Assembly (NCBI GenBank): GCA_050012675.1
Contig: JBEKGS010000001.1
Location: 733 to 64,732, forward strand
From: Acidimicrobiales bacterium
GTDB taxonomy: Bacteria; Actinomycetota; Acidimicrobiia; Acidimicrobiales; Bog-793
Reading direction: 5' to 3'
Length of the DNA stretch: 64,000 bases
Positions 1 through 64,000 of this stretch are shown in pieces. The notes beneath the pieces are model-generated. The model did not search any database and was not told the origin of the DNA. It was given only the letters and a program-made list of their open reading frames with translations. The translations under genes were made by a program, and so were the position numbers. Position 1 is the first letter of the stretch. Every line of letters begins with the position of its first letter.

Positions 1-553
1 GCTCGTGGAAGCGCCAGAGCACCCCGACGCGGTGATTCGCGAGATGCGCCAGCCAGTTGCAACCGTCCATTGCCACAAGGATCATGGCGATCACTACCCA
101 ACGAGGAAGCAAGCCGATCCTCGGCACGACAATCCAAGGGATGGATCTGCGCGCAGCCTCGGCAAACGAAAGGCTGAGCGCCGTGACAAGAGGCACGACG
201 AGCGTCGCGTTCAATACGGTGTAGAGGAGGTCCTGGCGGTAGCCGCGAGCAAAGATGGGTCGTCGCTGCGCGGGGTGCAAACGCTCCGCAACTAAGAGGA
301 CACCGAGTACCACAAGAGTGACGGGGCCGACGACTACTACGCGAAGACCGGTCATTGATGCGGCGAAACTTGTACCGCCCCAACGACTCGACCAACCGAT
401 CGCGATCAGGGCGGCGGCGACCGCGACAATCGAGAACGCCGGTAAGTAGACGCGCGATGAGAGTGAGACCAGCGATCCGTTCGCCTCCCGTGTCCCGCGC
501 GTCCCTCGCAAGGAAACACGGGAGCGGACAGGTGAAGCTACCAAGGACGACAT
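1..553 (-). CDS. fatty acid hydroxylase / sterol desaturase family membrane protein (N-terminal part; gene runs off the window start)
   Basis: I translated the minus strand from the ATG at 553, which has an AAAGGAG SD 5 nt upstream. The product reads MSSLVASPV..., then hydrophobic segments, then LAHLANHRVGVLWRFHE (first His box of the FA_hydroxylase family). The ORF is still open at position 1, so it is absent from the supplied track. Confidence 0.6.
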   Translation of the reverse strand, partial: MSSLVASPVRSRVSLRGTRGTREANGSLVSLSSRVYLPAFSIVAVAAALIAIGWSSRWGGTSFAASMTGLRVVVVGPVTLVVLGVLLVAERLHPAQRRPIFARGYRQDLLYTVLNATLVVPLVTALSLSFAEAARRSIPWIVVPRIGLLPRWVVIAMILVAMDGCNWLAHLANHRVGVLWRFHE

Positions 554-581
554 GAAGGCTCCTTTACCTACAACAGGGACG

Positions 582-1124
582 CTAGAAGCCGCCTCCGCCG
601 CCACTCGGGCTCGTCGTGGTTGTTGTCCCGCCGGAGCCAGAACTCGGTTGCTTCAACACAACGACAGACCACTTTCCCCAGGTATCTGTGCCAACTCCGT
701 TGACCTGACCGGCGGCGGTGTCCTTGAAGAACCAGTAGAGCGCCTTCCCGGAGTAGGTCACCTGCAGCACACCGCCAGCCCGCTTGACGGTGCCGAGCTT
801 CGCGGCGCTCACTCCCGTCCCTGCCGTCGCCTTCGTCACGCCCTTGGGAAGCAGGACCTCAGGCCAGATCTTCAAGCAACTGGCGGTGCAGGCGATGGTG
901 CTCGGCTTCAGTGTGTAGAGTGTCCTGCCGCTCACGAGGATCGTCCCGTACTTCGCGTTCTTCGCGGTCGAAATGACGACGCCCTTGGTCGCGTGGCTGG
1001 AAGCATGTGCAGCATCGGGGGCCAAGACGAATGCGAACGAGCCGAGAACGGCCACGGCGGCCACTGTGATGCGTCTTAGGAAGACTCGGGGAGTTGTCCG
1101 ACTGTCGTGCTTCGTGAGTTTCAT
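582..1124 (-). CDS. secreted protein with COG4315/PF03640-type repeats (Yx[FWY]xxD motif)
   Basis: The internal ATG at 1124 of track ORF 582..1376 is preceded by a GAGGAG SD. The N-terminus MKLTKHDSRTTPRVFLRRITVAAVAVLGSFAFVLAPDAAHA is a signal peptide. The repeats GRTLYTLKPS...CTASCLKIWP and GKALYWFFKDTAAGQVNG match the family pattern. Confidence 0.75.
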   Translation of the reverse strand: MKLTKHDSRTTPRVFLRRITVAAVAVLGSFAFVLAPDAAHASSHATKGVVISTAKNAKYGTILVSGRTLYTLKPSTIACTASCLKIWPEVLLPKGVTKATAGTGVSAAKLGTVKRAGGVLQVTYSGKALYWFFKDTAAGQVNGVGTDTWGKWSVVVLKQPSSGSGGTTTTTSPSGGGGGF

Positions 1125-1531
1125 GTCGCTTGTCTCCTCATGCTCTCGGATGTCGTAACTACGGGATAGCTCGCCTAGCGGATGGCTACTCGAAGGGAAT
1201 CTTCGCCACTTGTGCGTTCTCCGCTGTTCAGGTCTACGTAAGAATCCCGACAAGAGATTGCTCCAGTGAGCTCGTCTTGCTTTCGCCCGGGCGAACCACG
1301 CGTTCGGCGATGGTTCGGACCATCTCCGGCAGTCCGATGTCACTTGATCGGATGTGGCCGCGCCTGCGCCGCGCAAGGGCGTTCAGTTCACGCCGGGGGA
1401 AAGCGCCTCTTCCGTTGACCCACCTGGGGGACGACGCGAAAGTCGCGACGGGAACGGCGTCATCGGTACTCGCAATCGGTCGACACCCGGCGGCCTCGGG
1501 AATACGGGTGACTGGTTGACCGTTGTTGCTA

Positions 1532-1545
1532 AACGATATATCGTT
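1532..1545. promoter_or_regulatory. perfect 14-bp palindrome AACGATATATCGTT, candidate PadR operator
   Basis: The palindrome is seen directly in the sequence about 90 nt upstream of the PadR start, in an otherwise GC-rich region. It is followed by a partial repeat, ACATATCGTG. Confidence 0.4.
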
Positions 1546-1636
1546 ACATATCGTGAGCGGTCGGCAGATCCGCTTCCACATACTTCGGCACCGGCCGCCG
1601 GCCGGACCGGAACGAGAGTTCAAGGAGAACAACCTG

Positions 1637-2332
1637 ATGCATGGACACAAGAGATTCGATGACACCAATGCCGGCCCCGAAGGAGGACCGGGTTTCCCCG
1701 GTCGCCGTGACCGGTACGACCGCCTCGGCGGCGCTTCCCGAGGACGGATGGGCGGCCGCGGCAGAGGATGGGAGGACGCCTTCGGCTTCGGAGGCGGGCG
1801 CCACGGGGCCTTCGGTCCGGGATTCGGGCCCCCGATGTTCGGGCGGGGCCCGAGGCGGGAACGGGGGGACGTGCGAGCGGCCATCCTCGCCCTGCTGGCC
1901 GAGGAGCCGATGCACGGCTACCAGATCATCACCGAGCTCACGGAGCGTAGTGGTGGCGTCTGGCAGCCCAGCCCCGGTTCGGTCTACCCGACCCTCCAGG
2001 CCCTGGAGGACCAGGGACTGGTCACCGCGGACAAGAGCGAGGGGCGCAGGGTCTTCAGCCTGACTGCCGAGGGCCGCACGGCGGCGGAGGAGGCCGCTGA
2101 CGGCCCAGCGCCGTGGGAGCGCGCGGCACGGGGAGCCGACCGCTCCCTGCTCGACCTGCGGGGTCTCATGTTCGAGGTCGCTGCGGCCACCTTGCAGGTA
2201 AGCCGCTCCGGCGGCGAGAGCCAGGTGAAGGCGGTCGGCGAGATTCTCGCCGACACCCGCCGACGCATCTACCTGGTGTTAGCGGACGGCGCCCCGGCCA
2301 CCGACGACGGGGCCGCCGAGCCCGCTTCCTGA
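1637..2332 (+). CDS. PadR family transcriptional regulator with Gly/Arg-rich N-terminal tail
   Basis: The ATG at 1637 has an AAGGAG SD. The winged-helix core LALLAEEPMHGYQIITELTERSGGVWQPSPGSVYPTLQALEDQGLV is typical of PadR. Confidence 0.85.
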   Translation: MHGHKRFDDTNAGPEGGPGFPGRRDRYDRLGGASRGRMGGRGRGWEDAFGFGGGRHGAFGPGFGPPMFGRGPRRERGDVRAAILALLAEEPMHGYQIITELTERSGGVWQPSPGSVYPTLQALEDQGLVTADKSEGRRVFSLTAEGRTAAEEAADGPAPWERAARGADRSLLDLRGLMFEVAAATLQVSRSGGESQVKAVGEILADTRRRIYLVLADGAPATDDGAAEPAS

Positions 2333-2370
2333 GTCCGGACACCGATCGGCTTGCCGAGCGTCGGCGGGCT

Positions 2371-2402
2371 ACCGCTCTTCCGGATCCGTCCGGGAGAGCG
2401 GT
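2371..2402. terminator. strong hairpin between convergent genes (putative bidirectional, U-tract-less terminator)
   Basis: ACCGCTCTTCCGGA-TCCG-TCCGGGAGAGCGGT forms a 14-bp stem with one G:U (plus strand) or C:A (minus strand) position and a tetraloop. It sits 40 nt after the PadR stop and about 155 nt after the lyase-like stop. There is no U-tract. Confidence 0.4.
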
Positions 2403-2558
2403 GCTCGGTCATGGCGGTACCACCTGGTCAGCGACCACGGCGTGTGTGAGGGTGCATTTCAAGGCCCCATTGCAGGGTGTTTTCGTTGGCACGGGGTCAA
2501 TCACAGTCTTCGGACCGCTCAAGCCGATCCGGGGCAGAGACTTCGAAGGCAGACTCCG

Positions 2559-4007
2559 TCATTCCCTGACAGTCGCCGAGAACTCGCCCTTGCGTACGGC
2601 GTCGACAAGCGGCTCGAGATCGGCGGGTAGAGACGGCACCTCGGCCGTTGCCGGCACGTGAGTGCGAACTACGCCGTAGGCGATTGCGGTTCCGCGACCG
2701 AGCCGTCCGATCTGCCGGAGATCGATCGCCTGCGATGCCACGGTCATCTCGACGGCGACCAGGCGGCAGATTAGCGACACGACCTCGTCGAGGCGACGAG
2801 CCGATAGTGGAGCCATCGTTGTGCGGTCTTCGATGCCGTCGGCCTTGGTCGAGCTGACCAGTTCGTAGGAGACGGGTTGGGCGAGTAGGCGCGCCTCGGC
2901 TGCGAACGACTGAGCGGCTACGGCCATCTCGGCGAGGCCGTCGTCGCCTGTCTCCGGCTGGTCCGATAGCCCAGCCGGAAGTCCGGAGAACGGACTCTGG
3001 AGCATTTTGACGGTCCTTTCAGCGGCAGAGGTAGCAGCAGGAGCGAGACCGATGCGGGCGAAGTCGACGGCGGCGGACATCGCCACGACGTCGAAGTTGC
3101 CTACGGACACAACGGACTGTTCGGAAAGAACCACGACCGGATTGCCCTGCGAGGAGTTGAGCTCCCGCTCGACGACCTCTCGCGCGTAGCTGATGGCGTC
3201 GCGCGCCGCACCGTGGACCTGGGGAACGCAACGGAACGTGAGCGGATCCTGCAAGTTGCGGGCCACTCCAACTTCCCAGAGGACGCTTCCCGCTAGCGCC
3301 TTGCGAACGTTCGACAAGGATTTGCTCACGCCCGGCGAGTGCCGTGTCTCGGCGACGACGGGGTGGAGAGAGGCCACATTGCCGGCGAAAGCCTCGAAGT
3401 CAAGGGCGGCGGCCAGATCCATGGTGTCGAGCAGTTGCTCGGCCCGGAAGACGGCAAGTGCAGAGCAGCCCGTGGAGAATGCATTGTTGTCGATGAGGGC
3501 GAGGCCCTCGTTCTCCTCCAGCTCATAGCCGGCCCACTCCACGACCCAGTTGGCCAAATCGGCCAGTGGGCCAAGATCAGCCTCGCCGATGGAGCCGAGC
3601 GTGCGCACTGGCGGCTCGACCTGTTGGCGGAGCGCCTCGACGAGAAGATCGGCAAGTTCGGGCCGCACACCGGACACGCCGATTGCAAAGACGTTGGCTA
3701 GCACGAGGAGCGTGGCGCGCACCTGTGCCACTGACGCGGCTGGACCTTGGGCGACACGGTGAGTCCGAAGGATTGACCTGTTGAATCGCACCCGGTCGTC
3801 GACTCGGAGCGTGATCCGCTTACGCTCGGCCACACCGGTGGTCAGTCCGTATACCTGATCGCCACGAGAGAGCGCGGCTAGAACGACTTCGCGATGCGCC
3901 TGCATGCGCTCACGGATTCCAGCCGCCAGGGCGACCTCTTCATTCCGAAGGGCGACTGAGACCACGTCTTCCAGGCTGAGCGATCGGCCGTCGAGCTCAA
4001 CTGTCAA
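2559..4007 (-). CDS. aromatic amino acid lyase (histidine ammonia-lyase) family protein lacking the MIO Ala-Ser-Gly triad
   Basis: Family blocks are present: LDGRSLSLEDV, VYGLTTG, LQDPLTFRCVPQVHGA, SQGNPVV and GNF. The MIO position reads GSIGEADLGPLA instead of GSVGASGDLAPLA. The 5' end is uncertain. TTG at 4007 gives the canonical N-terminus (M)TVELDG but has no clear SD. The track ORF extends to 4229. Confidence 0.8.
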   Translation of the reverse strand: MTVELDGRSLSLEDVVSVALRNEEVALAAGIRERMQAHREVVLAALSRGDQVYGLTTGVAERKRITLRVDDRVRFNRSILRTHRVAQGPAASVAQVRATLLVLANVFAIGVSGVRPELADLLVEALRQQVEPPVRTLGSIGEADLGPLADLANWVVEWAGYELEENEGLALIDNNAFSTGCSALAVFRAEQLLDTMDLAAALDFEAFAGNVASLHPVVAETRHSPGVSKSLSNVRKALAGSVLWEVGVARNLQDPLTFRCVPQVHGAARDAISYAREVVERELNSSQGNPVVVLSEQSVVSVGNFDVVAMSAAVDFARIGLAPAATSAAERTVKMLQSPFSGLPAGLSDQPETGDDGLAEMAVAAQSFAAEARLLAQPVSYELVSSTKADGIEDRTTMAPLSARRLDEVVSLICRLVAVEMTVASQAIDLRQIGRLGRGTAIAYGVVRTHVPATAEVPSLPADLEPLVDAVRKGEFSATVRE

Positions 4008-4533
4008 GGGGAGCCGCGACCCAGTGGCGATGCACCTCTTGCGGTACGAGACGGCACCGTTACACGTTGGCACATATTCCGAGCGTCGTCGACGAACGAG
4101 GGCGAAACCGGTTTGCTGTAGGTGCCACGGCACGGACCTGGACCAACCGAGCGTGGTACAACCGGGACAATCACCTGACGTCGCTCGCGAAAGCAGTTGC
4201 TTAGGACCAACGGGCCGACGTTCGGCCAACTCCCTTCTGATTGCTCATTTCGACCGTTGCAGTTTGCTGAAGCCAGCCAGAAATCAGGCCAAGCCCGTAG
4301 ACAAGCCGAGGACGCGAGGTCGAATTGTCTTTGCCCGCTCGAAGCAGTTGCTTGGTCAGGGTAAGTATTGCTTTCACCGCAACGGTCCTGTCGTTGCTGC
4401 GCTTGTCGCGCGCGTCTTTCCCGGTGCGCGGCGTTTGGCCGTGTTCGCGTCGCTTCGCGTCCGTAGCCATTATTGCGATCGGAGGGACGGACCCCGTAGC
4501 CTGGCTGCGGAGCTGGTGGCTGAGGAGGCTCGC

Positions 4534-5406
4534 GTGACCGAGTTAGTGGCGGCCAGGACGATTGAGGAGCTCCGAGAGCTAGCCCCGACAGGTGAGCTGC
4601 TCGCTGGCGGCACGGACCTGCTTGTTCGGATCCAAGAGGGACGGAAAGTAGCTCGGCTTATAGATGTGTCCAGGTTGCTCGATGGCCCACCGGTGGTGCG
4701 CCGCGCTGATGATCTTGTGTACATCTCGGCCCTTGCTCCTCTGACGCGAGTCATTACGGAGTTGGACGGAGTGTTCCCGGGGCTGGACGCGTCGGCCCGG
4801 CTGTTCGCATCGGTGCGGATCCGCAACCGGGCCACGATCGGGGGCAATCTGGGAAATGCTTCTCCGGCCGGGGACACGATCCCGCCGCTCGTCGCTGCCG
4901 GGGCGGTCGCCGTTTTGGAGGGAGCGAACGGTAGCCGCCGCGTAACGGTTGCCGATATCGCGACAGGGCCGGGAAGGACGGTTGTTGGTCCAGATGAATG
5001 GATAGACAGGATTGAGGTCCCGTTGCCCGCAGGCGAGGAGGGCTTCCGGAAGTTCGGCACTCGCCAAGCCGACGCGATATCGATCGTCAGCTTGGCGTGG
5101 CGTTGGGAGAAGAGCCCGGACGGGACGCTCACAAACGTCTCTTTGGCCCTGGGGGCAGTCGCGCCGACGGTCGTTCGAGCCAGAACAGCGGAGGCGGCGC
5201 TCGAGGGGAGACGGCCGGAACCCCGGGTCGTCGAAGCAGCTGTTGCAGCTCTCGTCTCGGATATCTCTCCGATCGACGACTTGCGCGCGAGCGCGAGGTT
5301 TCGAAGAGAGGTCGCAGGGGTGCTGCTAAGGGAGGAGCTCGGAGTTCGAAGACGCGCGATCTCGGGACGGGCGATGTTGAGGACACCCGCGAGCAGTTCC
5401 GCCTGA
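4534..5406 (+). CDS. molybdopterin dehydrogenase FAD-binding subunit (XdhB/CutM-like)
   Basis: The GTG at 4534 has a GAGGAGG SD and lies in frame within track ORF 3904..5406. Motifs include LLAGGTDLLVR and RNRATIGGNLGNASPAGD, with a C-terminal CO_deh_flav_C-like part ending SASARFRREVA. Confidence 0.85.
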   Translation: MTELVAARTIEELRELAPTGELLAGGTDLLVRIQEGRKVARLIDVSRLLDGPPVVRRADDLVYISALAPLTRVITELDGVFPGLDASARLFASVRIRNRATIGGNLGNASPAGDTIPPLVAAGAVAVLEGANGSRRVTVADIATGPGRTVVGPDEWIDRIEVPLPAGEEGFRKFGTRQADAISIVSLAWRWEKSPDGTLTNVSLALGAVAPTVVRARTAEAALEGRRPEPRVVEAAVAALVSDISPIDDLRASARFRREVAGVLLREELGVRRRAISGRAMLRTPASSSA

Positions 5407-5514
5407 GTGCGAGCGACAAGGAGCTGTTTGGTCAGGTCCTCGCATTTGGTTGCGTGGCCGGTGGGAGCGCGCGAGCCCACTGGTAACGTTGATAAGGCAA
5501 CAGAGAGGTAGGAA

Positions 5515-6525
5515 GTGGGCGTGATGACGGCGATGTTCGAGTCCGCGGTCGACAGGGCCACGCCTTTGCCCAGCGCGCCAGGCGCACTTGAAGACGCCCA
5601 CGCCCGAGTGGTGCTCGATGACTGGGAGCGCCGTTGGTACGGGGAGCCCCGATTCAGCTACGAGCTCGTGCGTAGCTACGAGGAGGCCGTTCACGCGCTC
5701 AGAGAGCACGGCGAGGGCGCCAAGGCTCTTGCCGGCGGCCAGAGCCTTGTGCCGCTCATGAACCTGCGCGTATTGCGCCCGTCGGCACTCATAGATCTCA
5801 ACGGCATCGCCGCCATGGCACCACAGCTCGAAGGCGGTCGGCTTTCGCTCTCGGCCATGACGCGTTACTCCCAGGTGCTTTTTTCGGAACTGGCCCGATG
5901 CCAGACCCCGTTGCTGACTACGGCGATTGCCTACGTCGGGAACGTACGGGTACGTAATCGGGGCACGATCGGCGGTGCTCTCGCACATGGCCAAGCGACA
6001 TCCGAGCTAGCCGCGGTCGCATTGGCGCTCGGAGGCGAGATTCTGGCGTACGGTCCAACCGGAACCCGAGTGATCGACGCGGAGGAGTTCTTCGTCGGGC
6101 ACTTGAGGACAGACCTTCGTCCCGAAGAGATAGTTACCGGTCTTCGTTTGGAGGTGGCGCAGTCTCGCCAGGGCTCGAGCTTCAGGGAGCTGGCACGACG
6201 CAGTGGCGCAGAAGCGATCGCGGGGGTTGCCGCGCACGTCACGCTCTCGCCCGAGCGCGACGTGATCGGCGGCGTCCGCCTGGGTCTCATCGGTGTCGAC
6301 GAACGTCCTGTCGCGGGCGACAGGACCGTTCTCTCGTCCCTGCTTGGCAGGATCCCGACGCCCGCGGAGATCGACGAGGTAGCTTCAGACGTGACTGCGC
6401 GTACGGCTCCGGTGACAGATTCGCAGTCGTCGGCCTCGTATCGCCGTCGACTGGTGAGGGTGCTGATACGTCGCGCCTTGACGGAGGCGCTGCAGCGTGC
6501 CGAGGAGAGAGCGTCGGCCGGATGA
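5515..6525 (+). CDS. second FAD-binding subunit (CoxM-like)
   Basis: Motifs include ALAGGQSLVPLMNLR, RNRGTIGGALAHG and SASYRRRLVRVL. Its stop overlaps the start of the next gene. Confidence 0.85.
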   Translation: MGVMTAMFESAVDRATPLPSAPGALEDAHARVVLDDWERRWYGEPRFSYELVRSYEEAVHALREHGEGAKALAGGQSLVPLMNLRVLRPSALIDLNGIAAMAPQLEGGRLSLSAMTRYSQVLFSELARCQTPLLTTAIAYVGNVRVRNRGTIGGALAHGQATSELAAVALALGGEILAYGPTGTRVIDAEEFFVGHLRTDLRPEEIVTGLRLEVAQSRQGSSFRELARRSGAEAIAGVAAHVTLSPERDVIGGVRLGLIGVDERPVAGDRTVLSSLLGRIPTPAEIDEVASDVTARTAPVTDSQSSASYRRRLVRVLIRRALTEALQRAEERASAG

Positions 6526-7019
6526 GCGTGCAGCAGGTGACACTTCAGGTCAACGGTGTCGCACACGAGATCTCGGTGATGCCCGATGCGCTCCTGCTGG
6601 ATGTCCTGCGCGATCAGCTGGGGATGCAGGACGTCCGCTACGGCTGCGGTGAGGGAGTCTGCGGAACTTGCACGGTGCTGCTGGACGGGGAGGCGGTCAG
6701 CGGCTGTCTCGTCTATGCCGTCCAAGTCGAGTTCCGGGAGATCACGACTCTCGCCGGTCTCCTCGGGGAGGACGAGTCTTTGCATCCTCTTCAAGAGACG
6801 CTCTTGCGTCTCGGGGGAACGCAGTGTGGTTTCTGCACACCGGGCGTGATCCTGACCGCGTACAGCCTCGCCCAGCGGGTGCCTCGCCCCACGCGAGAAG
6901 AGATCCGTTGTGAATTGGGCGGGAGCCTGTGCCGCTGCACTGGCTACACCAAGATCATCGACGCGGTCGAGTCCTATCTAGACGACCGGGCCCTTGTGAG
7001 TGAGGAGACGCGAAGTTGA
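6522..7019 (+). CDS. (2Fe-2S)-binding small subunit of a molybdenum hydroxylase
   Basis: Two cysteine clusters are present: CGEGVCGTCTVLLDG...C and QCGFCTPG...CRCTGY. Confidence 0.9.
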   Translation: MSVQQVTLQVNGVAHEISVMPDALLLDVLRDQLGMQDVRYGCGEGVCGTCTVLLDGEAVSGCLVYAVQVEFREITTLAGLLGEDESLHPLQETLLRLGGTQCGFCTPGVILTAYSLAQRVPRPTREEIRCELGGSLCRCTGYTKIIDAVESYLDDRALVSEETRS

Positions 7020-9541
7020 GCGATGCAGCCCTGGCTGCGATGCCCGGTGAGGAGATCACCGTGTCCGAGGCACCGCCCCCGTCTATCCCCGGGCCCCCGG
7101 TAGCCGACCTCCCTTCACGGAGCCCCGAGACCAGTGAGCTGCAGGGTACAGATACTGCAGCGGGGGCGGTCGCGCCGATGCGCGTGGTCGGCCAGCCGGT
7201 CGCCCACCATGACTTCATCGAAAAGGTCAAGGGCTCGATCCTCTACGCGGCCGACTGGAAACTGCCCGGCATGCTCTACGGACGCGTTGTCCGGGCCACG
7301 GTGGCGTCCGCCGGGATCGTCTCGATCCATACCGACAAGGCGCGGGCCCTGCGCGGCGTGGCGGCCGTCCTTACCGCGGAGGACGTTCCCTCGAACCGGC
7401 TCGTCGAGAAAGCAACCGGAGGCCCCGGTGAACTTCTGATCGCCACGCCCATCCTCGCCCGCGATCGCGTGCGCTATGCCGGTGAACCGATCGCCCTGGT
7501 CGCTGCCGAGACCCAGCAGATCGCCGACGCCGCAGCCGAGCTCGTCCAGGTCGGCTACGAGGAGCTGCCGGGCGTTTTCGATCCCGAAGCTGCGCTGCTG
7601 CCTGGCGCGCCGCTCGTGCACGATGCCGGCAACGTCTTGATCAGTTGGCACATTCAACGCGGCGATGTCCAGGCCGCCCTGGCAGCCGCCGATGTCGTCG
7701 TCGAGGGTGAGTACCGAACACAGCATGTCGAACATGCCGCCCTGGAGACCGAGTCCGGGGTGGGCTGGATCGAGAACGACGTGGTCACATTGCGCGTCTC
7801 GACTCAGATCATCGAGCACGCAACTGAGATCGCGGAGATCCTCAAGCTTCCGGCGAACAAGGTTCGCGTGATAGCCGCGTACATGGGGGGCAGCTTCGGA
7901 AGCAAAGAAGGCATGACCGTCGAGACTTACCTCGCTCTACTGGTGTGGAAGACGAGGCGGCCGGTCCGGATGGTCTGGAGCCGCCAAGAGTCCATTCTCG
8001 CCTCGACCAAGGGGCACCCGTTTATCATGCGCTACCGGACCGGCGCGACCAACGATGGCCGGATCGTCGCCCAGGACATCGATCTCATCGGCGACGCTGG
8101 CGCCTATCCGCACAAGAGCGCACGCGTCTTGTTCTACGGGGCAGCGCTCTCGTGCGGCCCGTACCTCACGCCGAACGTCTCCGTGCGCTCGCGCGCCGTT
8201 TTCACCAACAACGTCCCGACGAGCGCGTTCCGGGGTTTCGGCGCAAGGCAGGTAACCCTCGGCTACGAGTCGCAGATGGACCGGCTCGCTGAGACCCTTG
8301 CCATGGACAAGGTCGAGGTACGCCGGCGTAACTTCCTCCACAAAGGTGATGTGATCCCGACCGGCGAGACGCTCGACACGGCTGTGGCGGTCGGTGAGAC
8401 CCTCGAGCGGGCTTTGGCTCGGCTCGGGGAACCGAGCGCGCCGAGCGCGCCGTCGAAGCGGGTTGGTCGCGGGTTCGCCTGCAACATGCATCCCTACGGG
8501 CGCACGGTCTGGTTCCGAGACAGTTCCTCGGCATGGCTCAGCATGCAAGCGGACGGCACCTTGCTCATAAGATGCGGGGTGACCGATGTCGGTGGAGGGC
8601 AGGCGGCCAGCCTGTGCCAGATCGCATCTGAGATCCTCGGGGTACCGCTCTCGCGGATCAGCGTCTACATCGGCGACACCGCACTTACGCCGCCGGCGGG
8701 TGGGACCTTTGCTACCCGGCAGCTGCTCATGTCTGGGAACGCGGTCATGCGGGCCGCATTGCAGCTTCGCGAACTGGTCGCCCCGGTGGCCGCCGAGGCA
8801 CTTGGTTGCCCCGTCGCCGGAGTCGTGTTCGAAGATGGTCGGGTCACGGCGGCGGGCGCGGCCAGCGCAGGCGCGTCCGAGGAAGGGATCAGCCTCGGCG
8901 AGCTGGTCAGTATGTGCGAGGCCCGCTCGGTAGACCCCACCACGCTGTACGTCTTTCACCCGGAAGCGGAGCGTCGCGGGTTCGACACGGAACCGGGCCA
9001 ATTGGTGAGTTTTCCCGACTACACCTACGGCACACATGCCGCGGAGGTCGAGGTCGACCTAGAGACAGGCGAGGTCGAGGTGCTCAAGTACGTCAGCTGT
9101 CACGATGTGGGTCGGGCGATCAACCCGCTCCGGGTCGAAGGACAGATGCAGGGAGGGGCGATGCAGGGCCTCGGCTACGCCCTCATGGAGGAGATCATCC
9201 TTGACGAGGGCAAGATGGCCTCGTCGTTGTTGGCCAACTACCTCGTTCCCACTTCGGACGACATGCCGGATGTGATGGTGGAAATTGTCGAGAGTGGGGA
9301 GGGCAAGGGACCCATCAACGCACGTGGCATAGGCGAGGCAGTGATCGGCAATGCCGCACCGACGATCGCCAATGCCGTCGCTGATGCCATCGGATTGCGC
9401 CCGACACAGCTGCCGATAACCCCCGAGCGGGTACTTGCCCTGTTGGACGCGGCCGACGGCACATCTGCGTCGGGCTCGGTGTCACCTGTCCCGGGCGTCC
9501 GGTCGGCAGGGACGGCCGCCGACGCTTGCGCCGCGGGATAG
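7016..9541 (+). CDS. molybdopterin-binding large subunit, xanthine dehydrogenase/aldehyde oxidase family
   Basis: The TTG start overlaps the upstream stop and GAGGAG lies 9 nt upstream. Motifs include AYMGGSFGSKEG, FRGFGARQ and GIGEAVIGNAAPTIANAV. The form-I CODH VAYRCSFR loop is absent. Confidence 0.9.
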   Translation: MSDAALAAMPGEEITVSEAPPPSIPGPPVADLPSRSPETSELQGTDTAAGAVAPMRVVGQPVAHHDFIEKVKGSILYAADWKLPGMLYGRVVRATVASAGIVSIHTDKARALRGVAAVLTAEDVPSNRLVEKATGGPGELLIATPILARDRVRYAGEPIALVAAETQQIADAAAELVQVGYEELPGVFDPEAALLPGAPLVHDAGNVLISWHIQRGDVQAALAAADVVVEGEYRTQHVEHAALETESGVGWIENDVVTLRVSTQIIEHATEIAEILKLPANKVRVIAAYMGGSFGSKEGMTVETYLALLVWKTRRPVRMVWSRQESILASTKGHPFIMRYRTGATNDGRIVAQDIDLIGDAGAYPHKSARVLFYGAALSCGPYLTPNVSVRSRAVFTNNVPTSAFRGFGARQVTLGYESQMDRLAETLAMDKVEVRRRNFLHKGDVIPTGETLDTAVAVGETLERALARLGEPSAPSAPSKRVGRGFACNMHPYGRTVWFRDSSSAWLSMQADGTLLIRCGVTDVGGGQAASLCQIASEILGVPLSRISVYIGDTALTPPAGGTFATRQLLMSGNAVMRAALQLRELVAPVAAEALGCPVAGVVFEDGRVTAAGAASAGASEEGISLGELVSMCEARSVDPTTLYVFHPEAERRGFDTEPGQLVSFPDYTYGTHAAEVEVDLETGEVEVLKYVSCHDVGRAINPLRVEGQMQGGAMQGLGYALMEEIILDEGKMASSLLANYLVPTSDDMPDVMVEIVESGEGKGPINARGIGEAVIGNAAPTIANAVADAIGLRPTQLPITPERVLALLDAADGTSASGSVSPVPGVRSAGTAADACAAG

Positions 9542-9556
9542 GGGATCCACCGGGAA

Positions 9557-9880
9557 CTACTCCCTCGAATACGGCTTGCCGTCGGCTGCCAGGGGCCGTA
9601 CGCGGCCGACGAGGCCCAAGACGACGGCGATCGTGATCACGTACGGCGCCATCGACAAGAAGGGCCGCGGGTATCCCGGCGTCGATGACCGCCAGCTGGC
9701 TTTGCAGGGATTCTGCGAAGCCGAAGAGGAGCGCCGCTCCGAGAGCGCCGTAGCGGCGCCAGCGCCCGAAGATCATCGCCGCCAGCGAAGCCGAGCCCTG
9801 AGCTCATGTCGGTCACGAATTCACCGATCGAGCCGGCTGCGTCGCGGACAGGTTCCCGCGGCAGAATCGACGGCCATGCA
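9557..9880 (-). pseudogene. remnant of the C-terminal third of a BMP-family (sugar/nucleoside-type) ABC transporter permease
   Basis: Homology is spread over three frames: ...AAGSIGEFVTDMSSGLGF / (x)LAAMIFGRWRRYGALGAALLFGFAESLQSQLAVIDAGIPAALL / MAPYVITIAVVLGLVGRVRPLAADGKPYSRE*. At least two frameshifts are needed, and the N-terminal roughly 250 codons are missing. Confidence 0.6.
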
Positions 9881-9885
9881 CGTGC

Positions 9886-10389
9886 CTACGTCCCGCAGGT
9901 CCAGGTGACCTTCCCTGAGAGGGTGGGCCCAGGCTTGAACGGCGTAGCCTTGGAGAACGTGAACGAGCCCGACCCGTTCGCATGTACCGTCATAGAGGCG
10001 CTCGCCGTCTTAGCAACAGCGTTGTACATCCCGCTTCCAACGATGATGTCGGTCCCGCCACTCTTCAAGATGTCGGCCTTCGTATAGGTGCCGGGCCCCT
10101 TATAGGGGCTGACGCCCGCGGTGAAGTCGATGTTTTCAGCGTTGCCGGACGGAGGAGGTGGGCTCGGCACTCCGAACCTGGCCGGGCCGCCGACGAAGGC
10201 CACTCCAGTTCCGTGCGAACCGACATATGCGCACGACGCAGCCAGAATCTCGTTGACGAACGACGCGTGCTTGGAGACTGCGCCGGTCAACTGATACGTG
10301 GCTTTGAGATCAACGTTGCCGATGGCTGCGGCACTGGTCCGCGACGAAGCGCTTACGGGCGAGACACCCACCCGAGGAACAGGAGGCAA
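9886..10389 (-). CDS. hypothetical secreted protein (mature part); its signal peptide lies in another frame upstream
   Basis: Track ORF with a Gly/Ser/Thr-rich product ending KVTWTCGT. No family was recognised. See the finding on the out-of-frame signal peptide at 10353-10427. Confidence 0.5.
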   Translation of the reverse strand: MPPVPRVGVSPVSASSRTSAAAIGNVDLKATYQLTGAVSKHASFVNEILAASCAYVGSHGTGVAFVGGPARFGVPSPPPPSGNAENIDFTAGVSPYKGPGTYTKADILKSGGTDIIVGSGMYNAVAKTASASMTVHANGSGSFTFSKATPFKPGPTLSGKVTWTCGT

Positions 10390-10906
10390 GCGAAAACGAG
10401 TCCTGCGCCTTTGAGCCGATTGTCCATCCGAGAATTCTAGGAGAGATCCAAGGCCGACCTTCTACTCTCCCAGAAACTATTTGCAGCACGCTGCCGTCTA
10501 GCTGAAGTCGGGCGGCGTCCGCCTCACGCCCGCCATAGCGGCTTGCAGGGATCTCCAAGACGAGCGTTTCGAGAGAGGCGGAACGACGCCGGTCGCACTC
10601 TCGAGCGCTCCTGCAACGGCGTCAGGCAACCTCACCTTCACCTCGATCGATGGGCCACAGTTGGCAGGGCCGTCGGAGGGTCCGCGACGACCAGCCCGTC
10701 GGCTGTCTCAGCCCGGTTCTCTTTGACACCGTGGTCCGTACCTGCACGACACCTTTCTGATGCGGTTCCGGTACCTGGGCGACGTCGGTTCGGTATCTGC
10801 TCCACGCTTTCCTCTACCTGCGTACCCATCAGCTCACCGCCGGCTGCCTCCTTGCTGTCAGCATCGTCCAGCCGGTCCCATTCGCCGTCCGACGGGTCGT
10901 GGCACG

Positions 10907-11491
10907 TCACAGTCTCGCGAGCGCGCGTCGGGTCGTGACAACAACGGCGAAAAGCCACAACGGAGGTGCGGCAGCCGCGCAGCGCTCGGAGAGTCCCAGC
11001 AGTGCGCCATGGCTCTCGAGCGCGTACCACGCCGCGAGCCCAAGGCAGACTGCCGCCGCAACGAAACTCGGAGTAGGTGTCAAAAGCGGCGCAGGCTGTC
11101 GTCGATGCGAAGCGAACACCGGCCACGTACAGCAGGTCAGCGCCGCCGCGATAACCGCGAGTTCATGCGCGAGCGAGTAGCCGTATCGCGGCTCTCGGTA
11201 CACGGCGATCAAGAGCGTCGCCACCCCTCCGACGGCGAGCAGGACGCGGCCGACACGCCCCGCAGGCCGCAGGCCGAACGCCGCGAGCAGATAGCACAGG
11301 GCCAAACCGGCTAGGGCTGAAGTCATCACCCACGAATCGGTCGCTCCCGGTCGGGCAAGGTCGCTGATGGTGTCGCGGACCGGGTTGTACGCACCCGGCT
11401 GCAGAGCCGTGGCAACAAGAAAGCCGCCGATGAGGAGCACCGGGGCCGCGCTCGCGGCCGCCACCGCCCACCAGGGGATCGTTTTCACCAT
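10907..11491 (-). CDS. DUF998 family integral membrane protein
   Basis: The product has about six hydrophobic helices. The N-terminal block AYNPVRDTISDLARPGATDSWVMTSALAGLALCYLLAAFGL is typical of DUF998. Confidence 0.7.
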   Translation of the reverse strand: MVKTIPWWAVAAASAAPVLLIGGFLVATALQPGAYNPVRDTISDLARPGATDSWVMTSALAGLALCYLLAAFGLRPAGRVGRVLLAVGGVATLLIAVYREPRYGYSLAHELAVIAAALTCCTWPVFASHRRQPAPLLTPTPSFVAAAVCLGLAAWYALESHGALLGLSERCAAAAPPLWLFAVVVTTRRALARL

Positions 11492-11793
11492 GGGATCCTA
11501 CGCGCCGGACTGCCCACCCGACCCCCAGTGAGGACCGGAGTCTTACCGTTCCCAGCTGAAGTAATGGACCCCGCTGTTATCCGCCAGAGTGCGGCTTGAC
11601 CGGTCGTCGCAAGATTCGTGGAACTCGTCTTGGCAGGAAGAGCCGCTGGCCCAATCCGGCCCAGGGGCGCCGCGCCATGACGACGTCGAACTCATCCACC
11701 CGGCATTGATGGCCAGAGGCGGCATCGGTGAGGACGCGTCCGTGCGCCAAGTCCAGCGGCCCAACTCCAGTGACCCTCGGGATTCGTCGAAAG

Positions 11794-12561
11794 CTAGCCC
11801 ATTCGGCTCGTCGGTGACGTGCCGAAACGAGCGGCTACAGCCTGTTTCAGCCCGTGCGGCCAACGGTCCGATACCGCGTCGGTCGCCGTGACGAGCTGAC
11901 GTTGAGCCTTGGGGTCACCCGCAAAGGCGCGGATCGACAACTCTGGCTCCAGATTCGCTATTGCCAGGATCGCGCCGGCGCATTCCATTGCCCCAGCCAG
12001 TAGGACGAGGTTCGTGGAGCCTACGTAGAGCCATCCGGCAAACACGTCGAGTTCCTGGGATAGCCGGTGGGGATCCCCGCTCGAGTCCTTGAGGCCGACA
12101 ACCGGAAGTTCCGGGAGGACCGAAACGGGCAGTCCCGGTGGTGAGAAAGCCGGGAAGTGATAGGCAAGCACGCTTGCCCCTCCCGCGGCCTCAGCCACCA
12201 GTTCGTAATATTCGCGAGCATCAGAGCTCCGCGGCGGCGAGAGCGCGAGTACAGCGTCGGCCCCCGCTTCCAGGACCACCTTGGTCAGGTGGACTGCCTG
12301 GCGGGCGGACGGGGCCCCGGCGCCGGCCAGGACCGGCACCTGCGGCGGCAAGGTGGCCCGCACGGTGCCGACCAGGACGGCGTACTCATCGGGATCAAGT
12401 GAGGCGGACTCTCCCGTAGACCCGGCGACGAGGACGGCCTGAATCCCGATCTCCACCAGACGACTCGCATGTTCAGCCGTCGCCCCTGCATCGACGGCCC
12501 CGGAGGAGTCGAACAGAGTGAGCAGGGCGACCCCGACACCGGAGAAGATCGGAACGCTCAT
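11794..12561 (-). CDS. dihydrodipicolinate synthase/N-acetylneuraminate lyase (DapA) family class I aldolase
   Basis: The ATG at 12561 has an AGGAGG SD. Motifs include VAGSTGESASL, LAYHFP and the Schiff-base lysine in VVGLKDSSGD. Confidence 0.85.
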   Translation of the reverse strand: MSVPIFSGVGVALLTLFDSSGAVDAGATAEHASRLVEIGIQAVLVAGSTGESASLDPDEYAVLVGTVRATLPPQVPVLAGAGAPSARQAVHLTKVVLEAGADAVLALSPPRSSDAREYYELVAEAAGGASVLAYHFPAFSPPGLPVSVLPELPVVGLKDSSGDPHRLSQELDVFAGWLYVGSTNLVLLAGAMECAGAILAIANLEPELSIRAFAGDPKAQRQLVTATDAVSDRWPHGLKQAVAARFGTSPTSRMG

Positions 12562-12569
12562 CGTGCCTC

Positions 12570-12597
12570 CTGATTGTTTGGCTGGCTGATTGTTTGG
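12570..12597. repeat. tandem direct repeat CTGATTGTTTGG (x2, 16-nt period) in the DapA-family gene leader
   Basis: Seen directly in the sequence: CTGATTGTTTGG-CTGG-CTGATTGTTTGG. It lies immediately upstream of the minus-strand SD and start at 12561. Confidence 0.5.
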
Positions 12598-12731
12598 GCC
12601 GGTCCCTCGCGGCCACTCTTTCGGCTCCCGCGGCCAGAAGGTACCGATCGAGGACGTCTCAACTCGCCGTCCTCCGGCTCTGAGGAAGTCGGCCCTTGTC
12701 GGGTGCAAGGCGTCGCAGTAACGTTAGTCGA

Positions 12732-12751
12732 TTGTCGTCAGGCGACGACAA
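12732..12751. promoter_or_regulatory. perfect inverted repeat TTGTCGTC-AGGC-GACGACAA, candidate operator or leader hairpin of the ABC operon
   Basis: Seen directly in the sequence. It ends 10 nt before the GGAGGGG SD of the solute-binding-protein gene. The GT...AC-type palindrome is compatible with GntR-family operators. Confidence 0.4.
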
Positions 12752-12772
12752 GGCAAGAACGGAGGGGCTCCA

Positions 12773-14407
12773 TTGAACTTGGTCAAGAACAAGTATCGGA
12801 ATCACCGATGGGCCGCGTTGATCGGCGTCGCATGCCTTGTAGGAACCCTCACGGTCGCCCTGGCGCCCAGTGCATCCTCGGCGTCGGGCTCAGGCTCGGG
12901 TCCCCGATACGGCGGAATCTTTCAAACAGCGTTCCAGTCCAGTCCGACGACGTTTGACCCGCAGGTCTGTTACGACGCCACGTGCTGGGACAACATGGAG
13001 ATGATCTTCAACCGTCTCTACGACTACGAGACGGCGGGCACGACGCTCGAGCCCGAGGCCGCGACAGCCATGCCGGTGAGATCGGACGGCGGCAAGGTCT
13101 ACACGATCTCCATCCGCAAGGGCATGGAGTTCTCCAACGGCAAGCCCGTGACGGCAGCCGATTTTGCCTACTCGTTCTCTCGGATCTGCAACCCGGCGAC
13201 GAAGTCGCCCGTGGTCGGCTTCTGGGACGAGGTGGTGGGTTGTGCGGCCTACGCCAAGAAGCCCACGGGTTACGTCTCGGGCATCAAGCCCCTATCGCCG
13301 TACTCGCTGCAGATCACGCTGACCGAGCCCGACGCGGCGTTCGTCTATGTCCTGGCCATGCCCCACGCCTCGGTCATCCCGACCGGCACGGGTCCCCAGC
13401 AGGCTCAGCACCCGCTGGGCTCGGGACCGTACGAGCTCGTCAGCTACACCCCAGGTCAGTCGATTGTCTTGCAGAAGAACCCCCACTACTGGAACAAGAT
13501 CTACCCGTACACCGACGGCGTCTACGAGAAGCTGGGCGTGAGCCCTCAGGTGCAGCTGCTCGAGCTCGAGAAGGGTCAACTCGACCTGATGGGTGACGTT
13601 CTGCCGAACTCGGACTACTTGAGCGTCATCGAGAACCCGTCGTTGAAGAAGCAGACGGTCACGATCTCGGCGTTGGACACCTATTTTTTGACGCTGAACA
13701 CGCAGATGAAGCCGTTCAACAACCCTCTCGTCCGAGAGGCGGTTTCGTACGCCGTCAACCGGTCGTCACTGCTGAAGTTCGTCAACGGCCAAGGCACCGT
13801 AGCCACGGGCTTCATCCCCCCGGGCGTGAAGGGCTACACCACCCAGAACATGGTCAACCCCCTGAACGTGGCCAAGGCCAAGGCGCTGCTGAAGCAGGCC
13901 GGGTACCCGAAGGGCTTCTCGACGAGCATGTACAGCTGGAACACCCAGCCCTGGACGAACCTGGACACGGCCCTGCAACAGCAGCTCGCCGCGGTCGGCA
14001 TCCAGGTGGCAGTGCACGCCATTCAACAGAGCACGTTCTTTACGCTCGCGGCCACGCCGGGCAAGACCCCCATGACATTGACATTCTGGGTGGCCGACTT
14101 CCCGGACGGCAGCGACTTCTTCAACGCGCTCGTGTCGTGCGCGGCGGACATTCCCGGAGGACAGAACTACCCCTTCTACTGCAATCACGCCGTAGACAGC
14201 GAGATCGCCCAGGGACTGGCCGATCCGAGCAGCGCCACGATGTACTACGTCGCCGCGACGAAGAAGTTGCTCGCTGACAACCCGATTGTCCCTCTTTACT
14301 TCGGGACGGTGACGACGGTGTACGGCTCGAACGTCGGTGGTTTCGCCCAGAACCCGATCTGGGCCTACATGATCGACCGTTACTGGTTGAAGAACCCTTC
14401 CGCCTAA
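12773..14407 (+). CDS. ABC transporter substrate-binding protein, family 5 (peptide/nickel/opine type)
   Basis: The TTG start has a GGAGGGG SD. A signal peptide is followed by a Ser/Gly linker. The product shows SBP_bac_5-like blocks along its whole length (544 aa). Confidence 0.9.
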   Translation: MNLVKNKYRNHRWAALIGVACLVGTLTVALAPSASSASGSGSGPRYGGIFQTAFQSSPTTFDPQVCYDATCWDNMEMIFNRLYDYETAGTTLEPEAATAMPVRSDGGKVYTISIRKGMEFSNGKPVTAADFAYSFSRICNPATKSPVVGFWDEVVGCAAYAKKPTGYVSGIKPLSPYSLQITLTEPDAAFVYVLAMPHASVIPTGTGPQQAQHPLGSGPYELVSYTPGQSIVLQKNPHYWNKIYPYTDGVYEKLGVSPQVQLLELEKGQLDLMGDVLPNSDYLSVIENPSLKKQTVTISALDTYFLTLNTQMKPFNNPLVREAVSYAVNRSSLLKFVNGQGTVATGFIPPGVKGYTTQNMVNPLNVAKAKALLKQAGYPKGFSTSMYSWNTQPWTNLDTALQQQLAAVGIQVAVHAIQQSTFFTLAATPGKTPMTLTFWVADFPDGSDFFNALVSCAADIPGGQNYPFYCNHAVDSEIAQGLADPSSATMYYVAATKKLLADNPIVPLYFGTVTTVYGSNVGGFAQNPIWAYMIDRYWLKNPSA

Positions 14408-14452
14408 ACCGCCAAGTGCCCACGACCAACCGCGTTCGCGTCGTCAAGAGCA

Positions 14453-15496
14453 GTGGTTTCAGCGTCATCGGTTGAACCGGTGCTGCGACGCGACGCGGTG
14501 GTCGTGGTCAATCGTCTGTCGGTCGCCTTCCCGAGCAGGACCGGCAGTGGCGAAGTCGTCCGCGATCTCTCCTTCTCGGTGAAAGCGGGACAACGCGTCG
14601 GACTCGTTGGTGAGTCCGGCTGCGGCAAGTCAATGACGGCGCGGGCCATCATGCAGCTCATCCCCGTTCCCGGTCGCATCAGCGGCGGTGAGGTCTACGT
14701 CGGCGGTGACCAGAACCCGGCAAGCGCCGCCAGTGCCAAACGCTGGCGCGGCACCACGGTGGCCATGATCACCCAGGACCCGCTCTCCAGCCTCAACCCA
14801 CTTGTGCGCATCGGGGTTCAGATCACCGAGATGCTCCGTTATCACGGCCGTCTCTCACGAGCCCAAGCCCGAACGCGGGCCGTCGAGTTGTTGAACGCCG
14901 TAGGCATCCCCAATCCCAAGCGCACGATGCGCCAATTCCCCAATGTCCTCTCGGGCGGTATGCGCCAGCGCGTCGCGCTGGCCATAGCCATAAGTTGCAA
15001 CCCGAGTTTGCTGATAGCCGACGAGCCGACTACTGCGCTGGACGTCACCATCCAGGCACAGGTTCTCGACCTGCTCGAGCAGATGACGGCCGAGCACAAC
15101 AGTGCCGTCCTGCTGATCACCCATGACCTCGGAGTCGTGGCGAATTTCTGCGAGGAGATCCTCGTGATGTACGCGGGGCGGATCGTGGAGACAGGCCCGA
15201 CTGAGCATCTCCTCGAGAGCCCTCAACACCCCTACACGGTTGCACTGCTGGCGTCGGTGCCGTCGATGACCGAGGAGGTGCCCGAACGCCTCAACTCGAT
15301 TTCCGGAAGCCCGCCCGTGGGCGGACTCGACATGCGCGGTTGCGCCTTCGCGCCGCGTTGTCAACTGGCTCAGCCCAAGTGTCTCGACATCGAGCCACAG
15401 TTGCGTGAATTGGGGTATTCGGCACGTCGCGTGGCCTGTCATGCCGCGGGTGAACCCAGCTGGCCGGGACGACGCACCGCAGAGGTAGTCCCGTGA
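14453..15496 (+). CDS. ABC transporter ATP-binding protein (DppD/OppD-like)
   Basis: Walker A GESGCGKS, signature LSGGMRQR and Walker [13 protein letters not shown] are present, with an oligopeptide-type C-terminal domain. Confidence 0.9.
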
Positions 15497-16497
15497 GCAA
15501 GACGGCGACGTCGCTTCTCGAGGTGCGTGACCTGGCGGTTCACTTTCGCGTGCGAAAGGGTCTCGCGGCCTCGCGCGCTGTGAAGGCCGTCGACGGAGTC
15601 TCCTTCGACCTGATGGCCGGCCACACGCTCGGTATCGCCGGTGAGTCCGGCTCAGGCAAGAGCACTGTCGCCCGCACGCTCGTGCGCATCGTCCGTCCCA
15701 CTGGCGGAACAATCGCCTTTGACGGTGCCGAGGTGGCGAACCTGCGGGGCCAGCCACTCAAGCGGTACCGGCGTCGGATGCAGATGATCTACCAGGACCC
15801 CTATGACTCTCTTGACCCGCGTATGTCGGTGCTCGAGGTCATCGGCGAGGCCCTGACGGTGCGCGGACTACCGAAGAATCAGCACACAGGCGAGGTTGAG
15901 CGGCTCCTCGGCCGTGTCAACTTGCCCGTCTCGGTCGCCACACGCTTCCCGGGACAGCTCTCGGGCGGTCAACGCCAGCGCGTGTCGATCGCTCGGGCTC
16001 TTGCGGTGAACCCTGAGATCATCATCTGCGATGAAGCCGTAGCCGCACTCGACGTCTCGATCCGCGCGCAGATCCTGAATCTGTTGAAGGACATCCAGCG
16101 CGACACCGGTGTGGGCTATCTCTTCATCTCGCACGACCTGTCGACGCTGCGCTTCATGGCGCATCGTGTCGCCATCATGTACGTCGGGCGAGTCGTCGAG
16201 TACGGCACCAGCGAGGAGGTCTTGACCAATCCGCTGCACCCCTACACCAAGGCCCTCATCGCTGCGGTGCCGAGTGTCACCTCGCGGGGGCGACTCCGCC
16301 TCAAGTTGCGGGGAGAGCCCCCGGACCCGGGCGATCCGCCCTCAGGCTGTCCCTTCCATCCGCGTTGCCCTGAGGCGATCGACGAGTGCCGCCGTGTGCG
16401 CCCCGACCTGGTCGCCGTCCCCGGGGGCCAGTCGGTGGCATGCCATGTGGTGTTCCGTTCGCGCCCGAGCGTGCAAGCCCCAGGGTGGCCGGCGTGA
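15493..16497 (+). CDS. ABC transporter ATP-binding protein (DppF/OppF-like)
   Basis: Walker A GESGSGKS, signature LSGGQRQR and the C-terminal GCPFHPRCP motif are present. It overlaps the upstream gene by 4 nt. Confidence 0.9.
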   Translation: MSKTATSLLEVRDLAVHFRVRKGLAASRAVKAVDGVSFDLMAGHTLGIAGESGSGKSTVARTLVRIVRPTGGTIAFDGAEVANLRGQPLKRYRRRMQMIYQDPYDSLDPRMSVLEVIGEALTVRGLPKNQHTGEVERLLGRVNLPVSVATRFPGQLSGGQRQRVSIARALAVNPEIIICDEAVAALDVSIRAQILNLLKDIQRDTGVGYLFISHDLSTLRFMAHRVAIMYVGRVVEYGTSEEVLTNPLHPYTKALIAAVPSVTSRGRLRLKLRGEPPDPGDPPSGCPFHPRCPEAIDECRRVRPDLVAVPGGQSVACHVVFRSRPSVQAPGWPA

Positions 16498-17426
16498 TCA
16501 ACCTGCCCGAGAACGAGATCGTCCCTGACTTGGTCGGCATCGAGCCCGTCGTGCTCAGCCAACCCAACTTCTGGAGCCGAGCCGGCAAGAGCCTGTTGCA
16601 CGACCCCGTTGCGCTGTGCTCGGTGCTATTCATCTTGCTGCTCGTGGTCGTCGCGGTGTTCGCGCCGTGGATCGCGCCCTACAACCCGTTGCGTGAGTTC
16701 GCCAACGGCCTCTCGGAGGTGGGCGCGCCGGTGGCACCGAACAGTCACTTCCTCCTCGGCACCGACGAGGCCGGTCGCGACGTGCTTTCGCGTCTGATTT
16801 TCGGCGCGCGGGTTTCGCTATTGGTTGGCGTGGTCGCGACCGCCCTCGCCTCGACGATCGGTGTGCTGATCGGAGCCGTCGCCGGCTACGTCGGCGGGGT
16901 CACCGAGTCGGTTCTCATGCGTTTCACCGACATGGTGCTGTCGTTCCCGATTCTGCTCTTCTGTGTGGCCCTGATCGCGGTAACGGGCCCGAGCACTCGC
17001 AACGTGGTCCTCGTCATCGCCTTCGCGTACTGGACTTACCTGGCGCGTGTGGTGCGCGGCCAGGTGCTCTCGCTCAAAGAGCGCGAGTTCGTCACCGCAG
17101 CGCGCACGCTCGGCGTCGGGCACTTCAAGATCATCTTCAAACACGTCATGCCCCACCTGATGCCGACGATCATCGTCTACGGCACCCTCGGGGTTGCGAC
17201 GTCGATCCTCATTGAGGCCTCCCTCTCCTTTCTTGGCATCGGGGTGCCTCTGCCCCAGGCTTCGTGGGGCGGGATGATCTCCGAGGGGCAGCAGTACTTC
17301 CAGACTGCGCCGTGGCTTCTGATCGCGCCTGGCGTGGCGCTGATCCTGACGGTGCTCTCGATCAATCTGGCGGGCGACTGGCTGACCGATGTGCTGGACG
17401 CGACGAGGCGGGAGATCGGGCGATGA
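16494..17426 (+). CDS. ABC transporter permease (DppC/OppC-like)
   Basis: The GTG at 16494 forms a GTGA overlap with the upstream stop. The N-terminal OppC_N-like block FWSRAGKSLLHDPVAL is followed by six transmembrane segments. Confidence 0.9.
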   Translation: MINLPENEIVPDLVGIEPVVLSQPNFWSRAGKSLLHDPVALCSVLFILLLVVVAVFAPWIAPYNPLREFANGLSEVGAPVAPNSHFLLGTDEAGRDVLSRLIFGARVSLLVGVVATALASTIGVLIGAVAGYVGGVTESVLMRFTDMVLSFPILLFCVALIAVTGPSTRNVVLVIAFAYWTYLARVVRGQVLSLKEREFVTAARTLGVGHFKIIFKHVMPHLMPTIIVYGTLGVATSILIEASLSFLGIGVPLPQASWGGMISEGQQYFQTAPWLLIAPGVALILTVLSINLAGDWLTDVLDATRREIGR

Positions 17427-18361
17427 TCGGGTGGCTCGTCCGACGGTTCCTGCAGATGCTGCTGGTGGTTTTCGGCGTCGTGTCGCTTGCTTTCGTCTTC
17501 GCCTTCCTTGTGCCGGCCAATCCCGCCCGTATGGTTGCGGGTCCTCAGGCAAGCCCCGTGGCGGTCGCCTCCATTGCCCGCCAACTCGGCCTCGACCGCT
17601 CTGTATGGTCGCAGTACCTGAGTTTTCTTGCCCGTCTGGCTCACGGCAACCTCGGGGTCTCCTTCGTCCTCGAGGGTCGCACCGTGGCCAGCGAGATCTG
17701 GGGGGCGCTGCCCTACACGGCTTTTTTGGCGCTCGGCGGAGTCATCTGGGAGATCGTGCTCGGTGTCCCCACGGGCATCATCGCCGCCTACAGGCCACGC
17801 AGCCTCATCGACCGCGCGACCACCCTCGGCGCGCTCTTCGGGCTTTCCGCTCCACCGTTCTGGCTGGGACTGATGCTGATCTACTTCCTCGCCTACAAGG
17901 TCTCGCTCTTTCCGCTCAACGGCGTGGGTCACCCTCTCATCTGGTACATGGTCCTGCCGAGCTTCACCCTCGGGGTCGGCGGGGCGGCCTTCTACTCACG
18001 CATGGTGCGCACCACGATGCTCCAGGTTCTGCGCTCGCCGTTCATCGAGTTCGTCCGCCTGAAGGGCATGCCGGAACGCACCATCCTTTTCCGCCACGTG
18101 TTGCGTCACGCCTTGACCCCGGTCGTCACGATGCTCGGGATGGACCTGGGATATTTCCTGGGCGGGGTTCTCATCATCGAGTCGATCTTCGGGATTCCCG
18201 GAGTGGGCCAACTGGCCTACAACTCCATCTCCACCCTTGACATCCCGATGATCACGGGCACCGTGCTGGTGGCGGCCGTGTTCATGGTGGTCATGAGCTT
18301 CATCGTCGATGTGACCTACACCTTCATCGACCCGCGCGTGAGGTTGAGCCGTGCCAAGTGA
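17423..18361 (+). CDS. ABC transporter permease (DppB/OppB-like)
   Basis: The ATG at 17423 forms an ATGA overlap. The N-terminus MIGWLVRRFLQMLLVVFGVVSLAFVF is typical of DppB. Confidence 0.9.
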   Translation: MIGWLVRRFLQMLLVVFGVVSLAFVFAFLVPANPARMVAGPQASPVAVASIARQLGLDRSVWSQYLSFLARLAHGNLGVSFVLEGRTVASEIWGALPYTAFLALGGVIWEIVLGVPTGIIAAYRPRSLIDRATTLGALFGLSAPPFWLGLMLIYFLAYKVSLFPLNGVGHPLIWYMVLPSFTLGVGGAAFYSRMVRTTMLQVLRSPFIEFVRLKGMPERTILFRHVLRHALTPVVTMLGMDLGYFLGGVLIIESIFGIPGVGQLAYNSISTLDIPMITGTVLVAAVFMVVMSFIVDVTYTFIDPRVRLSRAK

Positions 18362-18463
18362 CACCGGCCCGTGCGGTCACCCTCGCTCTTCTGGGCGCCC
18401 CACGGCGCTGATCCCTCGACAACTGATCTGTCCACGCTGGTGGTGCAGGAAGGAGCAATGAAA

Positions 18464-19594
18464 ATGAGCAAGAAGGAAGTCCGGGTCGCAGTCATCGGAG
18501 CCGGCCGATGGGCCGAGCGCGCGCACATCCCTGGATGGCAGCGCGACGAACGTGTCGAGGTGGCCGCCGTCGTTGACGTCAACCCGGCGCTCGTCAAAGA
18601 GACGGCTGATCGTTTCGGCATCGCTCGCGCGGTGAGCGACTACCGCGACGTGCTCGACGACCCAAACATCGACGTCGTGGACGTGACCACGGGCAACGAC
18701 ACGCATTTTGAGATCTCGTGGGCTTCCCTAGAGGCCGGCAAGCACGTGCTTTGTGAAAAGCCGGTGCACCACGACGCGCGCGAGACCTCGCGCGCCGCGG
18801 CTCTGGCCGAGGCGAAGGGCCTGAAGACCAAGCTCGGCTTCACGTTCCGCTATGCGCCGGCGATCCAGTACGCCAAGGACCTGATCGACGAGGGCTTCGT
18901 CGGCGTGCCCTACATCTTCAACGGCTACGAGCAGAACAGCCAGTGGATCGACCCGTCGACGCCGCTTCGCCAGGCCGAGGACGCTCCCGGAGACGACAAC
19001 GAGATCGCAGTCTCATCCATCGAGGGCTATGGCGCGCCGACCATCGACATAATGCACTGGTGGGTCAAGAGCCGAATCACCAACGTCGTGGGCACGATGC
19101 GCAACTTCGTTCCCGAGCGTGTCCTGCGCTCGAGCGGGAAGATGGAGCGGATCAATATCGACGACGGCGACATGTGGATCTGCGAGTTCGAGGACGACGT
19201 CATCGCCTCTATGCAGTCGTCCTACGTCACGGTGGGCAACTACCCGGGCATCGAGGTGCGCCTGTACGGATCTGAGGGTGCCGTGATAGTCCGCCTGGTC
19301 GAGGAGTTCGGCATCTGCCAGACCATCAAGACGGCCACAAAGAACTCGGTGGAGTTCGTCGAGCGGGAGATCCCCGAGCGCTACTTCCCGAGCGGCGGAA
19401 CCAGCCGGGAGCAGTGGCCTTCGCTGTTCTACTCGAACCTGATAGGCAACTTCGTCGACGAGATTGTCGGACAGGCGCCCGAGGCTCAGGGAGACTTCGC
19501 CCAGGGCGCGCTGGTCCAGCGAACCATCAACGCCTTCGAGCGCTCGTTCCGACAGCGGCGCTGGGTGCATTTCAGCGAGGTCGAGGGTGCCTGA
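18464..19594 (+). CDS. Gfo/Idh/MocA family oxidoreductase
   Basis: The Rossmann N-terminus VRVAVIGAGRWAERAHIPGW and the EKP motif in VLCEKPV are present. The ATG at 18464 lies 8 nt after AAGGAG. An alternative ATG at 18458 is possible. Confidence 0.85.
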   Translation: MSKKEVRVAVIGAGRWAERAHIPGWQRDERVEVAAVVDVNPALVKETADRFGIARAVSDYRDVLDDPNIDVVDVTTGNDTHFEISWASLEAGKHVLCEKPVHHDARETSRAAALAEAKGLKTKLGFTFRYAPAIQYAKDLIDEGFVGVPYIFNGYEQNSQWIDPSTPLRQAEDAPGDDNEIAVSSIEGYGAPTIDIMHWWVKSRITNVVGTMRNFVPERVLRSSGKMERINIDDGDMWICEFEDDVIASMQSSYVTVGNYPGIEVRLYGSEGAVIVRLVEEFGICQTIKTATKNSVEFVEREIPERYFPSGGTSREQWPSLFYSNLIGNFVDEIVGQAPEAQGDFAQGALVQRTINAFERSFRQRRWVHFSEVEGA

Positions 19595-21080
19595 AACGAC
19601 TCTGCTGGCCGCCCACCAGTGGGGCGAGCTGGACCGGGCCTCGGCGATGCCGCTTTTGCGTGGCGTCGTCGCCGAGGCTGAGACCGCCGGTGCGGAGTTC
19701 TGCGACGTCCGCCTCTCTGAGACCGAGGAGCTGCGCCTTTACGCCGTCTCCGAACAGGCGCCCGACGAGCGTCTCGAGAGCCACGCGGGCATCGGAGCAC
19801 GGGTGCTGGTGGACGGCGTGTGGGGCTTCGCCTCCGAGCCGCTACGTGACGATGACGACGCCCGTCTTGTGGCGCGCGCGGCAATCGCCAACGCGCGTGC
19901 CGCAAGTGAGGTCGCCGGCGCGCGGGTGACGCTTCCCCCGCGTGAAGCTGAGCTCGGTCTCTACCAGACTGACGTCGACATCGACCCGTTCCTCGTCAGC
20001 CCAGCTGAGCGGGAGCAGCTTGTCGTTGAGACGATGCGCGCCGCGGGCGGCCAACGCGGCGTCGTGCGCGTGCAGGCGGGGGTGAACGCCAAGCGTCAGC
20101 ACCGCTTCTTCGCCAACTCCGAGGGCTCGCTCCAAGAACAGCACTTCGTGGAGTCCGGCGGCATGGTGCTGGCCGTTGCAGCCGACGGTCACCTCGCTCA
20201 GCGACGCAGCTACCCCAATTCCTTCCACGGCAACACCGCTGCCGCCGGCTGGGAGTACGTTCTCGGCCTAGATCTTGTCAACCAGGCCGAGCGCGTCGGC
20301 ATCGAAGCCGTTCAGTTGCTGAGCGCCCCCGTGGTGGCCTCGGGCTACTCCTCGCTGGTGATCGGTCCGGCCCAGATGGCGTTGCAGATCCACGAATCGA
20401 CGGGCCACGCCATTGAGCTCGACCGTATCCTCGGCGACGAGGCCAACTTCGCGGGTCGTTCCTTCATCACCCGGGACGCCGTCGGGAAGCTTCGTTACGG
20501 CTCACCAGCGGTCAACATCGTCGCCGACGCGACTGTGCGTGGGACACGGGGCAGCTTCATGTTCGACGATGAGGGTACTCGCACGGTCCCGACGACCCTG
20601 ATCGGCGAAGGGGTCGTGCGCAACTTTCTTTCGAGCCGGGACAGCGCGGCACGCCAGGGACTCACCTCCTCGGGGGCAGCGCGCTCGGACGGCTGGGCCT
20701 ACCTCCCGTTGTGCTTTGCCACCAACGTCTTTCTCCAGCCCGGCGAGGGTTCGACCGACGAGCTCCTGGAGCGAATGGGCGACGGCTACTACATCGACGA
20801 CAACCGCAGCTGGTCCATCGACTCAATGCGATGGAACTTCCAGTTCGGGACCGAGATCGCCTGGGAGGTCCGTAAGGGCAGGAGAACTCGTCTGGTGCGG
20901 GACTTCTCCTACGGCGGCTTGACGCCGGAATTCTGGGGCTCGGTCGAGGCGTCCGCCGGGCCCGAGGCCTTTCGCACCTTCGGGATGCCCTGTGGCAAGG
21001 GCGAGCCCAAGCAATGGGGCTTTCTCTCTCACGGGGCCGCTCCCACCCTGGTACGCGACGTCAAGATCGGAGTCTCATGA
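19587..21080 (+). CDS. tldD: TldD-type zinc metalloprotease subunit
   Basis: The GTG at 19587 overlaps the upstream gene by 8 nt. The HExxxH motif reads HESTGH (20391-20408). The conserved C-terminus is GMPCGKGEPKQ...APTLV. Confidence 0.85.
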   Translation: MPETTLLAAHQWGELDRASAMPLLRGVVAEAETAGAEFCDVRLSETEELRLYAVSEQAPDERLESHAGIGARVLVDGVWGFASEPLRDDDDARLVARAAIANARAASEVAGARVTLPPREAELGLYQTDVDIDPFLVSPAEREQLVVETMRAAGGQRGVVRVQAGVNAKRQHRFFANSEGSLQEQHFVESGGMVLAVAADGHLAQRRSYPNSFHGNTAAAGWEYVLGLDLVNQAERVGIEAVQLLSAPVVASGYSSLVIGPAQMALQIHESTGHAIELDRILGDEANFAGRSFITRDAVGKLRYGSPAVNIVADATVRGTRGSFMFDDEGTRTVPTTLIGEGVVRNFLSSRDSAARQGLTSSGAARSDGWAYLPLCFATNVFLQPGEGSTDELLERMGDGYYIDDNRSWSIDSMRWNFQFGTEIAWEVRKGRRTRLVRDFSYGGLTPEFWGSVEASAGPEAFRTFGMPCGKGEPKQWGFLSHGAAPTLVRDVKIGVS

Positions 21081-22459
21081 GCCTCGGGACATGGTTCGGG
21101 GCCGACCAGTTGCTCACGACGCTCGAGGCGGCGCTCGCAGGCAGCCCTGCCGACCAGGTGGAGATCTCTGCCACCAGTCGGGTGGGTCACCATACGCGCT
21201 TTGCCGCTGAGCGGATCCACCAGGCACAAACGATCATCGAGTGCCAGGTGTTGGTGCGCGCAGTGGTGGGCACCGGTAGCGCGCGCGTGGCCGTGAACTC
21301 CCTTCATCTGGTGCCGCGTGCCGTTGCCGAGGCCAGCGCCCTGGCACGTTCGCGAGACGGGCTGGAGGGCGCCGAGGTGCCCTATGACGTTGCCGCGGGC
21401 CAGATCGACTGCGACACGACGGGTCTGTGGGTCGAAGCAACGGCCGCCTGGGACGTCGGCGCGCGCTCGCGTCTCGCCGGAATCGTCATGGCCGCGGCTC
21501 AGCAGGCCGGGGGCACGGTGAACGGCACCTTGACGGCGGCTTCGAGCGAGCTCGCGGTCGTGACCAGTCGGGGCGTACGTGCCCACGGGGCGGCCACCGA
21601 GGCAGGTTTCACCATGACTATCCGCTTCGGGGAGGCCTCGTCGTACATCGGTGACCTCTCGCGCGACGCCGGCACCTTGAACGTGCAGCACCGCGCGCTC
21701 GAGGCGATCGCCGCCACGGCGCAGGTGCGCGAGGTGGTTCCCGTGCCCGACGGGGTCCACGACGTCGTCTTCGGACCGCTCGCCGCCGGGGAACTGGTCG
21801 GCTTCGTGCCTGACTTCGGCTTCACGGCCCCGGCCCTCAGAGCTGGCATCGGTCTCGTGGCCCAACACGGTGGCGAAATCGTGGCACCGGAGTTTGTCAC
21901 GATCGCCGATGACGCGCGCGCCGGGGTCGGACTGCCGTTCCCCTTCGACTTCGAGGGCAGTGCCAAGAAGAGCGTTGTGCTCATCGATCGCGGTCGTGTG
22001 GGCGCGGCGGTGAGCGATCGGGCGAGCGCTTCGATGACCGACGGGATGTCGACCGGCCACGCCTCGATCGGCCGAGAGCAATCGCCCGAGCCTGCTTGTG
22101 CCAACCTTGTCATGGCGTCGGGCACTCAGAGCGAGGACGAGCTCGTCGCCGGCATCGAGCGGGGCCTGTACGTGCAGCGTCTTTGGTACAACCGCCTTGT
22201 CGATGCTGAAGCCGGCACCGTCGTTGGCACCAGCCGCGACGCCTGCTTCCTGATCGAGAACGGCAGGCGCACCGAGGCCTTGGCCGGCGGGCGGTTCAAT
22301 GAGAGCATCATCGAGGCGTTACGCCGCACGGACGCGCTGAGCAGCCTGCGCTACAGCCAGCCGATACCGAACCTCTGGAACAGCTGCATCACCGCGCCGG
22401 CCATGCGCGTACGCGGCTTTTGCTTCGGCACGCGCACAAGGAGAGAGGAAGGCTCGTGA
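21077..22459 (+). CDS. pmbA: PmbA/TldE-type protease partner subunit (no HExxxH)
   Basis: The start forms an ATGA overlap with tldD. PmbA_TldD family blocks include GLYVQRLWYNRLVD and ITAPAMRVRGF. Confidence 0.85.
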   Translation: MSLGTWFGADQLLTTLEAALAGSPADQVEISATSRVGHHTRFAAERIHQAQTIIECQVLVRAVVGTGSARVAVNSLHLVPRAVAEASALARSRDGLEGAEVPYDVAAGQIDCDTTGLWVEATAAWDVGARSRLAGIVMAAAQQAGGTVNGTLTAASSELAVVTSRGVRAHGAATEAGFTMTIRFGEASSYIGDLSRDAGTLNVQHRALEAIAATAQVREVVPVPDGVHDVVFGPLAAGELVGFVPDFGFTAPALRAGIGLVAQHGGEIVAPEFVTIADDARAGVGLPFPFDFEGSAKKSVVLIDRGRVGAAVSDRASASMTDGMSTGHASIGREQSPEPACANLVMASGTQSEDELVAGIERGLYVQRLWYNRLVDAEAGTVVGTSRDACFLIENGRRTEALAGGRFNESIIEALRRTDALSSLRYSQPIPNLWNSCITAPAMRVRGFCFGTRTRREEGS

Positions 22460-23337
22460 ACGTCGCCAGCAACGTTGACCGCCTCTTGACCCAGGTGCTC
22501 GCCGGCGAGGTCTGGCCGCCCCTCGCGGACCGTAACGGTTTTCGGATCGACCCGGAGGGGCGAGCCTTTTTTCTGCCCGGCATGGGCGGGGTCACTCTCG
22601 ACGTGCACGTCGGCGATCCGGCGACTGGTTACGCCGGCGACCACGTCGAGCCCGGGCTCTCGGTACGTCACCGCGACCCGGCTGCCAACTACGCCCTCCA
22701 GTACCTGAGTTGTATCGGCAATCGTGTCGAGGTGACGTCGGGACCTGCCAAAGGCGCCGCCGGCTTCGTTATCGGTCAGCATGCCTACGTGCTTGTGGAC
22801 ATGGACAGTGATGACATGCGCCATGTCACCGCGGGAGACCAGGTCAGCGTCTTTGCCGTGGGACAAGGTCTTGTTCTTCACGACCACCCCGAGGTGGTGG
22901 TGAAGAACTGTTCGCCGGCGCTGTTGGCGGCACTCCAGGCAGGCACGACTTCGACGGGCCAACTGGAGGTTCATGTCAGCGCCGTTGTCCCGCCAGAGGC
23001 GATCGGCGCCGGGGCCGGAATGGCTTCGGAGTACGCCAACACCGACCTGATGGGCGCCTATGCAGGAATGGGCGAGGATCTCTCGCTCGGACTGGAGGTC
23101 CTGCGCGTCGGTGACGTGGTGGCGCTCACGGACCAAGACCACCGGTTCGGTAGGGGCTACCGTGAGAACTGGACGACCGTCGGCGTCATCTCGACTGCGA
23201 GCTGCCTGCTCTACGGCCACGGGCCCGGTCCCTCTTCGATCATGAGCGGTCCGGCCGGTGCCTTCAAGGTCGTCATTGATGATTCGGCGAATCTGAGCTC
23301 TTTCAACCTCGGACAACCAAGGGGCACCCGTGAGTGA
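22456..23337 (+). CDS. uncharacterised protein, paralog A (recalled as DUF4438-like; unverified)
   Basis: The start forms a GTGA overlap with pmbA. Motifs shared with the next gene are GDHxxPG, C(I/L)GNRVxV, GDQV, GQG, GD(V/L)VA(L/I)xDxD, GYRxNWxxVGV and GHGPG. Confidence 0.7.
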   Translation: MNVASNVDRLLTQVLAGEVWPPLADRNGFRIDPEGRAFFLPGMGGVTLDVHVGDPATGYAGDHVEPGLSVRHRDPAANYALQYLSCIGNRVEVTSGPAKGAAGFVIGQHAYVLVDMDSDDMRHVTAGDQVSVFAVGQGLVLHDHPEVVVKNCSPALLAALQAGTTSTGQLEVHVSAVVPPEAIGAGAGMASEYANTDLMGAYAGMGEDLSLGLEVLRVGDVVALTDQDHRFGRGYRENWTTVGVISTASCLLYGHGPGPSSIMSGPAGAFKVVIDDSANLSSFNLGQPRGTRE

Positions 23338-24202
23338 GGTCAAGGTGGTCAGAGTCAACCTGCTGGGCCACGTGGACCAGGGCGAGGTCGGCACCGAGCC
23401 CTACCGTGTGGATCGCGACGGGCGGTCCTACGTGGCCGTCGGCGACGGCGGCACGGTGCTCGGACTGCGACTCGGGGAGAGCGTTTTTCGCCATGTCGGC
23501 GACCACGCCGCGCCCGGCGTCTGTCTCGTGCACCCGAGCGACGACGCCCGCCATGCCCTTGTGGGCCTGGCCTGTCTCGGCAATCGGGTCACCGTCCGTA
23601 CCGGCCACGCGTTCGGCCATGTCGGAAGCGTGCTCGGCAAGCGCGGCGGCGGCCAGCGAGTGATCGCAGTTTTCCCTCAGGATGTTCTCGCCCGCCTACG
23701 GCCGGGCGACCAGGTTGCCCTCTTGAGCTGTGGCCAGGGGGCCGCGGCGCCTGTGCCCGGGCTCACGCAGATGAATGTCGCCCCCGCGGCGCTCTCGCTG
23801 CTCGGGCTCACAGTGCAGGGTGACCGCCTAAAGGTGGGCGTGCGCGCCATGTTGCCGAGCCGCTTTGTGGGCAATGGGATCGGTCGGCCGATGGCGATGT
23901 GGGACGTCGACTTGCAGGTCGACTCTGACACATCAGCGACACGTTCCTTGTGCCTCGGCGATCTCGTGGCCATCAGTGACCTTGACGCTCGCACCAACGC
24001 CGGGTACCGGCGTAACTGGATGAGCGTCGGTGTCGTCGTGCACGGAGCGAGCCCCCAACCGGGACACGGACCGGGCGTTATGGTGGTCCTGAGCGGCCCG
24101 GCGGAGCTCTTCTCGGTGGGCGTCGAAGGTGAGGACCACCAGCCTCTGTCCGAGGAGAGGCTCATTTCTGCCGCGAAAGGCGAGGGACGCGATGATGCCT
24201 GA
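23330..24202 (+). CDS. uncharacterised protein, paralog B of the preceding gene
   Basis: The GTG start overlaps the upstream gene by 8 nt. It has the same motif set as 22456..23337 and a similar length. Confidence 0.7.
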   Translation: MSEVKVVRVNLLGHVDQGEVGTEPYRVDRDGRSYVAVGDGGTVLGLRLGESVFRHVGDHAAPGVCLVHPSDDARHALVGLACLGNRVTVRTGHAFGHVGSVLGKRGGGQRVIAVFPQDVLARLRPGDQVALLSCGQGAAAPVPGLTQMNVAPAALSLLGLTVQGDRLKVGVRAMLPSRFVGNGIGRPMAMWDVDLQVDSDTSATRSLCLGDLVAISDLDARTNAGYRRNWMSVGVVVHGASPQPGHGPGVMVVLSGPAELFSVGVEGEDHQPLSEERLISAAKGEGRDDA

Positions 24203-24860
24203 GATGAGAAGCTCCCCTGGAAGCCTGATCAACCGCGCTTCCCTGCCCGAGGTGGTCCACGACGAACTGCGCCGGCGCATCCTCAACGATGAGCTCGCGG
24301 CCGGCGAACGCTTGTTGGAGTCCAAGATTGCCGAGGAGTTCGGCGTGAGCCGCACCACGTTGCGCTCGGCCCTGCACGACCTGGCGAACGAGAACCTGGT
24401 GAAGATCAGCAAGCGTCGTGGGTGCTTCGTCGCGCGCATGGATGCTGCGGAGATCCAAGACACGTGCTTCGCTCGGTTCCTCCTCGAGGCCGGGGCCGCC
24501 TGCGACAAGCTGAACTGGATCACCCCCGAGGCGCTCGATGAGCTCGAGGCCCACGTGCAGGAGATGAAACAGGCCGCGATAGTGGGCGATATGGCGGCGA
24601 TCGTCGATGCGGACACCGATTTCCACGGGCGCATCGTCTCGGCCGGAGAACGCCTACGCGTGCGCGATCTCTGGCACATGCTCGACGGGCAGATGGGCGC
24701 GTTGATGCGCTCGTCGTTCGAGCAGCAGGGCATCAACATGGACGATCTCGTCAAACGCCACGTCGATGTGATCGAGGCGTTGCGCTCGCGCAACGCGAAG
24801 GTGATCAGAGAGGCGATAAAGGACCACTACCTCGAGCGCCACATGCTCGACGGGGACTAG
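24192..24860 (+). CDS. GntR family transcriptional regulator (FadR/FCD subfamily)
   Basis: The HTH block LLESKIAEEFGVSRTTLRSALHDLANENLV is followed by an FCD-like helical domain containing DTDFHGRIV. The ATG at 24192 overlaps the upstream gene. Alternative starts are 24195 and 24204. Confidence 0.85.
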   Translation: MMPEMRSSPGSLINRASLPEVVHDELRRRILNDELAAGERLLESKIAEEFGVSRTTLRSALHDLANENLVKISKRRGCFVARMDAAEIQDTCFARFLLEAGAACDKLNWITPEALDELEAHVQEMKQAAIVGDMAAIVDADTDFHGRIVSAGERLRVRDLWHMLDGQMGALMRSSFEQQGINMDDLVKRHVDVIEALRSRNAKVIREAIKDHYLERHMLDGD

Positions 24861-24867
24861 CGCATAG

Positions 24868-25677
24868 ATGCGCCGGGCCCTTTTCTTGCCTGCCTTCGAC
24901 GGGCTGGCTGACCCCGATCGCCTCGTCCATCTGGCCGTGCAAGCCGAGTTCGCGGGTTGGGACGGTTTTTTCCTGTGGGATCACCTCCTGTACGCCGAGC
25001 CGGTGCGCGACATCCTCGACCCATACGTGTGCCTGGCCGCCATTGCCCAGGCAACCTCGAGAATCCAGCTCGGACCGCTCGTGACGCCCTTGGTACGCCG
25101 GCGCCCGGCGGTGGTCGCCCGCCAGGCCGTCACCCTCGACCTGCTCTCGCACGGGCGCCTAGTGCTCGGGTTTGGCATCGGTGACGACGGCGGTCCCCCA
25201 GGCGAACTCTCCGCTTTCGGTGAGATTCTCGATGCCGCCGCCCGGGGACGTGCGCTGAGCGAGGGTCTCGCAATCCTCACTGGACTGTTTTCGGGCGAGA
25301 AGGTGCACCATGAGGGCGAGTTCTTCCGTGCCGCGGATATCAGCTTCTCGCCTACGCCTTGGGGGCCAGGTGGTATCCCCATCTGGCTAGCAGCGCGCTG
25401 GCCCAACCGGGCGCCGATCCGCCGGGCCGCCAGGTTCCAGGGGGTCGTCGTCATCCAGATGACCCGGCCCGCCGACGTGGCGAAACTGCGTGAACAGCTC
25501 CGCGAGGCGGGTGCCGACCTTGAGCACTTCGAGATCGTGGTGGTGGCCAGCGGCGGCGAGGACGCCAGCGCCTGGGCCGAGGCAGGCGTGACTTGGCTGC
25601 TGACCCAGCTGGGGCCCTATCGGTTGAACTTTGACGAAGCCCTCGAGGTGGTGGCGGCGGGGCCGAGCGCGACCTGA
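24868..25677 (+). CDS. LLM-class (luciferase-like) flavin/F420-dependent oxidoreductase
   Basis: Blocks GWDGFFLWDHL, RIQLGPLVTP and GRLVLGFGIG are typical of the luciferase-like monooxygenase fold. Confidence 0.8.
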   Translation: MRRALFLPAFDGLADPDRLVHLAVQAEFAGWDGFFLWDHLLYAEPVRDILDPYVCLAAIAQATSRIQLGPLVTPLVRRRPAVVARQAVTLDLLSHGRLVLGFGIGDDGGPPGELSAFGEILDAAARGRALSEGLAILTGLFSGEKVHHEGEFFRAADISFSPTPWGPGGIPIWLAARWPNRAPIRRAARFQGVVVIQMTRPADVAKLREQLREAGADLEHFEIVVVASGGEDASAWAEAGVTWLLTQLGPYRLNFDEALEVVAAGPSAT

Positions 25678-26282
25678 CAAGCCTCCGGAGGAACCGGGCG
25701 GCTCAACTTCTCCGAACTGGAGAGCGTCATCTCTAGTCGGAAAGTGAGGTTGCTGGTCGGCGATCCGCATGAACAAAGCTCTGATATGACGAGGTGTCGG
25801 TCTCGTCCGTGAGCGCCTCGACGTGCGCGTGACGACGTCCAGCAGTCCATCGCCCGGCGCCGGTTCGTCCTCCTACATCATGCCCAGGGCCTGCAAATGC
25901 GCCGGGAGACGCAGGCGACGCTCGTCGGACCGGAGCCCAGCCGCAATCTCCGAGGGCCGTAATTTGGTTCCAGGTCTCCCTTACAACTATTGTTAGGGAA
26001 ACCTGAATCATGTGTCGTACAGTGAACGACTGGCAAGCCGATGCGTTGCGAAGGGCTCTATCTTGTGCAGTCCAATGCCATTGCGGCCCATGGCGTGGCG
26101 TCACCGTTCGTGTCGACAACGGCCTTCCAGCGCGGTGCCGATGAAGGTCTCACTGATCATCCATCTCCGTACGTGGAACGAAGTGTTCGCACCATCCGGC
26201 ACCTGAAACCGGCGACACTTGTGGCCCTTCCAATCATCGCAGTTGCCCGAGGTAGCTCTCTCGGCGGACAGCTTGTCGCGAC

Positions 26283-27584
26283 ATGACAAGCGTCTTGCCC
26301 TCGAGAGTGGACCTGGAGGTACAGCCGCGCCCGGTCGAAAAGGACAAGAGGCGAAGGACACGCTGGTTGGTCGTTCCGCTGCTGGCCCTCTGTGGTCCAG
26401 GCCTTGTGGTAATGCTCGCCGACACCGACGCTGGAAGTCTCATAACTGCCGCCCAGTCCGGGGCCAAGTGGGGATACGAGATGGTCCTTCCCCAGCTCGT
26501 GCTCATCCCGGTCCTCTACATCGTCCAGGAGATGACCGTCCGGCTTGGTGTGCTTACCGGAAAGGGTCACGGGGCCCTCATACGCGAGCACTTCGGACGG
26601 GGATGGGGGTTGCTGTCGGCCGGGATGCTCTTTCTTGCGGGCACCGGGGCACTGCTCACAGAATTTGCGGGCGTTGCCGGCGTGGGCCAGCTCTTCGGCG
26701 TCCCCCGCCTGTTGACCGTCCCGGTGGCCGCCGCGTTCCTCATCGGCATCGCCATGACCGGCAGTTACCGTCGTGTCGAACGTATCGGGATCGCGCTCGG
26801 CCTCGCGGAACTGGCCTTCATACCGGCAGTCGTGATGGCGCATCCGAGCTTCAGCGCCATCGGCCGGGGCCTCGGGCATGTGCCGCTCGGTAACAGCTCA
26901 TTCACGCTGCTGCTAGCTGCCAACGTCGGCGCCGTAATCATGCCGTGGATGATCTTCTATCAGCAGGGCGCGGTGCTCGACAAGGGACTGCGAGTTCAAG
27001 ACATCCCGCGGGAACGGCGTGTCACCGCTGTCGGTGCGGTGCTCACCCAGTTGATCATGGTCGCCGTCGTCGCCGCCTTTGCGGCGACAATTGCCCGCCA
27101 CCATCTCGGGGTCGCGCTCGACAGTGTCGGGGAGATGTCCTTGGCGCTGCGCCCGTTCATAGGCGGAGTCGGGTCGAAGGTCCTTCTCGGGGCCGCAGTC
27201 CTCGGCGCTGCCCTTGTCGCGGGTCTGGTCGCGTCCCTGGCCGGTGCATGGGGGATCTCCGAGGTTTTCGGGTGGACACACAGCCTCAACGGCCTGCCGT
27301 GCCGCAAGAACGCGAAGTTCTACATCGTCTACGGCCTTGCCCATGTCGTGGGCGCGGTTGTAGTTCTCTTGAGTTTTGATCTCGTCAACCTCGTCGTCGA
27401 TGTCGAGGTGATGAACGCGCTCCTGCTGCCGATCGTGCTCGGTCTGTTGTTGGCCCTCGAGGCGCGGGCGCTGCCCTACGAGCACCGAATGCACGGGTGG
27501 CGCCGGGGACTCGCAACTGGGCTGTGTGTCGTGGTCATCGGGTTCGGTCTCTACATCGCGCTCGTGACGCTCAGACACCTGTAG
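26283..27584 (+). CDS. mntH: NRAMP family divalent metal (Mn2+/Fe2+) transporter
   Basis: Motifs include MLADTDAGSLITAAQSGAKWGY and QEMTVRLGV, with about 11 transmembrane segments. Confidence 0.9.
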   Translation: MTSVLPSRVDLEVQPRPVEKDKRRRTRWLVVPLLALCGPGLVVMLADTDAGSLITAAQSGAKWGYEMVLPQLVLIPVLYIVQEMTVRLGVLTGKGHGALIREHFGRGWGLLSAGMLFLAGTGALLTEFAGVAGVGQLFGVPRLLTVPVAAAFLIGIAMTGSYRRVERIGIALGLAELAFIPAVVMAHPSFSAIGRGLGHVPLGNSSFTLLLAANVGAVIMPWMIFYQQGAVLDKGLRVQDIPRERRVTAVGAVLTQLIMVAVVAAFAATIARHHLGVALDSVGEMSLALRPFIGGVGSKVLLGAAVLGAALVAGLVASLAGAWGISEVFGWTHSLNGLPCRKNAKFYIVYGLAHVVGAVVVLLSFDLVNLVVDVEVMNALLLPIVLGLLLALEARALPYEHRMHGWRRGLATGLCVVVIGFGLYIALVTLRHL

Positions 27585-27710
27585 TTCTCTCGCGTGTCCC
27601 CTCAGCGCGGTATTGCCGTTTCGGAGAGACCTTCACCCGACTTGCCGGCGCGAGGGGAGGCGAATTACGCCGCCACCGTGCCATGCCGGTTGTAGAATCC
27701 GCTTCGCATC

Positions 27711-28379
27711 ATGGCGCCGAGCGCACATCCTCCTGTGGAGGAGTATCTCCAGATGATCGCCATTCTCGGCGAAGAGGGGATTCCCGCGGTCCAGGCCCAG
27801 CTTGCCAAACGACTTGGGAAAACCCCTGCGGCGGTCTCCGAGGTCATCCTCCGTCTCGAGGCCGACGGTTACATCACGCGCGACGGCCGCGTGATCACTC
27901 TGACCGATGAGGGCCGTGCGGTGGCGACGGCCGTGATCAGGCGGCACCGCCTCGCTGAGCGGCTGTTGGTCGATATCATCGGCATCTCCTGGTCCGCCGC
28001 CCACCTCGAAGCGGGGCGGTGGGAGCACGTGATCTCAGACGTGGTCGAGGAGCATCTCGTCGCCCTGCTGGGAGATCCGGCTACTTGTCCGCATGGCAAT
28101 CCGATCCCGGGGAGCCATAACTCCGCACCCACCCGTTTCGAGCTCACTGCCCTCAGCGACGTCGAAACAGGCCTGCCGGTCCGCGTGGCGCGTATCAGCG
28201 AGGATGTCGAGCAGGACCGGGCCTCTCTCATCTTCTTGGAGGGAGCAGGTTTCATCCCCGGCGCAGCCGTCAAAGTTGTGGAGAACCAACCGGACGGCAC
28301 GCTGCTGCTCGAGATCGGGGGCGGGCTACGAGCAGTCGGAGCCGCGCTTGCTCAGCGACTGCTCGTCGACCGCGCCTGA
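27711..28379 (+). CDS. DtxR/MntR family metal-dependent transcriptional regulator with C-terminal FeoA/SH3-like domain
   Basis: Blocks VEEYLQMIAILGEEG, VIRRHRLAERLL and CPHGNPIP are present. TAGAAT lies at 27693-27698, just upstream of the start. Confidence 0.9.
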   Translation: MAPSAHPPVEEYLQMIAILGEEGIPAVQAQLAKRLGKTPAAVSEVILRLEADGYITRDGRVITLTDEGRAVATAVIRRHRLAERLLVDIIGISWSAAHLEAGRWEHVISDVVEEHLVALLGDPATCPHGNPIPGSHNSAPTRFELTALSDVETGLPVRVARISEDVEQDRASLIFLEGAGFIPGAAVKVVENQPDGTLLLEIGGGLRAVGAALAQRLLVDRA

Positions 28380-28630
28380 GAGGGGGCTCAGTCTGCCTGA
28401 CCGGGCTGAGGTGCGCGCTCCGCGCGGTCGTTCCCCGGCGCGTCCGCGGCGAGGAGCAGTACCACGCACCATCCACATCGATACAGCGGTGAATCGCCGC
28501 CGATGCAGAGCAGGTTCGTCGGCATTCGTGAGCTGGCGTCAGCTCGTTCCTACAGCTGGACCGCCAGTTTGACTCGTGCCCACTCCAGGGGGTGACTGGT
28601 CGCGGATGAGCGAGCGAGGTGGCCTCACCC

Positions 28631-29239
28631 CTACGGGCTCGGCAGCCGGGCGCCTCCGGATGGTGCCGGGAAGGCCTGGTGAGCTGCCGCGGAAGCGGGC
28701 GTGCCGCCGCGTCGCGGTGAAGCAAACACCCTGGCCGTGATCATGTCGGTGGAGCACAGGTCGTAGACGCGCTCGAACGTGTCGAGGACGAGGCGGCCCA
28801 CGTCCCTCGTGTCGGGGTAGATCGTCGCCTGCGTCGCCCACCAGTTGGGCTTGGCCGGAAGACGGGGCGTACTCCATCCGATGGTGGCGAGGATCTCCTC
28901 ATCCTCGGTGCTCAGGCGGTCGGAACCTTCCAGGAAGTTGTTCGAGGAGGCCTCGGCGACGACCGAGCCGTCTTCGCAGACCAGCAACTGCACGTAACGC
29001 CCAGGTGGAAGGCCGGCATCGAGAATGAGGATCCACCGGCCCGGACTGTCGACGAGCAGGTCGACCAGCCCGACAAGGTCGCGCTTGAGCGCCATAACTG
29101 TCATGGTCCAAGTCGCCGGCTCGGTCCTTGCCGACGGGACCGTCGACGGGGAGATCGCGTGCTCCCGTTGCGCTGCCAGGAGCTCGTCGACGTCGAGGAA
29201 CCACTTCTGCAGTTCCGCGCGACTATCACGACGGGTCAT
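28631..29239 (-). CDS. YbjN/TY-Chap-like domain protein (hypothetical)
   Basis: The ATG at 29239 has a GAGGAGGG SD. The block YVQLLVCEDGSVVAEASSNNFLEGSDRLSTEDEEILATIGWSTP...PNWW resembles YbjN-type chaperone-like domains. Confidence 0.6.
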   Translation of the reverse strand: MTRRDSRAELQKWFLDVDELLAAQREHAISPSTVPSARTEPATWTMTVMALKRDLVGLVDLLVDSPGRWILILDAGLPPGRYVQLLVCEDGSVVAEASSNNFLEGSDRLSTEDEEILATIGWSTPRLPAKPNWWATQATIYPDTRDVGRLVLDTFERVYDLCSTDMITARVFASPRRGGTPASAAAHQAFPAPSGGARLPSP

Positions 29240-29500
29240 GTTGCCCTCCTCATCGCCTGGCGTTGGCACCGTGCCTTGAGTCGGTTGCCGAACCGTCAAC
29301 GGGCCAGGTCCCTCGGGTCACTCTGGATGAGACAACCAGGAGAATACCCGGAGGTTGTGTCACTGAGGTCGGGCGATCGGCGCCCCTTTAGCCCTCGTCG
29401 GGTTGTCCGCAGCGCAAGAGACTGCGAGGTGCCAGAAAGACGCGTCCGACCCGGAGCGGCCGGGGCGTCTCCTGTCGGGGGTGCTGGATCGAGGGGTGAG

Positions 29501-32032
29501 ATGTCTGCCTTGCAGAACCCAACGTTCAGCACAGTCCGGCAGTTCTCCGGGCAGCGGACCTCTCCCAAGCCCATGAAAGGATGGCGCTATGACAGCATGG
29601 TCCATGAAAGCGCGCCAGAGAGGACCCCGATGACGAGTTTGCAGGCCCCGAAGTTCAATGCTCGCAGTGCGGACGGTGGTGCTGTCGCTGTCGAACGTCT
29701 CTATGCGGCGGCAGAGTCGGACTTCGCTCACTTCGAAGTCATCAAGGACCTCGTGGATGAGTGCATCGATCTGTCGCTGAACTACCGCCAGAGCGGACAT
29801 CCGGGCGGCTCGCGCTCCAAGGTCCATGTCCTGCTCGCTTTGCTTCTCTCAGGGGCCATGCGCTGGGACCTCCGCCGTCCCTGGTTGCGTTTCGGCGACC
29901 GATTCGTGCTCTCCGCCGGGCACACGGCGCCTCTGGTCTATGCGACACTCGCCGTGCTGAACGAGGGACTCCGGGCGCGCCACGACCGGACCGGCGATCC
30001 GCGCTATGCCTTCCCCGACGACGGTCGATGGGCCTTGACGTGGGAATCGTTGCTACAGCTGCGTCATCGCGGAGGATTGCCGGGACATCCGGAGATGGCG
30101 GGTCGAACCTTGTTCCTCAAGTTCAACACCGGTCCTTCCGGCCACGGCATGGCGCCCGCGGCGGGCGAGGCGCTCGCGCTCAAGCTCGCTGGAGCAGAGG
30201 AAGTCAAGGTCTTCGTGGTGGAAGGCGAGGGTGGGCTGACCGCCGGGGGCAGCCACGAGACCAAGAACCTGGCGTGGGGGCTAGGTCTGGTCAATCTGGT
30301 GTTCCTGATCGACTGGAACGACTTCGGCATCGACTCGCGTGCCGCGTCGAGCGTGGTCCACGGTTCGCCTGTTGATTGGTTCGCCCCTTACGGCTGGCGG
30401 GTCACGGGCACCGAGCACGGATCGGAATGGGGCCCGGTGACCAGGGCAGTCCTGGAGAGCGCCTGCGGGGCCAATCCCGATGGGGTGCCGAGCGTCGCCT
30501 GGTTCAAGACCCGCAAGGGCCGAGGTTACGGGAAGTACGACCACAAGAGCCACGGCACTCCGTGGCCGAGGAACTCGGAGGAGTTCTGGGCGGTGCGCAA
30601 GCAGTTCATGAGTCGTTACGGTGTCGAGTACGCAGGCGTCGACGAGCCTGCGCCGAGCGATCAGTCCGCGCTGCACGCCCAGGCTGAAGAGAACCTGCGC
30701 GTCGCGCTCGAGGTGCTGCGCCGGGATGAAACTCTGGTCGACTGGCTTTCCGAGCGGCTCTTGAGCATCGCCGACTCGGTGCCGAGCCACATCGACGGCT
30801 TCCGCCTCGACGCCGGCGCGGGCGTGCCCTTCTCGGATTCCCGGCTCTTCGACTTCAACAGCTACCCGGACCAGATGTGGAAGAAGCCCGGGGAGAAGGC
30901 GGCAAACCGCGCTGCTCTAGGAGCGTGGGGGTCGTACGTGAACGCCTCGGCCAAGCGATCTTACGGTCGTCCCCTTTTCATCGCCTGCTCGGCCGACCTT
31001 GCGGAGTCGACGAACATCTCAGGGTTCGCGGAGGACTTCGGGGACCTCCCGGGCTTCGGCTGGTACGAGCGTGATGAGAACCCGACCGGAGCCCTGCTAC
31101 CCACAGAGATCACCGAGTTCGCCAACGCCGGTCTTTTGACCGGCCTGGCATCGGTCAACCTCGCCGACGACCCGTTCGCCCGCTTCGACGGGTTCTGGGG
31201 TGCGTGCTCGACATACGGAGCCTTCTCGTATCTCAAGTACGGGCCGATGCGGCTTTTCAGCCAGCTCGCTCAAGACTGCGAGCTGAAGGTCGGAAAGCTC
31301 CTGTGGATCGCGGGTCACTCCGGCCCCGAGACGGCAGACGACTCCCGTACCCATTTCGGGATCTTCGAGACAGGCGTCACTCAGTTGTTCCCCGAGGGCA
31401 AGGTCGTCGATCTGCACCCATGGGAGTACAACGAGGTGCCGGTCGTCCTCGGCGCCGCCTTCGCGAGCGATGTGCCCATCGTCGCGTTGCATCTCACTCG
31501 TCCGGCAATCGAGATCCCCGACCGTGCCTTGCTCAAGATACCGTCCCATCTCGCCGCCGCCCGGGGTGCCTACGTCCTGCGCCAGTTCGAAACTGGCAGG
31601 CCGAAGGCGGGAACCGTGTACGTGAGAGGAACGATGCCTACCCGGAACCTCTTGCAGGTGCTGCCGGAGCTCGATCGCCTCGGGCTCAACGTCAAGGTGA
31701 TCGCCGCCATCAGCACCCAGCTGTTCAGGATGCAAAGCCGTGACTACCGCGACGGCGTCGTCGGACCTGGCGACCGGGTCGATGCCATGGTCGTGACCAA
31801 CGGCGCCTTCAAGCTGATGAACGACTGGGCCGAGGGGTCGATCGTGCGGGAGTACTCCCTTTCCGCGGACTGGGACGACACCTGGCGGACGGGGGGGACC
31901 GTGGACGAGGTCATCGACGAGGCCCATCTCGCCCCGGAGCACATCGTTTCTGCCATAGAGCGGTTCGTGACCGAACGCCCACGGCGACTGGAGATGATGC
32001 ACGCGACCATGGACGCAGTCGAGCGTCTCTAG
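29501..32032 (+). CDS. atypical long transketolase-family thiamine-diphosphate enzyme
   Basis: Motifs include SGHPGGS, a ThDP motif reading GEGGLTAGGSHETKNLAWGLGLVNLVFLIDWND, the Pyr domain EFANAG and a C-terminal domain. The start is uncertain: ATG 29501 has a GAGGGG SD, and alternatives are 29573 and 29630. Confidence 0.8.
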   Translation: MSALQNPTFSTVRQFSGQRTSPKPMKGWRYDSMVHESAPERTPMTSLQAPKFNARSADGGAVAVERLYAAAESDFAHFEVIKDLVDECIDLSLNYRQSGHPGGSRSKVHVLLALLLSGAMRWDLRRPWLRFGDRFVLSAGHTAPLVYATLAVLNEGLRARHDRTGDPRYAFPDDGRWALTWESLLQLRHRGGLPGHPEMAGRTLFLKFNTGPSGHGMAPAAGEALALKLAGAEEVKVFVVEGEGGLTAGGSHETKNLAWGLGLVNLVFLIDWNDFGIDSRAASSVVHGSPVDWFAPYGWRVTGTEHGSEWGPVTRAVLESACGANPDGVPSVAWFKTRKGRGYGKYDHKSHGTPWPRNSEEFWAVRKQFMSRYGVEYAGVDEPAPSDQSALHAQAEENLRVALEVLRRDETLVDWLSERLLSIADSVPSHIDGFRLDAGAGVPFSDSRLFDFNSYPDQMWKKPGEKAANRAALGAWGSYVNASAKRSYGRPLFIACSADLAESTNISGFAEDFGDLPGFGWYERDENPTGALLPTEITEFANAGLLTGLASVNLADDPFARFDGFWGACSTYGAFSYLKYGPMRLFSQLAQDCELKVGKLLWIAGHSGPETADDSRTHFGIFETGVTQLFPEGKVVDLHPWEYNEVPVVLGAAFASDVPIVALHLTRPAIEIPDRALLKIPSHLAAARGAYVLRQFETGRPKAGTVYVRGTMPTRNLLQVLPELDRLGLNVKVIAAISTQLFRMQSRDYRDGVVGPGDRVDAMVVTNGAFKLMNDWAEGSIVREYSLSADWDDTWRTGGTVDEVIDEAHLAPEHIVSAIERFVTERPRRLEMMHATMDAVERL

Positions 32033-32512
32033 CGGCCAGGCCCGGCGCCGCGAGGATGATCGAGTCCGCTCGCGTCTACGAGCAGGACCTCAGGTCGTGG
32101 CTCGAGCCTCTCCAGCGCGCGGGCGAGGATCGGGCCTTGTCTCAGGGCCAACAGGTCGGGCACGTACGGGAACGGGACACGTGAGGCCACGACGCTCTGG
32201 GCGAGGACGTCGTCGGCCTGCCTGGGGCGCCCGAGGGTCATGGCACCTCTCAGATGGTGGTCGGTCCTGCGGCCCTGCAGGTCCGCTGCGCCGGCGCGCC
32301 AGGTGACGGCCGTTCACGCCCGGTCGCCCGACTGGCCGGGACCGGGGCCGGCGCGGGCGTAGGCGATGAAGCACCCGTCGAAAAAGGCCCGATGGCCCGA
32401 TGCCAGAAATTGGCTGGGCCGCTCGTGTTTGCGCCGCGGCCGCAGCGAGCCGGTACTGCAGCTCCACGAGCTCTTCGTCGTTCTTGGGCCATCCCCACGA
32501 CTCGGCTGGCAC
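32029..32512 (-). pseudogene. nfi: decayed endonuclease V gene
   Basis: The N-terminus (M)PAESWGWPKNDEELVELQYRLAAA is in one frame. The core VPFPYVPDLLALRQGP...PEVLLVDASGLDHPRG is in another frame with an in-frame TGA at 32314-32316. The recognisable gene ends at about residue 120-130, where it meets the convergent transketolase stop. Confidence 0.7.
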
Positions 32513-32580
32513 AACACGATTCTCGCCGACTCACAGCCCCGGGCGGGCTCCGAGGCGCCAACGATGGCTACCCTGGTGCA

Positions 32581-32847
32581 GTGAAGGGTGACCGGGTGGA
32601 GGTCCTCGTCGATGTGGGAGCCGGGGTCGAGCGTTTCGAGATCGAAGCGACTCGGGCCGGAAGGCGCGTCGAGGTGGGAAACGCCCGAGGAATAGTCGAG
32701 GTCACGGAGGTCACACGCTCCGGGACGCCGGTCCGCACCGCGCGGTTCATGGTCGCCAAGGTCGTTGCAGTGGTGGAGCATCCAGCCCGTGACCGAGAAC
32801 CCGACGCCCCGCGCCGGAGCGCCCGCGAGGAAGGGGAAACTCAATGA
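32581..32847 (+). CDS. small hypothetical protein, translationally coupled to the USP gene
   Basis: A GTG at 32581 lies in frame within track ORF 32254..32847. The stop forms an ATGA overlap with the next start. The product VKGDRVEVLVDVGAGVERFEIEATRAG... looks beta-rich. No family was recognised. Confidence 0.35.
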   Translation: MKGDRVEVLVDVGAGVERFEIEATRAGRRVEVGNARGIVEVTEVTRSGTPVRTARFMVAKVVAVVEHPARDREPDAPRRSAREEGETQ

Positions 32848-33284
32848 CAGACGTTCCGCACCGGCCGGTGATCGTCGTCGGCGTCGACGGTTCGCCGCAG
32901 GCTACGTTCGCGCTCGAGGTGGCGATCGAAGAAGCTCGTCTTCGGCGGGCGGTCCTGCATGTCACCTACGCCTATCCCGCAATGGGTGCCCAGATCACGG
33001 GATCCACGGCCAAGGAGTACTACGGGGAGACCGAACACGACGCGAGGCAGGTTCTCGAACGGGCCGCGGCCGCGGCACAGTCCATGGAAGGTCTCGAGGT
33101 CGAGTGGCTGGGCATTCCTGGGAACCCGTCCGAGGTGCTCATCGAGGCCAGCCGAGGGGCCAGTTTGTTGGTGGTCGGCTCGAGGGGACTGGGCGGGTTC
33201 AGGGGCCTCTTGATGGGATCGGTCTCAAATCAGTGCGTTCACCACGCCCACTGCCCGGTGCTCGTCGTCCGCAGCGAGCACTGA
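32844..33284 (+). CDS. universal stress protein (UspA family)
   Basis: Blocks VIVVGVDGSPQA and LLVVGSRGLGGFRGLLMGSVSNQCVHHAHCPVLVV are present. Confidence 0.9.
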   Translation: MTDVPHRPVIVVGVDGSPQATFALEVAIEEARLRRAVLHVTYAYPAMGAQITGSTAKEYYGETEHDARQVLERAAAAAQSMEGLEVEWLGIPGNPSEVLIEASRGASLLVVGSRGLGGFRGLLMGSVSNQCVHHAHCPVLVVRSEH

Positions 33285-33390
33285 GCCGTAGCTCGCGCCG
33301 GTCCGCAGCGACCGGGCAGGTTGTGGGCAAACCGTTCCGGGAGTGCCCGGAGGCACAAGCCCACGCACAAGACCCTTGGCTCGGCCAGGG

Positions 33391-34962
33391 TCAATGCGCG
33401 CTTGCCTGCTTGGCGAGGTAGTCCTCGCTCACGAGGGTCGCCGAGTCCCGGTTGAGAGTCTCGCCCCGGAAGAATGCTGGCCGGAAGGCCTGCATCAAGA
33501 GCATGAGGATGATGCCGAGCAGGAGCATCCCGACGTCGAGGATGAAGACTCCGCCGACCTGACGGCCGAAGATGCCCCAATGCGTGTAGCTGTTGGCAGG
33601 CTGCCAGTAGTACCAGAAGGACCAGCCGAGGATGAAGAAGAGTATGACGCCGCCGAGGGTAGGGAAGACACCTTGCATGAACAAATTGCGGATGCTGCTC
33701 GTGAGGCTCTTGCGGTAGTACCACGTGCAGGAGAACCCGGTGAGCCCGTAGTAGAAGGCGATCATCACCCCGAGCGAGTCGACCGAATCCTTGATGACCT
33801 GCCCTTTCGAGAGGTAGTTCATGACGACGTAGAGCGCGATGGACACCACTCCCATGACCACCGTCGAGACGGTGGGTGTGAGATGGCGCTTGTGGATCCT
33901 CTCGAAGGATCGGGGGATCGACCTGTAGACGGCCATCGAGAGCGTGGTGCGCGCCGTCGGGAGGATGGTTGTCTGGGTCGAGGCTGCCGCGGACGAGAGC
34001 ACCATCAACAACAAGAGATGGTCCAGGATCGATGCCAGGGTCGAATGCCCGAAGATGGCCGGGCCGAGTATCGACAGCACGTCGCCGACGTTGTTGGGGT
34101 TCCCGAGCCCGATGCCGCTCGACCCGATCCCGGCGAAGGACTGCACGCCGAGGATGACGAGCGCGTAGATGCCGAGCAGGACGAATGTCGACAAGACGGC
34201 CGCTTTCCCGGGCACCGTCTCGGCATTGGCGGTCTCCTCGTTGCAAGCAACGGCCGTGTCCCATCCCCAGTAGATGAAGAGCATGTCCGCGAGGCCGACG
34301 ATGAAGTCGCTGAAGTGCTTTACGGCAAAGGGGTTGAACCAGGAGCCGGTCGGAACGAGGTGCCCGACCGGAGCACTGCCGTTGCCGACCCTGACGAGCG
34401 CCCAGACCGACAGTACCGTCAGCATCGTGAGCTCGATACCGAGCAGGGCTTTTTGGAAGTTGGCGGAGATCTCGATGCCCACGTAGCAGATCCAAGTCAT
34501 CGCGACGATCCACAGCACTCCGACCAACAGGACCCAGCCGCTCGTCGCGTTGTTGCCGATGTCCTTTGCGTTGAACAGCTCGAACACGTACTGGCCGGCG
34601 ATCTGGGCGAGGCTCGCCATCACGAGGATGTCGGATGCGATGATGCCCCAACCGCCCATCCAGCCCACTCTCGGAGTGAAGGCCCTCGTCGCCCACGTGA
34701 AGGTTGTCCCGCAGTCCGGGTCCGCCTTGTTCATCTCCTGATAGCCGACGGAGATGAAGTACATCGGGACGAACGCGAGGACCGTGACGATCGGCGCCTG
34801 AAGCCCGATCGCGACGACCACGAAGCCGAGCGTGGCGGCCAGGCTGTATGCAGGTGCAGTCGAGGCAACGCCGATGACGACACTCGAGATGAGGCCGAGT
34901 GCGCCGCTCTTGAGTCCCTTGGTGGGCGCCTGACCTGCAGGCTCTACGACGATCGAAGCCAC
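33391..34962 (-). CDS. APC family amino acid/polyamine permease
   Basis: The GTG at 34962 has a GGGGGAG SD. The product has 12 or more transmembrane segments, and blocks such as SVVIGVASTAPAYSLA and FIYWGWD match APC permeases. Confidence 0.9.
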   Translation of the reverse strand: MASIVVEPAGQAPTKGLKSGALGLISSVVIGVASTAPAYSLAATLGFVVVAIGLQAPIVTVLAFVPMYFISVGYQEMNKADPDCGTTFTWATRAFTPRVGWMGGWGIIASDILVMASLAQIAGQYVFELFNAKDIGNNATSGWVLLVGVLWIVAMTWICYVGIEISANFQKALLGIELTMLTVLSVWALVRVGNGSAPVGHLVPTGSWFNPFAVKHFSDFIVGLADMLFIYWGWDTAVACNEETANAETVPGKAAVLSTFVLLGIYALVILGVQSFAGIGSSGIGLGNPNNVGDVLSILGPAIFGHSTLASILDHLLLLMVLSSAAASTQTTILPTARTTLSMAVYRSIPRSFERIHKRHLTPTVSTVVMGVVSIALYVVMNYLSKGQVIKDSVDSLGVMIAFYYGLTGFSCTWYYRKSLTSSIRNLFMQGVFPTLGGVILFFILGWSFWYYWQPANSYTHWGIFGRQVGGVFILDVGMLLLGIILMLLMQAFRPAFFRGETLNRDSATLVSEDYLAKQASAH

Positions 34963-35242
34963 TTCGCTCCCCCCCTGCGACGTGCGACGGCGTCTTTCGT
35001 GCGAGGTGAGTGTCCTCACTCACCTCGCAGTCCGAATGTCGATTCCGGACACGCTAGCGCCCCCGCTCCCAGCGAGCGCACGCGGCGCTGCAACCGCGTT
35101 GGGCTCGTGCCACTGTGGCGTGTGCGCGTGCCGGGGCGGGGAGATCGCGGTAGTCGCGCGGATGTTCCGGCCGGAATGCCGGGCAGGCAACGCTTGTTCA
35201 CCAATTCGGTCAGCAAGTCCCCAGCGATACGAAAGAGGCGCG

Positions 35243-36250
35243 ATGCCGGCAGTGACAGTTGAGAACGTCCTGACGTTGCCGCGTATCCCCGCGCCCGATC
35301 CGGTCGCGGCACGCGAACGCCCCGTGAAGTCTGTGACGACCGCGCCCTCCGGGCTCGAGGGAGAGGGGTTCCCGGTTCGTCGCGCGTTCGCCGGTGTGAG
35401 CCTCACCGATCTTGACCCTTTCGTCCACATGGACCAGATGGGGGAGGTCGACTACGCCCCGGGGGAGCCCAAGGGGACACCCTGGCACCCTCACCGGGGT
35501 TTCGAGACTGTCACTTACATCATCGACGGCACCTTCGTCCATCAGGACTCGAACGGTGGCGGGGGCCGGATCACCAACGGCGACACTCAGTGGATGACCG
35601 CGGGCGCCGGGATACTCCACATCGAGGCGCCGCCTGAGGAGCTCGTGCTGAGCGGCGGCCTCTTCCACGGGATCCAGCTGTGGGTGAACCTTCCCCGCGC
35701 CAACAAGTGGAACCCTCCCCGCTACCAGGACATCCGTGGGCGCGAGTCGACGCTGCTCACCACGAGCGACGGCGGCGCGCTGCTGCGGCTGATCGCCGGC
35801 GACCTCGGCGGTCACAGTGGCCCCGGCTCAACATTCACACCGATAACGATGGTGCACGCCACGATCAGCCCGGGCGCCCGCGTGCAGCTACCCTGGCGGG
35901 CCGACTTCAACGCCCTCGCCTACGTGCTGGCGGGCAGAGGAAGCGCCGGTGGCGAGCGCCGCCCTGTCCGCACGGGACAGCTCGTCGTATTCGGACCCGG
36001 CGACGCCCTGACCTTGACGGCGGAGCGGGCTCAGGACGGCGGGTCGAATTTCGAAGTGCTGCTGCTCGGCGGCCAGCCCATCGGCGAGCCTGTGGTGCAC
36101 TACGGGCCTTTTGTGATGAACACCAAAGCCGAGATCGTCCAGGCGATGGAGGATTACCAGGCCGGGCGTCTCGGTACGGTGCCCGCTCAGGTCCTGCCTC
36201 ACCGCCACGCCGGCGATGTCGAGCTGTCGACACCCGCCGACAAGCCATAG
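35243..36250 (+). CDS. pirin family protein
   Basis: The ATG at 35243 has an AAGAGG SD. The cupin metal site is HPHRGFETVTY, with QWMTAGAGILHIE and GPFVMNT also present. Confidence 0.9.
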   Translation: MPAVTVENVLTLPRIPAPDPVAARERPVKSVTTAPSGLEGEGFPVRRAFAGVSLTDLDPFVHMDQMGEVDYAPGEPKGTPWHPHRGFETVTYIIDGTFVHQDSNGGGGRITNGDTQWMTAGAGILHIEAPPEELVLSGGLFHGIQLWVNLPRANKWNPPRYQDIRGRESTLLTTSDGGALLRLIAGDLGGHSGPGSTFTPITMVHATISPGARVQLPWRADFNALAYVLAGRGSAGGERRPVRTGQLVVFGPGDALTLTAERAQDGGSNFEVLLLGGQPIGEPVVHYGPFVMNTKAEIVQAMEDYQAGRLGTVPAQVLPHRHAGDVELSTPADKP

Positions 36251-36325
36251 GTCTGCGACAGGGCCTTCCCGCCTTCCACCCCGCGGCTTTGGTGGCAGGC
36301 TGTGGCGGCCGACCTCCTCACCGGC

Positions 36326-37354
36326 TCATGAGCCACCAATCGCCAGCGGCTCGAGGCGGTCGGTGGTGGTCGCCCGCTCGAGTGCGGGAACCTCAACGCC
36401 CGTCGGGGTGCCGTTCGCGCGCAGCGTCCCCATCGTGGTGATCGTGGTCACGAGCAGCGCCAGGCCTATCCACTGAGATGGCGACAGCGTCTCGCCGAAG
36501 AACAGATAGTCGAGTATGAGCGCCGTGAAGGGGAAGGCCAGCTCGCCGAGGGTGGCCGCGGCGGCCGGCGTGGCGCGCAGGCCCCGGTAGTAGACGAGCA
36601 GGCTCAACAGGCCTGGGACGAGCGCGAGCAGGATCAGGGCGAGCAAGGCCTTGGCGCTCATGTGCGTGTAGGCGGACCCGTCCCCGGTCACTGCGAGCGC
36701 TACCAGTGCGGCTATGAGCCCTGTCGCGAGGCGCAAGGCCGTCAGCTCGCTGAAGGGGAGCTTGGCGCCTAGGTGCCGCCCGAGCACGGTACCGAACCCC
36801 CAGAGCGCGGCCGCGGAGACCGCCAGCAAAGCGGGCGCCCAACCGTCGATGCCTCCCAGCGAGAGCGGGTGGGCAAAAGCGACGAGGTACGAGCCCGCCA
36901 GCCCGCCCAGAAGGTACAGGCCGTAGCGGCGTTGCAGGCGTTCGCCGAGCAGCACGCGAGCGCCGGCAACGGCGAAGAGGGGTTGGAGCTGTTGCAGGAG
37001 CACAGGCGTGTTCGGCCGGCCGTAGGTGAACGCGAACGTGAACAGCAGTGTGGCCAGGGCGGAGGATCCGCAACCGAGCACGACGAGGGCGAGCCAGTCG
37101 CGGAGGTCGAACACCGCCAGGGCCCTGCGTATCCCCCGCCAGACAAAGGGGGCGAGAAGGATCGTCGGTAGCGCCTGTTCGACAGCCACGATCGCTGGCG
37201 CCGGCATGCGCAGGGCAAGGCCTTGGCGCAGCACAGGATCGGTCCCCCACATTGCCGCCCCCATAGCCACCAGGGCGAAGCTTCCGCCGGTCGTGCGCCG
37301 CCAGAGGCTCTCGCGTGTCACGGTCGGATTCGTGAGGACGTCTCGGCTGCTCAC
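36326..37354 (-). CDS. EamA/DMT family transporter
   Basis: The product has ten hydrophobic helices and two EamA-like halves. The start is uncertain: GTG at 37354 or 37321. Confidence 0.75.
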   Translation of the reverse strand: MSSRDVLTNPTVTRESLWRRTTGGSFALVAMGAAMWGTDPVLRQGLALRMPAPAIVAVEQALPTILLAPFVWRGIRRALAVFDLRDWLALVVLGCGSSALATLLFTFAFTYGRPNTPVLLQQLQPLFAVAGARVLLGERLQRRYGLYLLGGLAGSYLVAFAHPLSLGGIDGWAPALLAVSAAALWGFGTVLGRHLGAKLPFSELTALRLATGLIAALVALAVTGDGSAYTHMSAKALLALILLALVPGLLSLLVYYRGLRATPAAAATLGELAFPFTALILDYLFFGETLSPSQWIGLALLVTTITTMGTLRANGTPTGVEVPALERATTTDRLEPLAIGGS

Positions 37355-37451
37355 TCGATCAGTCTCGCATCCGGCCGGGCGCCAGGGCACAGGTCGCTTC
37401 GGAAAAGGGCATGGCTGGCTTGGTCCTTGGCGGTACTCAAACCGGCCGGTG

Positions 37452-38183
37452 TCAGGGGCGGACCCAGGGACTGTCCGACCTCCCGAGGATGCGGGTCGTC
37501 GCCGCGACACTCACTATTAGCACGAGGGCGATCACCAGAGGAAAGACGTTGTGGCCGTGAATGACCAGTGCCGCGCCGAGGAGGCCGCCCACCATCATTG
37601 CGGTCACGGCGACCAACCGGCGTCCGGACACCGATCCCTTCCCTCCGGCGAGCGCGCTGTCCGCGGCGGTGCCGGTGATGGTCAAGGTCAGCACGGTCGT
37701 GGTCATGTCGGGCACGGCGAGTCTTCGAGCCGTCGCGTTCTGGACCCCCATGGCTGTCCCGAGAACGACGATCAAGGCGTAGCGGAACTCGTGGCCGATC
37801 GCCTCTCCTGCCACAGCGGCGAGGACCACCGAAGCCGCCAGGAAGACCGCCTGCATCAAGGCGGCCGCGGCCAGCAAACGGGCCCGGTGCTCTCCAAGTC
37901 GCGAGCCGACCTTGCCTCCGACGAGGGCGCCGGAGAAGAACGACGCCAGGGCAACCAGCGATGCCGCAATGGAGAAGCCAGGCGCTCCGGCGAGCGCAAA
38001 GCCGAGGAACACGACGTTGCCGGTCATGTTGGCGACGAAGACGTGCCCGAGAGCCAGGTAGCTGAAGGCATCCACCAACCCGGTGAGAATTGTCATGGTG
38101 ACGAGCAGCGGGGGCAGTGGGCCATGTCTGGTTCCGCGTGCTGGTACGAGCGTCTCGCGCACCTCCGCGAGAAAGACGCTCAC
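37452..38183 (-). CDS. YoaK/DUF1275 family membrane protein
   Basis: Blocks TGLVDAFSYLALGHVFVANMTGNVVFLG and GVQNATARRL are present. The GTG at 38183 forms a GTGA overlap with the upstream small ORF. Confidence 0.8.
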   Translation of the reverse strand: MSVFLAEVRETLVPARGTRHGPLPPLLVTMTILTGLVDAFSYLALGHVFVANMTGNVVFLGFALAGAPGFSIAASLVALASFFSGALVGGKVGSRLGEHRARLLAAAALMQAVFLAASVVLAAVAGEAIGHEFRYALIVVLGTAMGVQNATARRLAVPDMTTTVLTLTITGTAADSALAGGKGSVSGRRLVAVTAMMVGGLLGAALVIHGHNVFPLVIALVLIVSVAATTRILGRSDSPWVRP

Positions 38184-38359
38184 CCTGTCGCACCGTCGGC
38201 ATAGACGACGATCAAGACCTCGTCTCCGTTGTTGTCGACGGCGCGGTGCCACCAAGAGCTGACGCCCACGTTCGACAGCAGTTCGATATGGGCAGTCTGG
38301 GCGGCCTTGAGCGCCACGCCTCGGCGAAGCACCCAGCTCTGATCGACCGGCGGCGTCAT
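38180..38359 (-). CDS. small hypothetical protein (59 codons as drawn; probably longer, see finding)
   Basis: This ORF is just below the track length cutoff. The product is MTPPVDQSWVLRRGVALKAAQTAHIELLSNVGVSSWWHRAVDNNGDEVLIVVYADGATG, with high third-position GC. Its stop overlaps the DUF1275 start. Confidence 0.35.
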   Translation of the reverse strand: MTPPVDQSWVLRRGVALKAAQTAHIELLSNVGVSSWWHRAVDNNGDEVLIVVYADGATG

Positions 38360-38506
38360 CTCGGACCTGACCGCAAGCCGTTCGAGTCGGGTCTCGTTGC
38401 TATCGGTATTCCATTCGCCCCATGCCGAAGACGGCGATGGTGGGTGGTCCTCCCCTGTTTGCGCGTGGCGCTGTTCCCCATGACTCCTCTTCCTTTGGGC
38501 TTCGCT

Positions 38507-39475
38507 TCAGCCGCCTTCAGGTGAGGGGCTCGTGACAGTCACCGCGCTGCTCGTGACGTTGTCGATGTTGGCGAGGGCCTCCTCGTCGAGCTGCAGATCG
38601 ACGGCGCGAACGGCGTCGTCGACGTGGGCGGGGTCACGGGTCCCCACGATCGCGACGTCGATCCCCGGGCGCGCAAGGGTCCAAGCCACCGCCAGCCGGC
38701 TCACCGACGTGCCGAACTCCTGTTGGGCGAAGGTCTCGAGCTTGGCGACTACCTCGAGATTGCGCCGGAAGGTCGCGCCGCGGAACGAAGGGCTGGCGTG
38801 ACGCCAGTCGTCCGCCGCGAAGGTGGTCGAATGGCTGAGGTTACTTGTGAGCAGGCCGTGCGCGAGGGGACCGTACACGAGGACGCCGATCCCGTTGACC
38901 TCTGTATAGGGGAGGATCTCATTTTCGATCTCGCGCTGGAACAGGCTGTAGGGCGACTGCAGGCTTTCGACGGGCAGTACGGAGCTGAACCTGTTCATCT
39001 GGCCGATATCGAAGTTCGACACGCCGACATGTCTGATCTTGCCCTCGGCCACGAGCGCGGCGAGAGTGGCGGCGGTTTCTTCGAAGGAGCACCGGGGGTC
39101 GGGCCAGTGAACCTGGTAGAGATCGATGCACTCTGCGCCGAGCGCCCGCAGGCTCGCCTCGACTCCCTGGCGGATCCACTCAGGGCTCGAGTCGCGTGTC
39201 ACGCCACCTTCAACCGGGCGGACGCCCCCTTTCGTGGCGATGACCAGGCTCTCACGGCTGTGACCGCGGAGTGCTCGGGCGAGCAGCCGTTCCGAGTCAC
39301 CGAATCCGTAAGCCTGGGCGGTGTCGAACAGGGTTACGCCCTGGTCGAGGGCACGCCTGATGGCGGCCACGGCCTCGACCTCATCTGTCGTCCCCCATGC
39401 GCCTCCGAGCTCCCAGGTGCCGAAGGCAACTCGAGAAACCCTCAGGTCAGTGCAGCCGAGCATCGTGTACTGCAT
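38507..39475 (-). CDS. aldo/keto reductase
   Basis: Blocks FGTWELGGAWG, FDTAQAYGFGDSE, DLYQVHWPD and GVSNF are present. GGGAGGG precedes the ATG. Confidence 0.9.
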   Translation of the reverse strand: MQYTMLGCTDLRVSRVAFGTWELGGAWGTTDEVEAVAAIRRALDQGVTLFDTAQAYGFGDSERLLARALRGHSRESLVIATKGGVRPVEGGVTRDSSPEWIRQGVEASLRALGAECIDLYQVHWPDPRCSFEETAATLAALVAEGKIRHVGVSNFDIGQMNRFSSVLPVESLQSPYSLFQREIENEILPYTEVNGIGVLVYGPLAHGLLTSNLSHSTTFAADDWRHASPSFRGATFRRNLEVVAKLETFAQQEFGTSVSRLAVAWTLARPGIDVAIVGTRDPAHVDDAVRAVDLQLDEEALANIDNVTSSAVTVTSPSPEGG

Positions 39476-39821
39476 GGTCCCTCCCGGTGTTCTCTAGCTC
39501 TCCTTGTCCTCTGTGGGAACACGACGTCAGGATGTCAGTCCCCCGACGACGGCGACCATGACATGGCAATGATCTGGCCAGACTAGCGAGATCGACTAGA
39601 GACCCGTTTCGCCGGAGATGCGTTGCATGGAGGTCTCACTATCGGGACCTATCCGGAGCGACCGTGTGGCTGAGACTGCCGGCTTTGCCTCTAGAAGCGG
39701 TGTGGCCCGACCAGTCACGGGGACCATCGCCACCTTCGTTTCGAGGTGCACTTGTTCCAAAGCCGCCTTGAGGATCTCTGCGAACCGGGGCGGGCCGCCA
39801 CCTGCCCGGCAATATGTGCCC

Positions 39822-39857
39822 GGAAAGAAGAAGAAGAGTGCCGATTCAGGTCGGCAC
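39822..39857 (-). terminator. rho-independent terminator downstream of the hemerythrin-like gene
   Basis: On the minus strand, GTGCCGA-CCTGAA-TCGGCAC (7-bp perfect stem) is followed by TCTTCTTCTTCTTTCC. It lies about 130 nt after the stop at 39991. Confidence 0.6.
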
Positions 39858-39990
39858 GTACCTTGCCATTGAGGCGTCCAGTGGCAGGAAATGGGAGCGT
39901 CCTCTTGAGATGACTTCTCCTCCTGAGTGCTCTTCGATGATCCCGTCACCGTCTTCCAACGCCTCGGCGGCGGGCCGGCGCGGTGGAGCG

Positions 39991-40542
39991 TTAGGCCGAT
40001 CTCTTCATGGCGTCGCGCATGCGGTCCATCACCGCCGCCACAGGGCCGAGCACGACATTGCCCGGCGGCGTGTCTGGGGCGTGGGGGTGGGGGTGAGACG
40101 GGGCGGAGGCAAGAGCTTTCCGGTAGCGCATCCCGAGCTCCTGGAGATCCTTTGCTTTGGTGTGGGCTTCCAGTGAAGGCAGAATTTCGCGCTCTTCATG
40201 CTGTGCGTGCCCGAGGACATCCCTCTTCAGCTGCAGGATCCCCGCCCGGAGGGCAACCGGCTCGTGCTCGAGTTTGTCGAGGCGGGCGAGCGCCCTTTCT
40301 GCCTCGGACTGCTCGGCAATGCAGGCGTCCGCCACGGCGTCGCCGCCAGGTACATTGCGCCTAAACGAGGGATAGACGACGAGCTCCTCGGCCACCTCGT
40401 GACGCACGAGCTCTTCGCGCAGTTGGCAAAAGTACTCCACGAGACTGTCGTCGTCTGTGACGTCCAGCCTCGAGAACATCGTCTCGACCTTGTTGTGGTC
40501 GGCCCTTACCAGAGTGACTACGTCTTGGGTCTCAAGTGGCAC
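39991..40542 (-). CDS. hemerythrin-like domain protein
   Basis: The pattern ADHNKVETMF...HEVAEELVVYP...HAQHEEREILP is the His/Glu pattern of hemerythrin cation-binding domains. Confidence 0.85.
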   Translation of the reverse strand: MPLETQDVVTLVRADHNKVETMFSRLDVTDDDSLVEYFCQLREELVRHEVAEELVVYPSFRRNVPGGDAVADACIAEQSEAERALARLDKLEHEPVALRAGILQLKRDVLGHAQHEEREILPSLEAHTKAKDLQELGMRYRKALASAPSHPHPHAPDTPPGNVVLGPVAAVMDRMRDAMKRSA

Positions 40543-40633
40543 CGTTCAAACCTCCGTGTGCTTGTTGCCGTCACGATCGGTACCCGCGGCTGGCACCCGT
40601 AAACCGATGAGCTCTCAGTCAAGGGCCTTCTCT

Positions 40634-41182
40634 TCAGCGTTGTGGCACGTGGCGTCCGATCAGAGGAAGGACGAACCAGAGCCAAACGAAGGTGAGAGCG
40701 GTCAGGCCGGCGATGAGGGGCACCGCGAGACCGTTCTCGACGTAGCTCACCGAGAGGAGCACCGAGCCTGTGATTGCGAGGGCGACCGTGGCGAGGCCGG
40801 CGATTGCCATCAGGTTAGAGATGCGGATCAGCAGGCTCTTGCGGTGACGGCGGAACACGAGACGGTGGTAGGCGACGGGTCCTGAGAACAATGCCGTGGC
40901 GAGCGCTGCCAGGAGCAGGTTCGCGACATACAGATCGCGTTGGAAAGCGCTCAACTTCGCGAAGCGCACGGAGAAGAAGGGAAGCGAGAGGAGGAAGCCG
41001 AACAGCACTTGAACGCCGAGTGCTCCCACGCGGAGCTCTTGAAGCAGCTCGAGCAGGTTGCGGTCATCCCGCTCCTCCTCGGTCTCGTGGCGTCCTCGGT
41101 TGTTGTCCGACGGTTTGGCGTCTGCGCCGCCCGGGAACTTGCCGAAATCCTCGAAGGACCGCTCTTCGACCTGTCCGCGCAC
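40634..41182 (-). CDS. DUF6328 family membrane protein
   Basis: Blocks RNLLELLQELRVGALGVQVLFGFLLSLPF are followed by transmembrane helices. The GTG at 41182 is preferred because GGGGAGAG lies 6 nt upstream. The track start is TTG at 41215. Confidence 0.7.
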   Translation of the reverse strand: MRGQVEERSFEDFGKFPGGADAKPSDNNRGRHETEEERDDRNLLELLQELRVGALGVQVLFGFLLSLPFFSVRFAKLSAFQRDLYVANLLLAALATALFSGPVAYHRLVFRRHRKSLLIRISNLMAIAGLATVALAITGSVLLSVSYVENGLAVPLIAGLTALTFVWLWFVLPLIGRHVPQR

Positions 41183-41359
41183 CGACGTCTCTCCCCGGTC
41201 GACCACTTCTGCCAAGCAGCCCGGATCTGTTGGCAGTTACTTACCCTGCGCCTCAGGGCCGAAACCTGAAACGGCAAGGCCGTACACGCAGGTGTGTCAG
41301 CTTGCCGGTCGCGCCTCGGCGGTTTGTCTGTGTCCCGAACGGGCGCTTGTGCGGACTTT

Positions 41360-42085
41360 TCAGCGCAGGCTGTAGCCGCCGTCCATGACGAGCTCGGTCC
41401 CGCAGCAGTAGCTCGAGTCGGTGCTGAGCAGGAATGCCACCGCCCGGGCCACCTCCACGGGCTCGGCGAAGCGGCCGACTACGATCCCCGCCTTCCACTG
41501 TTCGAACTGGTGGGATTTCAAGCTGAGCAACGGCGTGTCGACGTAGCCGGGGGAGATTGTGTTCAGCCGGACGCCGCGCGGGCCCCACTCCACTGCGAGG
41601 GACTTCGTGAGGGCGGTGACCGCAGCCTTGGAGGCGTTATAGGCGCACTGGTGCTGGGGGTAGTTCACTATGCAGTTCCCCGACATCGAGGCGACGTTCA
41701 CGATGCTGCCTCCGCCGCTTTCGAGCAGTCGGCGACCGAAGGCTCTACAGCTCAAGAAGACGCCGCGGAGGTTCACTGCCAGCACGGCGTCGAACTGCTC
41801 GATCGACATCTGCTCGGCCGGCACGTCGTTCTCCACGATGCCGGCACAACAGACGAGATCGACCGGCCCGGAGGCGAGCTCGTAGCAGGACGCCACCGCC
41901 TCGTCGACGCTGGCGGGCACGGTGACGTCGACCGGAACCGAGCGCACGCCCGCGGGAGGCGCGGGGTCGGTCACGATGTCGAGACCGAAGACATCGAGCC
42001 CAAGTTCCGCTAGGTGGCCGCTCAAGACGCGGCCGATACCCCCGCTGGCTCCTGTTACCGCCACGTGTCCGTTGAGGAAGTCCAT
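41360..42085 (-). CDS. short-chain dehydrogenase/reductase (SDR)
   Basis: The ATG at 42085 lies within track ORF 41360..42622. Motifs include TGASGGIG, NVAS and YNASK. Confidence 0.9.
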   Translation of the reverse strand: MDFLNGHVAVTGASGGIGRVLSGHLAELGLDVFGLDIVTDPAPPAGVRSVPVDVTVPASVDEAVASCYELASGPVDLVCCAGIVENDVPAEQMSIEQFDAVLAVNLRGVFLSCRAFGRRLLESGGGSIVNVASMSGNCIVNYPQHQCAYNASKAAVTALTKSLAVEWGPRGVRLNTISPGYVDTPLLSLKSHQFEQWKAGIVVGRFAEPVEVARAVAFLLSTDSSYCCGTELVMDGGYSLR

Positions 42086-42295
42086 TTGTGCTTCTTTCAC
42101 TTGTCGTTCGCGAACGGTAAAGGCCGGGCACGGCCGATGAGTGCTGGTCGAATGCCGTGGCACTCCGGTCGAGAAGCTATCGTCGCAAGGCCACCACGTC
42201 CAAAGGCTGACGCGCCTCTCCGTAGTTGACCTTTCCATGTTGCGCGTACCGCGACCGCCCGCCGTAGGCTCAGACGAGTCAGTCAGGAGGAGACC

Positions 42296-43132
42296 GTGCC
42301 CGGTGTCAAGGTGGTGACTGACAACGTGAGTGACATCCCGAGCGACCTCCTCGCGGAATACGACATCGACGTCGTGCCGCTCGAGGTCCGACTCGGCCCC
42401 GACGCAGAGGCGATCAGCGGGATGACCCCGGAGGAGTTCTGGCGCCGCGTACGCGCCACCGGAGCCATGGCCGAAACGTCCGCGCCCGCGCCCGGCGCTT
42501 TCGCGCAAGCCTTTCGACGCGCCCGCAAAGACGGATTCGACGCCGTCTGCTGCGTGACGTTCTCCTCTGAGCTCTCCTCGACTTATCAGGCTGCGTGCCT
42601 CGGGGCGAAGGAAGTTGAACAAGACATCGCAGTACGAGTGATCGATTCGCGGTGGGGCACGATGGCCGAGGGCCTATTGGTGCTGAACGCAGCGGAGAAA
42701 GCCCGTGGGACACTCGAGCTCGACGTGCTCTGTGAGGCGGTGCTCGGGCAGATTGCGACCATTCAGGCCTTCGGGACCCTGGACACCCTCGAGTACCTTC
42801 GCCGAGGCGGCCGCATAGGCTCGGCTCGAGCCTTTTTCGGGTCGCTTCTTTCGGTCAAACCTGTCATCGCCATGCGGGACGGCGTGATCGAAGGCGAGTC
42901 TCGCCAACGCACGCGCTCGTCGTCTCTGCGTTACCTCGCGGACAAGGTGGCCGCCGCGCTCCCCATCGACAGGCTCGCCGTCGTCCACGCCGACGCAGCA
43001 GACCTCGAGGCGTTCCTCGCCATGCTGGCGCCCGTGTTCCCGCCGGAGAAGACCATCAAGGCGTACATCGGTCCGGTCATAGGCACGCATCTCGGGCCGG
43101 GCACGGTGGCGGTGTGCTTCCAGCGGCTGTGA
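42296..43132 (+). CDS. DegV family fatty-acid-binding protein
   Basis: The GTG start has a GGAGGAG SD. Blocks VKVVTDNVSDIP, TSAPAPGAF and GPVIGTHLGPGTVAV are present. Confidence 0.9.
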   Translation: MPGVKVVTDNVSDIPSDLLAEYDIDVVPLEVRLGPDAEAISGMTPEEFWRRVRATGAMAETSAPAPGAFAQAFRRARKDGFDAVCCVTFSSELSSTYQAACLGAKEVEQDIAVRVIDSRWGTMAEGLLVLNAAEKARGTLELDVLCEAVLGQIATIQAFGTLDTLEYLRRGGRIGSARAFFGSLLSVKPVIAMRDGVIEGESRQRTRSSSLRYLADKVAAALPIDRLAVVHADAADLEAFLAMLAPVFPPEKTIKAYIGPVIGTHLGPGTVAVCFQRL

Positions 43133-43397
43133 GCCTTCGAGGACGCCCTAGCGCCTCGGCTGCGCCAGTGCAGCCGCCGACTGATTCGTCCCTGGGAATC
43201 GCGCTCTTGATGCGGGTAGGCTCGTGGCACGTCGTTACATCCGCAGTGCCCCCTTCGTCGAGTCGTGGATCTGCCTTCTTTCGGACCGGGTGAGCAGGTG
43301 GCCGGTGCGGCCACCGTCGCAGCGCAGAGGGCAAGGCTCTGCGAGCCGTCCCGCTATCGGCCCGGTGCCGGACGGGCGGCTTCGGGGGCGTAGAGCG

Positions 43398-44957
43398 ATG
43401 GGGCTTCGGATCCGCCTCGTCGAGCCTCGTCCGGCCGGACACAACGTCTACGACCGCCTGTTGTTGCCTCGTCTCGGTCTCCCGCTCATGGGCAAGATGC
43501 TCACCGACGCGGGCCATTTCGTTCGCGCCTACTGCGAGACGCTCGGACCGATCGACTTGGATGATCTCCTTGCTGCCGACCTTGTCGGGATTTCCTCGAC
43601 GACAGCCACGGCGCCCGCCGCCTACCGCCTCGCCGACCTCCTCGCTTCGGGTGGGGTACAGGTCGTTCTCGGTGGACCGCACGTGAGCTTTCGTGCCGAG
43701 GAGGCACTCGGGCACGCCCGCTATGTCGTGCGAGGTGAGGGCCAGCAGACGATCTGTGAGCTCGTCACCTGTATCGAGGAGGGACGACCGCTCGAACAGG
43801 TGCGGGGGCTCTCATTCCGCAGCGACGCCGGCGAGCTCCACCACAACCCGGCCCGGCCACGTTGCACCCAGGAGGAGTTCGAAGGGCTGCCCATCCCCGA
43901 TCTGAACCTCATAGAGGGCAGTCGCCGGATGAAATTGAAGCCGCTCATGACCCAGTGGGGTTGCCCATTCGACTGCGAGTTCTGCTCGGTCGTGGCGATG
44001 TTCTCCCGCGCCGTGCGTCACCGGCGCACCGACCAGGTTCTCGCCGAGCTCGAGGGCCTTTGCGCCGAAAGGGTCTTCTTCTACGACGACAACTTCGTCG
44101 TCAACAAGGCGCGCACTGCAGAGCTTCTTCGTTCCATGACTGCCTCGGGCCTCACGCCTGTCTGGTCAGCTCAGGTCCGCGCCGATGCCGCAAGATGCTC
44201 GTTGTCGCGCCCGGACGTCGACCACGAGTTCCTCACCCTCATGCGCCAGGCCGGCTGCCAGATGGTGATGATCGGCATCGAGGCGATCACCGACGAGGGC
44301 CTCGCGCAGATCGGAAAGCACCAGAGCGTCAAGGTCGTCGAGCAGGCTGTCGGCGCCTTCCACGAACACGGCATAGCGGTTCACGGAATGTTCGTGGCCG
44401 GGCTCGACACCGATACGGCATCCAGTGCGCCGGCGACAGCCGATTTCGCCAGGCGACTCGACATCGACACCTTCCAGCTGATGGTCGAGACCCCGTCCCC
44501 AGGCACGAAGCTGTGGGACCGGATCACTTCCGAGGGCCGTCTGCTGAGTGACGACTGGTCCTTGTTCGACGGGCACCACGTCGTCACCGCCCCGGCGCAG
44601 ATGACCGCCCTCGAGCTCCAACTCGGCGTCCTCGAGGCCATGCGCCGCTTCTACTCCTGGCCGACCATCCTCGCCTCGGGGGTGGCGAGAGTCGTCAGTC
44701 ACCTTCCCGACCTCACCTCGGCGGCACGTCCGGCCTTTCTCCGCCGGCTCCCGACACTCGCGCGCTTGGCTTGGGCACGGCGCTGGGAGGACATCGCCCC
44801 GCTGCTCGAAGCCGGTCTGCCATCTCAGGTCCGGGCACGTGTCGGCTCGGCACTCTGGCTGCCGGCCGTCCGCTTCTACGCCCGCCGCCAGCTAACCGCC
44901 TGGGCGGAGCAGGACGCCTCACGCGCGCACCTCGCTTTCCTCGCCTCGCTTGCTTGA
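43398..44957 (+). CDS. B12-binding domain radical SAM protein with C-terminal DUF4070-like extension
   Basis: The ATG at 43398 gives the N-terminus MGLRIRLVEP. The product has a B12-binding-like N-domain, the CxxxCxxC motif GCPFDCEFC (43962-43985) and a helical tail of about 130 aa. Confidence 0.85.
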   Translation: MGLRIRLVEPRPAGHNVYDRLLLPRLGLPLMGKMLTDAGHFVRAYCETLGPIDLDDLLAADLVGISSTTATAPAAYRLADLLASGGVQVVLGGPHVSFRAEEALGHARYVVRGEGQQTICELVTCIEEGRPLEQVRGLSFRSDAGELHHNPARPRCTQEEFEGLPIPDLNLIEGSRRMKLKPLMTQWGCPFDCEFCSVVAMFSRAVRHRRTDQVLAELEGLCAERVFFYDDNFVVNKARTAELLRSMTASGLTPVWSAQVRADAARCSLSRPDVDHEFLTLMRQAGCQMVMIGIEAITDEGLAQIGKHQSVKVVEQAVGAFHEHGIAVHGMFVAGLDTDTASSAPATADFARRLDIDTFQLMVETPSPGTKLWDRITSEGRLLSDDWSLFDGHHVVTAPAQMTALELQLGVLEAMRRFYSWPTILASGVARVVSHLPDLTSAARPAFLRRLPTLARLAWARRWEDIAPLLEAGLPSQVRARVGSALWLPAVRFYARRQLTAWAEQDASRAHLAFLASLA

Positions 44958-45021
44958 GAATTAGGCCCAAGACCTGTCCGCCAGACTGGCAGGCGGCTGC
45001 CCGAGAACCTCTATTTGAACC

Positions 45022-45516
45022 TCAATCGCCAAGCGCGGCTTGGTAGCTCCGCAATACCTCGAGGTCAATGGCCACGAGCAGTATCTGTTGCACCGTGGTC
45101 TCGAGGGAACGCAGCGTATCCACGGCTATCCGGGCGGCTTTTTCCACCGGGAAGCCGAACGCTCCGGTGGAGATGGCCGGGAACGCGATCGAGGTGATTC
45201 CCAGTTGCTCTCCAACCTCGATTGCCCGCCTATAGCAGGACGCCAGCACAGCGGCCTCCCCGTGCCCGCCTCCCTGCCAGACCGGCCCGACAGTGTGAAT
45301 GATGAAGCTGGCAGGAAGGTGGAACCCCAGCGTTGCCTTGGCGTCGCCCGGGTCGCAACCGCCGAGTACCGCACAGGCCGCGGAGAGCACGGCCGCCCCT
45401 GCGGCGCGATGGATGGCGCCGTCGACGCCTCCGCCGGCCACGAGCGCGCGGTTCGCGGCGTTGACGACTGCGTCGACCTGGAGGGTGGTGATGTCAGCCT
45501 GCACCGCTCGGATCAT
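45022..45516 (-). CDS. macro domain protein (O-acetyl-ADP-ribose deacetylase / ADP-ribose hydrolase type)
   Basis: The ATG is at 45516. Motifs include DITTLQVDAVVNAAN, GGGVDGAIHRAAG and IAFPAISTGAFGFP. Confidence 0.85.
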   Translation of the reverse strand: MIRAVQADITTLQVDAVVNAANRALVAGGGVDGAIHRAAGAAVLSAACAVLGGCDPGDAKATLGFHLPASFIIHTVGPVWQGGGHGEAAVLASCYRRAIEVGEQLGITSIAFPAISTGAFGFPVEKAARIAVDTLRSLETTVQQILLVAIDLEVLRSYQAALGD

Positions 45517-45803
45517 CGGTGGTGTCACGGCTCCCCCCAAAGCTTTGACCCCGACATCTGAAGGACACACGATGTCGGAGTGTTCTTGTCGACTGTGGAC
45601 GATAGTTCACATCGAGGGCGAGATACACCCTTCTCTCGAGCGATCGGCGATCGGGACCCGGGCGATCCGTTCGGACCGACGACCGCCAGAGGCCATCTCG
45701 GGACAAGGCGCCGATTTGCCTTGTCGAAAGCGGGACTTCGACTCCCTATCCTAAGGGGGCAGCCTCACGGCGGGCTCGACAGATGTGACCTTGAGGAGGG
45801 TCC

Positions 45804-47243
45804 ATGACCATCGACAGTCACGTGACCCATCTGCAGCTGGACCGGGCTGCCGGCGTTCTGCTGGGCTCCGCGGCCGGGGACGCTCTCGGAGCAGGATACG
45901 AATTCATTTCGGTCGGCCCGGCCGACCCCGCCATGGTCGGCGGCGGCTATCTGGACTGGGAGCCTGGCGAGTGGACCGACGACACCCAGATGGCCATCTG
46001 CATCGCCGAAGAGGCTGCCACGGGATTCCTTGACGCCTCGGCCGTCGCCTGCCGTTTCCTGGACTGGTTCAACCACGGGCCCCGTGACGTAGGCAACCAG
46101 ACCGCGGCGGTGCTGTCGGCGAGCCCTTCGCCCGGGGATCTGCCTGCGCGGGCAGCCGAGTACCTCTCGTCTCATCCGGACAAGGCCGCGGGCAACGGCA
46201 GCCTCATGCGCACCGGGCCGGTCGCACTCGCGGCGATCGGAGACGATGTGAAGCTCGCAAGACTCGCCAGGAGCGTGTCCGAGCTCACCCACGCCGATCC
46301 TTTGACCGGCGACGCCTGCGTCCTTTGGTGCGTGGGCATCGACCGGGCGGTCCGTCAAGGTCGCCTGGACGGAGTGCGGGACGGCCTGGCCCTACTGCCC
46401 GAGGTCAGGCGACAATTCTGGGCCGACACGATCGAGGAGGCGACCGAGAAGCGGCCCTCGTCGTTCAATCCCAACGGCTATGTCGTCAGCGCGTTCCAAG
46501 CGGCATTGGCGTCGGTCCTGCAGACTCCGGTCCCGGCCACCCAACCATGCCGGCACCTCCAAGAGGCCCTGAGGACCGCGGTCGGTGTCGGGTACGACAC
46601 CGACACCGTCGCCGCCATCGCCGGCTCGCTGCTCGGTGCGCGTTGGGGCGCGACCGCCGTCCCGGCGCGCTGGCAGGCCGTGCTGCACGGTTGGCCTTCC
46701 TACCGGTCTGGGGATCTCGTGAGGCTTGCAGTCCTCGCCGTGTCCGAAGGAAGGGACAATCCGACCACGCGGTGGCCGTCGGCGGACGACCTCAGCGGCT
46801 ATTACGACGCCAGGTTCCCCGCCGAGGCGATCCACGAGACGCTGGAAGACGACGACGGCGTCATCGTCGCGAACTGGAGCGGCGCCGCCGAGGTCGAAGC
46901 GGATGTCGCCGTGTCGCTCTGCCGCGTCGGCCGGGGACAGATCCACGCGCCCGAGAGCGTCGAGGTCCGCCTTCTGGACGAGGATGCGCCTGAGGCCAAT
47001 CCGAACCTCGAGTTCCTGTTCACGGACCTCGTGGAAGCGATCACTGCCTGGAGGGACGAGGGCAAGAAGGTTCTCGTCCACTGCGTGCAGGCCGAGCGGC
47101 GCACACCGGCGGTTGCCGCCGCCTACCTGGCGAACCGTCTCGGTATCCCGGGCGAAGAGGCCTTTGAGCGCGTCCGCAAGGTCCTGCTCGGCGCCCGCGT
47201 GAACCCGGCGTTCCGTTCGGCCCTGGAGCGGCTCTGGCCGTAG
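45804..47243 (+). CDS. ADP-ribosylglycohydrolase fused to a C-terminal HCX5R (dual-specificity/tyrosine phosphatase-like) domain
   Basis: The ARH blocks are GSAAGDALGAGYEF, WTDDTQM and GYDTDTVAAIAGSLLGA. The C-terminal roughly 150 aa carry VLVHCVQAERRT (47079-47102). Confidence 0.85.
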   Translation: MTIDSHVTHLQLDRAAGVLLGSAAGDALGAGYEFISVGPADPAMVGGGYLDWEPGEWTDDTQMAICIAEEAATGFLDASAVACRFLDWFNHGPRDVGNQTAAVLSASPSPGDLPARAAEYLSSHPDKAAGNGSLMRTGPVALAAIGDDVKLARLARSVSELTHADPLTGDACVLWCVGIDRAVRQGRLDGVRDGLALLPEVRRQFWADTIEEATEKRPSSFNPNGYVVSAFQAALASVLQTPVPATQPCRHLQEALRTAVGVGYDTDTVAAIAGSLLGARWGATAVPARWQAVLHGWPSYRSGDLVRLAVLAVSEGRDNPTTRWPSADDLSGYYDARFPAEAIHETLEDDDGVIVANWSGAAEVEADVAVSLCRVGRGQIHAPESVEVRLLDEDAPEANPNLEFLFTDLVEAITAWRDEGKKVLVHCVQAERRTPAVAAAYLANRLGIPGEEAFERVRKVLLGARVNPAFRSALERLWP

Positions 47244-47292
47244 CGGCCGAGAACAGCCCGCCAGGTCGATCCAGTGGTCTGAGTATTAGCCT

Positions 47293-48090
47293 TTGGTGGT
47301 GCGCGTCGGCGACATCGAGCTGGTCCCGCTCAATGACGGCGTTTGCAAGATGTCCCAGGAGTTCTACGTAGGGCTGGACTTCGCAGTCCACGAGGAACTG
47401 CTCGCCGACGACGGCCGCGTGCACATACCGATCGGTTGCTTCCTGCTGCGGGGTGGTGCCAAGACTGTCCTCGTCGATGCTGGCCTCGGAGACGTCGACC
47501 TTGGCTGGGCGCAGGGCGGGGACCTGCCCCGGGCGCTCCGGGCAGCAGGTGTCTCGCCGGAGGCGGTCGACGTCGTTGTGTGCAGCCATCTCCACATCGA
47601 TCACATCGGCTGGCTTGCCGTGGACGATGTCCCGTACTTCCCCAACGCCGTCGTGCGTTACGGTGCAGCCGACTGGCAGCGGTTCGTCGCCGATGCGGAT
47701 GCCGCCGACCGCAGCCGCCGGATCATGGAGGTCCTGGGCGATGCGGGGCGGCTCGATCCTCTCGAGGGGGACATGCTGCCCATCGCGCCCGGCCTGACGG
47801 CGCGCCACACGCCCGGGCATACGCTCGGCCACTACGGCCTCGTCGTCTCCTCGGGCGAGGATCGCGCCGTAGTGCTCGGCGATGCCGTCGAGTGCCCGCT
47901 GCAGCTTGAGGAGCCGGACTTTCACACCTTGTCGGACGTGGACCCGGCCCTCGGGGCGCGGACGCGCGACGCCTTGTGGCGCGAGCTCGAAGGCACGAAC
48001 GTCTCGGTGATCGGCGCTCACTTCCCGGGACTCCAGTTCGGTCGTGTGCTTGCGGGTAGGGGGAGGCGCTTCTTCTCGCCTCTGGCGTGA
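47293..48090 (+). CDS. MBL-fold metallo-hydrolase
   Basis: The HxHxDH motif reads SHLHIDHIG and TPGHTLGH is present. The start is TTG at 47293, or GTG at 47296 or 47299. Confidence 0.85.
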   Translation: MVVRVGDIELVPLNDGVCKMSQEFYVGLDFAVHEELLADDGRVHIPIGCFLLRGGAKTVLVDAGLGDVDLGWAQGGDLPRALRAAGVSPEAVDVVVCSHLHIDHIGWLAVDDVPYFPNAVVRYGAADWQRFVADADAADRSRRIMEVLGDAGRLDPLEGDMLPIAPGLTARHTPGHTLGHYGLVVSSGEDRAVVLGDAVECPLQLEEPDFHTLSDVDPALGARTRDALWRELEGTNVSVIGAHFPGLQFGRVLAGRGRRFFSPLA

Positions 48091-48556
48091 GCTCGCTGGC
48101 TGGGGCGGAGTCCGTCCGTCCTTCCGGCCCCCTGGGCTTGGGTGCTGTCTTCTTCGGGGCGGACAAGTCGGTGCCGGCGGCCGCCGGCGACGTCCATCTT
48201 CTGTCCGCGCGACGTCGTACTCGAAGGCGTCGAGGAGTTGGAACAGCTCGTCGTTGTCCGCTCACGGCCCCGCTGGCGGCCTACGCGGGCAGCGACCAGT
48301 ACGCCATGGACCCGCGACCGTTGAGCGCGGCGCGAGCCGCCGTGGGCGTGACGCGGTAGTGGTCAGCGGCGGTCACGGTGCTCACGACCGGCGGGGCCGG
48401 TAGCCCTGCCATGATCCTGCGGGCGACACAGTCGGCGCGGGGATTGCCTGCCGGCTGGATCAGCTCAGCGAGCATGGCTTTGTCTCGAAACCGAAGCCGC
48501 GACGCTTAAGACTCACTCCCGTTTTCTTCTGGTGGCACGCTCTCGTTTCACCGTTG

Positions 48557-49075
48557 CTAGCAAAGCGGAGGCTTTGAATCTGTCCGTGGCCAAGGGCCGC
48601 CTGCCGGAGCAGCGACCGTGAGGGGCAGGTGGTGAACCGGGAAGTTGACGGAGCGAGCGATGAAGCACAGTTTCTCGGCGTCGTCGTGCAGGGCTGTGGC
48701 GCGCTCGCGCATGGCAGCCTCGGCGACGGTGACCTCCGGGCGGAGCGTCACCTCCACGAACTCGCCGCTGCCGTCAGGGTTCTCGGTCATGGTGCCCGTC
48801 GGAGTGTCGCGGTAGGCGGTCACGATGACGCCTGCGCTGGCGGCAAGATGCAGGTACGAGAGCATGTGGCACTGAGACAGGGCTGCAACGAGCAATTCCT
48901 CGGGGTTCCAGCGCTGGGGATCGCCACGGAAGGCGGGGTCGGAGGACCCGTCGATCATCGGCTTGCCGGGCGCGCTGAGCTCGTGGTCGCGGCCGTACGA
49001 CCGGTAGCTGCTGGTGCCAGAACCCGTGTTGCCGGTCCACCGCAGCGAGACCTCGTAGGAGTGAGTCCTGCTCAT
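48557..49075 (-). CDS. OsmC/Ohr family peroxiredoxin-like protein
   Basis: Blocks NPEELLVAALSQCHMLSYL and KLCFIARSV carry the two conserved Cys residues. Confidence 0.85.
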   Translation of the reverse strand: MSRTHSYEVSLRWTGNTGSGTSSYRSYGRDHELSAPGKPMIDGSSDPAFRGDPQRWNPEELLVAALSQCHMLSYLHLAASAGVIVTAYRDTPTGTMTENPDGSGEFVEVTLRPEVTVAEAAMRERATALHDDAEKLCFIARSVNFPVHHLPLTVAAPAGGPWPRTDSKPPLC

Positions 49076-49138
49076 GGCAACAAAGCGTAGGGACTATGCC
49101 ATTCGCAGCCTGCCTTTGCCCCGACGGTCGCGACGGGG

Positions 49139-49897
49139 CTAAGGGGAAAGCCGGGACCGGATCTGCTCGACTGCTGCGCGCCTTGAGGTCTCGTCGGCTT
49201 GCAGCTGCTCGACGACGGCCCGTAAGGCCGCCACCTCGGCCCGAAGCACCGTGACCTCGTCCACCAGGGCCCGCAGTTCGCTCTTTGTGGGCTCCGGGGG
49301 TTCATCCTCAGCAGCCGGTCCTTGCCCGTCCACCGTCCTGGTCCGAAGCTCCGGGGCAGCGACGGCGTACTCCTCGCCACTTTCGCCGCCGCGACTGTCT
49401 GTCGGTGCTTGCGGGGTGAGCAGCTGTATCCAGCGTTCTTCCTTCTGCCCCGGGCGACGCGCCAGTCGCCGCACGAGCGGCTCGGGACGACCGGCCATGC
49501 GTTCCAGTTCCGCGTTCGCGGCTATGCCCCCGAGTCGTGCCATTCGCTCTGTCCGCGCCCGCAGCTCGGCGGCCGTCTGGGGCCCGCGCAGCAGCAGGAC
49601 GGCCATGATGCCCAGCGCTTCCTGGTCGATTCCCAGGTACTCGTCGAGCACCTGGCGATACCGGGTCGCCGACCCGCCGCGGGAGGGATAGATGAAGCGA
49701 ACGAGCCCGAGGTCCTTCAGCGACGAGAGTGCCCGCTGGGCCGTGCCGTCGTCGTAACGGACCACCGGGTCGCGGTTGGAGGTCTGGTTGCAGGCCGCCA
49801 CCACCGCGTTGAGGCTGAGCGGGTACTGCTGCGGCGTCGTGAGCTGCTTTTCGATGAGGCAGCCGATCACGCGTCCCTGCTCGAGGCTCAGGCGCAT
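49139..49897 (-). CDS. YceH/DUF480 family protein
   Basis: Blocks RVIGCLIEKQLTTPQQYPLSLNAVVAACNQTSNRDPV and LLLRGPQTAAELR are followed by a C-terminal coiled coil. Confidence 0.85.
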   Translation of the reverse strand: MRLSLEQGRVIGCLIEKQLTTPQQYPLSLNAVVAACNQTSNRDPVVRYDDGTAQRALSSLKDLGLVRFIYPSRGGSATRYRQVLDEYLGIDQEALGIMAVLLLRGPQTAAELRARTERMARLGGIAANAELERMAGRPEPLVRRLARRPGQKEERWIQLLTPQAPTDSRGGESGEEYAVAAPELRTRTVDGQGPAAEDEPPEPTKSELRALVDEVTVLRAEVAALRAVVEQLQADETSRRAAVEQIRSRLSP

Positions 49898-49946
49898 GAG
49901 CGGCAGTCTAGGTCCCTCGGATTGGCCGACTCGGGGTCGAAGTGTC

Positions 49947-50861
49947 TCAACCTCGCAGAGCGCTGAGCGTCACGACACCCGCGACCACCGTGGCGACGCC
50001 GAAAACTTGGTGCCGCCGGAGCCGCTCTCCGAAGAGGAAGAACGCCGCCACAGTTGTGATGGCGGCACTCTGGGATGCGAGCACGGCCGCGACCGCGAGC
50101 GCGTGACGCGCCCCGAAGGTGTAACTCACGAGCCCAACGACCTCAGCGACCCCGGCGCTCAACACGAGCGGGAAAGTCCGCCGGCTGATCCGTAGCTTGC
50201 GACGCACCAGCAGGGGGGAGGTTATGAGAAGCGTGCCGAACAGCCGGGCGGGCACCAAGGCCCAGATGATCGGTGCCTGCGTCCCGGCCCGCCCGGTGGC
50301 ATAGAGCGTGATGCCGAAGAACAGGGCCACAGGTATAACGAGGAGCGCCGAACGAGTGCGAGATCCGTCCAGGCGTTTCATCACCCGTACCGGGCTCGAT
50401 CGGGGGCCCTGTTGCACCTGCGATGCGGCCGAGGCGTCCCCGGGCGGGTCGAGGTGAAGGGCGGCAAGCACGACACCGACGGTGATCACGACCAACAGAA
50501 CGACGGTGGCCCGAGCGAGCGGCGCCCCGAACACCGACGACAGTACAGCTGCCACCAGCCCCTCGGTCGAGGCGACAGCGGCCACGATGCCGACGGCCAC
50601 CCGGCGGAATGCCACGTACTCGATGTGAAGGCCGATTACATTGCTGAGCCCGGCAACGCAAAGCAGGGCCACCGTGTCTCCAGAGAGGCGGCTCGGGTGC
50701 CCCATCAGCGCGATCGGGACGACCAGCACACCGAGGCCGAGTGCCATCACCCATGCGAGCGTGGAAGCGGCGCCGGTCTCCCGGCTCGAGCTCGAGGCGC
50801 ATAGTGCTGCGATGGCGAAGCAGAGCGCCCCGCCGAGTCCGCCGCCCACCGCGATCAGCAC
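49947..50861 (-). CDS. DMT/EamA-like family transporter
   Basis: The GTG at 50861 lies 7 nt after AGAGGAGGAG. The product has ten hydrophobic segments. The longer track ORF N-terminus is Arg/Gly-rich and non-membrane. Confidence 0.75.
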   Translation of the reverse strand: MLIAVGGGLGGALCFAIAALCASSSSRETGAASTLAWVMALGLGVLVVPIALMGHPSRLSGDTVALLCVAGLSNVIGLHIEYVAFRRVAVGIVAAVASTEGLVAAVLSSVFGAPLARATVVLLVVITVGVVLAALHLDPPGDASAASQVQQGPRSSPVRVMKRLDGSRTRSALLVIPVALFFGITLYATGRAGTQAPIIWALVPARLFGTLLITSPLLVRRKLRISRRTFPLVLSAGVAEVVGLVSYTFGARHALAVAAVLASQSAAITTVAAFFLFGERLRRHQVFGVATVVAGVVTLSALRG

Positions 50862-51213
50862 GACGCGACTCCTCCTCTGAAGGCCGTAAGCGGGTGCGCG
50901 GGCGAATCGTACCGGTCGTGTGCCGGTTCCCAGAAATCCGTGCAGATGACCGGCTCGCGCGGGTCGTGCCACACCGGAACCGAGACCTGGCCCGTGACCG
51001 ACGTGCATCGAGCGACCGCCAGCGGGACTTTCGGGGTCCGCAGTCGAGATGGACGCCATGGTCGCGCTCTAGGGTTGGGTTCCGAAAGCCCGGGCGGCTC
51101 GGCGGCTCGTTTTGTTTCTCCTGCGACTGCCGGAACTAGACAAGTGGGGCGGTGGGCAAACTCGAGACGGAGGTTTCTGGCATGCGAAAGACTGAGAGTG
51201 AGACGCCACGTGA

Positions 51214-52212
51214 TTGGGCTCGACCGTGAGCACCGACTTCGCCGGTGACGTGCGCTGGGGCATTCTCGGCGCAGCCAACATCGCCCGAGCCCAATTCCTT
51301 CCGGGCCTACGCGAAGCCGGAGGCGGTCGCGCCGTCCTGGTCGCCAGCCGTGAGGGCAGTCGAGCAGAGGCCTTTGCCCGTAATCACGGTGTCGAACGTG
51401 GTGTGGAAGGCTACGACGCCGTCGTCGAGTCGCCAGATGTGGACGCGGTGTACGTCGCCCTGCCCAACTCGCACCATGCCCGTTGGACTCAACGCGCCCT
51501 TGAGGCCGGCAAGGCGGTCCTCTGCGAGAAGCCGCTCTGTGTCGGTTCCATACAGACTGCAGCCGTCGTCGAGACGGCGGGCTCCACGGGCTCTTTGTTG
51601 TGGGAGTCGTTCGTCTTTCCGTTCCAAGCCCAGCACAAACGACTTCTCGATCTCCTGGCCGCCGGGGCCATAGGTGAGGTCCGCGAGCTCGTCAGCGTGT
51701 TCTACTTCCACCTGTCGCGATCGGAGGACATCCGCCTTTCCGAGGAGCTGGGAGGTGGCGCTCTCGCCGATGTCGGTTGCTACCCGATTGCTCTCGCGCA
51801 GCAGGTCCTCTCCACACGAGACCTGTCGGCAGACGATGTCGTGGGATTCTCGACCGGCAACGGCGTCGTCGAGACCGAGGCCGTGGCAATCGTCCACTAC
51901 GGGCGCCAGCGGCTCGTGCTCGGCTGCGGGTTCGAGCGGGCCTACGACACCTTCACCCGCGTGCTCGGCACAGACGGGCAGATCCACCTGACCAACCCCT
52001 TCCATCCCGGGCCGGGCGACTCCCTTGTCCTGTTGCGCGGTGGGGAGGTGACCGTTGAGCACCCCACGGTGGACGCCCGCTCGTTCACGGCCGCTCTGCG
52101 TCACATCCACTCCGTCGTCCGCGGGGAGCAGGCGCCCGCCCACCTGGCTTCGGAGTCGTCGGTGAACACCGCCCGGACTCTCGAAGTCGTCGCCCAGGCG
52201 TGCTCGGCATGA
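51214..52212 (+). CDS. Gfo/Idh/MocA family oxidoreductase
   Basis: Blocks VRWGILGAANIA and VLCEKPL are present. The start is TTG at 51214 or GTG at 51226. Confidence 0.85.
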   Translation: MGSTVSTDFAGDVRWGILGAANIARAQFLPGLREAGGGRAVLVASREGSRAEAFARNHGVERGVEGYDAVVESPDVDAVYVALPNSHHARWTQRALEAGKAVLCEKPLCVGSIQTAAVVETAGSTGSLLWESFVFPFQAQHKRLLDLLAAGAIGEVRELVSVFYFHLSRSEDIRLSEELGGGALADVGCYPIALAQQVLSTRDLSADDVVGFSTGNGVVETEAVAIVHYGRQRLVLGCGFERAYDTFTRVLGTDGQIHLTNPFHPGPGDSLVLLRGGEVTVEHPTVDARSFTAALRHIHSVVRGEQAPAHLASESSVNTARTLEVVAQACSA

Positions 52213-53246
52213 GCGAGATGCCGGCCTGCACGGTCGTGATCGGGTCGTTCCTCGAAGCCGAGCTTGTCGAGCGCATATCGGCATCGGGACCGGGGCTGCG
52301 GGTCCTCTACCATCCCGAGCTCTTGCCGGTGCCGCGTTACGCCTGTGACCACAACGGCTCGCCCCGGGAGCTGAGCCCCGAGGAGCTTTCCCGGTGGGAG
52401 GAGACTGTTGCCCAAGCCGAGGTCTTCTTCGATTTCGACTGGCGCGATCCGTCAGGCATGCCGAAGCGCTGCCCGGAGCTGAAATGGATCCAGGCGACGA
52501 GCGCAGGCATCGGCGCTTTCATGCAACGAACGGGACTCGACCGGAGCGGCTTCGTCGTGACAACGGCGGGCGGGATTCACGCCGTTCCCCTTGCCGAGTT
52601 CGCCTTGACGGGTGTGCTTCACTTCGTCAAAGGGCTCCCGGTCCTCGGCCGGTGGCAGCGCGAGCATCATTGGGAGCGTTACACGACCCGTCAGCTGGCC
52701 GGCCTGCGTGTCCTCGTCGTGGGCCTAGGTGGCATCGGTCGGCGCGTGGCGGCGGTTTTCGCCGGGCTCGGCACGGAGGTGTGGGGACTCGAGCGGGCCG
52801 GCGTCAGCCGGGAGCTCCCCTTCGTCGACCGCGTGATCACCCGCGACGGTCTCGACCAGGCCCTTGCTTCTGTCGATGCCCTCATACTCTGCTGTCCGCT
52901 CACCAAAGAGACCGAAGGCCTCATAGGCAGGGACCAGATCGCGCTGCTCGGACCGCAGGCGGTCGTCGTGAACATCTCGCGTGGCCAGGTGGTCGACCAG
53001 GGCGCGCTGTGGGAGGCTCTCGAGGCGCGGCGAATCGGCGGCGCCTGCCTGGACGTGTTCGCCGTGGAGCCGTTGCCGGTGGACAGTCCCCTGTGGGACC
53101 TCGACAATGTGATCGTCTCTCCTCACTCGGCCTCGACGGTGGTGAGCGAGAACGCCGCATTGGCGGAGCTGTTCATCGACAACCTGAGCCGGTTCCGACA
53201 AGGCCAGCCGCTCCGCAATCGCTACGACCCCGTCGCCGGATACTGA
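52209..53246 (+). CDS. D-isomer-specific 2-hydroxyacid dehydrogenase family protein
   Basis: The ATG at 52209 forms an ATGA overlap with the upstream stop. The NAD motif is VLVVGLGGIGRRVA, with NISRGQVVD and VSPHSAS also present. Confidence 0.85.
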   Translation: MSEMPACTVVIGSFLEAELVERISASGPGLRVLYHPELLPVPRYACDHNGSPRELSPEELSRWEETVAQAEVFFDFDWRDPSGMPKRCPELKWIQATSAGIGAFMQRTGLDRSGFVVTTAGGIHAVPLAEFALTGVLHFVKGLPVLGRWQREHHWERYTTRQLAGLRVLVVGLGGIGRRVAAVFAGLGTEVWGLERAGVSRELPFVDRVITRDGLDQALASVDALILCCPLTKETEGLIGRDQIALLGPQAVVVNISRGQVVDQGALWEALEARRIGGACLDVFAVEPLPVDSPLWDLDNVIVSPHSASTVVSENAALAELFIDNLSRFRQGQPLRNRYDPVAGY

Positions 53247-53371
53247 GCCGGACCGTCCCTTAGAACCTCTCCGGCCCCGAAGTTGCGGCTGTCGCCGGGC
53301 AGTGGCCCTTTCCTGAAGTCAAGAGGAGACTCGGTGGCACCGAGGCGCAAAGGCCAGGTCTCTTCTCCGCG

Positions 53372-55021
53372 CTAGCGGAGAGGCCCCATCGGCATCGTCA
53401 GCGGGCCGGCCGCCGGAAGACCCAGTGCGGCCGCCAGCTGAGCATGGCCCCCCCACTCCGACAGCTCTTGACCGAGTCCTCCGGCCTGCAGGAAGGCTGC
53501 GGGGTCGTCGCTGTTACGCGGTGGGCGCAGGCGTTGCACCGGCGAGATGGCGAGGACCGGTCGTAGGCGGGCGTCGAGAGCCAGGCCGGCGCGTTCCCGG
53601 GCGATCTCCGCGGCGCGGTGCAGCCCGCCGAGCTCGTCGACGAGCCCGCGCTCGGCGGCGTCGGCTCCCGTCCAGACCCGGCCGCGGGCCAGCTCGTGAA
53701 CCGCCTCGCGCGTCATGGAGCGCCCGCGGGCGACCTTGGACGTGAAGTCCTCGTAGACGAAGTCGAGCCACTCGTCGAGCTTGGCCCACTCGTCCTCGCT
53801 GAAACCGGTCTGGGAGGAGAACATGAGGGCATGCTGGCCGAGGCCGAGAGTCTCGACGTTCACGCCCAGGCGTTCGAACAGGCCGCTTGTCCTGAGCTTG
53901 CCTCCGAAGACGCCGATCGACCCCGTTAGGGTCCCGGGCTCGGCCACGATGACATCGGCGGCCATGGCAACGAAGTACCCGCCCGAACCGGCGACATCGC
54001 CCATCGAGACCACGACGGGCTTGGACGCCTCACGGGCCCGGCACACCTCACGCCAGATGGTGTCGGAGGCGACGTAGGAGCCGCCGGGGCTGTTGACGCG
54101 GAAGACGATCGCCTTGATGCGCTCGTCCTTGACTGCCGCGCGGAATGCCGCGGTGACTGTGTCAGAACCGGCAGCACGACCGACCGGGCCAGGCTTGGAC
54201 CGGCCGAGACGGATGGAACCGACCGCCTCGATGAGCCCGATGGCGGGACGCCGTTGCTGGAGCGCCTTGTGGACGTTGTCCCACCGCCGCTGGTAGCGCG
54301 ACACGTAGAGAAGCGCAGGCTTCTCGGGCCAGTGGCGGTCGACCGCCTCCCGCACGGCGTCGCGGTAGCCGATGTGGTCGATGAGTCCGGCCTCCAGCGC
54401 TTGGGCCGCAGAGATGGGCGCCTGGTCTATGAGCTCGCGCACCCGGTCGGGGGCAAGGCGCCTGCCGGTCGACACGGCGGCGACGACCTGTTCGTAGGCG
54501 GACTCGGCCAGTCGCCCGGTCGCCTCGCGGTGCGCCTCGGAGAACTCCGTCCGCAAGAACGTGTCGGGGGCGTTCTTGTACTCGTAGCGTTGCGAGAACA
54601 GCGGCTCGACCTGTGCGCGATCGAGAGCGGCACGCACGAAGGCACCCGCCGCCGCCGCCCCCATGAGCCCGATGCTCCCGGACGGCTGCAGCCACAGCTC
54701 GCCGAAACCGGTGGCCACGACATAGGCGGTCGTTCCCCGGCCGAGCTCGCCGAAGGTCTCCGCCCAGGCGATCGCCTCCTTGCCCTTCGCGCGAAAGCGC
54801 GCCACCGCCTCCGACAGCTCCTGAGCCTGCGCCAGCGACATCGAGGTCGTCCCCAGCTTCGCCAGCAACCCGACGACGCTTGGGTCGTCCCCGGCGGAGG
54901 CGAGGCGGCTGACGAGCGTGCGCAGGGCGGTGCGCTTGCGGTTAACCAGCCTTTCGACAGGGTGGGAACCGATGTCTTCGACGATTGCCCCCGTGAGGTC
55001 CAGCTCGAGCAGGATCGACAT
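53372..55021 (-). CDS. sppA: signal peptide peptidase SppA (67K type, tandem S49 domains)
   Basis: Blocks VFRVNSPGGS and the catalytic-serine motif GDVAGSGGY are present, with GVFGG. The ATG at 55021 is preferred over the GTG at 55081. Confidence 0.85.
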   Translation of the reverse strand: MSILLELDLTGAIVEDIGSHPVERLVNRKRTALRTLVSRLASAGDDPSVVGLLAKLGTTSMSLAQAQELSEAVARFRAKGKEAIAWAETFGELGRGTTAYVVATGFGELWLQPSGSIGLMGAAAAGAFVRAALDRAQVEPLFSQRYEYKNAPDTFLRTEFSEAHREATGRLAESAYEQVVAAVSTGRRLAPDRVRELIDQAPISAAQALEAGLIDHIGYRDAVREAVDRHWPEKPALLYVSRYQRRWDNVHKALQQRRPAIGLIEAVGSIRLGRSKPGPVGRAAGSDTVTAAFRAAVKDERIKAIVFRVNSPGGSYVASDTIWREVCRAREASKPVVVSMGDVAGSGGYFVAMAADVIVAEPGTLTGSIGVFGGKLRTSGLFERLGVNVETLGLGQHALMFSSQTGFSEDEWAKLDEWLDFVYEDFTSKVARGRSMTREAVHELARGRVWTGADAAERGLVDELGGLHRAAEIARERAGLALDARLRPVLAISPVQRLRPPRNSDDPAAFLQAGGLGQELSEWGGHAQLAAALGLPAAGPLTMPMGPLR

Positions 55022-55103
55022 GGGTTGGACGGTACCCGAGTGCGGTGCGCCAGTCGAGAGCGCGGGCCAGGCCGCAGTCACAGCCCACCGGTAGTGTTCG
55101 ATC

Positions 55104-58100
55104 GTGCTCCACCTCTACAGCGCCGGCCGCGTGGGGCCTCTTGCGAGGGTGCTCGCCGAATTGCTCGCAGAGCCGCTCGAGGACCCGATGTCCCCGGAAT
55201 GGGTCGCCGTGCCGACTGCCGGTATGCGACGCTGGCTAGCCCTCGAGCTCGCCAGGTCACTCGGCGCTTCGGCGCCTCGTGCCGGCGACGGCGTCGCCGC
55301 GAACATCGAGTTTGCCTTCCCCGGCGCCTTGCGCGAGGTGGTGCTCGAGGCGGAGAGCGGCAAGGGGGCCCGTGATCCGTGGCAGGTCGACTGCCTCGTC
55401 TGGGCCGTGCTCGAGGTTCTGCGCTCGCGCTCGGGCGACGAACGCCTCGGCCCGCTCACGGTCCTGCCACCTGGTGCGACCTGGTTCGGGCGGGCCCGGC
55501 GCCTCGCGGACCTGTTCGATCGTTACTCGGTGCGCCGGCCCGAGCTCGTGGTTGCCTGGCGGGCCGGCCACGACCTCGACCCGACGGGTCGCCCCCTTGC
55601 CGAGCACGACAGCTGGCAGCCCCACCTCTGGCGCCTCGTGCGCGAGCTCGTCGGCGTGCCCAGCCCTCCCGAACGCCTGCCCGGACTGCTCGAGAAGGTG
55701 CGCACCGGTGAGCTCGCTCTCGATCTCCCGGTGCGACTCGCCATCTTCGGGTTGACGACGCTCCCGAGCGGAGCTCCTTTCATCGAGCTGATCGAGGCCA
55801 TCGGTGCCCGGCGGGACCTGCACCTGTTGTTGCTCGACCCGTCACCTGCCACGACCCTACGCGTCCGCCAGGCGGCCCTTTTGGGTTCCAGGTCCCGGGC
55901 GCTGCTGCGCGTCGACGACAGGTCGGACAGCGAGGTGACCCACCCGCTGTTGCGATCGTGGGGGCGCCCCTACCGGGAGCGGACCGTGCTTCTTTCAGCT
56001 GGCGAGTCGCGCGGCCTTCCTGTTCCCGTCAGCGTCGACGAAGACGACGAGGCCCGGGACGCAAGGCCGGCCTCGCTGTTGGCCCGTGTGCAACAAGACC
56101 TGCGCTCAGGTACCGCACCCGCCGGCGTTTTCGAGCTCGATGCCTCCGACCGCTCCATCCAGGTGCACTCGTGCCACGGGATGGCCCGTCAGGTCCAGGT
56201 GCTGCGCGACGCCATCCTCCATCTCCTGGCAGACGACCCGACGCTCACCGAGGAGGACATCGTCGTGCTCTCCCCGGCGATAGACCAGTTCGTTCCGCTG
56301 GTGGAGGCCGGATTCGGAGGCTCGGCCGACGAACAGGTCGAGGCACCGAGCGCCACGCCAAGGCTGCGCTATCGAATCACGGACCGTTCGCTACGGGAGG
56401 CGTACCCGGTGCTGGCGGCGCTCGACTCACTGCTGGCGCTCGTCTCGGGCCGGTTCGCCGCCTCGGAGGTACTGGCTTTCATCTCGCTGCCGGCCGTCCG
56501 CAAGCGCTTCGACTTTGACGACGCCGCCCTTCGGACCGTGGCGGACTGGATTGTCCAGACGAACCTTCGCTGGGGTCTGGACGGCCCGCACCGGCAGGCA
56601 TGGGGCCTCCCGGTGGAGTACACGGCCAACTCGTGGCGGGCGGCCATCGACCGCGTGCTCATGGGAGTGGCCGCGTCCGACGACGACTTTCACGTGACGC
56701 CGGGCGACATTGCTCCCCTCGGGGTGGAGGGCGACGACATCGAGCTCGCAGGTCGCCTCGCCGATGTTCTCGAGCGTCTCGCCTCGACCGCGCGTGACAT
56801 GGGACAAGAGCGCACGGCAGCTCAGTGGTGCGAGGCCCTCTCGGATGTCATCGCTCAGTTCTTCCAGGTCGACACGGCCCAGCAGTGGCAGATCGACCAC
56901 GTCCGGCGGATTGTCGCCGAGATCGGCGACAACGCCATGGTGGCCGACAGGGCGGCGTCGGTCGGGCTTTCGCTCGGCGATGTACGCCGACTGCTGGTCG
57001 ACAGGTTCCAAGGCACGTCGAGTCGTCCCGACTTCTTCCGGGGCGGCATCACGGTGAGCTCGTTGACGCCGCTCAGGTGGTTGCCCTTCCGCGTCATCTG
57101 CATCCTCGGGCTCGACGAGGCAGGCACCGGTGGTGCCGTGGGCACCGATGGCGACGACCTGGCGGCGGCGGCACCGCTCGTGGGCGACCGCGACCCGCGT
57201 TCGGAGGTCCGCCAGGCCCTTTTGGAGGCCGTGTTAGCGGCCGGCGACTATCTCGTCATCACACGTACGGGTCACAACATCCGCACGAACCAGGTGGAGC
57301 CGCCCGCCACGGTGCTCGCCGAGTTTCGCGACATGATCACGACCACGCTCGCAGCTGAGTGCAGAACCGCCTACCGGGACCGGATCGAGACCGTTCACCC
57401 GCTGCAACCTTTCGACGACCGCTGTTTCAGGCCCGGGGAGCTGAACCGGCCGGGCCCGTGGAGCTTCGATGCCGGTGCGTTCGCCGGGGCAGCCGCCCGC
57501 CGGGCGCGGCGCCCGGACAAAGCTCCCCTCCTTGAAGGATCGCTTCCTTCCTTGCCCGAGGAGGGCACCGTCATCGACCTCGCCGAGCTCCAGAGCTTTC
57601 TCAGGCACCCGGTTAAGGCGTTCTGGCGACAGCGTCTGCAGCTTCACCTGCCGAGCGACGACCGCGAGCTGTCCGATGATCTGCCGACGTCGCTGGACGG
57701 CCTCGAATGCTGGGCGGCCGCCGACCGGCTCCTGAGGGCCAGCGTCGCGGGGCACGGTGTCGAGGAGTGGGAGCGCCACGAGCGTGCCCTCGGGACCTTG
57801 CCCCCGGGAGGGCTCGGCGACGTCGTTCTCGAAGAGATCGAGGGCACCGTCGCACAGTTGCTCGACACCGCCACCGAGATGGGCGTCGATCCCGCCCGGG
57901 ACGACCGCCTGCCCGCCGAGGTCGTGCTCGCCGACGGCACGCGCATCGTGGGCACGGTCATCGGTCGCTCGGCGGAACCTCCGGGCCCGGCACTGGTCAC
58001 CTTCAGCAAGGTTGCGCCCAAGCGACGCCTGGCCGCCTGGCTCGACCTCATGGTGCTCGTTGCCACCGACGCCTCGGTCAAGTGGCGAAGCGTCGTGCTC

Positions 58101-58490
58101 GGGCGCGCCGACAAGAGCGGCGAGTTGAAGACGCTCGTGCTCGTCGGCAGGGGCGACACCGCCGCCGAGCGCCGAGACCGGGCGCTCACTGGGCTCGAGG
58201 TCGTCGTCGACTGCTACCGGCGAGGCATGCGCGAGCCGATCCCGCTCTTTTCGTCCTTGTCGTACAAGCTCCACTCGGGCAAAGCCAGCTCGAACGACTG
58301 GCGGCCCTACGGCGGTCGCGGGGACGGTGTCGACGACGCCAACCGCCTGGCGTTCGGGGATCTCAGCTTCGAGGACCTGCGCGCCATGCCCGCTGGCCCG
58401 GACGACCCCGAGGGACCCTCACCCGAACGGGCACGGCGGTTCGCCGACTACCTGTGGGCCACGGTCGAGACGAGTGCGAGCGAGCTTTGA
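55104..58490 (+). CDS. recC: exodeoxyribonuclease V gamma subunit
   Basis: The GTG start gives MLHLYSAGRVGPLARVLAELL. The product is 1128 aa and its position upstream of recB and recD fits RecC. Confidence 0.9.
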   Translation: MLHLYSAGRVGPLARVLAELLAEPLEDPMSPEWVAVPTAGMRRWLALELARSLGASAPRAGDGVAANIEFAFPGALREVVLEAESGKGARDPWQVDCLVWAVLEVLRSRSGDERLGPLTVLPPGATWFGRARRLADLFDRYSVRRPELVVAWRAGHDLDPTGRPLAEHDSWQPHLWRLVRELVGVPSPPERLPGLLEKVRTGELALDLPVRLAIFGLTTLPSGAPFIELIEAIGARRDLHLLLLDPSPATTLRVRQAALLGSRSRALLRVDDRSDSEVTHPLLRSWGRPYRERTVLLSAGESRGLPVPVSVDEDDEARDARPASLLARVQQDLRSGTAPAGVFELDASDRSIQVHSCHGMARQVQVLRDAILHLLADDPTLTEEDIVVLSPAIDQFVPLVEAGFGGSADEQVEAPSATPRLRYRITDRSLREAYPVLAALDSLLALVSGRFAASEVLAFISLPAVRKRFDFDDAALRTVADWIVQTNLRWGLDGPHRQAWGLPVEYTANSWRAAIDRVLMGVAASDDDFHVTPGDIAPLGVEGDDIELAGRLADVLERLASTARDMGQERTAAQWCEALSDVIAQFFQVDTAQQWQIDHVRRIVAEIGDNAMVADRAASVGLSLGDVRRLLVDRFQGTSSRPDFFRGGITVSSLTPLRWLPFRVICILGLDEAGTGGAVGTDGDDLAAAAPLVGDRDPRSEVRQALLEAVLAAGDYLVITRTGHNIRTNQVEPPATVLAEFRDMITTTLAAECRTAYRDRIETVHPLQPFDDRCFRPGELNRPGPWSFDAGAFAGAAARRARRPDKAPLLEGSLPSLPEEGTVIDLAELQSFLRHPVKAFWRQRLQLHLPSDDRELSDDLPTSLDGLECWAAADRLLRASVAGHGVEEWERHERALGTLPPGGLGDVVLEEIEGTVAQLLDTATEMGVDPARDDRLPAEVVLADGTRIVGTVIGRSAEPPGPALVTFSKVAPKRRLAAWLDLMVLVATDASVKWRSVVLGRADKSGELKTLVLVGRGDTAAERRDRALTGLEVVVDCYRRGMREPIPLFSSLSYKLHSGKASSNDWRPYGGRGDGVDDANRLAFGDLSFEDLRAMPAGPDDPEGPSPERARRFADYLWATVETSASEL

Positions 58491-61400
58491 TGAGCGCGCC
58501 ACAGGTCTTCTCCCTCCTCGACGAGCTGCCCACCGGTTGCGTCGCGATCGAGGCGAGCGCAGGGACCGGCAAGACCTTCACGCTCGCCGGCCTCGTGGTG
58601 CGTTATGTGGCCGAGGAAGCCGTCCGTGTCGAAGAGCTGCTCATGGTCACCTTCACCCGGGCTGCCGCAGCCGAGCTGCGCGACCGCGTGCGGAGCCGGC
58701 TCAGCGAGGCGGCGGCCGCGTTGCGCGACCCAGCCGGCATCGCGCCGGCCGACCAGCTCCTCACGCACCTGGCGGCCGGTGATCGCGACGTCCGTCTTTC
58801 CCGCTTGGAGCAGGCCGTCATCGATTTCGACGCGGCCACTATCACGACGATCCACGGCTTTGCCCAGCAGGTGCTCGCCACCCTGGGCTCGGCGGCTCCC
58901 GGTGACCGCGAGGCGACGCTGCTCGACGACACGGACGAGCTCGTCGAAGCCGTCTCTGCCGACGTGCTCGCGACCGAGTCCGTATCCGACCCGCATGTCG
59001 CCGACGAGCTGCCCGACCTCAAGACCCTCTCGCAGCTGTGCGCGAAGGTGCTCGGGAACCCCGGCATCAATATCATCCCCGGCCCCGACCCATCCCGGTC
59101 CACGCCCGGCGCCGCCCGGGTGCGACGCCTTGTCGACAGCGTCGTCGAGGAGGTGCACAGGCGACGGCGCGTTGCCGGCACTCTTTCGTTCGACGACCTC
59201 TTGACGCGACTGCGCGACGCGCTCGACGAGGGGTCGGTCGCCGTCGCGACGCTGCGCCGCCGTTTCCGGGTCGCGCTCATCGACGAATTCCAGGACACCG
59301 ACCCGGTGCAGTGGGCGATCTTCTCGCGGCTGTTCGCCTCTCCCGGACATGCCTCGCCGCTCATCTTGGTCGCTGACCCCAAACAGGCGATCTACGCCTT
59401 CCGCGGCGCCAACGTGCACACCTACCTCGAGGCCGCCTACCAGCCGGACACCCGGCGCTTTACCCTCGATGTGAACCGCAGGTCCGACGGAGCGCTCATC
59501 GACGCCCTCGGGCGCATGTTCGAAGGCGCGACGTTCGGGGATCCCCGCATCGAGTTCGTACCGGTCAACGCAGCCCGTGAGCACGAGGACGTCCGTGTGA
59601 AGACCGAAGACGGTGCCGCTCTTCCCGCGCTTTCGCTACGCCTGGCGGTCGGCGCCGACCTGGCTCGCGGTACGAACGGCTGGATCCTCGCCGGCCCCGC
59701 TCAGGCTGCGATCGCCCGCGACCTCGCGCTCGAGGTCCACCGGTTGCTGGAGACGGCTTGGATCCCTTCAGGGGAGGGCACCGCACTGCGCCGTCGCGTG
59801 CGGCCCGGCAATATCGCCGTGCTGCTTGGGACCAATGGCGAGGCCGAGCTGATACAGACCGCCCTGCGCCTGCGGGGCATTCCTGCCGTGGTGACCCGCA
59901 GCGACAGCGTGCTGCAGTCGGATGCCGCTCGGCATTGGCGTTTCCTGCTCGCGGGCCTGACGCGACCTGCCGACCCGACCCGGGCCCGCACGGCGGCCTT
60001 CTCGTGCTTCTTCGGCTGGTCGGTGGCCGATCTCGATGCCGCGGACGATGCCGAGCTGGGTCGGGTGCAGGACCAGCTCTTCAGGTGGTCCGAGATCCTC
60101 AATGCGCAAGGGACGGTCGCATTTTGCGCTCGGGTCTGGTCCGACAGCGGCGTGACTGCCCGGGTGCTCGCTACAAGTGACGGGGACCGCGAGCTGACCG
60201 ACCTCGATCACATCGCGGGATTGCTCCAGATGAGCACCGTCGGGCGCCGGCCGACGGCAGCGGGCCTGCTTGCGACTCTCAAACAGCTCGAGTCCGAGGC
60301 CGGTGGCGATCCCGAGACCGACCTGACGGCCCGCCAGGTCGACTCGGACGCCGAGGCCGTGCGGATCATGACCGTGCACGCGGCCAAGGGCCTCGAGTTC
60401 CCGATCGTTTGCGTGCCGACGCTCTGGCGTCGGGGCGGGGCGATGTCGCCGGAGATCGTGTTCCGGGACCCCGCCACGGGCCTTCGGACCTTCGACGTCG
60501 CCAATGGCGAGCATTGGCCCACGCCGGGGGAGGCTTCGCAGCGCAAGGCTCTTGCCGAGGACGAGCTGCGCGGGGAGAACTTGCGTCTTTTGTACGTGGC
60601 TCTCACCCGTGCCCAGCACAAGACACTCGTGTGGTGGTCGCGGGTGCAGCGCTGCGAGGCCAGCGGTCTCAGTCACGTGCTCTTCGCCCGGCACAATGCC
60701 GCCATAGACAGGGAGCAATTCGAGGCCGCCAAGGTCTGCTTCCCGGACGACGCGCAGGCCGCCTCCGTGCTCGCGCCCGTGTTCGCTCCGGCGGGCGACG
60801 CCGTGGCCATCACGGTCACAGGAGCTGTGGACGGCCCGGCCCGCTCATGGGACGGCGACGGCACCCGGGCCCCGACAGGCGTCATGAGCCACGCCGTGCT
60901 CCAGCGGGTGCTGCCCCGCGACATCCACCGCTGGTCGTTCAGCGCCATAAGCGACCGAGCCCGACACGCCGAGTTCGATCCTGAGGACGAGAGCCTTGGT
61001 GATTCCGGCGCGGCCGACGAGCCCGCCGAGGCCCACGGCGCCGTTGCGGCGGTCGGCACGGCCTCCCGCCCTGAGCTGCCCCTCGGCGCCATCGCCGGCG
61101 GGACCCAGTTCGGCACCCTCGTCCACGAGGTGCTCGCGCTCGTCGACTTTGCCGCGGCCGACCTCGACAAAGAGCTGCGTACCTGCGTCGAGGAGCGGTT
61201 GCGGTGGACCCCGTGGCCGGTCGACCCGGAGACTCTCGTCGCCGGCCTACGCGCAGCGATCGAGTCGCCCCTCGGCCCGCTGTTCGGCACCAGGCGGTTG
61301 CGGGATCTCGGGAGCCGAGATCGTCTCGACGAACTGAGCTTCGAGCTGCGCCTCGGCGGCAAGGGCCGCTTCGCGACCGACCGAGACATCGGCGCGCTCA

Positions 61401-61897
61401 TGCTCGCCCACCTGGCCGACGACGACCCGCTCCGGTCCTGGGCGCAACGCCTCGGCGCGGGACTGTTCGGTGTCGGGCTCGCAGGCCATCTCACAGGCTC
61501 CATCGACATGGTCGTGCGCCTCGGCGACGCGGCTGGGTCGCCGAGGCGCTTTGTCGTCGTCGACTACAAGACCAACGTGCTCTGCGACGAGGGCCGCGAG
61601 CCGCGGCTCCTCGACTATCACCCCGGCCGCTTGGCAGCGGCGATGGCGGCACACCACTACCCCTTGCAAGCCCTTCTCTACCTGGTGGCGTTGCACCGCT
61701 ACCTGCGTTGGCGCTTGCCCGGTTACCGGCCCGCCGAGCACCTCGGAGGCGCCGCCTACCTGTTCGTGCGGGGCATGGCAGGCGCTGGCACTCCGCTCAT
61801 CGGGGAGGACCCGCACGGGGTGTTCACCTGGCGTGTCCCGCCTGCTCTCGTGACCGGGCTCAGCGACCTGCTCGACGGCGCCGGGGCCCTCGCGTGA
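58490..61897 (+). CDS. recB: exodeoxyribonuclease V beta subunit (UvrD-type helicase plus PD-(D/E)XK nuclease)
   Basis: The ATG at 58490 forms a TGATG overlap. Walker A is ASAGTGKT, with DEFQDTDP, VHAAKGLEF and the nuclease motif GSIDMVV...VVVDYKTN. Confidence 0.9.
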   Translation: MSAPQVFSLLDELPTGCVAIEASAGTGKTFTLAGLVVRYVAEEAVRVEELLMVTFTRAAAAELRDRVRSRLSEAAAALRDPAGIAPADQLLTHLAAGDRDVRLSRLEQAVIDFDAATITTIHGFAQQVLATLGSAAPGDREATLLDDTDELVEAVSADVLATESVSDPHVADELPDLKTLSQLCAKVLGNPGINIIPGPDPSRSTPGAARVRRLVDSVVEEVHRRRRVAGTLSFDDLLTRLRDALDEGSVAVATLRRRFRVALIDEFQDTDPVQWAIFSRLFASPGHASPLILVADPKQAIYAFRGANVHTYLEAAYQPDTRRFTLDVNRRSDGALIDALGRMFEGATFGDPRIEFVPVNAAREHEDVRVKTEDGAALPALSLRLAVGADLARGTNGWILAGPAQAAIARDLALEVHRLLETAWIPSGEGTALRRRVRPGNIAVLLGTNGEAELIQTALRLRGIPAVVTRSDSVLQSDAARHWRFLLAGLTRPADPTRARTAAFSCFFGWSVADLDAADDAELGRVQDQLFRWSEILNAQGTVAFCARVWSDSGVTARVLATSDGDRELTDLDHIAGLLQMSTVGRRPTAAGLLATLKQLESEAGGDPETDLTARQVDSDAEAVRIMTVHAAKGLEFPIVCVPTLWRRGGAMSPEIVFRDPATGLRTFDVANGEHWPTPGEASQRKALAEDELRGENLRLLYVALTRAQHKTLVWWSRVQRCEASGLSHVLFARHNAAIDREQFEAAKVCFPDDAQAASVLAPVFAPAGDAVAITVTGAVDGPARSWDGDGTRAPTGVMSHAVLQRVLPRDIHRWSFSAISDRARHAEFDPEDESLGDSGAADEPAEAHGAVAAVGTASRPELPLGAIAGGTQFGTLVHEVLALVDFAAADLDKELRTCVEERLRWTPWPVDPETLVAGLRAAIESPLGPLFGTRRLRDLGSRDRLDELSFELRLGGKGRFATDRDIGALMLAHLADDDPLRSWAQRLGAGLFGVGLAGHLTGSIDMVVRLGDAAGSPRRFVVVDYKTNVLCDEGREPRLLDYHPGRLAAAMAAHHYPLQALLYLVALHRYLRWRLPGYRPAEHLGGAAYLFVRGMAGAGTPLIGEDPHGVFTWRVPPALVTGLSDLLDGAGALA

Positions 61898-63765
61898 CTG
61901 CGCCCACCCCGCTGCTCGGCGCACCGGTTCAGACGCTTGCGCCTTTTGTCGCCGCCGGCGTCCTCGCGGCCTCCGATGTCCAGGTGGCAGGCGTGATCGC
62001 CCGAAGTGTCGGCGGCCTCGAGCCCGAGGTCGTGCTGGGCGCCGCTTTGGCGGCGCGCGCCCCGCGCCTCGGGCACGTGTGCGTGGTGATCGGCACCGTC
62101 GCCGGGTCCGTCGTCGTCGACGCCGAAGGGGCCTACCCCGTGGACACCCTGCCATGGCCCGACGCTCAGCGCTGGGCGGCCTGCCTCTACGAGAGCCCGG
62201 CGGTGGGCCGCCCGGAGGACGGGCCTTCAGGGGTGGTCCTGCCCCTCGTCTTCGACGGCACGCGCCTTTACCTCGAGCGCTACTGGCGCTTCGAGAAGCA
62301 CGTCGCCGAAAGCCTTCTGCAAAGAGCGGGCAGCGCCGAGGGATTCGCCACTTCGTCACCTGGGCTCGAAGCCGTCTTGGACGAGCTGTTCGAGGACATG
62401 GACCGGCTGCAGCGCGAGGCCGCGTCCCAAGCGCTCACGGGCAGGATCGCGGTGATCGGCGGCGGACCGGGCACCGGCAAGACCCGCACCGTCGCCCGGC
62501 TGCTCGCCGCCGCCAACGCCGTCGCCCTCGCACGGGGCGAGCCGCCCAGGGTGGCTCTCGCGGCTCCCACCGGCAAGGCGGCCGCCCGCATGACAGCCGC
62601 CGTCCACGAGGAGGCAGAAGTGGCGAACCTCGGCGAGGGTGTCGCGGACCTGCTGCGTCGGACGGAGGCACGGACACTTCACCGCCTGTTAGGGGCCCAC
62701 GCCGGCGGGAAACCCCGCTACGACAGCTCCAACCCGTTGCCCGACGATCTCGTGGTCGTGGACGAGACGTCGATGGTGTCCCTGCCGATGATGGCCCGCC
62801 TGCTCGACGCGGTACGCCCCGGGGCGACGCTCGTGCTGGTCGGGGACCCGTACCAGCTCGCGAGCGTCGAGGCGGGCGCCGTGCTCGGCGAGATCGTCGG
62901 CCCGAGGGTCAAAGGGCCGGCCGTTGGCCCGCTCGGGGCGCGCATCGTGCTGCTCGAGCACAACCACCGTTTCGGCCTGAACTCCGAGATCGCGGCGTTC
63001 GCCGACGCCGTCCGGCTCGGCGAGGCCGACGTCGCGATGGAGCTGCTCCGCGACCACGGCTCCGGCGAGGTGACATGGGTCGGGGACGAAGACCGGGCGG
63101 GTATCACCCGGCTCCACGAGGAGGCGGCGGCATGCGCCGCCGGGGTGGTGCGGGCGGCTCTCAAGGGCGATGCCAGAGAGGGTCTCAAGGAGTCGTCGCA
63201 GCTGAAAGTCCTCTGCGCCACGCGACTCGGACCCCTCGGTGTCTCCGGCTGGACCGCTGCCATCGAAGCTCTCACGGCCAGTGCCTTGCCCGAGGCCGGC
63301 ATCGGCCGGCGCAACTACGTCGGCCGGCCGGTCATCGTGACTCGCAACGACTATCTCAACGGGGTCTTCAACGGGGACGTGGGACTCGTGGTCGCCGGCA
63401 CCGCCGGACCGCTCGCGGCCTTCCAGGACGCCAACGGTGCTTTCCGGGAGCTGGCGTTGTCGCGGCTCTCCGACATCGAGACCTGGTGGGCGATGACGAT
63501 CCACAAGAGCCAGGGGTCAGAGTTCGAGCGCGTGATCCTGGCACTACCCCCACCGCCGTCGCCGGTGCTTACCCGGGAGCTCCTCTACACCGCCGTCACC
63601 CGTGCCAAAGAACAGGTCACCGTCGTGGCAGCCGAGGAGTCACTCAGAGCCGCGATCACAAACCCGGTGGCTAGACCCTCAGGGCTCCGCCAAAAGCTCT
63701 GGGCCTTGCATGGTGGAGACCCCGGCTACGCGAACTCGACGGCTGGAAGCTTCATGCGGTCATGA
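61894..63765 (+). CDS. recD: exodeoxyribonuclease V alpha subunit
   Basis: The GTG at 61894 forms a GTGA overlap. Walker A is GGGPGTGKT, with DETSMV, LVGDPYQL, TIHKSQGSEF and LLYTAVTRAK. Confidence 0.9.
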   Translation: MTAPTPLLGAPVQTLAPFVAAGVLAASDVQVAGVIARSVGGLEPEVVLGAALAARAPRLGHVCVVIGTVAGSVVVDAEGAYPVDTLPWPDAQRWAACLYESPAVGRPEDGPSGVVLPLVFDGTRLYLERYWRFEKHVAESLLQRAGSAEGFATSSPGLEAVLDELFEDMDRLQREAASQALTGRIAVIGGGPGTGKTRTVARLLAAANAVALARGEPPRVALAAPTGKAAARMTAAVHEEAEVANLGEGVADLLRRTEARTLHRLLGAHAGGKPRYDSSNPLPDDLVVVDETSMVSLPMMARLLDAVRPGATLVLVGDPYQLASVEAGAVLGEIVGPRVKGPAVGPLGARIVLLEHNHRFGLNSEIAAFADAVRLGEADVAMELLRDHGSGEVTWVGDEDRAGITRLHEEAAACAAGVVRAALKGDAREGLKESSQLKVLCATRLGPLGVSGWTAAIEALTASALPEAGIGRRNYVGRPVIVTRNDYLNGVFNGDVGLVVAGTAGPLAAFQDANGAFRELALSRLSDIETWWAMTIHKSQGSEFERVILALPPPPSPVLTRELLYTAVTRAKEQVTVVAAEESLRAAITNPVARPSGLRQKLWALHGGDPGYANSTAGSFMRS

Positions 63766-64000
63766 AGATCACCAAGGCTTGGCGGGTAACGGCGTGCCTC
63801 ACCGTGGCGATGATCGCGGTTGGCACCGGAGGAAGCGCCGTGGCGCAGGCGGCCCAGCGCTCGGCGGCGAGCGCGCCACAAGGCGCCGCAGCGGTTCAGC
63901 AGTCGCTCTGCAAGTCCATCGGGCGGCTCGACCGCCTAGTCGTTCGACGTGTGGACGCGTTCCCGCAGAACAACATCCATTTCTCGTTCCCCGCGGTGAC
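63762..64000 (+). CDS. hypothetical secreted protein (N-terminal part; runs off the window end)
   Basis: The ATG at 63762 forms an ATGA overlap with the recD stop. The product MKITKAWRVTACLTVAMIAVGTGGSAVAQA is a signal peptide. The ORF is open at the window end and is not in the track. Confidence 0.5.
   Translation, partial: MKITKAWRVTACLTVAMIAVGTGGSAVAQAAQRSAASAPQGAAAVQQSLCKSIGRLDRLVVRRVDAFPQNNIHFSFPAV

Follow-up and report, generated by a model that had tools for sequence, protein, structure and literature searches.

We examined a 64,000-nucleotide stretch of DNA (the window) in which eleven forward-strand genes, free of internal stops, run from 12773 to 24860. The host is a soil actinobacterium. 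The first gene encodes a family-5 extracytoplasmic solute-binding protein (SBP; 12773-14407, 544 aa), followed by two Opp/Dpp-type ABC ATPases (14453-15496 and 15493-16497, both ABC_tran plus oligo_HPY), an OppC-like permease (16494-17426; BPD_transp_1 with OppC_N), and a DppB-like permease (17423-18361; BPD_transp_1_N). Downstream lie genes for a Gfo/Idh/MocA NAD(P)-dependent dehydrogenase (Gfo; 18458-19594, 378 aa; PF01408, PF22725, and PF02894), a TldD-like metallohydrolase subunit (19587-21080, 497 aa; PmbA_TldD domains), its PmbA/TldE-like partner subunit (21077-22459, 460 aa; PF19289, E = 1.1e-33), DUF4438a (22456-23337, 293 aa), DUF4438b (23330-24202, 290 aa), and a GntR-family regulator with an FCD effector domain (24192-24860, 222 aa; PF00392 and PF07729). 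Pfam confirmed every gene family named in a first-pass annotation of this DNA. The "two unknown paralogs" of that annotation are genuine paralogs, but they do have a Pfam name, DUF4438 (PF14505 plus PF20999 in each).

The junction check gave eight overlaps among the eleven genes (4, 4, 4, 8, 4, 4, 8, and 11 nt), the first three of which join the second ATPase and both permeases to their preceding genes; overlaps of 4-11 nt had been recognized previously but counted as seven. The only gaps measure 45 nt, after the SBP gene, and 96 nt, before Gfo (18362-18457), close to the earlier estimates of 45 and about 100 nt. With the starts of a public gene caller, the first of which is later, they become 72 and 102 nt. 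The operon extends beyond its earlier description: a co-directional gene for an LLM (luciferase-like) oxidoreductase (24868-25677, + strand, 269 aa; PF00296, E = 8.6e-43), previously overlooked, starts 7 nt past GntR as the twelfth gene. Public gene calls made independently on this contig (L145, NCBI GCA_964587825.1) show the same twelve genes. On the reverse strand, a DapA-like gene (11794-12561, 255 aa; PF00701, E = 2.7e-26) starts at an ATG with AGGAGG upstream, which places a divergent control region of 211 bp (12562-12772) between it and the SBP gene, as first reported (about 210 bp).

This control region contains the palindrome marked in the first-pass annotation. It is perfect (TTGTCGTC-AGGC-GACGACAA), lies exactly at 12732-12751, 21 nt before the SBP start, and is the single exact match to TTGTCG-N8-CGACAA in the whole 64 kb; allowing one mismatch yields three matches versus 0.15 expected. 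Of 48 orthologous loci, 46 have a related palindrome, such as TTGTCGATTGTCTACAATCGACAA, 10-70 nt ahead of the SBP gene; the background frequency in random 270-nt windows is 17%. The core TCGATTGTCGACA is also found in type B loci, at positions that fit the divergent intergenic region (about 7500-7640, from the L143 gene calls). Alignment of the intergenic region with those of L085 and L001 revealed one conserved block, TTAGTCGAkTGTCGyCA...ACAA, which immediately precedes the SBP ribosome-binding site. These sequence comparisons show that the palindrome belongs to a conserved putative operator preceding the SBP gene, and it is probably the operator of the cluster's own GntR/FCD regulator.

The SBP has a signal-peptide-like N-terminus and matches PF00496 (E = 1.8e-85), and SBP, permeases, and ATPases all fall in Dpp/Opp families by Pfam. 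An ABC system with a solute-binding protein is an importer. The nearest solved relative of the SBP is MeAmi_SBP (8UPI; E = 2e-102, 35% identity), whose ligands are L-amino-acid amides (bioRxiv 10.1101/2024.02.22.581678). At pocket positions Y67, A69, W439, D442, and Q464, 44-45 of 45 orthologs have the same residue. Asp413, Trp410, and Tyr32 of MeAmi_SBP have counterparts in the window SBP, whereas Trp34, the Met408 insertion, and Trp435 do not, and these changes are shared invariantly by the 45 orthologs. The Asp and Trp that bind the amine are kept, and the pocket-closing residues are missing. With Ala in place of Trp34, Gln in place of Trp435, and no Met408 insertion, the pocket is predicted to be larger. 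Judged from a relative of 35% identity with differing specificity residues, the imported substrate is probably a small compound bearing both an amine and an amide. Its NCBIfam scores set the SBP apart from characterised dipeptide systems, in keeping with the first-pass view: it scores 159 against an equivalog cut-off of 594 for GsiB, 134 against 1005 for DppA, and 124 against 947 for OppA.

A genome scan seeded with DUF4438 recovered 80 loci, 79 of them labelled Actinomycetota (the exception, L070, is labelled Candidatus Melainabacteria), and 56 had enough flank to judge. Cultured carriers include Trebonia kvetii 15TR583, Dactylosporangium vinaceum NRRL B-16297, and Microlunatus flavus. Gfo, DUF4438a, DUF4438b, and GntR were each present in all 56, ABC ATPases in 53, and permeases in 48-49, while the LLM oxidoreductase was found in 30, TldD with PmbA in 27, and a DapA-like gene in 24. 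When metagenomes were scanned independently with the SBP as seed (orthologs at 63% identity or more), every contig that was long enough to judge and carried an SBP ortholog read ABC-Gfo-(TldD-PmbA)-DUF4438a-b-GntR. By gene content, these surveys show an invariant core of Gfo/Idh/MocA, DUF4438a, DUF4438b, and GntR/FCD, almost always accompanied by a Dpp/Opp-type importer that, with its dedicated family-5 SBP, is genetically locked to the core module; TldD/PmbA, the LLM oxidoreductase, and the DapA-like lyase behave as interchangeable accessories. The locus is thus a conserved functional unit rather than a chance adjacency, as first proposed, but Gfo and the two paralogs, cast there as side players, are its center. 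A literature search found no published description of such an operon, which agrees with the first-pass annotation, to which no characterised system of this composition was known. The SBP of type B clusters is 26-28% identical to that of the window, so the substrates of type A and type B clusters may differ and perhaps share just an intermediate.

Within the core, DUF4438a matches Thermotoga maritima TM1086 (3dcl, 3n99; E = 1.3e-51), the sole solved relative of the pair. It is the more conserved paralog, with 64-87% identity across the 80 loci and motifs D-H-x-E-P-G, C-x-G-N, G-Q-G, N-T-D-L, D-x-D-H, and G-H-G-P-G that are invariant or nearly so (at least 89 of 92). The more divergent DUF4438b, 35% identical to DUF4438a, retains DH, CxGN, GQG, DxD, and GHGPG, with Glu65 and His229 of DUF4438a replaced, and directly follows DUF4438a wherever the assembly is intact, the exceptions being frameshift-affected assemblies. 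The Asp, His, and Cys motifs found across the family are present in both paralogs, which probably form a paired, catalytic unit. A non-enzymatic role may apply instead; structure comparison found no DUF4438 structural neighbors with known function, and in Thermotoga and Clostridia the family occurs as a single copy in non-metabolic contexts. Among named proteins, Gfo comes nearest to levoglucosan dehydrogenase, inositol dehydrogenases, and DgpA, without reaching the equivalog cut-off of any, and its closest kin are secondary-alcohol dehydrogenases of sugars and cyclitols.

Among the accessories, TldD aligns to E. coli TldD (5nj5, E = 6.7e-20) with HExxxH in register, and HExxxH and PCGKG are invariant in 25 of 25 orthologs. 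The PmbA translation has no HExxxH, and PmbA accompanies TldD in all related loci that have TldD. The pair occupies three different positions and occurs in many genera; therefore, its adjacency is not peculiar to this genome, as the first-pass annotation had allowed. It is nonetheless cleanly absent from nine close relatives with the same SBP and core (L004, L089, L092, L093, L106, L109, L111, L113, and L114). Because about half of the clusters, the first four of these included, do without it, TldD/PmbA is not the fixed pathway step that was initially assumed. Clusters lacking the pair often hold other amide hydrolases. The amide hydrolases that recur across all clusters are TldD/PmbA, Amidase with AstE_AspA (L143), M24, and Lon_C. 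In PMC10885120, the TldD/TldE family is said to include N-deacetylases (Vobruba et al. 2022, its reference 135), and TldD/E-type proteases and LLM oxidoreductases are described from RiPP clusters. The window pair could also have ordinary peptides, not a small-molecule amide, as its substrates.

The DapA-like protein, with motifs GSTGE, YHFP, and GLKDS (Schiff-base Lys), is by sequence a DapA/DHDPS-family class I aldolase or lyase-like accessory, scoring below every NCBIfam equivalog cut-off (for dapA, 79.8 versus 206 bits). Its gene, also first taken for a fixed step, is optional and diverges from the SBP gene solely in L084 and L085, the nearest relatives of the window. TldD and a DapA-like gene occurred together within the flank in at least one of the 56 loci, a lower bound in that the flanks of window-type loci ended just before the DapA position. 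The LLM oxidoreductase, at 137 bits against a TIGR03619 cut-off of 167, is probably F420-dependent. PADLOC matched no defense system, except that a generic oxidoreductase model hit the LLM protein.

Taken together, we favor, with moderate confidence, the interpretation that this is a GntR-repressed, substrate-inducible catabolic operon for the uptake of a compound that bears an amine and an amide, modular and widespread in Actinomycetota. Because the TldD/PmbA pair is optional, the operon would be a variant of an ordinary nutrient-uptake operon. GntR at the palindrome would repress transcription until a pathway metabolite occupies its FCD domain. The SBP would capture a small free-amino compound through the conserved Asp442 and Trp439; this ligand would exceed a simple amino-acid amide in size and might, for instance, be an N-substituted aminoacyl amide or a dipeptide-like conjugate with a hydroxylated part (sugar, polyol, or hydroxy-acid). 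Inside the cell, an amidohydrolase would cleave or de-acylate the amide bond, a role assigned in the window to TldD/PmbA as a small-molecule or short-peptide amidase and elsewhere to an amidase-signature enzyme, an AstE/AspA-type deacylase, or an M24 peptidase. Gfo would oxidize a secondary alcohol with NAD(P)+, and a DUF4438a/b hetero-oligomer would carry out a pathway-specific conversion of the resulting intermediate. LLM, DapA-like, SDR, 2-hydroxyacid dehydrogenase, and aminotransferase accessories would feed the products into central metabolism. We infer the order of these steps.

The twelve genes might instead be expressed as two differing units, transporter (12773-18361) and enzyme/regulator (18458-25677), through an internal promoter or RNA processing or attenuation in the 96-nt gap. 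This gap is the sole sizeable one, and it contains a small hairpin (18428-18448) that abuts the Gfo ribosome-binding site and recurs at the same position, with different sequence, in most type A loci; the hairpin may act in processing, attenuation, or stability. In type B clusters, moreover, transporter and enzyme module lie on opposite strands. However, the gap holds no promoter-like or terminator-like sites beyond chance, in the window it folds no more favorably than shuffled sequences (z 0.66), and it narrows to 5-7 nt in L049, L113, and L114. We regard this arrangement as a tentative possibility; it concerns transcript structure alone and is compatible with the catabolic uptake operon proposed above.

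The pathway originally envisaged, in which a peptide-like or glyco-peptide conjugate is dismantled with TldD/PmbA, Gfo, DapA-type cleavage, and the two paralogs all obligatory, now appears unlikely. Its genes are indeed packed together in the window, TldD/PmbA recurs in nearly half of the clusters with its catalytic motifs kept, and Gfo-TldD-PmbA-GntR travels as a unit in L022 and L039. Against this stand the nine relatives without TldD/PmbA, the restriction of the divergent DapA-like arrangement to two loci, and the low minimum count for the co-occurrence of TldD and DapA-like genes. It is very improbable that an ordinary dipeptide, oligopeptide, or glutathione permease (Dpp/Opp/Gsi) lies by chance next to housekeeping TldD/PmbA and unrelated genes: the transporter families and the GsiB, DppA, and OppA matches would fit, but those scores are far under the cut-offs, the SBP pocket residues form a distinct, invariant set, SBP orthologs are always followed by Gfo-DUF4438a-b-GntR, and the genes overlap by 4-11 nt. 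A biosynthetic cluster for a RiPP or other natural product, with TldD/PmbA removing a leader peptide and the LLM enzyme tailoring the product, is scarcely credible despite the RiPP precedents for both families, since the solute-binding protein makes the ABC system an importer, core biosynthetic enzyme families are absent from all Pfam scans, those scans (rather than a dedicated search) identified no candidate precursor-peptide ORF, and GntR/FCD regulators are usual in catabolic operons.

The proposed catabolic uptake operon resembles several known systems in part. Like the window, the MeAmi operon of Mesorhizobium sp. (Smith et al. 2024, bioRxiv 10.1101/2024.02.22.581678) has a family-5 SBP and encodes a Dpp/Opp-type importer together with an amide-cleaving enzyme, and in both SBPs a conserved Asp and Trp are placed to hold the free amino group of the ligand. 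The amidase is FmdA_AmdA in MeAmi but TldD/PmbA in the window (or none in related clusters), the regulator is an ANTAR plus AmiC-like pair rather than GntR/FCD, the Gfo dehydrogenase and DUF4438 pair set the window apart, and the MeAmi host is a proteobacterium whereas that of the window is an actinobacterium.

Like E. coli TldD/TldE (PmbA; MEROPS M103, PDB 5NJ5), the window pair comprises two adjacent paralogous genes, with HExxxH and a CGK cysteine motif in TldD and a PmbA-like subunit without HExxxH. Similarity to E. coli TldD is low (75 bits, C-terminal half only), and the window pair lies in a predicted regulated catabolic operon, whereas the E. coli genes are stand-alone housekeeping genes. 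Half of the orthologous clusters do without the pair. Vobruba et al. (2022, Microbiol Res 265:127186) reportedly described lincosamide TldD/TldE-like N-deacetylases, in which this fold can hydrolyse a small-molecule amide, not a peptide chain; these enzymes, likened here by description alone, act in a biosynthetic context, in contrast to the catabolic one proposed for the window.

Gfo-led, oxidation-assisted cleavage by kin of the window's Gfo is found in levoglucosan dehydrogenase LGDH (PDB 6A3F), the C-glycoside enzyme DgpA with DgpB/C, and the glycoside 3-dehydrogenase system BT2157-2159 of Bacteroides. In these systems, as proposed for the window, the step after the dehydrogenase belongs to a dedicated partner enzyme that sometimes has two subunits. 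However, the window Gfo scores far below the family cut-offs of the LGDH/DgpA-type systems, its partners are DUF4438 proteins rather than xylose-isomerase-like TIM-barrel lyases, and the window importer is of the peptide type, unlike those systems. Finally, TM1086 (PDB 3DCL, 3N99) has the two domains and the invariant motifs of DUF4438a/b, at 33-38% identity, but TM1086-type genes are single copy in housekeeping-like contexts, whereas the window carries an ancient duplicate pair fixed in a metabolic operon.

We scanned one genome per species with the DUF4438 protein alignment as seed, which yielded 80 loci, and mapped all window proteins onto them; layouts were taken from tblastn and public gene calls, and components were counted over the 56 loci with enough flank. 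The Gfo/Idh/MocA dehydrogenase (Gfo), the paralogs DUF4438a and DUF4438b, and the GntR regulator were present in 56/56 loci and together are the invariant core. ABC ATPases occurred in 53 of the 56 loci and permeases in 48-49, followed by a luciferase-like oxidoreductase (LLM; 30/56), TldD with PmbA (27/56), and the DapA-like gene (24/56). A conservation check of the neighborhood had been suggested in the first-pass annotation and, once run, it showed that the cluster does recur in related loci. The most unusual feature of the locus is the uncharacterized DUF4438 pair at its core, not TldD/PmbA.

The window derives from an Acidimicrobiales metagenome-assembled genome (MAG). A six-frame ORF map and a junction-by-junction check placed 11 co-directional genes at 12773-24860, as the first-pass annotation had it, but the twelfth gene had been missed; this gene encodes LLM (24868-25677) and begins 7 nt after GntR. 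Every family named in that annotation was backed by Pfam. The corrected gene order is SBP-ATPase-ATPase-permease-permease, SBP being the family-5 solute-binding protein. The two gaps reported earlier were confirmed (45 nt after the SBP gene and 96 nt before Gfo; 72 and 102 nt in the public annotation of this contig), but we counted eight stop/start overlaps (4, 4, 4, 8, 4, 4, 8, and 11 nt) where seven of 4-11 nt had been listed. The best start of the DapA-like gene (11794-12561, minus strand; 255 aa) is the ATG at 12561: AGGAGG precedes it, and a divergent region of 211 bp remains between this gene and the SBP gene. A scan of 11500-26400 for promoters and terminators yielded no more than shuffled sequence, with no sigma-70-like promoter or intrinsic terminator prominent. 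No inverted repeat was found 3' of the LLM gene, Rfam gave no riboswitch or other RNA family within the operon, and a PADLOC defense search returned nothing beyond one generic oxidoreductase model.

The 96-nt gap separates the transporter genes from the enzyme genes, and the alternative that these form two expression units, with transporter and enzyme genes expressed at different levels, is still a serious one. Within the gap, a small hairpin at 18428-18448 abuts the Gfo ribosome-binding site, and a hairpin of different sequence lies at the same place in most loci with the window's layout (L007, L011, L015, L103, and others). The gap of L103 folds far better than its shuffles (z -3.9), in contrast to that of the window, which folds no better (z 0.66), and in three loci the gap before Gfo is only 5-7 nt.

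The palindrome that had been placed at 12732-12751 is present exactly there, with the sequence TTGTCGTC-AGGC-GACGACAA. TTGTCG-N8-CGACAA has one exact match in 64 kb and three matches with at most one mismatch, against 0.15 expected. A palindrome of the TTGTCG-N(0-10)-CGACAA type lies upstream of the SBP gene in 46/48 orthologous loci, where it often takes a 24-nt form, TTGTCGATTGTCnACAATCGACAA, located 10-70 nt 5' of the start codon. When windows of 270 nt were drawn at random from these loci, 17% had such a match. When the control regions of the window and its two nearest relatives were aligned, the palindrome block was the only conserved stretch. The putative operator region spans 12728-12755; the consensus form is TTGTCGATTGTCTACAATCGACAA. 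The regulator matches PF00392 (65.4 bits) and PF07729 (FCD; 66.6 bits), which assigns it to the FadR-like (FCD) subfamily of GntR proteins. Because a GntR/FCD gene is found in every cluster, the conserved palindrome is most simply read as the putative operator of this regulator. On the other side of the control region, immediately 5' of the DapA-like start codon, CTGATTGTTTGG occurs twice as a direct repeat (12570-12581 and 12586-12597); it has GATTGT in common with the operator region and is not conserved in L085, a metagenome contig among the window's nearest relatives.

Actinomycetota labels were attached to 79/80 loci, the exception (L070) being labeled Candidatus Melainabacteria. Carriers among the actinobacteria include Acidimicrobiales, Solirubrobacterales, Streptosporangiaceae/Trebonia, Pseudonocardiales, Nakamurella, Jatrophihabitans, Dactylosporangium, Microlunatus, and Humibacillus, and several of them are cultured strains. 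Two layouts can be distinguished. Type A, that of the window, reads SBP-ATPase-ATPase-permease-permease-Gfo-[TldD-PmbA]-DUF4438a-b-GntR-[LLM]. Type B, mostly from Streptosporangiaceae, has a divergent transporter followed by 2-hydroxyacid dehydrogenase-Gfo-DUF4438a-b-GntR. In this layout DapA-like and SDR genes are close by, additional Gfo paralogues are present, TldD/PmbA is missing, and the SBP is only 26-28% identical to that of the window. Type B clusters carry TCGATTGTCGACA at about 7500-7640 (locus coordinates), which is the divergent intergenic region according to the gene calls of L143, a type B locus. At 1512-5324 of L143, a fused ApbA (ketopantoate-reductase-like)-amidase-signature protein, an AstE/AspA-type deacylase, and a GNAT acetyltransferase sit beside three Gfo paralogues. 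Accessory genes elsewhere comprise a 2-hydroxyacid dehydrogenase (29 loci), SDR (24), class I/II aminotransferase (13), extra Gfo paralogues (13), M24 peptidase (5), Lon_C, and a glyoxalase-fold protein.

Starting from the SBP, we also searched metagenome contigs independently, counting as orthologues those with 63% identity or more. Wherever the contig was long enough, the SBP orthologue was followed by the ABC genes of the window layout and by Gfo, DUF4438a, DUF4438b, and GntR. Two of these contigs, L084 (identical to the window) and L085 (88%), are the only ones with the DapA-like gene divergent from the SBP gene; together with the presence of that gene in 24/56 genome loci, this speaks against the DapA-like protein being the fixed step that had been proposed.

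Several neighbors of the operon in the window are of separate note. Upstream of the DapA-like gene lie the large subunit of a molybdopterin-dependent hydroxylase of the xanthine dehydrogenase/aldehyde oxidase type (7016-9541, plus strand) and a DUF998 membrane protein (10907-11491, minus strand). Just downstream of the operon, an Nramp-family metal transporter (26283-27584, plus strand) precedes a DtxR/MntR-type metal-dependent regulator with a FeoA domain (27711-28379, plus strand); the pair probably serves as a module for manganese or iron uptake and is also found in L145 (GCA_964587825.1, the same contig) and in L146. The only Rfam match in the window is a SAM riboswitch (RF00162; 29247-29333, minus strand; 57.3 bits, gathering threshold 44.4). 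The G+C content is about 0.64-0.66 around the operon and increases to about 0.70 toward the window end (52000-64000).

TldD (19587-21080; PF19289, PF01523, PF19290) and PmbA (21077-22459; PF19289) are encoded by adjacent paralogous genes. The HESTGH of TldD aligns in register with the HEAVGH of E. coli TldD, and all 25 orthologues keep HExxxH and PCGKG; the PmbA-like translation lacks HExxxH. The pair thus matches the combination of an active and an inactive subunit that a review (PMC10885120) describes for TldD/TldE; the review also cites Vobruba et al. 2022 for N-deacetylases within the family. The window TldD scores far under the NCBIfam equivalog cut-offs (NF008006, 70.4 vs 513; NF040952, 116.6 vs 635) and belongs to a divergent subfamily.

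The first-pass annotation had made TldD/PmbA the protease step of a fixed pathway. This explanation is no longer seriously open, as the pair is found in only 27/56 loci and in three positions: between Gfo and DUF4438a, 3' of GntR (Trebonia), or between GntR and DUF4438a (Pseudonocardiales, Nakamurella, and others). Among the SBP-seeded contigs, six carry it (L084, L086, L087, L088, L108, and L110) and nine do not (L089, L092, L093, L101, L106, L109, L111, L113, and L114). The genome counts use summed coverage, since a single-HSP coverage filter undercounts TldD/PmbA owing to frameshift-type errors in some long-read MAGs. Gfo, TldD, and PmbA are split over frames in L008, L010, and L012 (Microflora Danica MAGs) and in L144 (8623-10004), most likely through frameshift-type assembly error and not as pseudogenes. 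This pattern of presence, absence, and position makes TldD/PmbA a genuine, recurrent, but facultative cassette. Other amide hydrolases recur in clusters that lack it, and the swapping looks like non-orthologous replacement of a single step. The locus would then hold a TldD/PmbA pair with intact catalytic motif in a regulated catabolic operon, apparently exchangeable with ordinary amidases, which is an argument that part of the ubiquitous TldD/PmbA family serves as amidases of small molecules or short peptides. In two loci, Gfo-TldD-PmbA-GntR forms an operon of its own without DUF4438 (L022, 2602-7298; L039, 3538-8517), adjoining a DUF4438a-b-GntR operon with a divergent Gfo (8642-12400 and 8642-12412, respectively), so that each neighborhood has two regulators and two Gfo genes.

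The SBP is a family-5 (cluster C) member (SBP_bac_5, PF00496; 287.7 bits, cut-off 32.4). A generic peptide permease with chance neighbors would also account for a family-5 importer, but the SBP falls far below the NCBIfam equivalog cut-offs for GsiB (158.6 vs 594), DppA (134.3 vs 1005), and OppA (123.6 vs 947); the match is to no well-characterized dipeptide system, and this alternative can be set aside. The closest solved relative is MeAmi_SBP, the amino-acid-amide binding protein of Mesorhizobium sp. (PDB 8UPI; E = 2e-102, runner-up 2e-44). Asp442, Trp439, and Tyr67 of the window SBP align with Asp413, Trp410, and Tyr32 of 8UPI and are invariant. Asp413 of MeAmi_SBP forms a salt bridge to the amino group of the ligand, and Trp34, an insertion that positions Met408, and Trp435 shrink the pocket and bar larger ligands (bioRxiv 10.1101/2024.02.22.581678). 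In the window SBP, Trp34 is replaced by Ala69 and Trp435 by Gln464, and the Gly-Gly-Met insertion containing Met408 is a gap. These pocket states are kept in 44-45/45 SBP orthologues. The residues suggest that the ligand carries a free amino group and exceeds a simple amino-acid amide in bulk. The amide-binding branch described recently within the family-5 SBPs would gain a second specificity class from this locus.

Gfo matches PF01408 (N-terminal Rossmann; 93.2 bits) and PF22725 (C-terminal; 40.4 bits). Its nearest named relatives are levoglucosan dehydrogenase (129.9 vs cut-off 650), inositol 2-dehydrogenase (123.1 vs 355), scyllo-inositol dehydrogenase, and DgpA, all under the equivalog thresholds; Gfo is a predicted sugar- or cyclitol-type dehydrogenase acting on secondary alcohols. 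The DapA-like protein (PF00701, 92.4 bits) has GLKDS, the Schiff-base lysine motif, as well as GSTGE and YHFP; it was rejected as DapA proper (TIGR00674, 79.8 vs 206). LLM matches PF00296 (147.3 bits) and scores below the F420-dependent model TIGR03619 (137.3 vs 166.9).

The "two unknown paralogs" of the first-pass annotation are indeed paralogs, but their family has a name, DUF4438 (PF14505 + PF20999). DUF4438a (22456-23337) scores 155.9 and 105.8 bits against the two models and DUF4438b (23330-24202) 96.5 and 80.4 bits. The two proteins are 35% identical, and their identity to the solved relative TM1086 (3dcl) is 33% for DUF4438b and 37-39% for DUF4438a (Foldseek alignment of the model). Because the paralogs are about as similar to each other as each is to TM1086, the duplication appears old. 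Across loci, DUF4438a is more constrained (64-87% identity) than DUF4438b (45-83%). D-H, C-x-G-N, G-Q-G, D-x-D, and G-H-G-P-G are common to both, and DUF4438b lacks Glu65 and His229 of DUF4438a. The AlphaFold model of DUF4438a was of moderate quality (pLDDT 68.9, pTM 0.75) and superposed on 3dcl with a TM-score of 0.78. In a Foldseek search of the PDB with this model, TM1086 alone was significant; the other matches, small beta-barrels (KOW, ribosomal proteins, F1-ATPase N-terminal domain), were insignificant and gave no functional lead.

The DUF4438 family is large (more than 7000 of 8000 candidates scored matched), and its crystal structure dates from 2008. Literature searches on DUF4438, TM1086, and PF14505 returned nothing relevant on the family, the one PF14505 match being a mislabeled accession in an unrelated paper, and a search on TldD + GntR + ABC + catabolism likewise returned nothing relevant. 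In Thermotoga and Clostridia, including Caloranaerobacter and Zhenhengia, DUF4438 is single copy with varied housekeeping-like neighbors. Three such loci (L081, 8001-9525; L083, 7044-8855; L082, 6346-8864) place it beside rhomboid/Rce1-like (intramembrane/CPBP-type) proteases or a 547-aa unannotated protein; the protease neighbors may be coincidence, and the context is uninformative. In Actinomycetota, by comparison, the fixed pair is tied to a single dehydrogenase and a single regulator, together with a dedicated importer. DUF4438 thereby gains its first metabolic context, and, with the pair locked to the operon and carried by cultured strains, its role becomes experimentally approachable.

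We consider the locus to be, with somewhat better than even confidence, a GntR-repressed catabolic uptake operon; a biosynthetic cluster is no longer a serious contender. The importer would take up an amine-bearing, amide-containing small compound, which an amidohydrolase, here TldD/PmbA, would cleave or de-acylate. Gfo would then oxidize a secondary alcohol, a DUF4438a/b hetero-oligomer would make the pathway-specific conversion, and LLM and the DapA-like protein (elsewhere SDR, aminotransferase, and 2-hydroxyacid dehydrogenase) would complete the breakdown. Gene content and its conservation, the intact motifs, the altered SBP pocket, and the conserved operator palindrome are established by the comparisons; the kind of substrate, the sequence of steps, the heteromeric state and catalysis proposed for DUF4438, and repression by GntR are deduced from them. 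Mycothiol-derived GlcN-inositol conjugates, nonulosonic acids, opines or Amadori compounds, and hydroxyproline peptides were considered as substrates and dropped; Pfam and NCBIfam scans found no diagnostic gene such as a PIG-L deacetylase, iol genes, or a NanA equivalog. Were the substrate an ordinary peptide, the locus would merely be another nutrient-uptake operon.

A more specific version of this scheme is speculative, and we regard it as rather improbable: DUF4438a/b would be a two-subunit enzyme acting on the keto product of Gfo, in a new, essentially actinobacterial pathway that breaks down an amide conjugate bearing an amine (an aminoacyl- or N-acyl-amino-sugar or cyclitol, for instance), with TldD/PmbA as a small-molecule amidase instead of a protease that trims peptides. 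If true, it would provide the first function for the DUF4438 family and place TldD/PmbA in a new physiological role; a candidate small-molecule role for TldD/PmbA is in any case offered by the locus.

The nearest likeness to the transporter is the MeAmi system: the Asp and Trp that hold the amino group, and the Tyr, are common to both SBPs. The specificity residues of the MeAmi group (Trp34, the Met408 insertion, and Trp435), however, are not found in the window SBP, and the MeAmi operon has an FmdA_AmdA amidase and an ANTAR/AmiC-like regulator pair, whereas the window operon has none of these families by Pfam. With E. coli TldD/TldE (M103), the window pair has in common paired paralogous genes and a metal site in one subunit. 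The mode of working proposed for the operon is the same as that of other binding-protein-dependent catabolic operons.

Follow-up and report, generated by a model that had tools for sequence, protein, structure and literature searches.

What do two adjacent, divergent paralogs in a nutrient-uptake operon do, and why are both kept? The question is raised by a window of 64,000 nucleotides (i.e., the whole stretch of DNA that was analyzed) from contig JBEKGS010000001.1 of an Acidimicrobiales bacterium. The two genes, referred to here as A and B, are as follows.

22456..23337, + strand: A, putative DUF4438 alpha subunit (293 aa; GTG start)
23330..24202, + strand: B, putative DUF4438 beta subunit with an altered site (290 aa; GTG start)

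The open reading frame (ORF) coordinates bore out the first-pass annotation, which had described adjacent proteins of ~290 aa sharing 8 nt; this overlap is formed by the GTG start of B and the stop of A. The GTG start of A itself overlaps the stop of the preceding PmbA-like gene as GTGA, with AAGGAGAGAGGAAGG upstream of it. The series of motifs that had been read from the translations (GDHxxPG, C[IL]GNRVxV, GDQV, GQG, GD[VL]VA[LI]xDxD, GYRxNWxxVGV, and GHGPG) was present in both proteins in that order. The two proteins were 35% identical over 251 residues (BLASTP; E, 8e-39), which is far beyond chance.

The motif style had been tentatively likened to that of DUF4438, and the profile search agreed. 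With gathering cutoffs applied, the N-terminal domain of DUF4438 (PF14505; cutoff, 24.9 bits) scored 156 bits in A and 96.5 bits in B, and the C-terminal domain (PF20999; cutoff, 27 bits) scored 105.9 and 80.4 bits, respectively (Pfam). The structural prototype of the family is TM1086 of Thermotoga maritima (PDB 3DCL and 3N99), which has both Pfam domains. Residues 4 to 282 of A matched residues 4 to 280 of 3DCL collinearly over the full length (E, 1.2e-51), and the profile of alignment A4 matched TM1086 with an E value of 1.4e-105. The AF2 model of A (pLDDT, 93.3) was matched to 3DCL/3N99 by Foldseek with an E value of 6e-32 and a TM-score of 0.89 to 0.92. Membership of A and B in the DUF4438/TM1086 family is confirmed.

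Searches for other relatives returned little. Neither A nor B had a match in NCBIfam or PADLOC, relaxing the Pfam threshold to E ≤ 10 brought in one more match, to KOW5, which was not significant, and the profile search found nothing beyond TM1086 except a weak KOW-like stretch. The PDB fold search beyond TM1086 detected no enzyme relative (PanD, KOW ribosomal proteins, and phage tail proteins all had E > 0.07), and no significant relatedness to a known hydrolase or lyase family was detected in Pfam, NCBIfam, PADLOC, or PDB. An internal duplication of the N and C domains was also considered and rejected, as hhalign matched 13 columns only (an "L..GD.V.V" strand; probability, 8%). In the searchable literature, DUF4438 is named in no paper, and there is no functional study of TM1086 or PF14505; the single literature match for PF14505 was an accession mix-up involving a different family.

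The conserved residues were more informative. The conserved polar set in A consists of D62, H63, E65, C86, N89, H109, D128, D197, D220, H255, and N279. Five of these (H63, E65, H109, D197, and H255) showed no variation across 45 alpha-type and 11 single-copy sequences, and the same five-residue signature dominated an unbiased representative set too. The signature spans both domains, with positions 63, 65, and 109 in the N domain and positions 197 and 255 in the C domain. A has all five intact-type residues and has them, as well as C86 and N89, in common with TM1086. At the five positions, B reads H, A, R, D, and H (i.e., E65A and H109R); it retains the equivalents of H63, D197, and H255, and it is further changed by H229A, R233A, and the loss of N279. 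Beta copies have some or all of the five residues replaced, and those of other phyla have a conserved set of their own (C63, H65, S109, H197, H233, and Y255). Retention of the five residues in one partner and their loss in the other suggest that they are likely the active site. Judged by its sequence, the B protein of this window, with three of the five residues kept, may still be active.

These residues also qualify an earlier reading, according to which neither protein had a cofactor motif, signal peptide, or transmembrane segment. Direct reading of both N termini again revealed no signal peptide or membrane segment, whereas the lack of a cofactor motif has to be set beside the family-wide His/Glu/His/Asp/His set, which could bind a metal. 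On balance, we lean toward a reading in which A and B make up an enzyme of two subunits with a single active site; it would probably be a hydrolase or lyase that depends on a metal and acts on an imported amino-acid derivative.

The same polar residues might instead serve assembly or binding, with A and B forming a non-enzymatic structural, cage-like, or ligand-binding assembly (e.g., for scaffolding or substrate sequestration). We regard this as unlikely but deserving of real weight, given that the TM1086 crystal entries contain 5 and 30 chains, with >1 MDa in the asymmetric unit, that the all-beta fold has many invariant glycines and a weak local KOW/SH3-like resemblance, and that the family is without a cofactor motif or a known enzyme relative. 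However, the same five His/Glu/Asp positions were lost together in two or three separate lineages while the partner retains them, which is the usual pattern for catalytic residues. Genes of the A/B type also lie mid-operon among enzymes, and two loci (L020 and L029), at which the dehydrogenase alone stands between the importer genes and the pair, followed by a regulator and an aminotransferase or monooxygenase, have a gene content that leaves few other candidates for the cleavage step.

The two-subunit reading draws further on how the genes are maintained. The pair was present in constant order at 63 of the 81 sampled loci, a frequency that is biased, since the sample comprised the best 80 of 569 confirmed matches to a pattern ([GA]DHVEPG[VLA][SI]) that picks out single-copy genes and intact genes of the alpha type. 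These loci represent six phyla (Actinomycetota, Chloroflexota [one record labelled Thermomicrobiota], Deinococcota, Gemmatimonadota, Acidobacteriota, and Alphaproteobacteria). Stop and start codons overlapped in 46 of the 63 pairs, by 4 nt in 43 of them. The first copies formed one clade (support, 97/94.7; LG+C20) and have a common 4-residue deletion after H109-A110. On these two grounds, a single duplication behind all pairs is favored, and a separate actinobacterial duplication is still compatible with the alignments (AU test with the C20 model, p 0.29; with LG+G4, the constrained tree came out slightly ahead). TM1086 carries the signature of the single-copy clade, with a longer GKHGG..H loop where the alpha proteins have the deletion, and its structures are without an altered partner, in contrast to the diverged alpha/beta pair in a transporter operon seen here. 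A and B are both under purifying selection (dN/dS, ~0.11 for A and 0.13 to 0.18 for B, the latter versus closer relatives). The suggestion that an old duplication had been maintained as a pair is thus upheld by the constant order in six phyla, the monophyly of the first copies, and the selection on both genes.

A second, fused form of the pair exists. Proteins of ~620 aa from Aminicenantes, KSB1, Desulfobacteria, and Acidobacteria (e.g., P0328 and P0126) contain, like A/B, one intact and one altered DUF4438 module, a composition that fits the idea of a single working site in each pair. A fused double-module query matched at least 537 protein clusters at E ≤ 1e-10. All 120 of the fusion matches examined were double-module proteins, and in all 120 the C module was intact and the N module was altered, at the same positions. 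The fusions are unlike A/B in having the altered module before the intact one on a single chain, in being apparently exported (signal-peptide-like N termini in 109 of the 120), and in being encoded by stand-alone genes without ABC, GntR, or dehydrogenase neighbors. Such N termini favor a reaction without NAD or ATP. The two fusion modules were each other's sisters (support, 99), indicating that the fusion arose by a duplication separate from that of alpha and beta. In a block alignment, every single-module sequence fell on the C half of the fused protein, and natural fusion homologues were used instead. In the AF2 model of one fusion (620 residues; pTM, 0.86), which is a different protein from A/B, the modules are confidently predicted to pack in a defined way. 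From this model, the independent fusion, the constant gene order, and the stop/start overlaps, we infer, indirectly, that A and B probably form a physical heteromer.

Alternatively, A and B may be separate homomeric enzymes that act on different substrates and are co-expressed but not joined. The three signature residues left in B, the purifying selection on it, and the beta set of the other phyla, which still looks metal-capable, would all suit such a division of labor. The fixed gene order, the frequent stop/start overlap, and the independent fusion with the same intact/altered pattern and a confidently packed model make it quite improbable in our view. Of the five sampled alpha-type genes without an intact partner (L072, L087, L023, L041, and L089), that of L072 lies at a contig end, that of L087 has a second copy that is partial, and that of L023 has one that is frameshifted.

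If A and B are subunits of one enzyme, the operon may point to the substrate. Its features outside the two paralogous pairs are listed below.

12732..12751, no strand: perfect 8+8 inverted repeat TTGTCGTC-N4-GACGACAA, directly before the RBS of the first operon gene
12773..14407, + strand: family-5 ABC substrate-binding protein (8UPI match; E, 2e-102)
14453..18361, + strand: OppD-like and OppF-like ATPases and two Opp/Dpp/Nik-type permeases (NCBIfam; ORFs at 14453-15496, 15493-16497, about 16386-17426, and about 17264-18361)
18371..19594, + strand: Gfo/Idh/MocA NAD(P) oxidoreductase (PF01408 and PF22725)
24192..24860, + strand: GntR/FCD-family regulator (PF00392 and PF07729)
24868..25677, + strand: luciferase-like monooxygenase (PF00296)

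The closest solved relative of the binding protein is MeAmi_SBP (PDB 8UPI), which binds L-amino-acid amides (bioRxiv 10.1101/2024.02.22.581678). The protein of the window keeps the equivalents of MeAmi_SBP Tyr32, Trp410, and Asp413, which hold the amino group of the ligand, whereas Trp34 is replaced by Ala and the insertion around Met408 is absent; its pocket is therefore probably larger. MeAmi_SBP operons carry an FmdA_AmdA amidase; this operon is without one and has the Gfo/Idh/MocA, TldD/PmbA, and DUF4438 genes instead. The nearest solved relatives of the Gfo/Idh/MocA protein are sugar and cyclitol dehydrogenases (PDB matches: 4H3V, 6A3F ["putative dehydrogenase"], scyllo-inositol dehydrogenase, and DgpA), and its best NCBIfam match, levoglucosan dehydrogenase, was well below the cutoff. 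A gene of this type adjoins the pair at every actinobacterial locus with sufficient upstream sequence.

The ATG start of the GntR gene overlaps the end of B by 11 nt, and a GntR gene adjoins the DUF4438 genes at 47 of the 80 loci. The palindrome at 12732..12751 is a candidate GntR operator; a relaxed form of its pattern had 2 matches in the window versus 0.17 expected, and the palindrome was kept at the equivalent place only in the nearest relative, L017. The luciferase-like monooxygenase gene was found by tblastn 3' of the operon at related actinobacterial loci (L017, L018, L020, L022, L025, L026, and L031).

Outside the lineage with TldD/PmbA, the recurring neighbors of the pair were a family-5 ABC importer, a GntR regulator, a dehydrogenase, and an aminotransferase. 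Across loci, the neighboring genes encoded importers, peptidases (M14, M20, M24, M32, M55, TldD/PmbA, and AstE/AspA), amidohydrolases, aminotransferases, and dehydrogenases. The neighbors of single-copy DUF4438 genes were heterogeneous (5'-nucleotidase, adenosine deaminase, DAG kinase, S33 hydrolase, CBS, DAP epimerase, and QueT). The link to family-5 ABC genes, for which co-occurrence statistics had been proposed, is general, with binding proteins only 21 to 27% identical between phyla; with such divergence, the pair may act on a shared intermediate instead of the imported compound itself. The second link proposed at the same time, to TldD/PmbA, was limited to one lineage. The two genes concerned lie directly upstream of A.

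19464..21080, + strand: TldD-like metalloprotease with HESTGH (PF19289, PF01523, and PF19290)
21014..22459, + strand: PmbA/TldE-like protein without HExxxH (PF19289; 116.7 bits)

The listed start of the TldD-like ORF is over-extended: the NCBIfam TldD alignment starts at residue 68 of the listed ORF, and translation likely begins near 19644 (MPLLRG). The likely true start of the PmbA-like gene is the ATG at 21077, which would give an ATGA overlap with the TldD stop.

Adjacency and translational coupling of all four genes could point to an accessory or regulatory role of A and B beside the TldD/PmbA protease, and TldD/PmbA genes lay within 10 kb of the pair at 13 of the 15 loci of one actinobacterial lineage, as well as, in a different gene order, at L009/L010. 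We nevertheless consider such a role very unlikely. TldD/PmbA was missing at L020 and L029, was absent within 10 kb of all 47 sampled pairs outside the actinobacterial lineage, and was not found at single-copy or fused DUF4438 loci, and other phyla have different peptidase families nearby. This linkage survey rules out TldD/PmbA as an obligate partner of A/B. Of the earlier idea that A/B mirrors the TldD/PmbA heterodimer, the part that stands is one intact and one altered copy; a specific functional tie is not general. The likeness to Escherichia coli TldD/TldE (PmbA), which are adjacent paralogs with the metal-binding motif in one, is an architectural analogy only, as their fold and sequence family are unrelated to DUF4438 and no homology was detected.

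That B is a decaying duplicate without a role, as its faster non-synonymous evolution (~1.3 to 1.7 times that of A) and its several missing family-invariant residues might suggest, is hardly credible in light of its low dN/dS, its intact frame, the conservation of lineage-specific residues (e.g., R109 in 12/12 and N232 in 12/12), and the keeping of the pair across six phyla.

The enzyme that we favor would work as follows. A and B would assemble, as alpha and beta subunits, into a single hetero-oligomeric DUF4438 protein and be made in matched amounts through translational coupling. Alpha would retain the ancestral homomeric site of the TM1086 type (H63, E65, H109, D197, and H255, with C86 and N89 in support). 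Beta would keep the fold with a partly changed site and would most likely be a non-catalytic or specificity-giving partner, leaving one working site per alpha-beta unit. The complex, probably a metal-dependent hydrolase or lyase without a nucleotide cofactor, would catalyze a key breakdown step on a compound that derives from an amino acid and has its alpha-amino group free (e.g., an amide, small peptide, or conjugate). The family-5 ABC transporter would import this compound, the GntR regulator would control the operon, and the Gfo/Idh/MocA dehydrogenase and the TldD/PmbA protease would contribute adjoining steps in this lineage.

A broader proposal can be made tentatively, as a possibility that we hold with some doubt: DUF4438 may be an unrecognized all-beta enzyme family with a His/Glu/His/Asp/His (metal) site, in which an asymmetric single-site pair evolved at least twice (as the operonic alpha/beta pair and as the secreted fusion), the alpha/beta form performing the committed bond-cleaving step of an undescribed soil-bacterial pathway for imported amino-acid amides or conjugates.

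A crystal structure has been available for DUF4438 since 2008, yet the searchable literature contains no functional study, and the family occurs in three architectures: homomer, operonic alpha/beta pair, and secreted fusion. For annotation, the pair should not be read as a TldD/PmbA accessory. With hundreds of relatives, the pair is central to a conserved catabolic island of several soil and aquatic phyla, and it is a good target in the search for a new enzyme activity. Once its reaction is solved, a new route for amino-acid-derived nutrients would probably come to light.

The first-pass annotation had described two adjacent proteins of about 290 aa with an 8-nt gene overlap and had suggested DUF4438 as their family; the ORFs, alignment, motifs, and Pfam matches agree that both the observation and the family name were correct. 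The pair (A, the first or alpha gene; B, the second or beta gene) and its operon are as follows.

Features of the DUF4438 pair and its operon (window coordinates)
12773-14407, pair's strand, upstream: family-5 binding protein
Upstream of the pair, same strand: OppD-like and OppF-like ATPases
Upstream of the pair, same strand: two Opp/Dpp/Nik-type permeases
18371-19594, pair's strand, upstream: Gfo/Idh/MocA oxidoreductase
Upstream of the pair, same strand: TldD-like protein with HESTGH
Upstream of the pair, same strand: PmbA-like protein without HESTGH
22456-23337, same strand as B: A, DUF4438, 293 aa, GTG start
23330-24202, same strand as A: B, DUF4438, 290 aa, GTG start
Downstream of the pair, most likely start ATG 24192, overlapping B by 11 nt: GntR/FCD regulator
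24868-25677, downstream, after the GntR gene: luciferase-like monooxygenase

The GTG of A overlaps the PmbA-like stop codon as GTGA and follows a strong AAGGAG-type ribosome-binding site, and the GTG of B overlaps the stop of A by 8 nt. A and B are 35% identical over 251 residues (E 8e-39), each contains the seven motifs in the order claimed for them, and both score well beyond the curated thresholds for the two DUF4438 Pfam domains, PF14505 (N-terminal) and PF20999 (C-terminal). The listed ORFs of the TldD-like and PmbA-like genes start too far 5' (19464 and 21014), running 131 and 67 nt into the genes before them; translation probably begins near 19644 (MPLLRG) and at ATG 21077 (ATGA overlap), respectively.

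The sole solved relative is the Thermotoga maritima protein TM1086 (3DCL, 5 chains; 3N99, 30 chains; E 1e-51 versus A). An AlphaFold2 model of A (90-sequence alignment; pLDDT, 93.3; pTM, 0.92) superposes on 3DCL with a TM-score of 0.89 to 0.92. The next best match among PDB structures had an E value of only 0.07; thus, the DUF4438 fold has no further relative among solved structures. A profile search of PDB sequences returned, beyond TM1086, only a non-significant KOW-like stretch, and neither NCBIfam nor PADLOC yielded a model matching A or B. A literature search found no paper naming DUF4438, and the TM1086 protein appears there in a crystallisation note alone (>1 MDa per asymmetric unit). 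The family is small: clustering of 1.84 billion proteins at 50% identity places it in 599 clusters.

A perfect 8+8 inverted repeat (TTGTCGTC-N4-GACGACAA; 12732-12751) lies directly 5' of the ribosome-binding site of the operon's first gene, which encodes the binding protein, and is a candidate operator of the GntR regulator. Conservation of this repeat in the corresponding position is limited to the nearest relative, L017 (293-310). The nearest solved relatives of the Gfo/Idh/MocA oxidoreductase are 4H3V, 6A3F (itself listed simply as "putative dehydrogenase"), scyllo-inositol dehydrogenase, and DgpA, and its best NCBIfam match, levoglucosan dehydrogenase, falls far below the cut-off. The monooxygenase may belong to the pair's pathway, since it recurs after the GntR gene in seven related actinobacterial loci as well as in the window.

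The window's genome contains two DUF4438 copies, A and B only. Among 60 relatives, the family was found in three other genomes, all of the same genus and each with two tandem copies, and a sample of 400 further genomes from the phylum contained none; in this phylum, then, the operon is an accessory element of rare and patchy occurrence. Scanning 185,579 species genomes gave at least 569 confirmed relatives, and the 80 top-ranking loci were analysed. This sample is biased: hits had to fit the pattern [GA]DHVEPG[VLA][SI], and those matching A best were the ones carried forward. Together with the window, it included 63 tandem pairs in 81 loci; the other 18 comprised five lone alpha-type genes and 13 single-copy genes, the latter forming a clade of their own with members in Clostridia, Bathyarchaeia, Thorarchaeota, and a few other bacteria. 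In 46 of the 63 pairs the stop codon of the first gene overlaps the start codon of the second, and eight more have a gap of ≤30 nt. In two long-read MAG loci, genes are split in two frames (the beta gene of L023, 10888-11744, and the TldD genes of L021, 6951-8574, and L023), which could reflect pseudogenisation or assembly indel errors.

In a tree of 144 sequences, first copies all fall in one clade, joined by the five alpha-type genes lacking an intact partner (three of these being one at a contig end, one with a partial and one with a frameshifted second copy). For the second copies, a single change on the tree suffices, and a third clade comprises the 13 single-copy genes. Under the site-heterogeneous LG+C20 model, support for the alpha clade is 97/94.7, and beta monophyly is compatible with the data (AU p, 0.40), as is an independent duplication inside Actinomycetota, at a cost of 5.8 log-likelihood units (AU p, 0.29). 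LG+G4 even ranks the latter marginally higher, probably as a long-branch effect. Every alpha protein, whether from Actinomycetota or elsewhere, has a 4-residue deletion after H109-A110, where beta and single-copy proteins keep a longer loop, and every one also has M43 and Y83. Because these characters are shared independently of the tree, a single ancient duplication is favoured, though not proven.

The two copies differ in a set of conserved residues. D62, H63, E65, C86, N89, H109, D128, D197, D220, H255, and N279 are invariant in the sampled alpha (n = 45) and single-copy (n = 11) sequences. Non-actinobacterial beta proteins replace H63 with C or L, E65 with H or Q, D197 with H or N, H109 with S (22/22), R233 with H (22/22), and H255 with Y (21/22). 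In actinobacterial beta proteins, B among them, H63, D197, and H255 are retained, alongside E65A/S, H109R (12/12), H229A (12/12), and R233A/I/L. Given that the search pattern imposed positions 62 to 67, we also examined an unbiased representative set, in which the D-H-E...C-N...H...D...D...H...N signature dominates and R233 is more variable; TM1086 is of the intact type. Since the five site positions (63, 65, 109, 197, and 255) are distributed over both domains, an interdomain or intersubunit site is plausible.

A similar asymmetry occurs within single chains. One representative, P0126 (636 aa), comprises two complete DUF4438 modules and, used as a query, retrieved at least 537 clusters with E ≤ 1e-10. 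The 120 highest-ranking proteins are all 591 to 643 aa long with two full modules each; their sources include Aminicenantes, KSB1, Desulfobacteria, and Acidobacteria.

Fused double-DUF4438 genes
L097:10001-11863
L098:10001-11884
L013:865-2775

The N and C modules are mutual closest relatives (support, 99), which indicates that the fusion arose by a duplication separate from that of alpha and beta. The C module keeps H63, E65, C86, H109, D197, and H255 in 120/120 fusions, and the N module has R63, T65, S86, F109, H197, and L255 in nearly all. Joint loss of the same positions from one of two partners has thus happened on at least two occasions. For a fusion (620 residues; natural alignment of 53 fusions), AlphaFold2 gave a pLDDT of 85.3 and a pTM of 0.86; so high a pTM would require that the two modules be placed confidently relative to each other in the prediction. 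An N-terminal signal-peptide-like segment is present in 109 of the 120 fusions; these proteins thus appear exported, which argues for a DUF4438 chemistry with no need for NAD or ATP. In the two fusion loci examined, the genes stand alone; MacB/FtsX permease and PadR genes are close by in both, perhaps by chance.

An A/B heteromer is fairly well, if indirectly, supported. We lean toward a two-subunit protein in which alpha would carry the ancestral His/Glu/His/Asp/His site and beta would be its altered partner; the complex would be a cofactor-independent, probably metal-dependent hydrolase or lyase that helps to degrade a nutrient derived from amino acids. What suggests this reaction type is the chemical character of the conserved residues, the existence of exported relatives, and the abundance of hydrolase genes in the neighbourhoods. 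That the two proteins form a non-catalytic assembly is rather doubtful, and that A and B are two separate homomeric enzymes is slightly more so.

A role as a TldD/PmbA accessory is very improbable. Linkage to TldD/PmbA is not general: genes for it occur no farther than 10 kb away only in 13 of the 15 actinobacterial-type loci plus L009 and L010 (order: pair, 2-hydroxyacid dehydrogenase, GntR, TldD, PmbA), and none was found within that distance in L020, L029, or any other sampled phylum. In L020 and L029, a Gfo gene is immediately 5' of the pair. Least credible is that B is a decaying duplicate: against three relatives, dN/dS is ~0.11 for A and 0.13 to 0.18 for B, so both are under purifying selection. 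Together with the conserved gene order and the alpha clade, these values bear out the earlier suggestion of an old duplication kept as a pair.

Recurring neighbours in the sampled loci were identified by de novo ORF clustering followed by Pfam scans; the link to family-5 ABC genes proved general.

Recurring neighbours of the pair (number of loci)
Class I/II aminotransferase: 54
GntR regulator: 47
Glyoxalase_4: 38
Ldh_2 dehydrogenase, usually immediately 3' of beta: 36
Family-5 binding protein: 35
Opp-type permease and ATPase clusters: 31-34
Amidohydrolases: 27 and 14
NAD epimerase: 25
Gfo/Idh/MocA: 24-25
GHL10: 21
Peptidase M32: 20
Peptidase M24: 19
AstE/AspA deacylase: 19

Less frequent are M20, M14, short-chain and 2-hydroxyacid dehydrogenases, and polysaccharide deacetylase. 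In several actinobacterial loci, an aminotransferase follows the regulator or monooxygenase. On these counts, the pair is stably accompanied by an importer, a GntR regulator, at least one dehydrogenase, and an aminotransferase, and the peptidases vary by lineage. Outside Actinomycetota (L033, L046, L053, L091, and similar loci), the pair sits inside a conserved island (~20 genes in ~20 kb around it) that includes M32, aminotransferase, Glyoxalase_4, AstE/AspA, polysaccharide deacetylase, GntR, epimerase, Gfo, ABC importer, Ldh_2, M24, amidohydrolase, and GHL10 genes, in which no known pathway was recognised. A distant member, P0163 (L015:1332-2180; short metagenome contig), has a peptidase M55 (DppA-type D-aminopeptidase) gene directly 3'.

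The closest solved relative of the window's binding protein (12773-14407) is MeAmi_SBP (8UPI; E 2e-102), which binds L-amino-acid amides and whose Trp410 and Asp413 hold the ligand's free amino group (bioRxiv 10.1101/2024.02.22.581678). In the printed alignment, the window protein retains the equivalents of Tyr32, Trp410, and Asp413; Trp34 is replaced by Ala, and the pocket-narrowing insertion around Met408 is absent. We expect the ligand to carry a free alpha-amino group and to be somewhat larger than a simple amino-acid amide. Binding proteins from other phyla are only 21 to 27% identical to that of the window, and because of this divergence the pair may act on a common intermediate and not on the imported molecule itself.

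Follow-up and report, generated by a model that had tools for sequence, protein, structure and literature searches.

A divergent macro gene and an ADP-ribosylglycohydrolase–phosphatase fusion form a predicted minimal ARG-centric locus in a soil Acidimicrobiales bacterium

ADP-ribosylglycohydrolase (ARH) domains that occur without a coupled transferase have been described computationally as "ARG-centric systems" (Iyer, Burroughs, Anantharaman & Aravind 2022, Viruses 14:1977; PMC9503650, section 3.8). In these systems the ARH is usually joined to a domain of the rhodanese-phosphatase superfamily, and phosphatase coupling, whether in the same polypeptide or through an adjacent gene, is found in ~55% of them (PMC9503650). 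Optional partners are Macro, which is recurrent in the survey, Nudix or WYL regulators, TY chaperones and nucleases; a Nudix-HTH or WYL-HTH repressor is present in ~42% of systems and is not obligatory, while further optional accessories include TY-Chap1-3, vWA and SseB peptide-binding chaperones and REase/ARPP (PMC9503650). The systems are predicted to reverse ADP-ribosylation by viral enzymes (PMC9503650). That an orphan hydrolase can act as immunity to a foreign ART is illustrated by PARG, which protects against RhsP2 (PMC11833690).

Here we analysed a stretch of 64,000 nucleotides (the window) from the metagenome-assembled genome (MAG, 94% complete) of a soil Acidimicrobiales bacterium, in which an ARH–phosphatase fusion gene and a macro gene stand back to back. 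Judged from its sequence, the locus is a minimal version of an ARG-centric system. An earlier note on this DNA did not recognise the joining of an ARH to an HCX5R phosphatase as a described architecture, but Iyer et al. 2022 describe it: ARG plus a rhodanese-phosphatase forms the core of their systems, and the architecture is not new. An ORF check of the window found both reading frames where that note had placed them, a 164-aa macro protein on the minus strand and a 479-aa protein on the plus strand. The features of the locus are as follows.

45022-47243, divergent: the macro gene and the fusion gene, back to back
45022..45516, minus strand: MacroD/YmdB-type macro gene, 164 aa from ATG 45516, start MIRAVQADITT
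45022..45570, minus strand: longer form of the macro ORF, 182 aa from the upstream GTG 45570
45517..45803: divergent spacer, 287 bp
45745-45752: conserved block CCTATCCT with the TANNNT-type -10-like TATCCT
45793-45799: Shine-Dalgarno GAGGAGG of the fusion gene
45804..47243, plus strand: fusion gene, 479 aa, comprising the ARH (ARG) domain, a conserved linker and a Cys-phosphatase domain
45852..46670, plus strand: ADP-ribosylglycohydrolase domain, DraG/Tri1-like, aa 17-289
46821..47240, plus strand: dual-specificity-phosphatase-fold (DSP) domain, rhodanese-phosphatase superfamily, ~aa 340-479
46914..46925, plus strand: family-specific motif S371-L-C373-R374, closing a strand of the phosphatase domain; all its residues are invariant except L372, which is nearly so
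46977..46979, plus strand: Asp392, invariant, 35 residues N-terminal of the catalytic Cys
47079..47105, plus strand: P-loop H426-C427-V-Q-A-E-R-R433-T434 (HCX5R-T), with HCVQAERR at 47079-47102, as the earlier note had read it

The N-terminal part of the fusion protein scores 195 bits against PF03747 (ADP_ribosyl_GH) over aa 17-289, and its dinuclear-metal and catalytic residues E33, T58, D59, D60, D95, D265, D267 and T268 are invariant in 32 homologues. Residue-by-residue alignments of the domain with PDB entries gave Tri1 (6dre; 3.2e-24, 26% identity) and DraG (2woc; 5.8e-24), and Foldseek with the full model returned DraG 3o5t and Tri1 6dre as the best matches. By sequence, the ARH domain is DraG/Tri1-like, i.e. 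of the protein-arginine type, and not ARH3-like. The AF2 model of the 479-aa protein, built from a 32-sequence alignment (mean pLDDT 94.0, pTM 0.94), predicts a single rigid two-domain protein; the pTM and the conserved linker residues indicate that both domains would act as one unit.

The C-terminal domain scores 32.8 bits against PF00782 (DSPc) within the whole protein, slightly below the 33.5 cut-off, and 35.7 bits when the C-terminal 162 aa are scanned alone; DSPc is matched by 27/27 homologous C-terminal domains. A profile of the domain searched against the PDB found DUSP28 (5.6e-10) and VHR/DUSP3 (5e-9), with further matches to DUSP22 and Tk-PTP. Across the phosphatase part of the full AF2 model the pLDDT is 86-98, and the modelled domain has the strand and helix order of a DSP, with a strand running directly into the P-loop (a model of the C-terminal 165 aa made without an alignment reached a pLDDT of 49 and was not used). 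Because the best 50 Foldseek matches listed were all ARH structures, so that none to a DSP stood among them, the support for a phosphatase fold, a check that the earlier note had proposed, comes from the PDB profile search, Pfam and the model topology. Placement in a clade follows Pfam matches alone, with DSPc first and Tc-R-P, PTP-SAK and PTP-NADK weaker. C427, R433 and T434 are invariant among the aligned homologues, some of which have the canonical loop HCxGGxSRT instead. Asp392 sits where the general-acid Asp of DSPs is expected and, by analogy with that family, would serve as the acid; C373 of the SLCR motif could, speculatively, form a back-door redox pair with C427 or help to recognise the substrate. 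The domain fits a DSP in its Pfam score when scanned alone, its HCX5R(S/T) loop, its upstream Asp and its predicted fold.

In the macro protein the motifs NAAN...GGGVDGAIH and ISTGAFG can be read directly. It scores 134.5 bits against Pfam Macro and 204.1 bits against NF001664 (NCBIfam, O-acetyl-ADP-ribose deacetylase; cut-off 200), and a PDB search identified MacroD2 (2.5e-40), E. coli YmdB (6e-38) and MacroD1 as its closest solved relatives. The start at ATG 45516 is favoured because homologues begin there. By its equivalog score and the catalytic motifs NAAN, GGGVD and G-x-F/Y-G, the protein classes as MacroD/YmdB-type. The earlier note had drawn a comparison with DarG; a DarG-like antitoxin identity was rejected, the protein being MacroD-type and scoring just 13.6 bits (E 0.009) against the PADLOC DarG model. 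Since the genome searches turned up no sirtuin, O-acetyl-ADP-ribose, the nominal substrate, has no known source and may not exist here. All three domains named by the earlier note (Macro, ARH and phosphatase) hold, and in each the catalytic residues appear intact.

The common 288-bp control region that had been claimed for the two genes stands as a divergent spacer, measured at 287 bp; in an alignment of three syntenic genomes (G000, G007 and G006) it is conserved solely in its fusion-gene-proximal part, the macro-proximal part showing no conservation. The block CCTATCCT is a candidate promoter of the fusion gene. A scan of the spacer for a sigma-70 consensus and a terminator gave no match, and the three-genome alignment showed neither a conserved palindrome nor a conserved operator.

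No ART or sirtuin is encoded within ~10 kb either side of the pair (19 genes between 35 and 53 kb), which bears out the claim that no transferase was in sight, and genome-wide searches returned no SIR2, Arr, Tpt1/KptA or ADPrib_exo_Tox. DRAT, PARP and DarT likewise had no match genome-wide, in searches whose control genomes gave none either. Given the great diversity of the ART superfamily and a MAG completeness of 94%, an endogenous writer may still exist. Domain annotation of the window places the pair among ordinary metabolic genes, with no defence island or mobile element seen around it; stress and redox genes (OsmC, hemerythrin, pirin and an MBL-fold hydrolase) are local neighbours. Regulator, chaperone and nuclease genes are absent beside the pair, and no Nudix-HTH or WYL-HTH repressor was found next to the fusion gene. 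Elsewhere in the genome, an NrtR-like representative used as a tblastn query gave one weak Nudix match on another contig, one WYL homologue lies on contig C33, and there are no TY-Chap or REase-ARP homologues.

We give about an even chance to the reading that the 479-aa protein is a stand-alone ARG-centric member, an orphan eraser without a cognate writer that would protect the cell against foreign ADP-ribosylation. The protective role proposed in the earlier note, directed against an incoming ADP-ribosylating enzyme, agrees with the published prediction (PMC9503650); the other idea of that note, stepwise removal of a phospho-ADP-ribosyl mark, is conjectural. What the analysis itself showed are the domain identities, the intact catalytic residues, that the writers looked for are missing, and that common neighbourhoods place the protein in the family; the lack of hallmark accessories, the ordinary metabolic surroundings and the phyletic independence of macro and fusion within the genus were counted against it. 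We infer the following about substrates, the succession of steps and protection. The marks would come from a transferase of outside origin, encoded by a phage or acting as the toxin of a competitor, and the ARH domain would cleave ADP-ribose off host macromolecules, most likely from arginine-linked protein marks. Since ADP-ribose has no phosphomonoester, the phosphatase would need some substrate other than ADP-ribose, and the rigidly attached Cys-phosphatase may take a terminal phosphate off a released or residual ADP-ribose-derived product. The MacroD-type macro protein would be an optional helper that broadens the range of linkages cleared, potentially adding acidic-residue esters, phosphate-linked ADP-ribose on nucleic-acid ends, O-acyl-ADP-ribose and ADP-ribose-1''-phosphate.

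Homologues bear on this orphan-eraser reading. More than 100 full-length homologues of the fusion exist. Both Pfam domains are present in 108 of the best 120 homologues listed (53-83% identity), counting 29/31 of those in alignment A1; a minority of the 120 are truncated or carry extra domains. Relatives are encoded by at least 598 stretches of GTDB species genomes, complete actinobacterial chromosomes and 29 plasmids among them; the same architecture occurs on the complete chromosome of Micromonospora sp. CA-244673 and on Streptomyces plasmids. An assembly chimera, which the earlier note had asked to be checked, or a chance fusion is ruled out by this recurrence in homologues, complete chromosomes and plasmids. 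Some variants have an inserted HD_4 domain, Streptomyces phages encode ARH-only homologues at 44-46% identity, Rhodococcus has ARH-DSPc-Macro in a single 647-aa protein, and there are dozens of ARH-Macro fusions. Among individual loci, where relatives at 55-58% identity share an operon with such partners, P0067 (58% identity) starts with a 4-nt overlap after a TY-Chap3/1 gene, and P0104 (56% identity) lies upstream of REase-ARP and two WYL regulator genes. Across 80 GTDB-species loci, tblastn gave the following neighbour counts, all lower bounds: an NrtR-like Nudix regulator at 17, SIR2_2 at 6, TY-Chap at 5, a calcineurin-like phosphatase at 4, a macro gene within 10 kb at 4, and REase-ARP and WYL at 3 each. 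PADLOC has no model for the ARH-phosphatase fusion.

An alternative without any foreign enzyme is that the pair has a housekeeping role, clearing metabolites such as ADP-ribose-1''-phosphate, 2'-phospho-ADP-ribose and O-acyl-ADP-ribose, or repairing spontaneous or endogenous ADP-ribosylation under stress. MacroD/YmdB and ARH3-type enzymes process such NAD-derived metabolites, a small phosphorylated sugar suits the phosphatase better than a protein-bound mark does, and the neighbours are the stress and redox genes named above rather than a defence island. However, the fusion is patchy, being found in 7/21 genomes of the genus and at full length in 10/61 related genomes, and is easily deleted, which is atypical of housekeeping; neither sirtuins nor Tpt1, from which these metabolites are known to arise, were found in the genome; the ARH domain resembles the protein-arginine enzymes DraG and Tri1 and not ARH3; and relatives elsewhere lie amid nucleases, chaperones and ligand-sensing repressors, and on plasmids. 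We consider metabolite clearance unlikely.

The distribution of the two genes within the genus raises a second alternative, that they form no joint module: the macro gene would be an independent, vertically inherited MacroD/YmdB housekeeping gene beside which the fusion landed or survived, and their adjacency would be without functional meaning. Macro orthologues are present in 31/61 related genomes, against the 10/61 with a full-length fusion, and their identity declines smoothly from 83% to ~55%. Among the 21 genus genomes the macro gene occurs in 10 and both genes in 4, leaving 6 with the macro alone and 3 with the fusion alone. The fusion gene is found in three different contexts; it has been lost beside an intact macro gene in two genomes (G003 and G011), and an insertion of ~14 kb separates the two genes in G018. 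The rarity of a nearby macro gene at the 80 loci and the unconserved macro-proximal spacer also fit this explanation. Yet 2 of the 4 macro-bearing loci are covalent ARH-DSPc-Macro fusions, the dozens of ARH-Macro fusions argue in the same direction, and Macro is a recurrent optional partner in the published survey (PMC9503650). In addition, genome-wide searches identified the fusion as the sole ARH and the macro gene as the sole Macro match of this genome, side by side, and adjacency seems to be the ancestral state in the genus. On balance this second account also seems improbable. The link between macro and fusion is real but loose, with the genes gained, lost and separated independently within the genus, and the fusion gene behaves as a mobile accessory, as its patchiness, its repeated deletion and its presence on 29 plasmids indicate. 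The compact unit of the earlier note stands insofar as Macro is linked or fused to ARH-phosphatase relatives in other genomes, which was a further check it had proposed, and is looser than claimed within the genus, where only 4/21 genomes hold both genes.

A more speculative extension of the orphan-eraser reading, to which we assign a slim chance, is that the phosphatase acts on the modified macromolecule itself. The ARH, Cys-phosphatase and MacroD activities would then make up a stand-alone repair kit, clearing phosphate-linked or phosphoribosyl remnants (ADP-ribosylated 5'- or 3'-phosphate RNA/DNA ends, or phosphoribosyl-protein stubs) or erasing both the phosphorylation and the ADP-ribosylation imposed by an invader, and the minimal, regulator-less version would provide constitutive immunity. 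It is very unlikely that the phosphatase is a true protein phosphatase and the fusion a dual eraser, clearing one host target of both the phosphate and the ADP-ribose marks that an invader had written there. The domain comes closest to atypical DSPs that act on proteins and to archaeal PTPs (DUSP28, VHR, DUSP22, Tk-PTP), the HCX5R-T loop and Asp are canonical, and the predicted rigid coupling to the ARH would fit action on a single macromolecular substrate; but Ala and Glu occupy the P-loop where a Gly-rich stretch is usual, and in the family HD (alarmone-type), calcineurin-like or HAD nucleotidase domains can stand in for the Cys-phosphatase or accompany it, which points to a nucleotide or sugar-phosphate substrate.

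To our knowledge, bacterial defence against externally imposed ADP-ribosylation, such as that by phage Alt/Mod-type enzymes or contact-dependent ART toxins, has barely been studied. The locus is among the simplest natural versions of an ARG-phosphatase, comprising one macro gene and one fusion gene that has a promoter-like block and a ribosome-binding site to itself. For that reason it lends itself, together with cultured relatives from Rhodococcus, Nocardioides, Mycolicibacterium and Streptomyces, to asking which substrate the Cys-phosphatase dephosphorylates and whether an orphan eraser alone protects the cell; carriers in culture include Nocardioides sp. Root682, Rhodococcus baikonurensis JCM 11411 and Mycolicibacterium flavescens DSM 43991.

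Several known systems share parts of this arrangement. The macro protein aligns over its entire catalytic core with MacroD2 and YmdB, among the MacroD/YmdB deacetylases (YmdB, PDB 5CB3; human MacroD1/MacroD2); in contrast to them, its gene adjoins an ARH-phosphatase gene and in other taxa is fused to one. DarTG also employs a macro-domain hydrolase, DarG, to reverse ADP-ribosylation, whereas the macro protein here is MacroD-type rather than DarG-type and the pair is not a TA pair. With the atypical DSPs and archaeal PTPs (DUSP28, VHR/DUSP3, DUSP22, Tk-PTP and SsoPTP), the phosphatase domain has in common the DSP fold, the HCX5R(T) P-loop and an Asp located 35 residues before the Cys; it differs from the atypical DSPs in its loop C-V-Q-A-E-R-R, with Ala and Glu where Gly is usual, in its extra invariant motifs SLCR and NPNL, and in always being joined to an ARH domain.

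DraG (PDB 2WOC, 3O5T) and the ARH domain have the fold and the dinuclear-metal residues in common, D95 being the equivalent of D97, whereas the fusion scores 124.9 bits against TIGR02662 (cut-off 337), carries an extra phosphatase domain and, unlike the DraG/DraT switch, is encoded outside a nitrogen-fixation context. The best solved relative of the ARH domain is Tri1 of Serratia proteamaculans (PDB 6DRE/6DRH), the immunity protein to the Tre1 toxin, whose metal and catalytic residues are conserved here. Ting et al. 2018 are said to have found that the Tri1 hydrolase protects by reversing arginine ADP-ribosylation. No toxin gene adjoins the fusion, however, and Tri1 lacks a phosphatase domain; with 112.5 bits against NF041672 (cut-off 490), the fusion protein is not a Tri1 orthologue.

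ARG-centric systems are themselves known as a computational prediction only, and in the literature we found no experiment on any member of the ARH-phosphatase family. The window differs from them in holding the core fusion and Macro only, without regulator, chaperone or nuclease, although homologues with 46-58% identity stand beside typical ARG-centric partners (Nudix/WYL regulators, TY-Chap1/3, REase-ARP and calcineurin-like/HD phosphatases). Common to the locus and these systems are an intact ARH, the absence of a coupled ART or sirtuin, a phosphatase in the same polypeptide, an actinobacterial spread, an occasional Macro, and gain and loss between close relatives.

The locus consists of a minus-strand macro gene and a plus-strand fusion gene, with three conserved segments in the phosphatase half of the fusion:

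45022..45570, minus strand: macro protein open reading frame; its homologues start at ATG 45516
45804..47243, plus strand: fusion open reading frame, 479 aa
46914-46925, in the fusion (aa 371-374): family-specific SLCR motif, invariant (L372 nearly so), with a second conserved cysteine (C373)
46998-47009, in the fusion (aa 399-402): family-specific NPNL motif, invariant (P400 nearly so)
47079-47102, plus strand: phosphatase P-loop HCVQAERR, read from the sequence

The plus-strand gene exists as the earlier note described it, and its 479-aa product matches PF03747 (ADP_ribosyl_GH) over aa 17-289 with 195 bits. In an alignment of 32 full-length fusion homologues (A1; identity 53-83%) the DraG-type dinuclear metal site was wholly invariant (E33, T58, D59, D60, D265, D267 and T268, together with D95, which a residue-by-residue alignment to 2WOC identifies as the counterpart of DraG D97). 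The closest solved proteins by sequence and fold were DraG (2WOC, 3G9D) and Tri1 (PDB 6DRE, E 3.2e-24), an ARH immunity enzyme. Scores far under both equivalog cut-offs (Tri1, 112.5 versus 490; DraG, 124.9 versus 337) make the fusion a relative of these enzymes and no orthologue.

The dual-specificity phosphatase (DSP) family DSPc (PF00782; cut-off 33.5) scored 32.8 bits on the whole fusion and 35.7 on its C-terminal 162 aa alone, and the P-loop was confirmed at its position. C427, R433, T434 and D392 are invariant in A1, the last lying 35 residues before the cysteine, i.e. at the general-acid position of DSPs. Whereas DSPs usually carry Gly in the P-loop, the window's fusion has Ala-Glu; most Acidimicrobiia members read HCV(Q/R)AE(R/S)RTP, and some relatives the canonical HCxGGxSRT. 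The SLCR and NPNL motifs lie outside the canonical DSP signature. A phosphatase-domain profile (alignment A2) matched DUSP28 (5.6e-10), VHR/DUSP3 (5e-9), DUSP10/22 and archaeal PTPs across the P-loop, DSPc was found in 27/27 homologous phosphatase domains scanned, and an alignment-based AlphaFold2 model of the fusion (mean pLDDT 94, pTM 0.94) showed the strand and helix order of a DSP over aa 340-479 (pLDDT 86-98), so that the proposed phosphatase fold was upheld. Together with conserved residues in the linker (W297, P298, D304, L305, L308, W324, P325, Y334), the high pTM indicates that the fusion forms a single rigid two-domain enzyme.

Both domains were present in 108 of the 120 best homologues listed, and relatives are encoded in at least 598 stretches of GTDB species genomes. 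They occur on complete chromosomes (Micromonospora, Peterkaempfera) and in other genomes (Streptomyces, Mycolicibacterium, Nocardioides, Rhodococcus, Actinoplanes, Janibacter), and 29 plasmid records contain copies that span 80% or more of the query; these homologues, stretches and plasmids rule out an assembly chimera. Some variants carry an HD_4 or HD domain between ARH and DSPc, and the window's own lineage comprises Acidimicrobiales MAGs from soil and peat. Separately, an ARH-only protein, annotated 'hydrolase', occurs in Streptomyces phage Bogota (gp77, L119:3007-3975) and in ten related Streptomyces phages; it shares 44-46% identity with the ARH domain of the fusion in the window, about as much as chromosomal Streptomyces fusions do. 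These phage homologues show members of this ARH clade passing between phages and hosts; the phosphatase half was found in no phage record.

The neighbourhoods of two homologues pointed to a published class of systems. Directly before P0067 (58% identity) lies a TY-Chap3/TY-Chap1 gene with a 4-nt overlap, with an HD_4 gene and helicases close by, and downstream of P0104 (56% identity) lie a PDDEXK_13/REase-ARP nuclease and then two WYL-WCX regulators. These Pfam families originate in Iyer, Burroughs, Anantharaman & Aravind 2022 (PMC9503650), whose section 3.8 describes 'ARG-centric' systems, widespread in actinobacteria, planctomycetes and proteobacteria, in which an ADP-ribosylglycohydrolase lacks a coupled ART or sirtuin. 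Its partners there are a phosphatase, most often of the rhodanese-phosphatase superfamily, fused to it or encoded next door (about 55%), Nudix or WYL repressors (42%), chaperones of the vWA, SseB or TY-Chap kinds, domains with a restriction-endonuclease fold (REase) and the ARPP family, so named by the authors. Among 80 species-level loci of fusion relatives, an NrtR-like Nudix-wHTH gene lay near the fusion in 17 (15 within 3 kb), SIR2_2 in six, TY-Chap3/1 in five, a calcineurin-like phosphatase and Macro in four each, and REase-ARP, WYL and HNH in three each; at least 23 of the 80 had one or more accessories of these kinds, Macro excepted, within 5 kb. The survey agrees with the published description (PMC9503650), and the earlier note was therefore wrong to regard the ARH-HCX5R fusion as undescribed. 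No experimental work on the ARG-phosphatase family was found in the literature, and no PADLOC model covers it.

Two further neighbourhoods were observed. On Pimelobacter simplex plasmid pA-N39 (L118:7530-9182) a 'TM0106 family RecB-like putative nuclease' follows the fusion gene within 27 bp and 3.7 kb downstream there is a GIY-YIG nuclease, the remaining neighbours being mostly hypothetical proteins. In six loci (L095:7563-9143; also L062, L092, L096, L104, L108), three from named Mycolicibacterium and three from Actinomycetota MAGs, a SIR2_2 protein of about 526 aa (PF13289, 84 bits) is encoded within 1.6 kb of the fusion gene. A macro-like PLIGTGQAG motif stands in the first 200 aa of this protein, which are unannotated, and the protein may serve the system as an effector or by consuming NAD.

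The macro gene is likewise present on the minus strand, and encodes 164 aa from ATG 45516, where the conserved domain and the homologues begin. It scored 134.5 bits with Pfam Macro and 204.1 with the equivalog NF001664 (O-acetyl-ADP-ribose deacetylase; cut-off 200), and its best solved relatives were human MacroD2 (2.5e-40), E. coli YmdB and MacroD1, which together assign it to the MacroD/YmdB type. A DarG-type reading was dropped, since PADLOC DarG gave just 13.6 bits (E 0.009).

The earlier note treated macro and fusion as one unit. They are the sole Macro and sole ARH genes of the window's genome, and elsewhere they are linked or even fused: Rhodococcus (L064, L058) has ARH, DSPc and Macro in one 647-aa protein, whose Macro domain is 43-44% identical to the window's, and a search seeded on that domain listed many PF03747+PF01661 proteins, three annotated with all three domains, and also Rhodanese+Macro fusions. 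Nocardioides sp. Root682 has a macro gene at a distance of five genes from an operon of NrtR-like, TY-Chap and fusion genes. The linkage is nevertheless weak. Across 61 related genomes the macro was found in 31, with identity falling smoothly, and a full-length fusion in only 10; within the genus (21 genomes) the fusion occurred in seven, the macro in ten and both in four. That the macro gene is independent and its adjacency meaningless is improbable in our estimate; since the two genes are distributed and lost separately among relatives, the macro is best regarded as a helper, both optional and separable, in line with PMC9503650, and no obligate subunit. In four Rhodococcus proteins of about 446-462 aa (P0132, P0137-P0139) rhodanese domains (PF00581) are fused to a MacroD-type domain that shares 70-73% identity with the macro of the Rhodococcus triple fusion, a second tie of macro to the rhodanese-phosphatase superfamily.

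The ancestral block seems to have been DegV-rSAM-macro(-)|fusion(+)-MBL-OsmC(-)-DUF480(-), which is intact in genomes G000, G006 and G007. In G003 and G011 internal deletions with different borders removed the fusion, leaving its last 37-38 codons between intact macro and MBL genes:

L025:4657-4770: fusion remnant in G003
L110:6938-7048: fusion remnant in G011, upstream CCTATCCT block still kept

The fusion was lost without trace in G019, G004 and G020, and lies in unrelated contexts in G009 and G005; in G018 it is about 14 kb from the macro, adjoined by an enolase-family gene and an ABC-transporter operon. Conservation of the 287-bp spacer is confined to a fusion-proximal block, CCTATCCT at 45745-45752 and a GAGGAGG ribosome-binding site. 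Upstream of macro in the window, next to DegV, lies a B12-binding radical SAM gene (43224-44957) whose presence varies within the genus: G000, G006, G007 and G018 have it, while in G011 DegV directly adjoins macro. The MBL-OsmC gap (48091-48556) measures 466 bp versus about 76-100 bp in G007, G008 and G006, and its extra sequence is unique in the genome, without counterpart in the relatives' loci.

The remark that no transferase was in sight proved correct: the 19 genes examined between 35 and 53 kb include no transferase, mobile-element or defence gene, the neighbours being pirin, EamA, DUF1275, aldo-keto reductase, hemerythrin, DUF6328, SDR, DegV, B12-radical SAM enzyme, MBL-fold hydrolase, OsmC, DUF480, GFO/IDH/MocA enzyme and 2-hydroxyacid dehydrogenase. 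Genome-wide (a 3.76 Mb MAG, 94% complete) no SIR2, Arr, Tpt1/KptA or ADPrib_exo_Tox was found; DarT, DRAT and PARP also gave no match, though the searches' own controls were equally silent. Because no sirtuin was found, the macro's nominal substrate is without a known source in this genome. Housekeeping on metabolites or endogenous marks is an unlikely role for the locus.

The best-supported reading, which we judge about as likely as not, is an orphan eraser. The analysis shows which domains it has, that their active sites are intact, that the writers searched for are lacking and that it belongs to the family, while its substrates and protective role are what we infer. The DraG/Tri1-like domain would remove ADP-ribose, most likely arginine-linked, that a foreign transferase has set on host macromolecules; the Cys-phosphatase joined to it would dephosphorylate an ADP-ribose-derived product or remnant; and the MacroD enzyme would handle ADP-ribose in ester or phosphate linkage as well as related metabolites. 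Tri1 and the phage ARH-only homologues serve as supporting precedent. So do orphan bacterial PARGs, which give protection from RhsP2, an ART toxin that targets RNA, and MacroD-type and ARH-type enzymes, which clear phosphate-linked ADP-ribose from RNA/DNA ends (PMC11833690). The main weakness of the orphan eraser is that ADP-ribose has no phosphomonoester, so that the phosphatase would need some other substrate. Because HD, calcineurin-like and HAD phosphatases can take the place of the Cys-phosphatase, a nucleotide or sugar-phosphate is favoured over a phosphoprotein. An enzyme that erases both phosphorylation and ADP-ribosylation of proteins is very unlikely.

The earlier note's observation was thus confirmed and its interpretation supported in part only; its functional guess is the same as the proposal, itself computational, that ARG-centric systems reverse ADP-ribosylation by viral ARTs (PMC9503650). 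With no TY-Chap, REase-ARP, SIR2_2 or NrtR-like homologue in its genome, the window locus is a stripped-down version of an ARG-centric system. It brings no new architecture but, as a new and minimal member of a kind described by computation and untouched by experiment, it offers a clean case on which the ARG-phosphatase family could first be tested biochemically.
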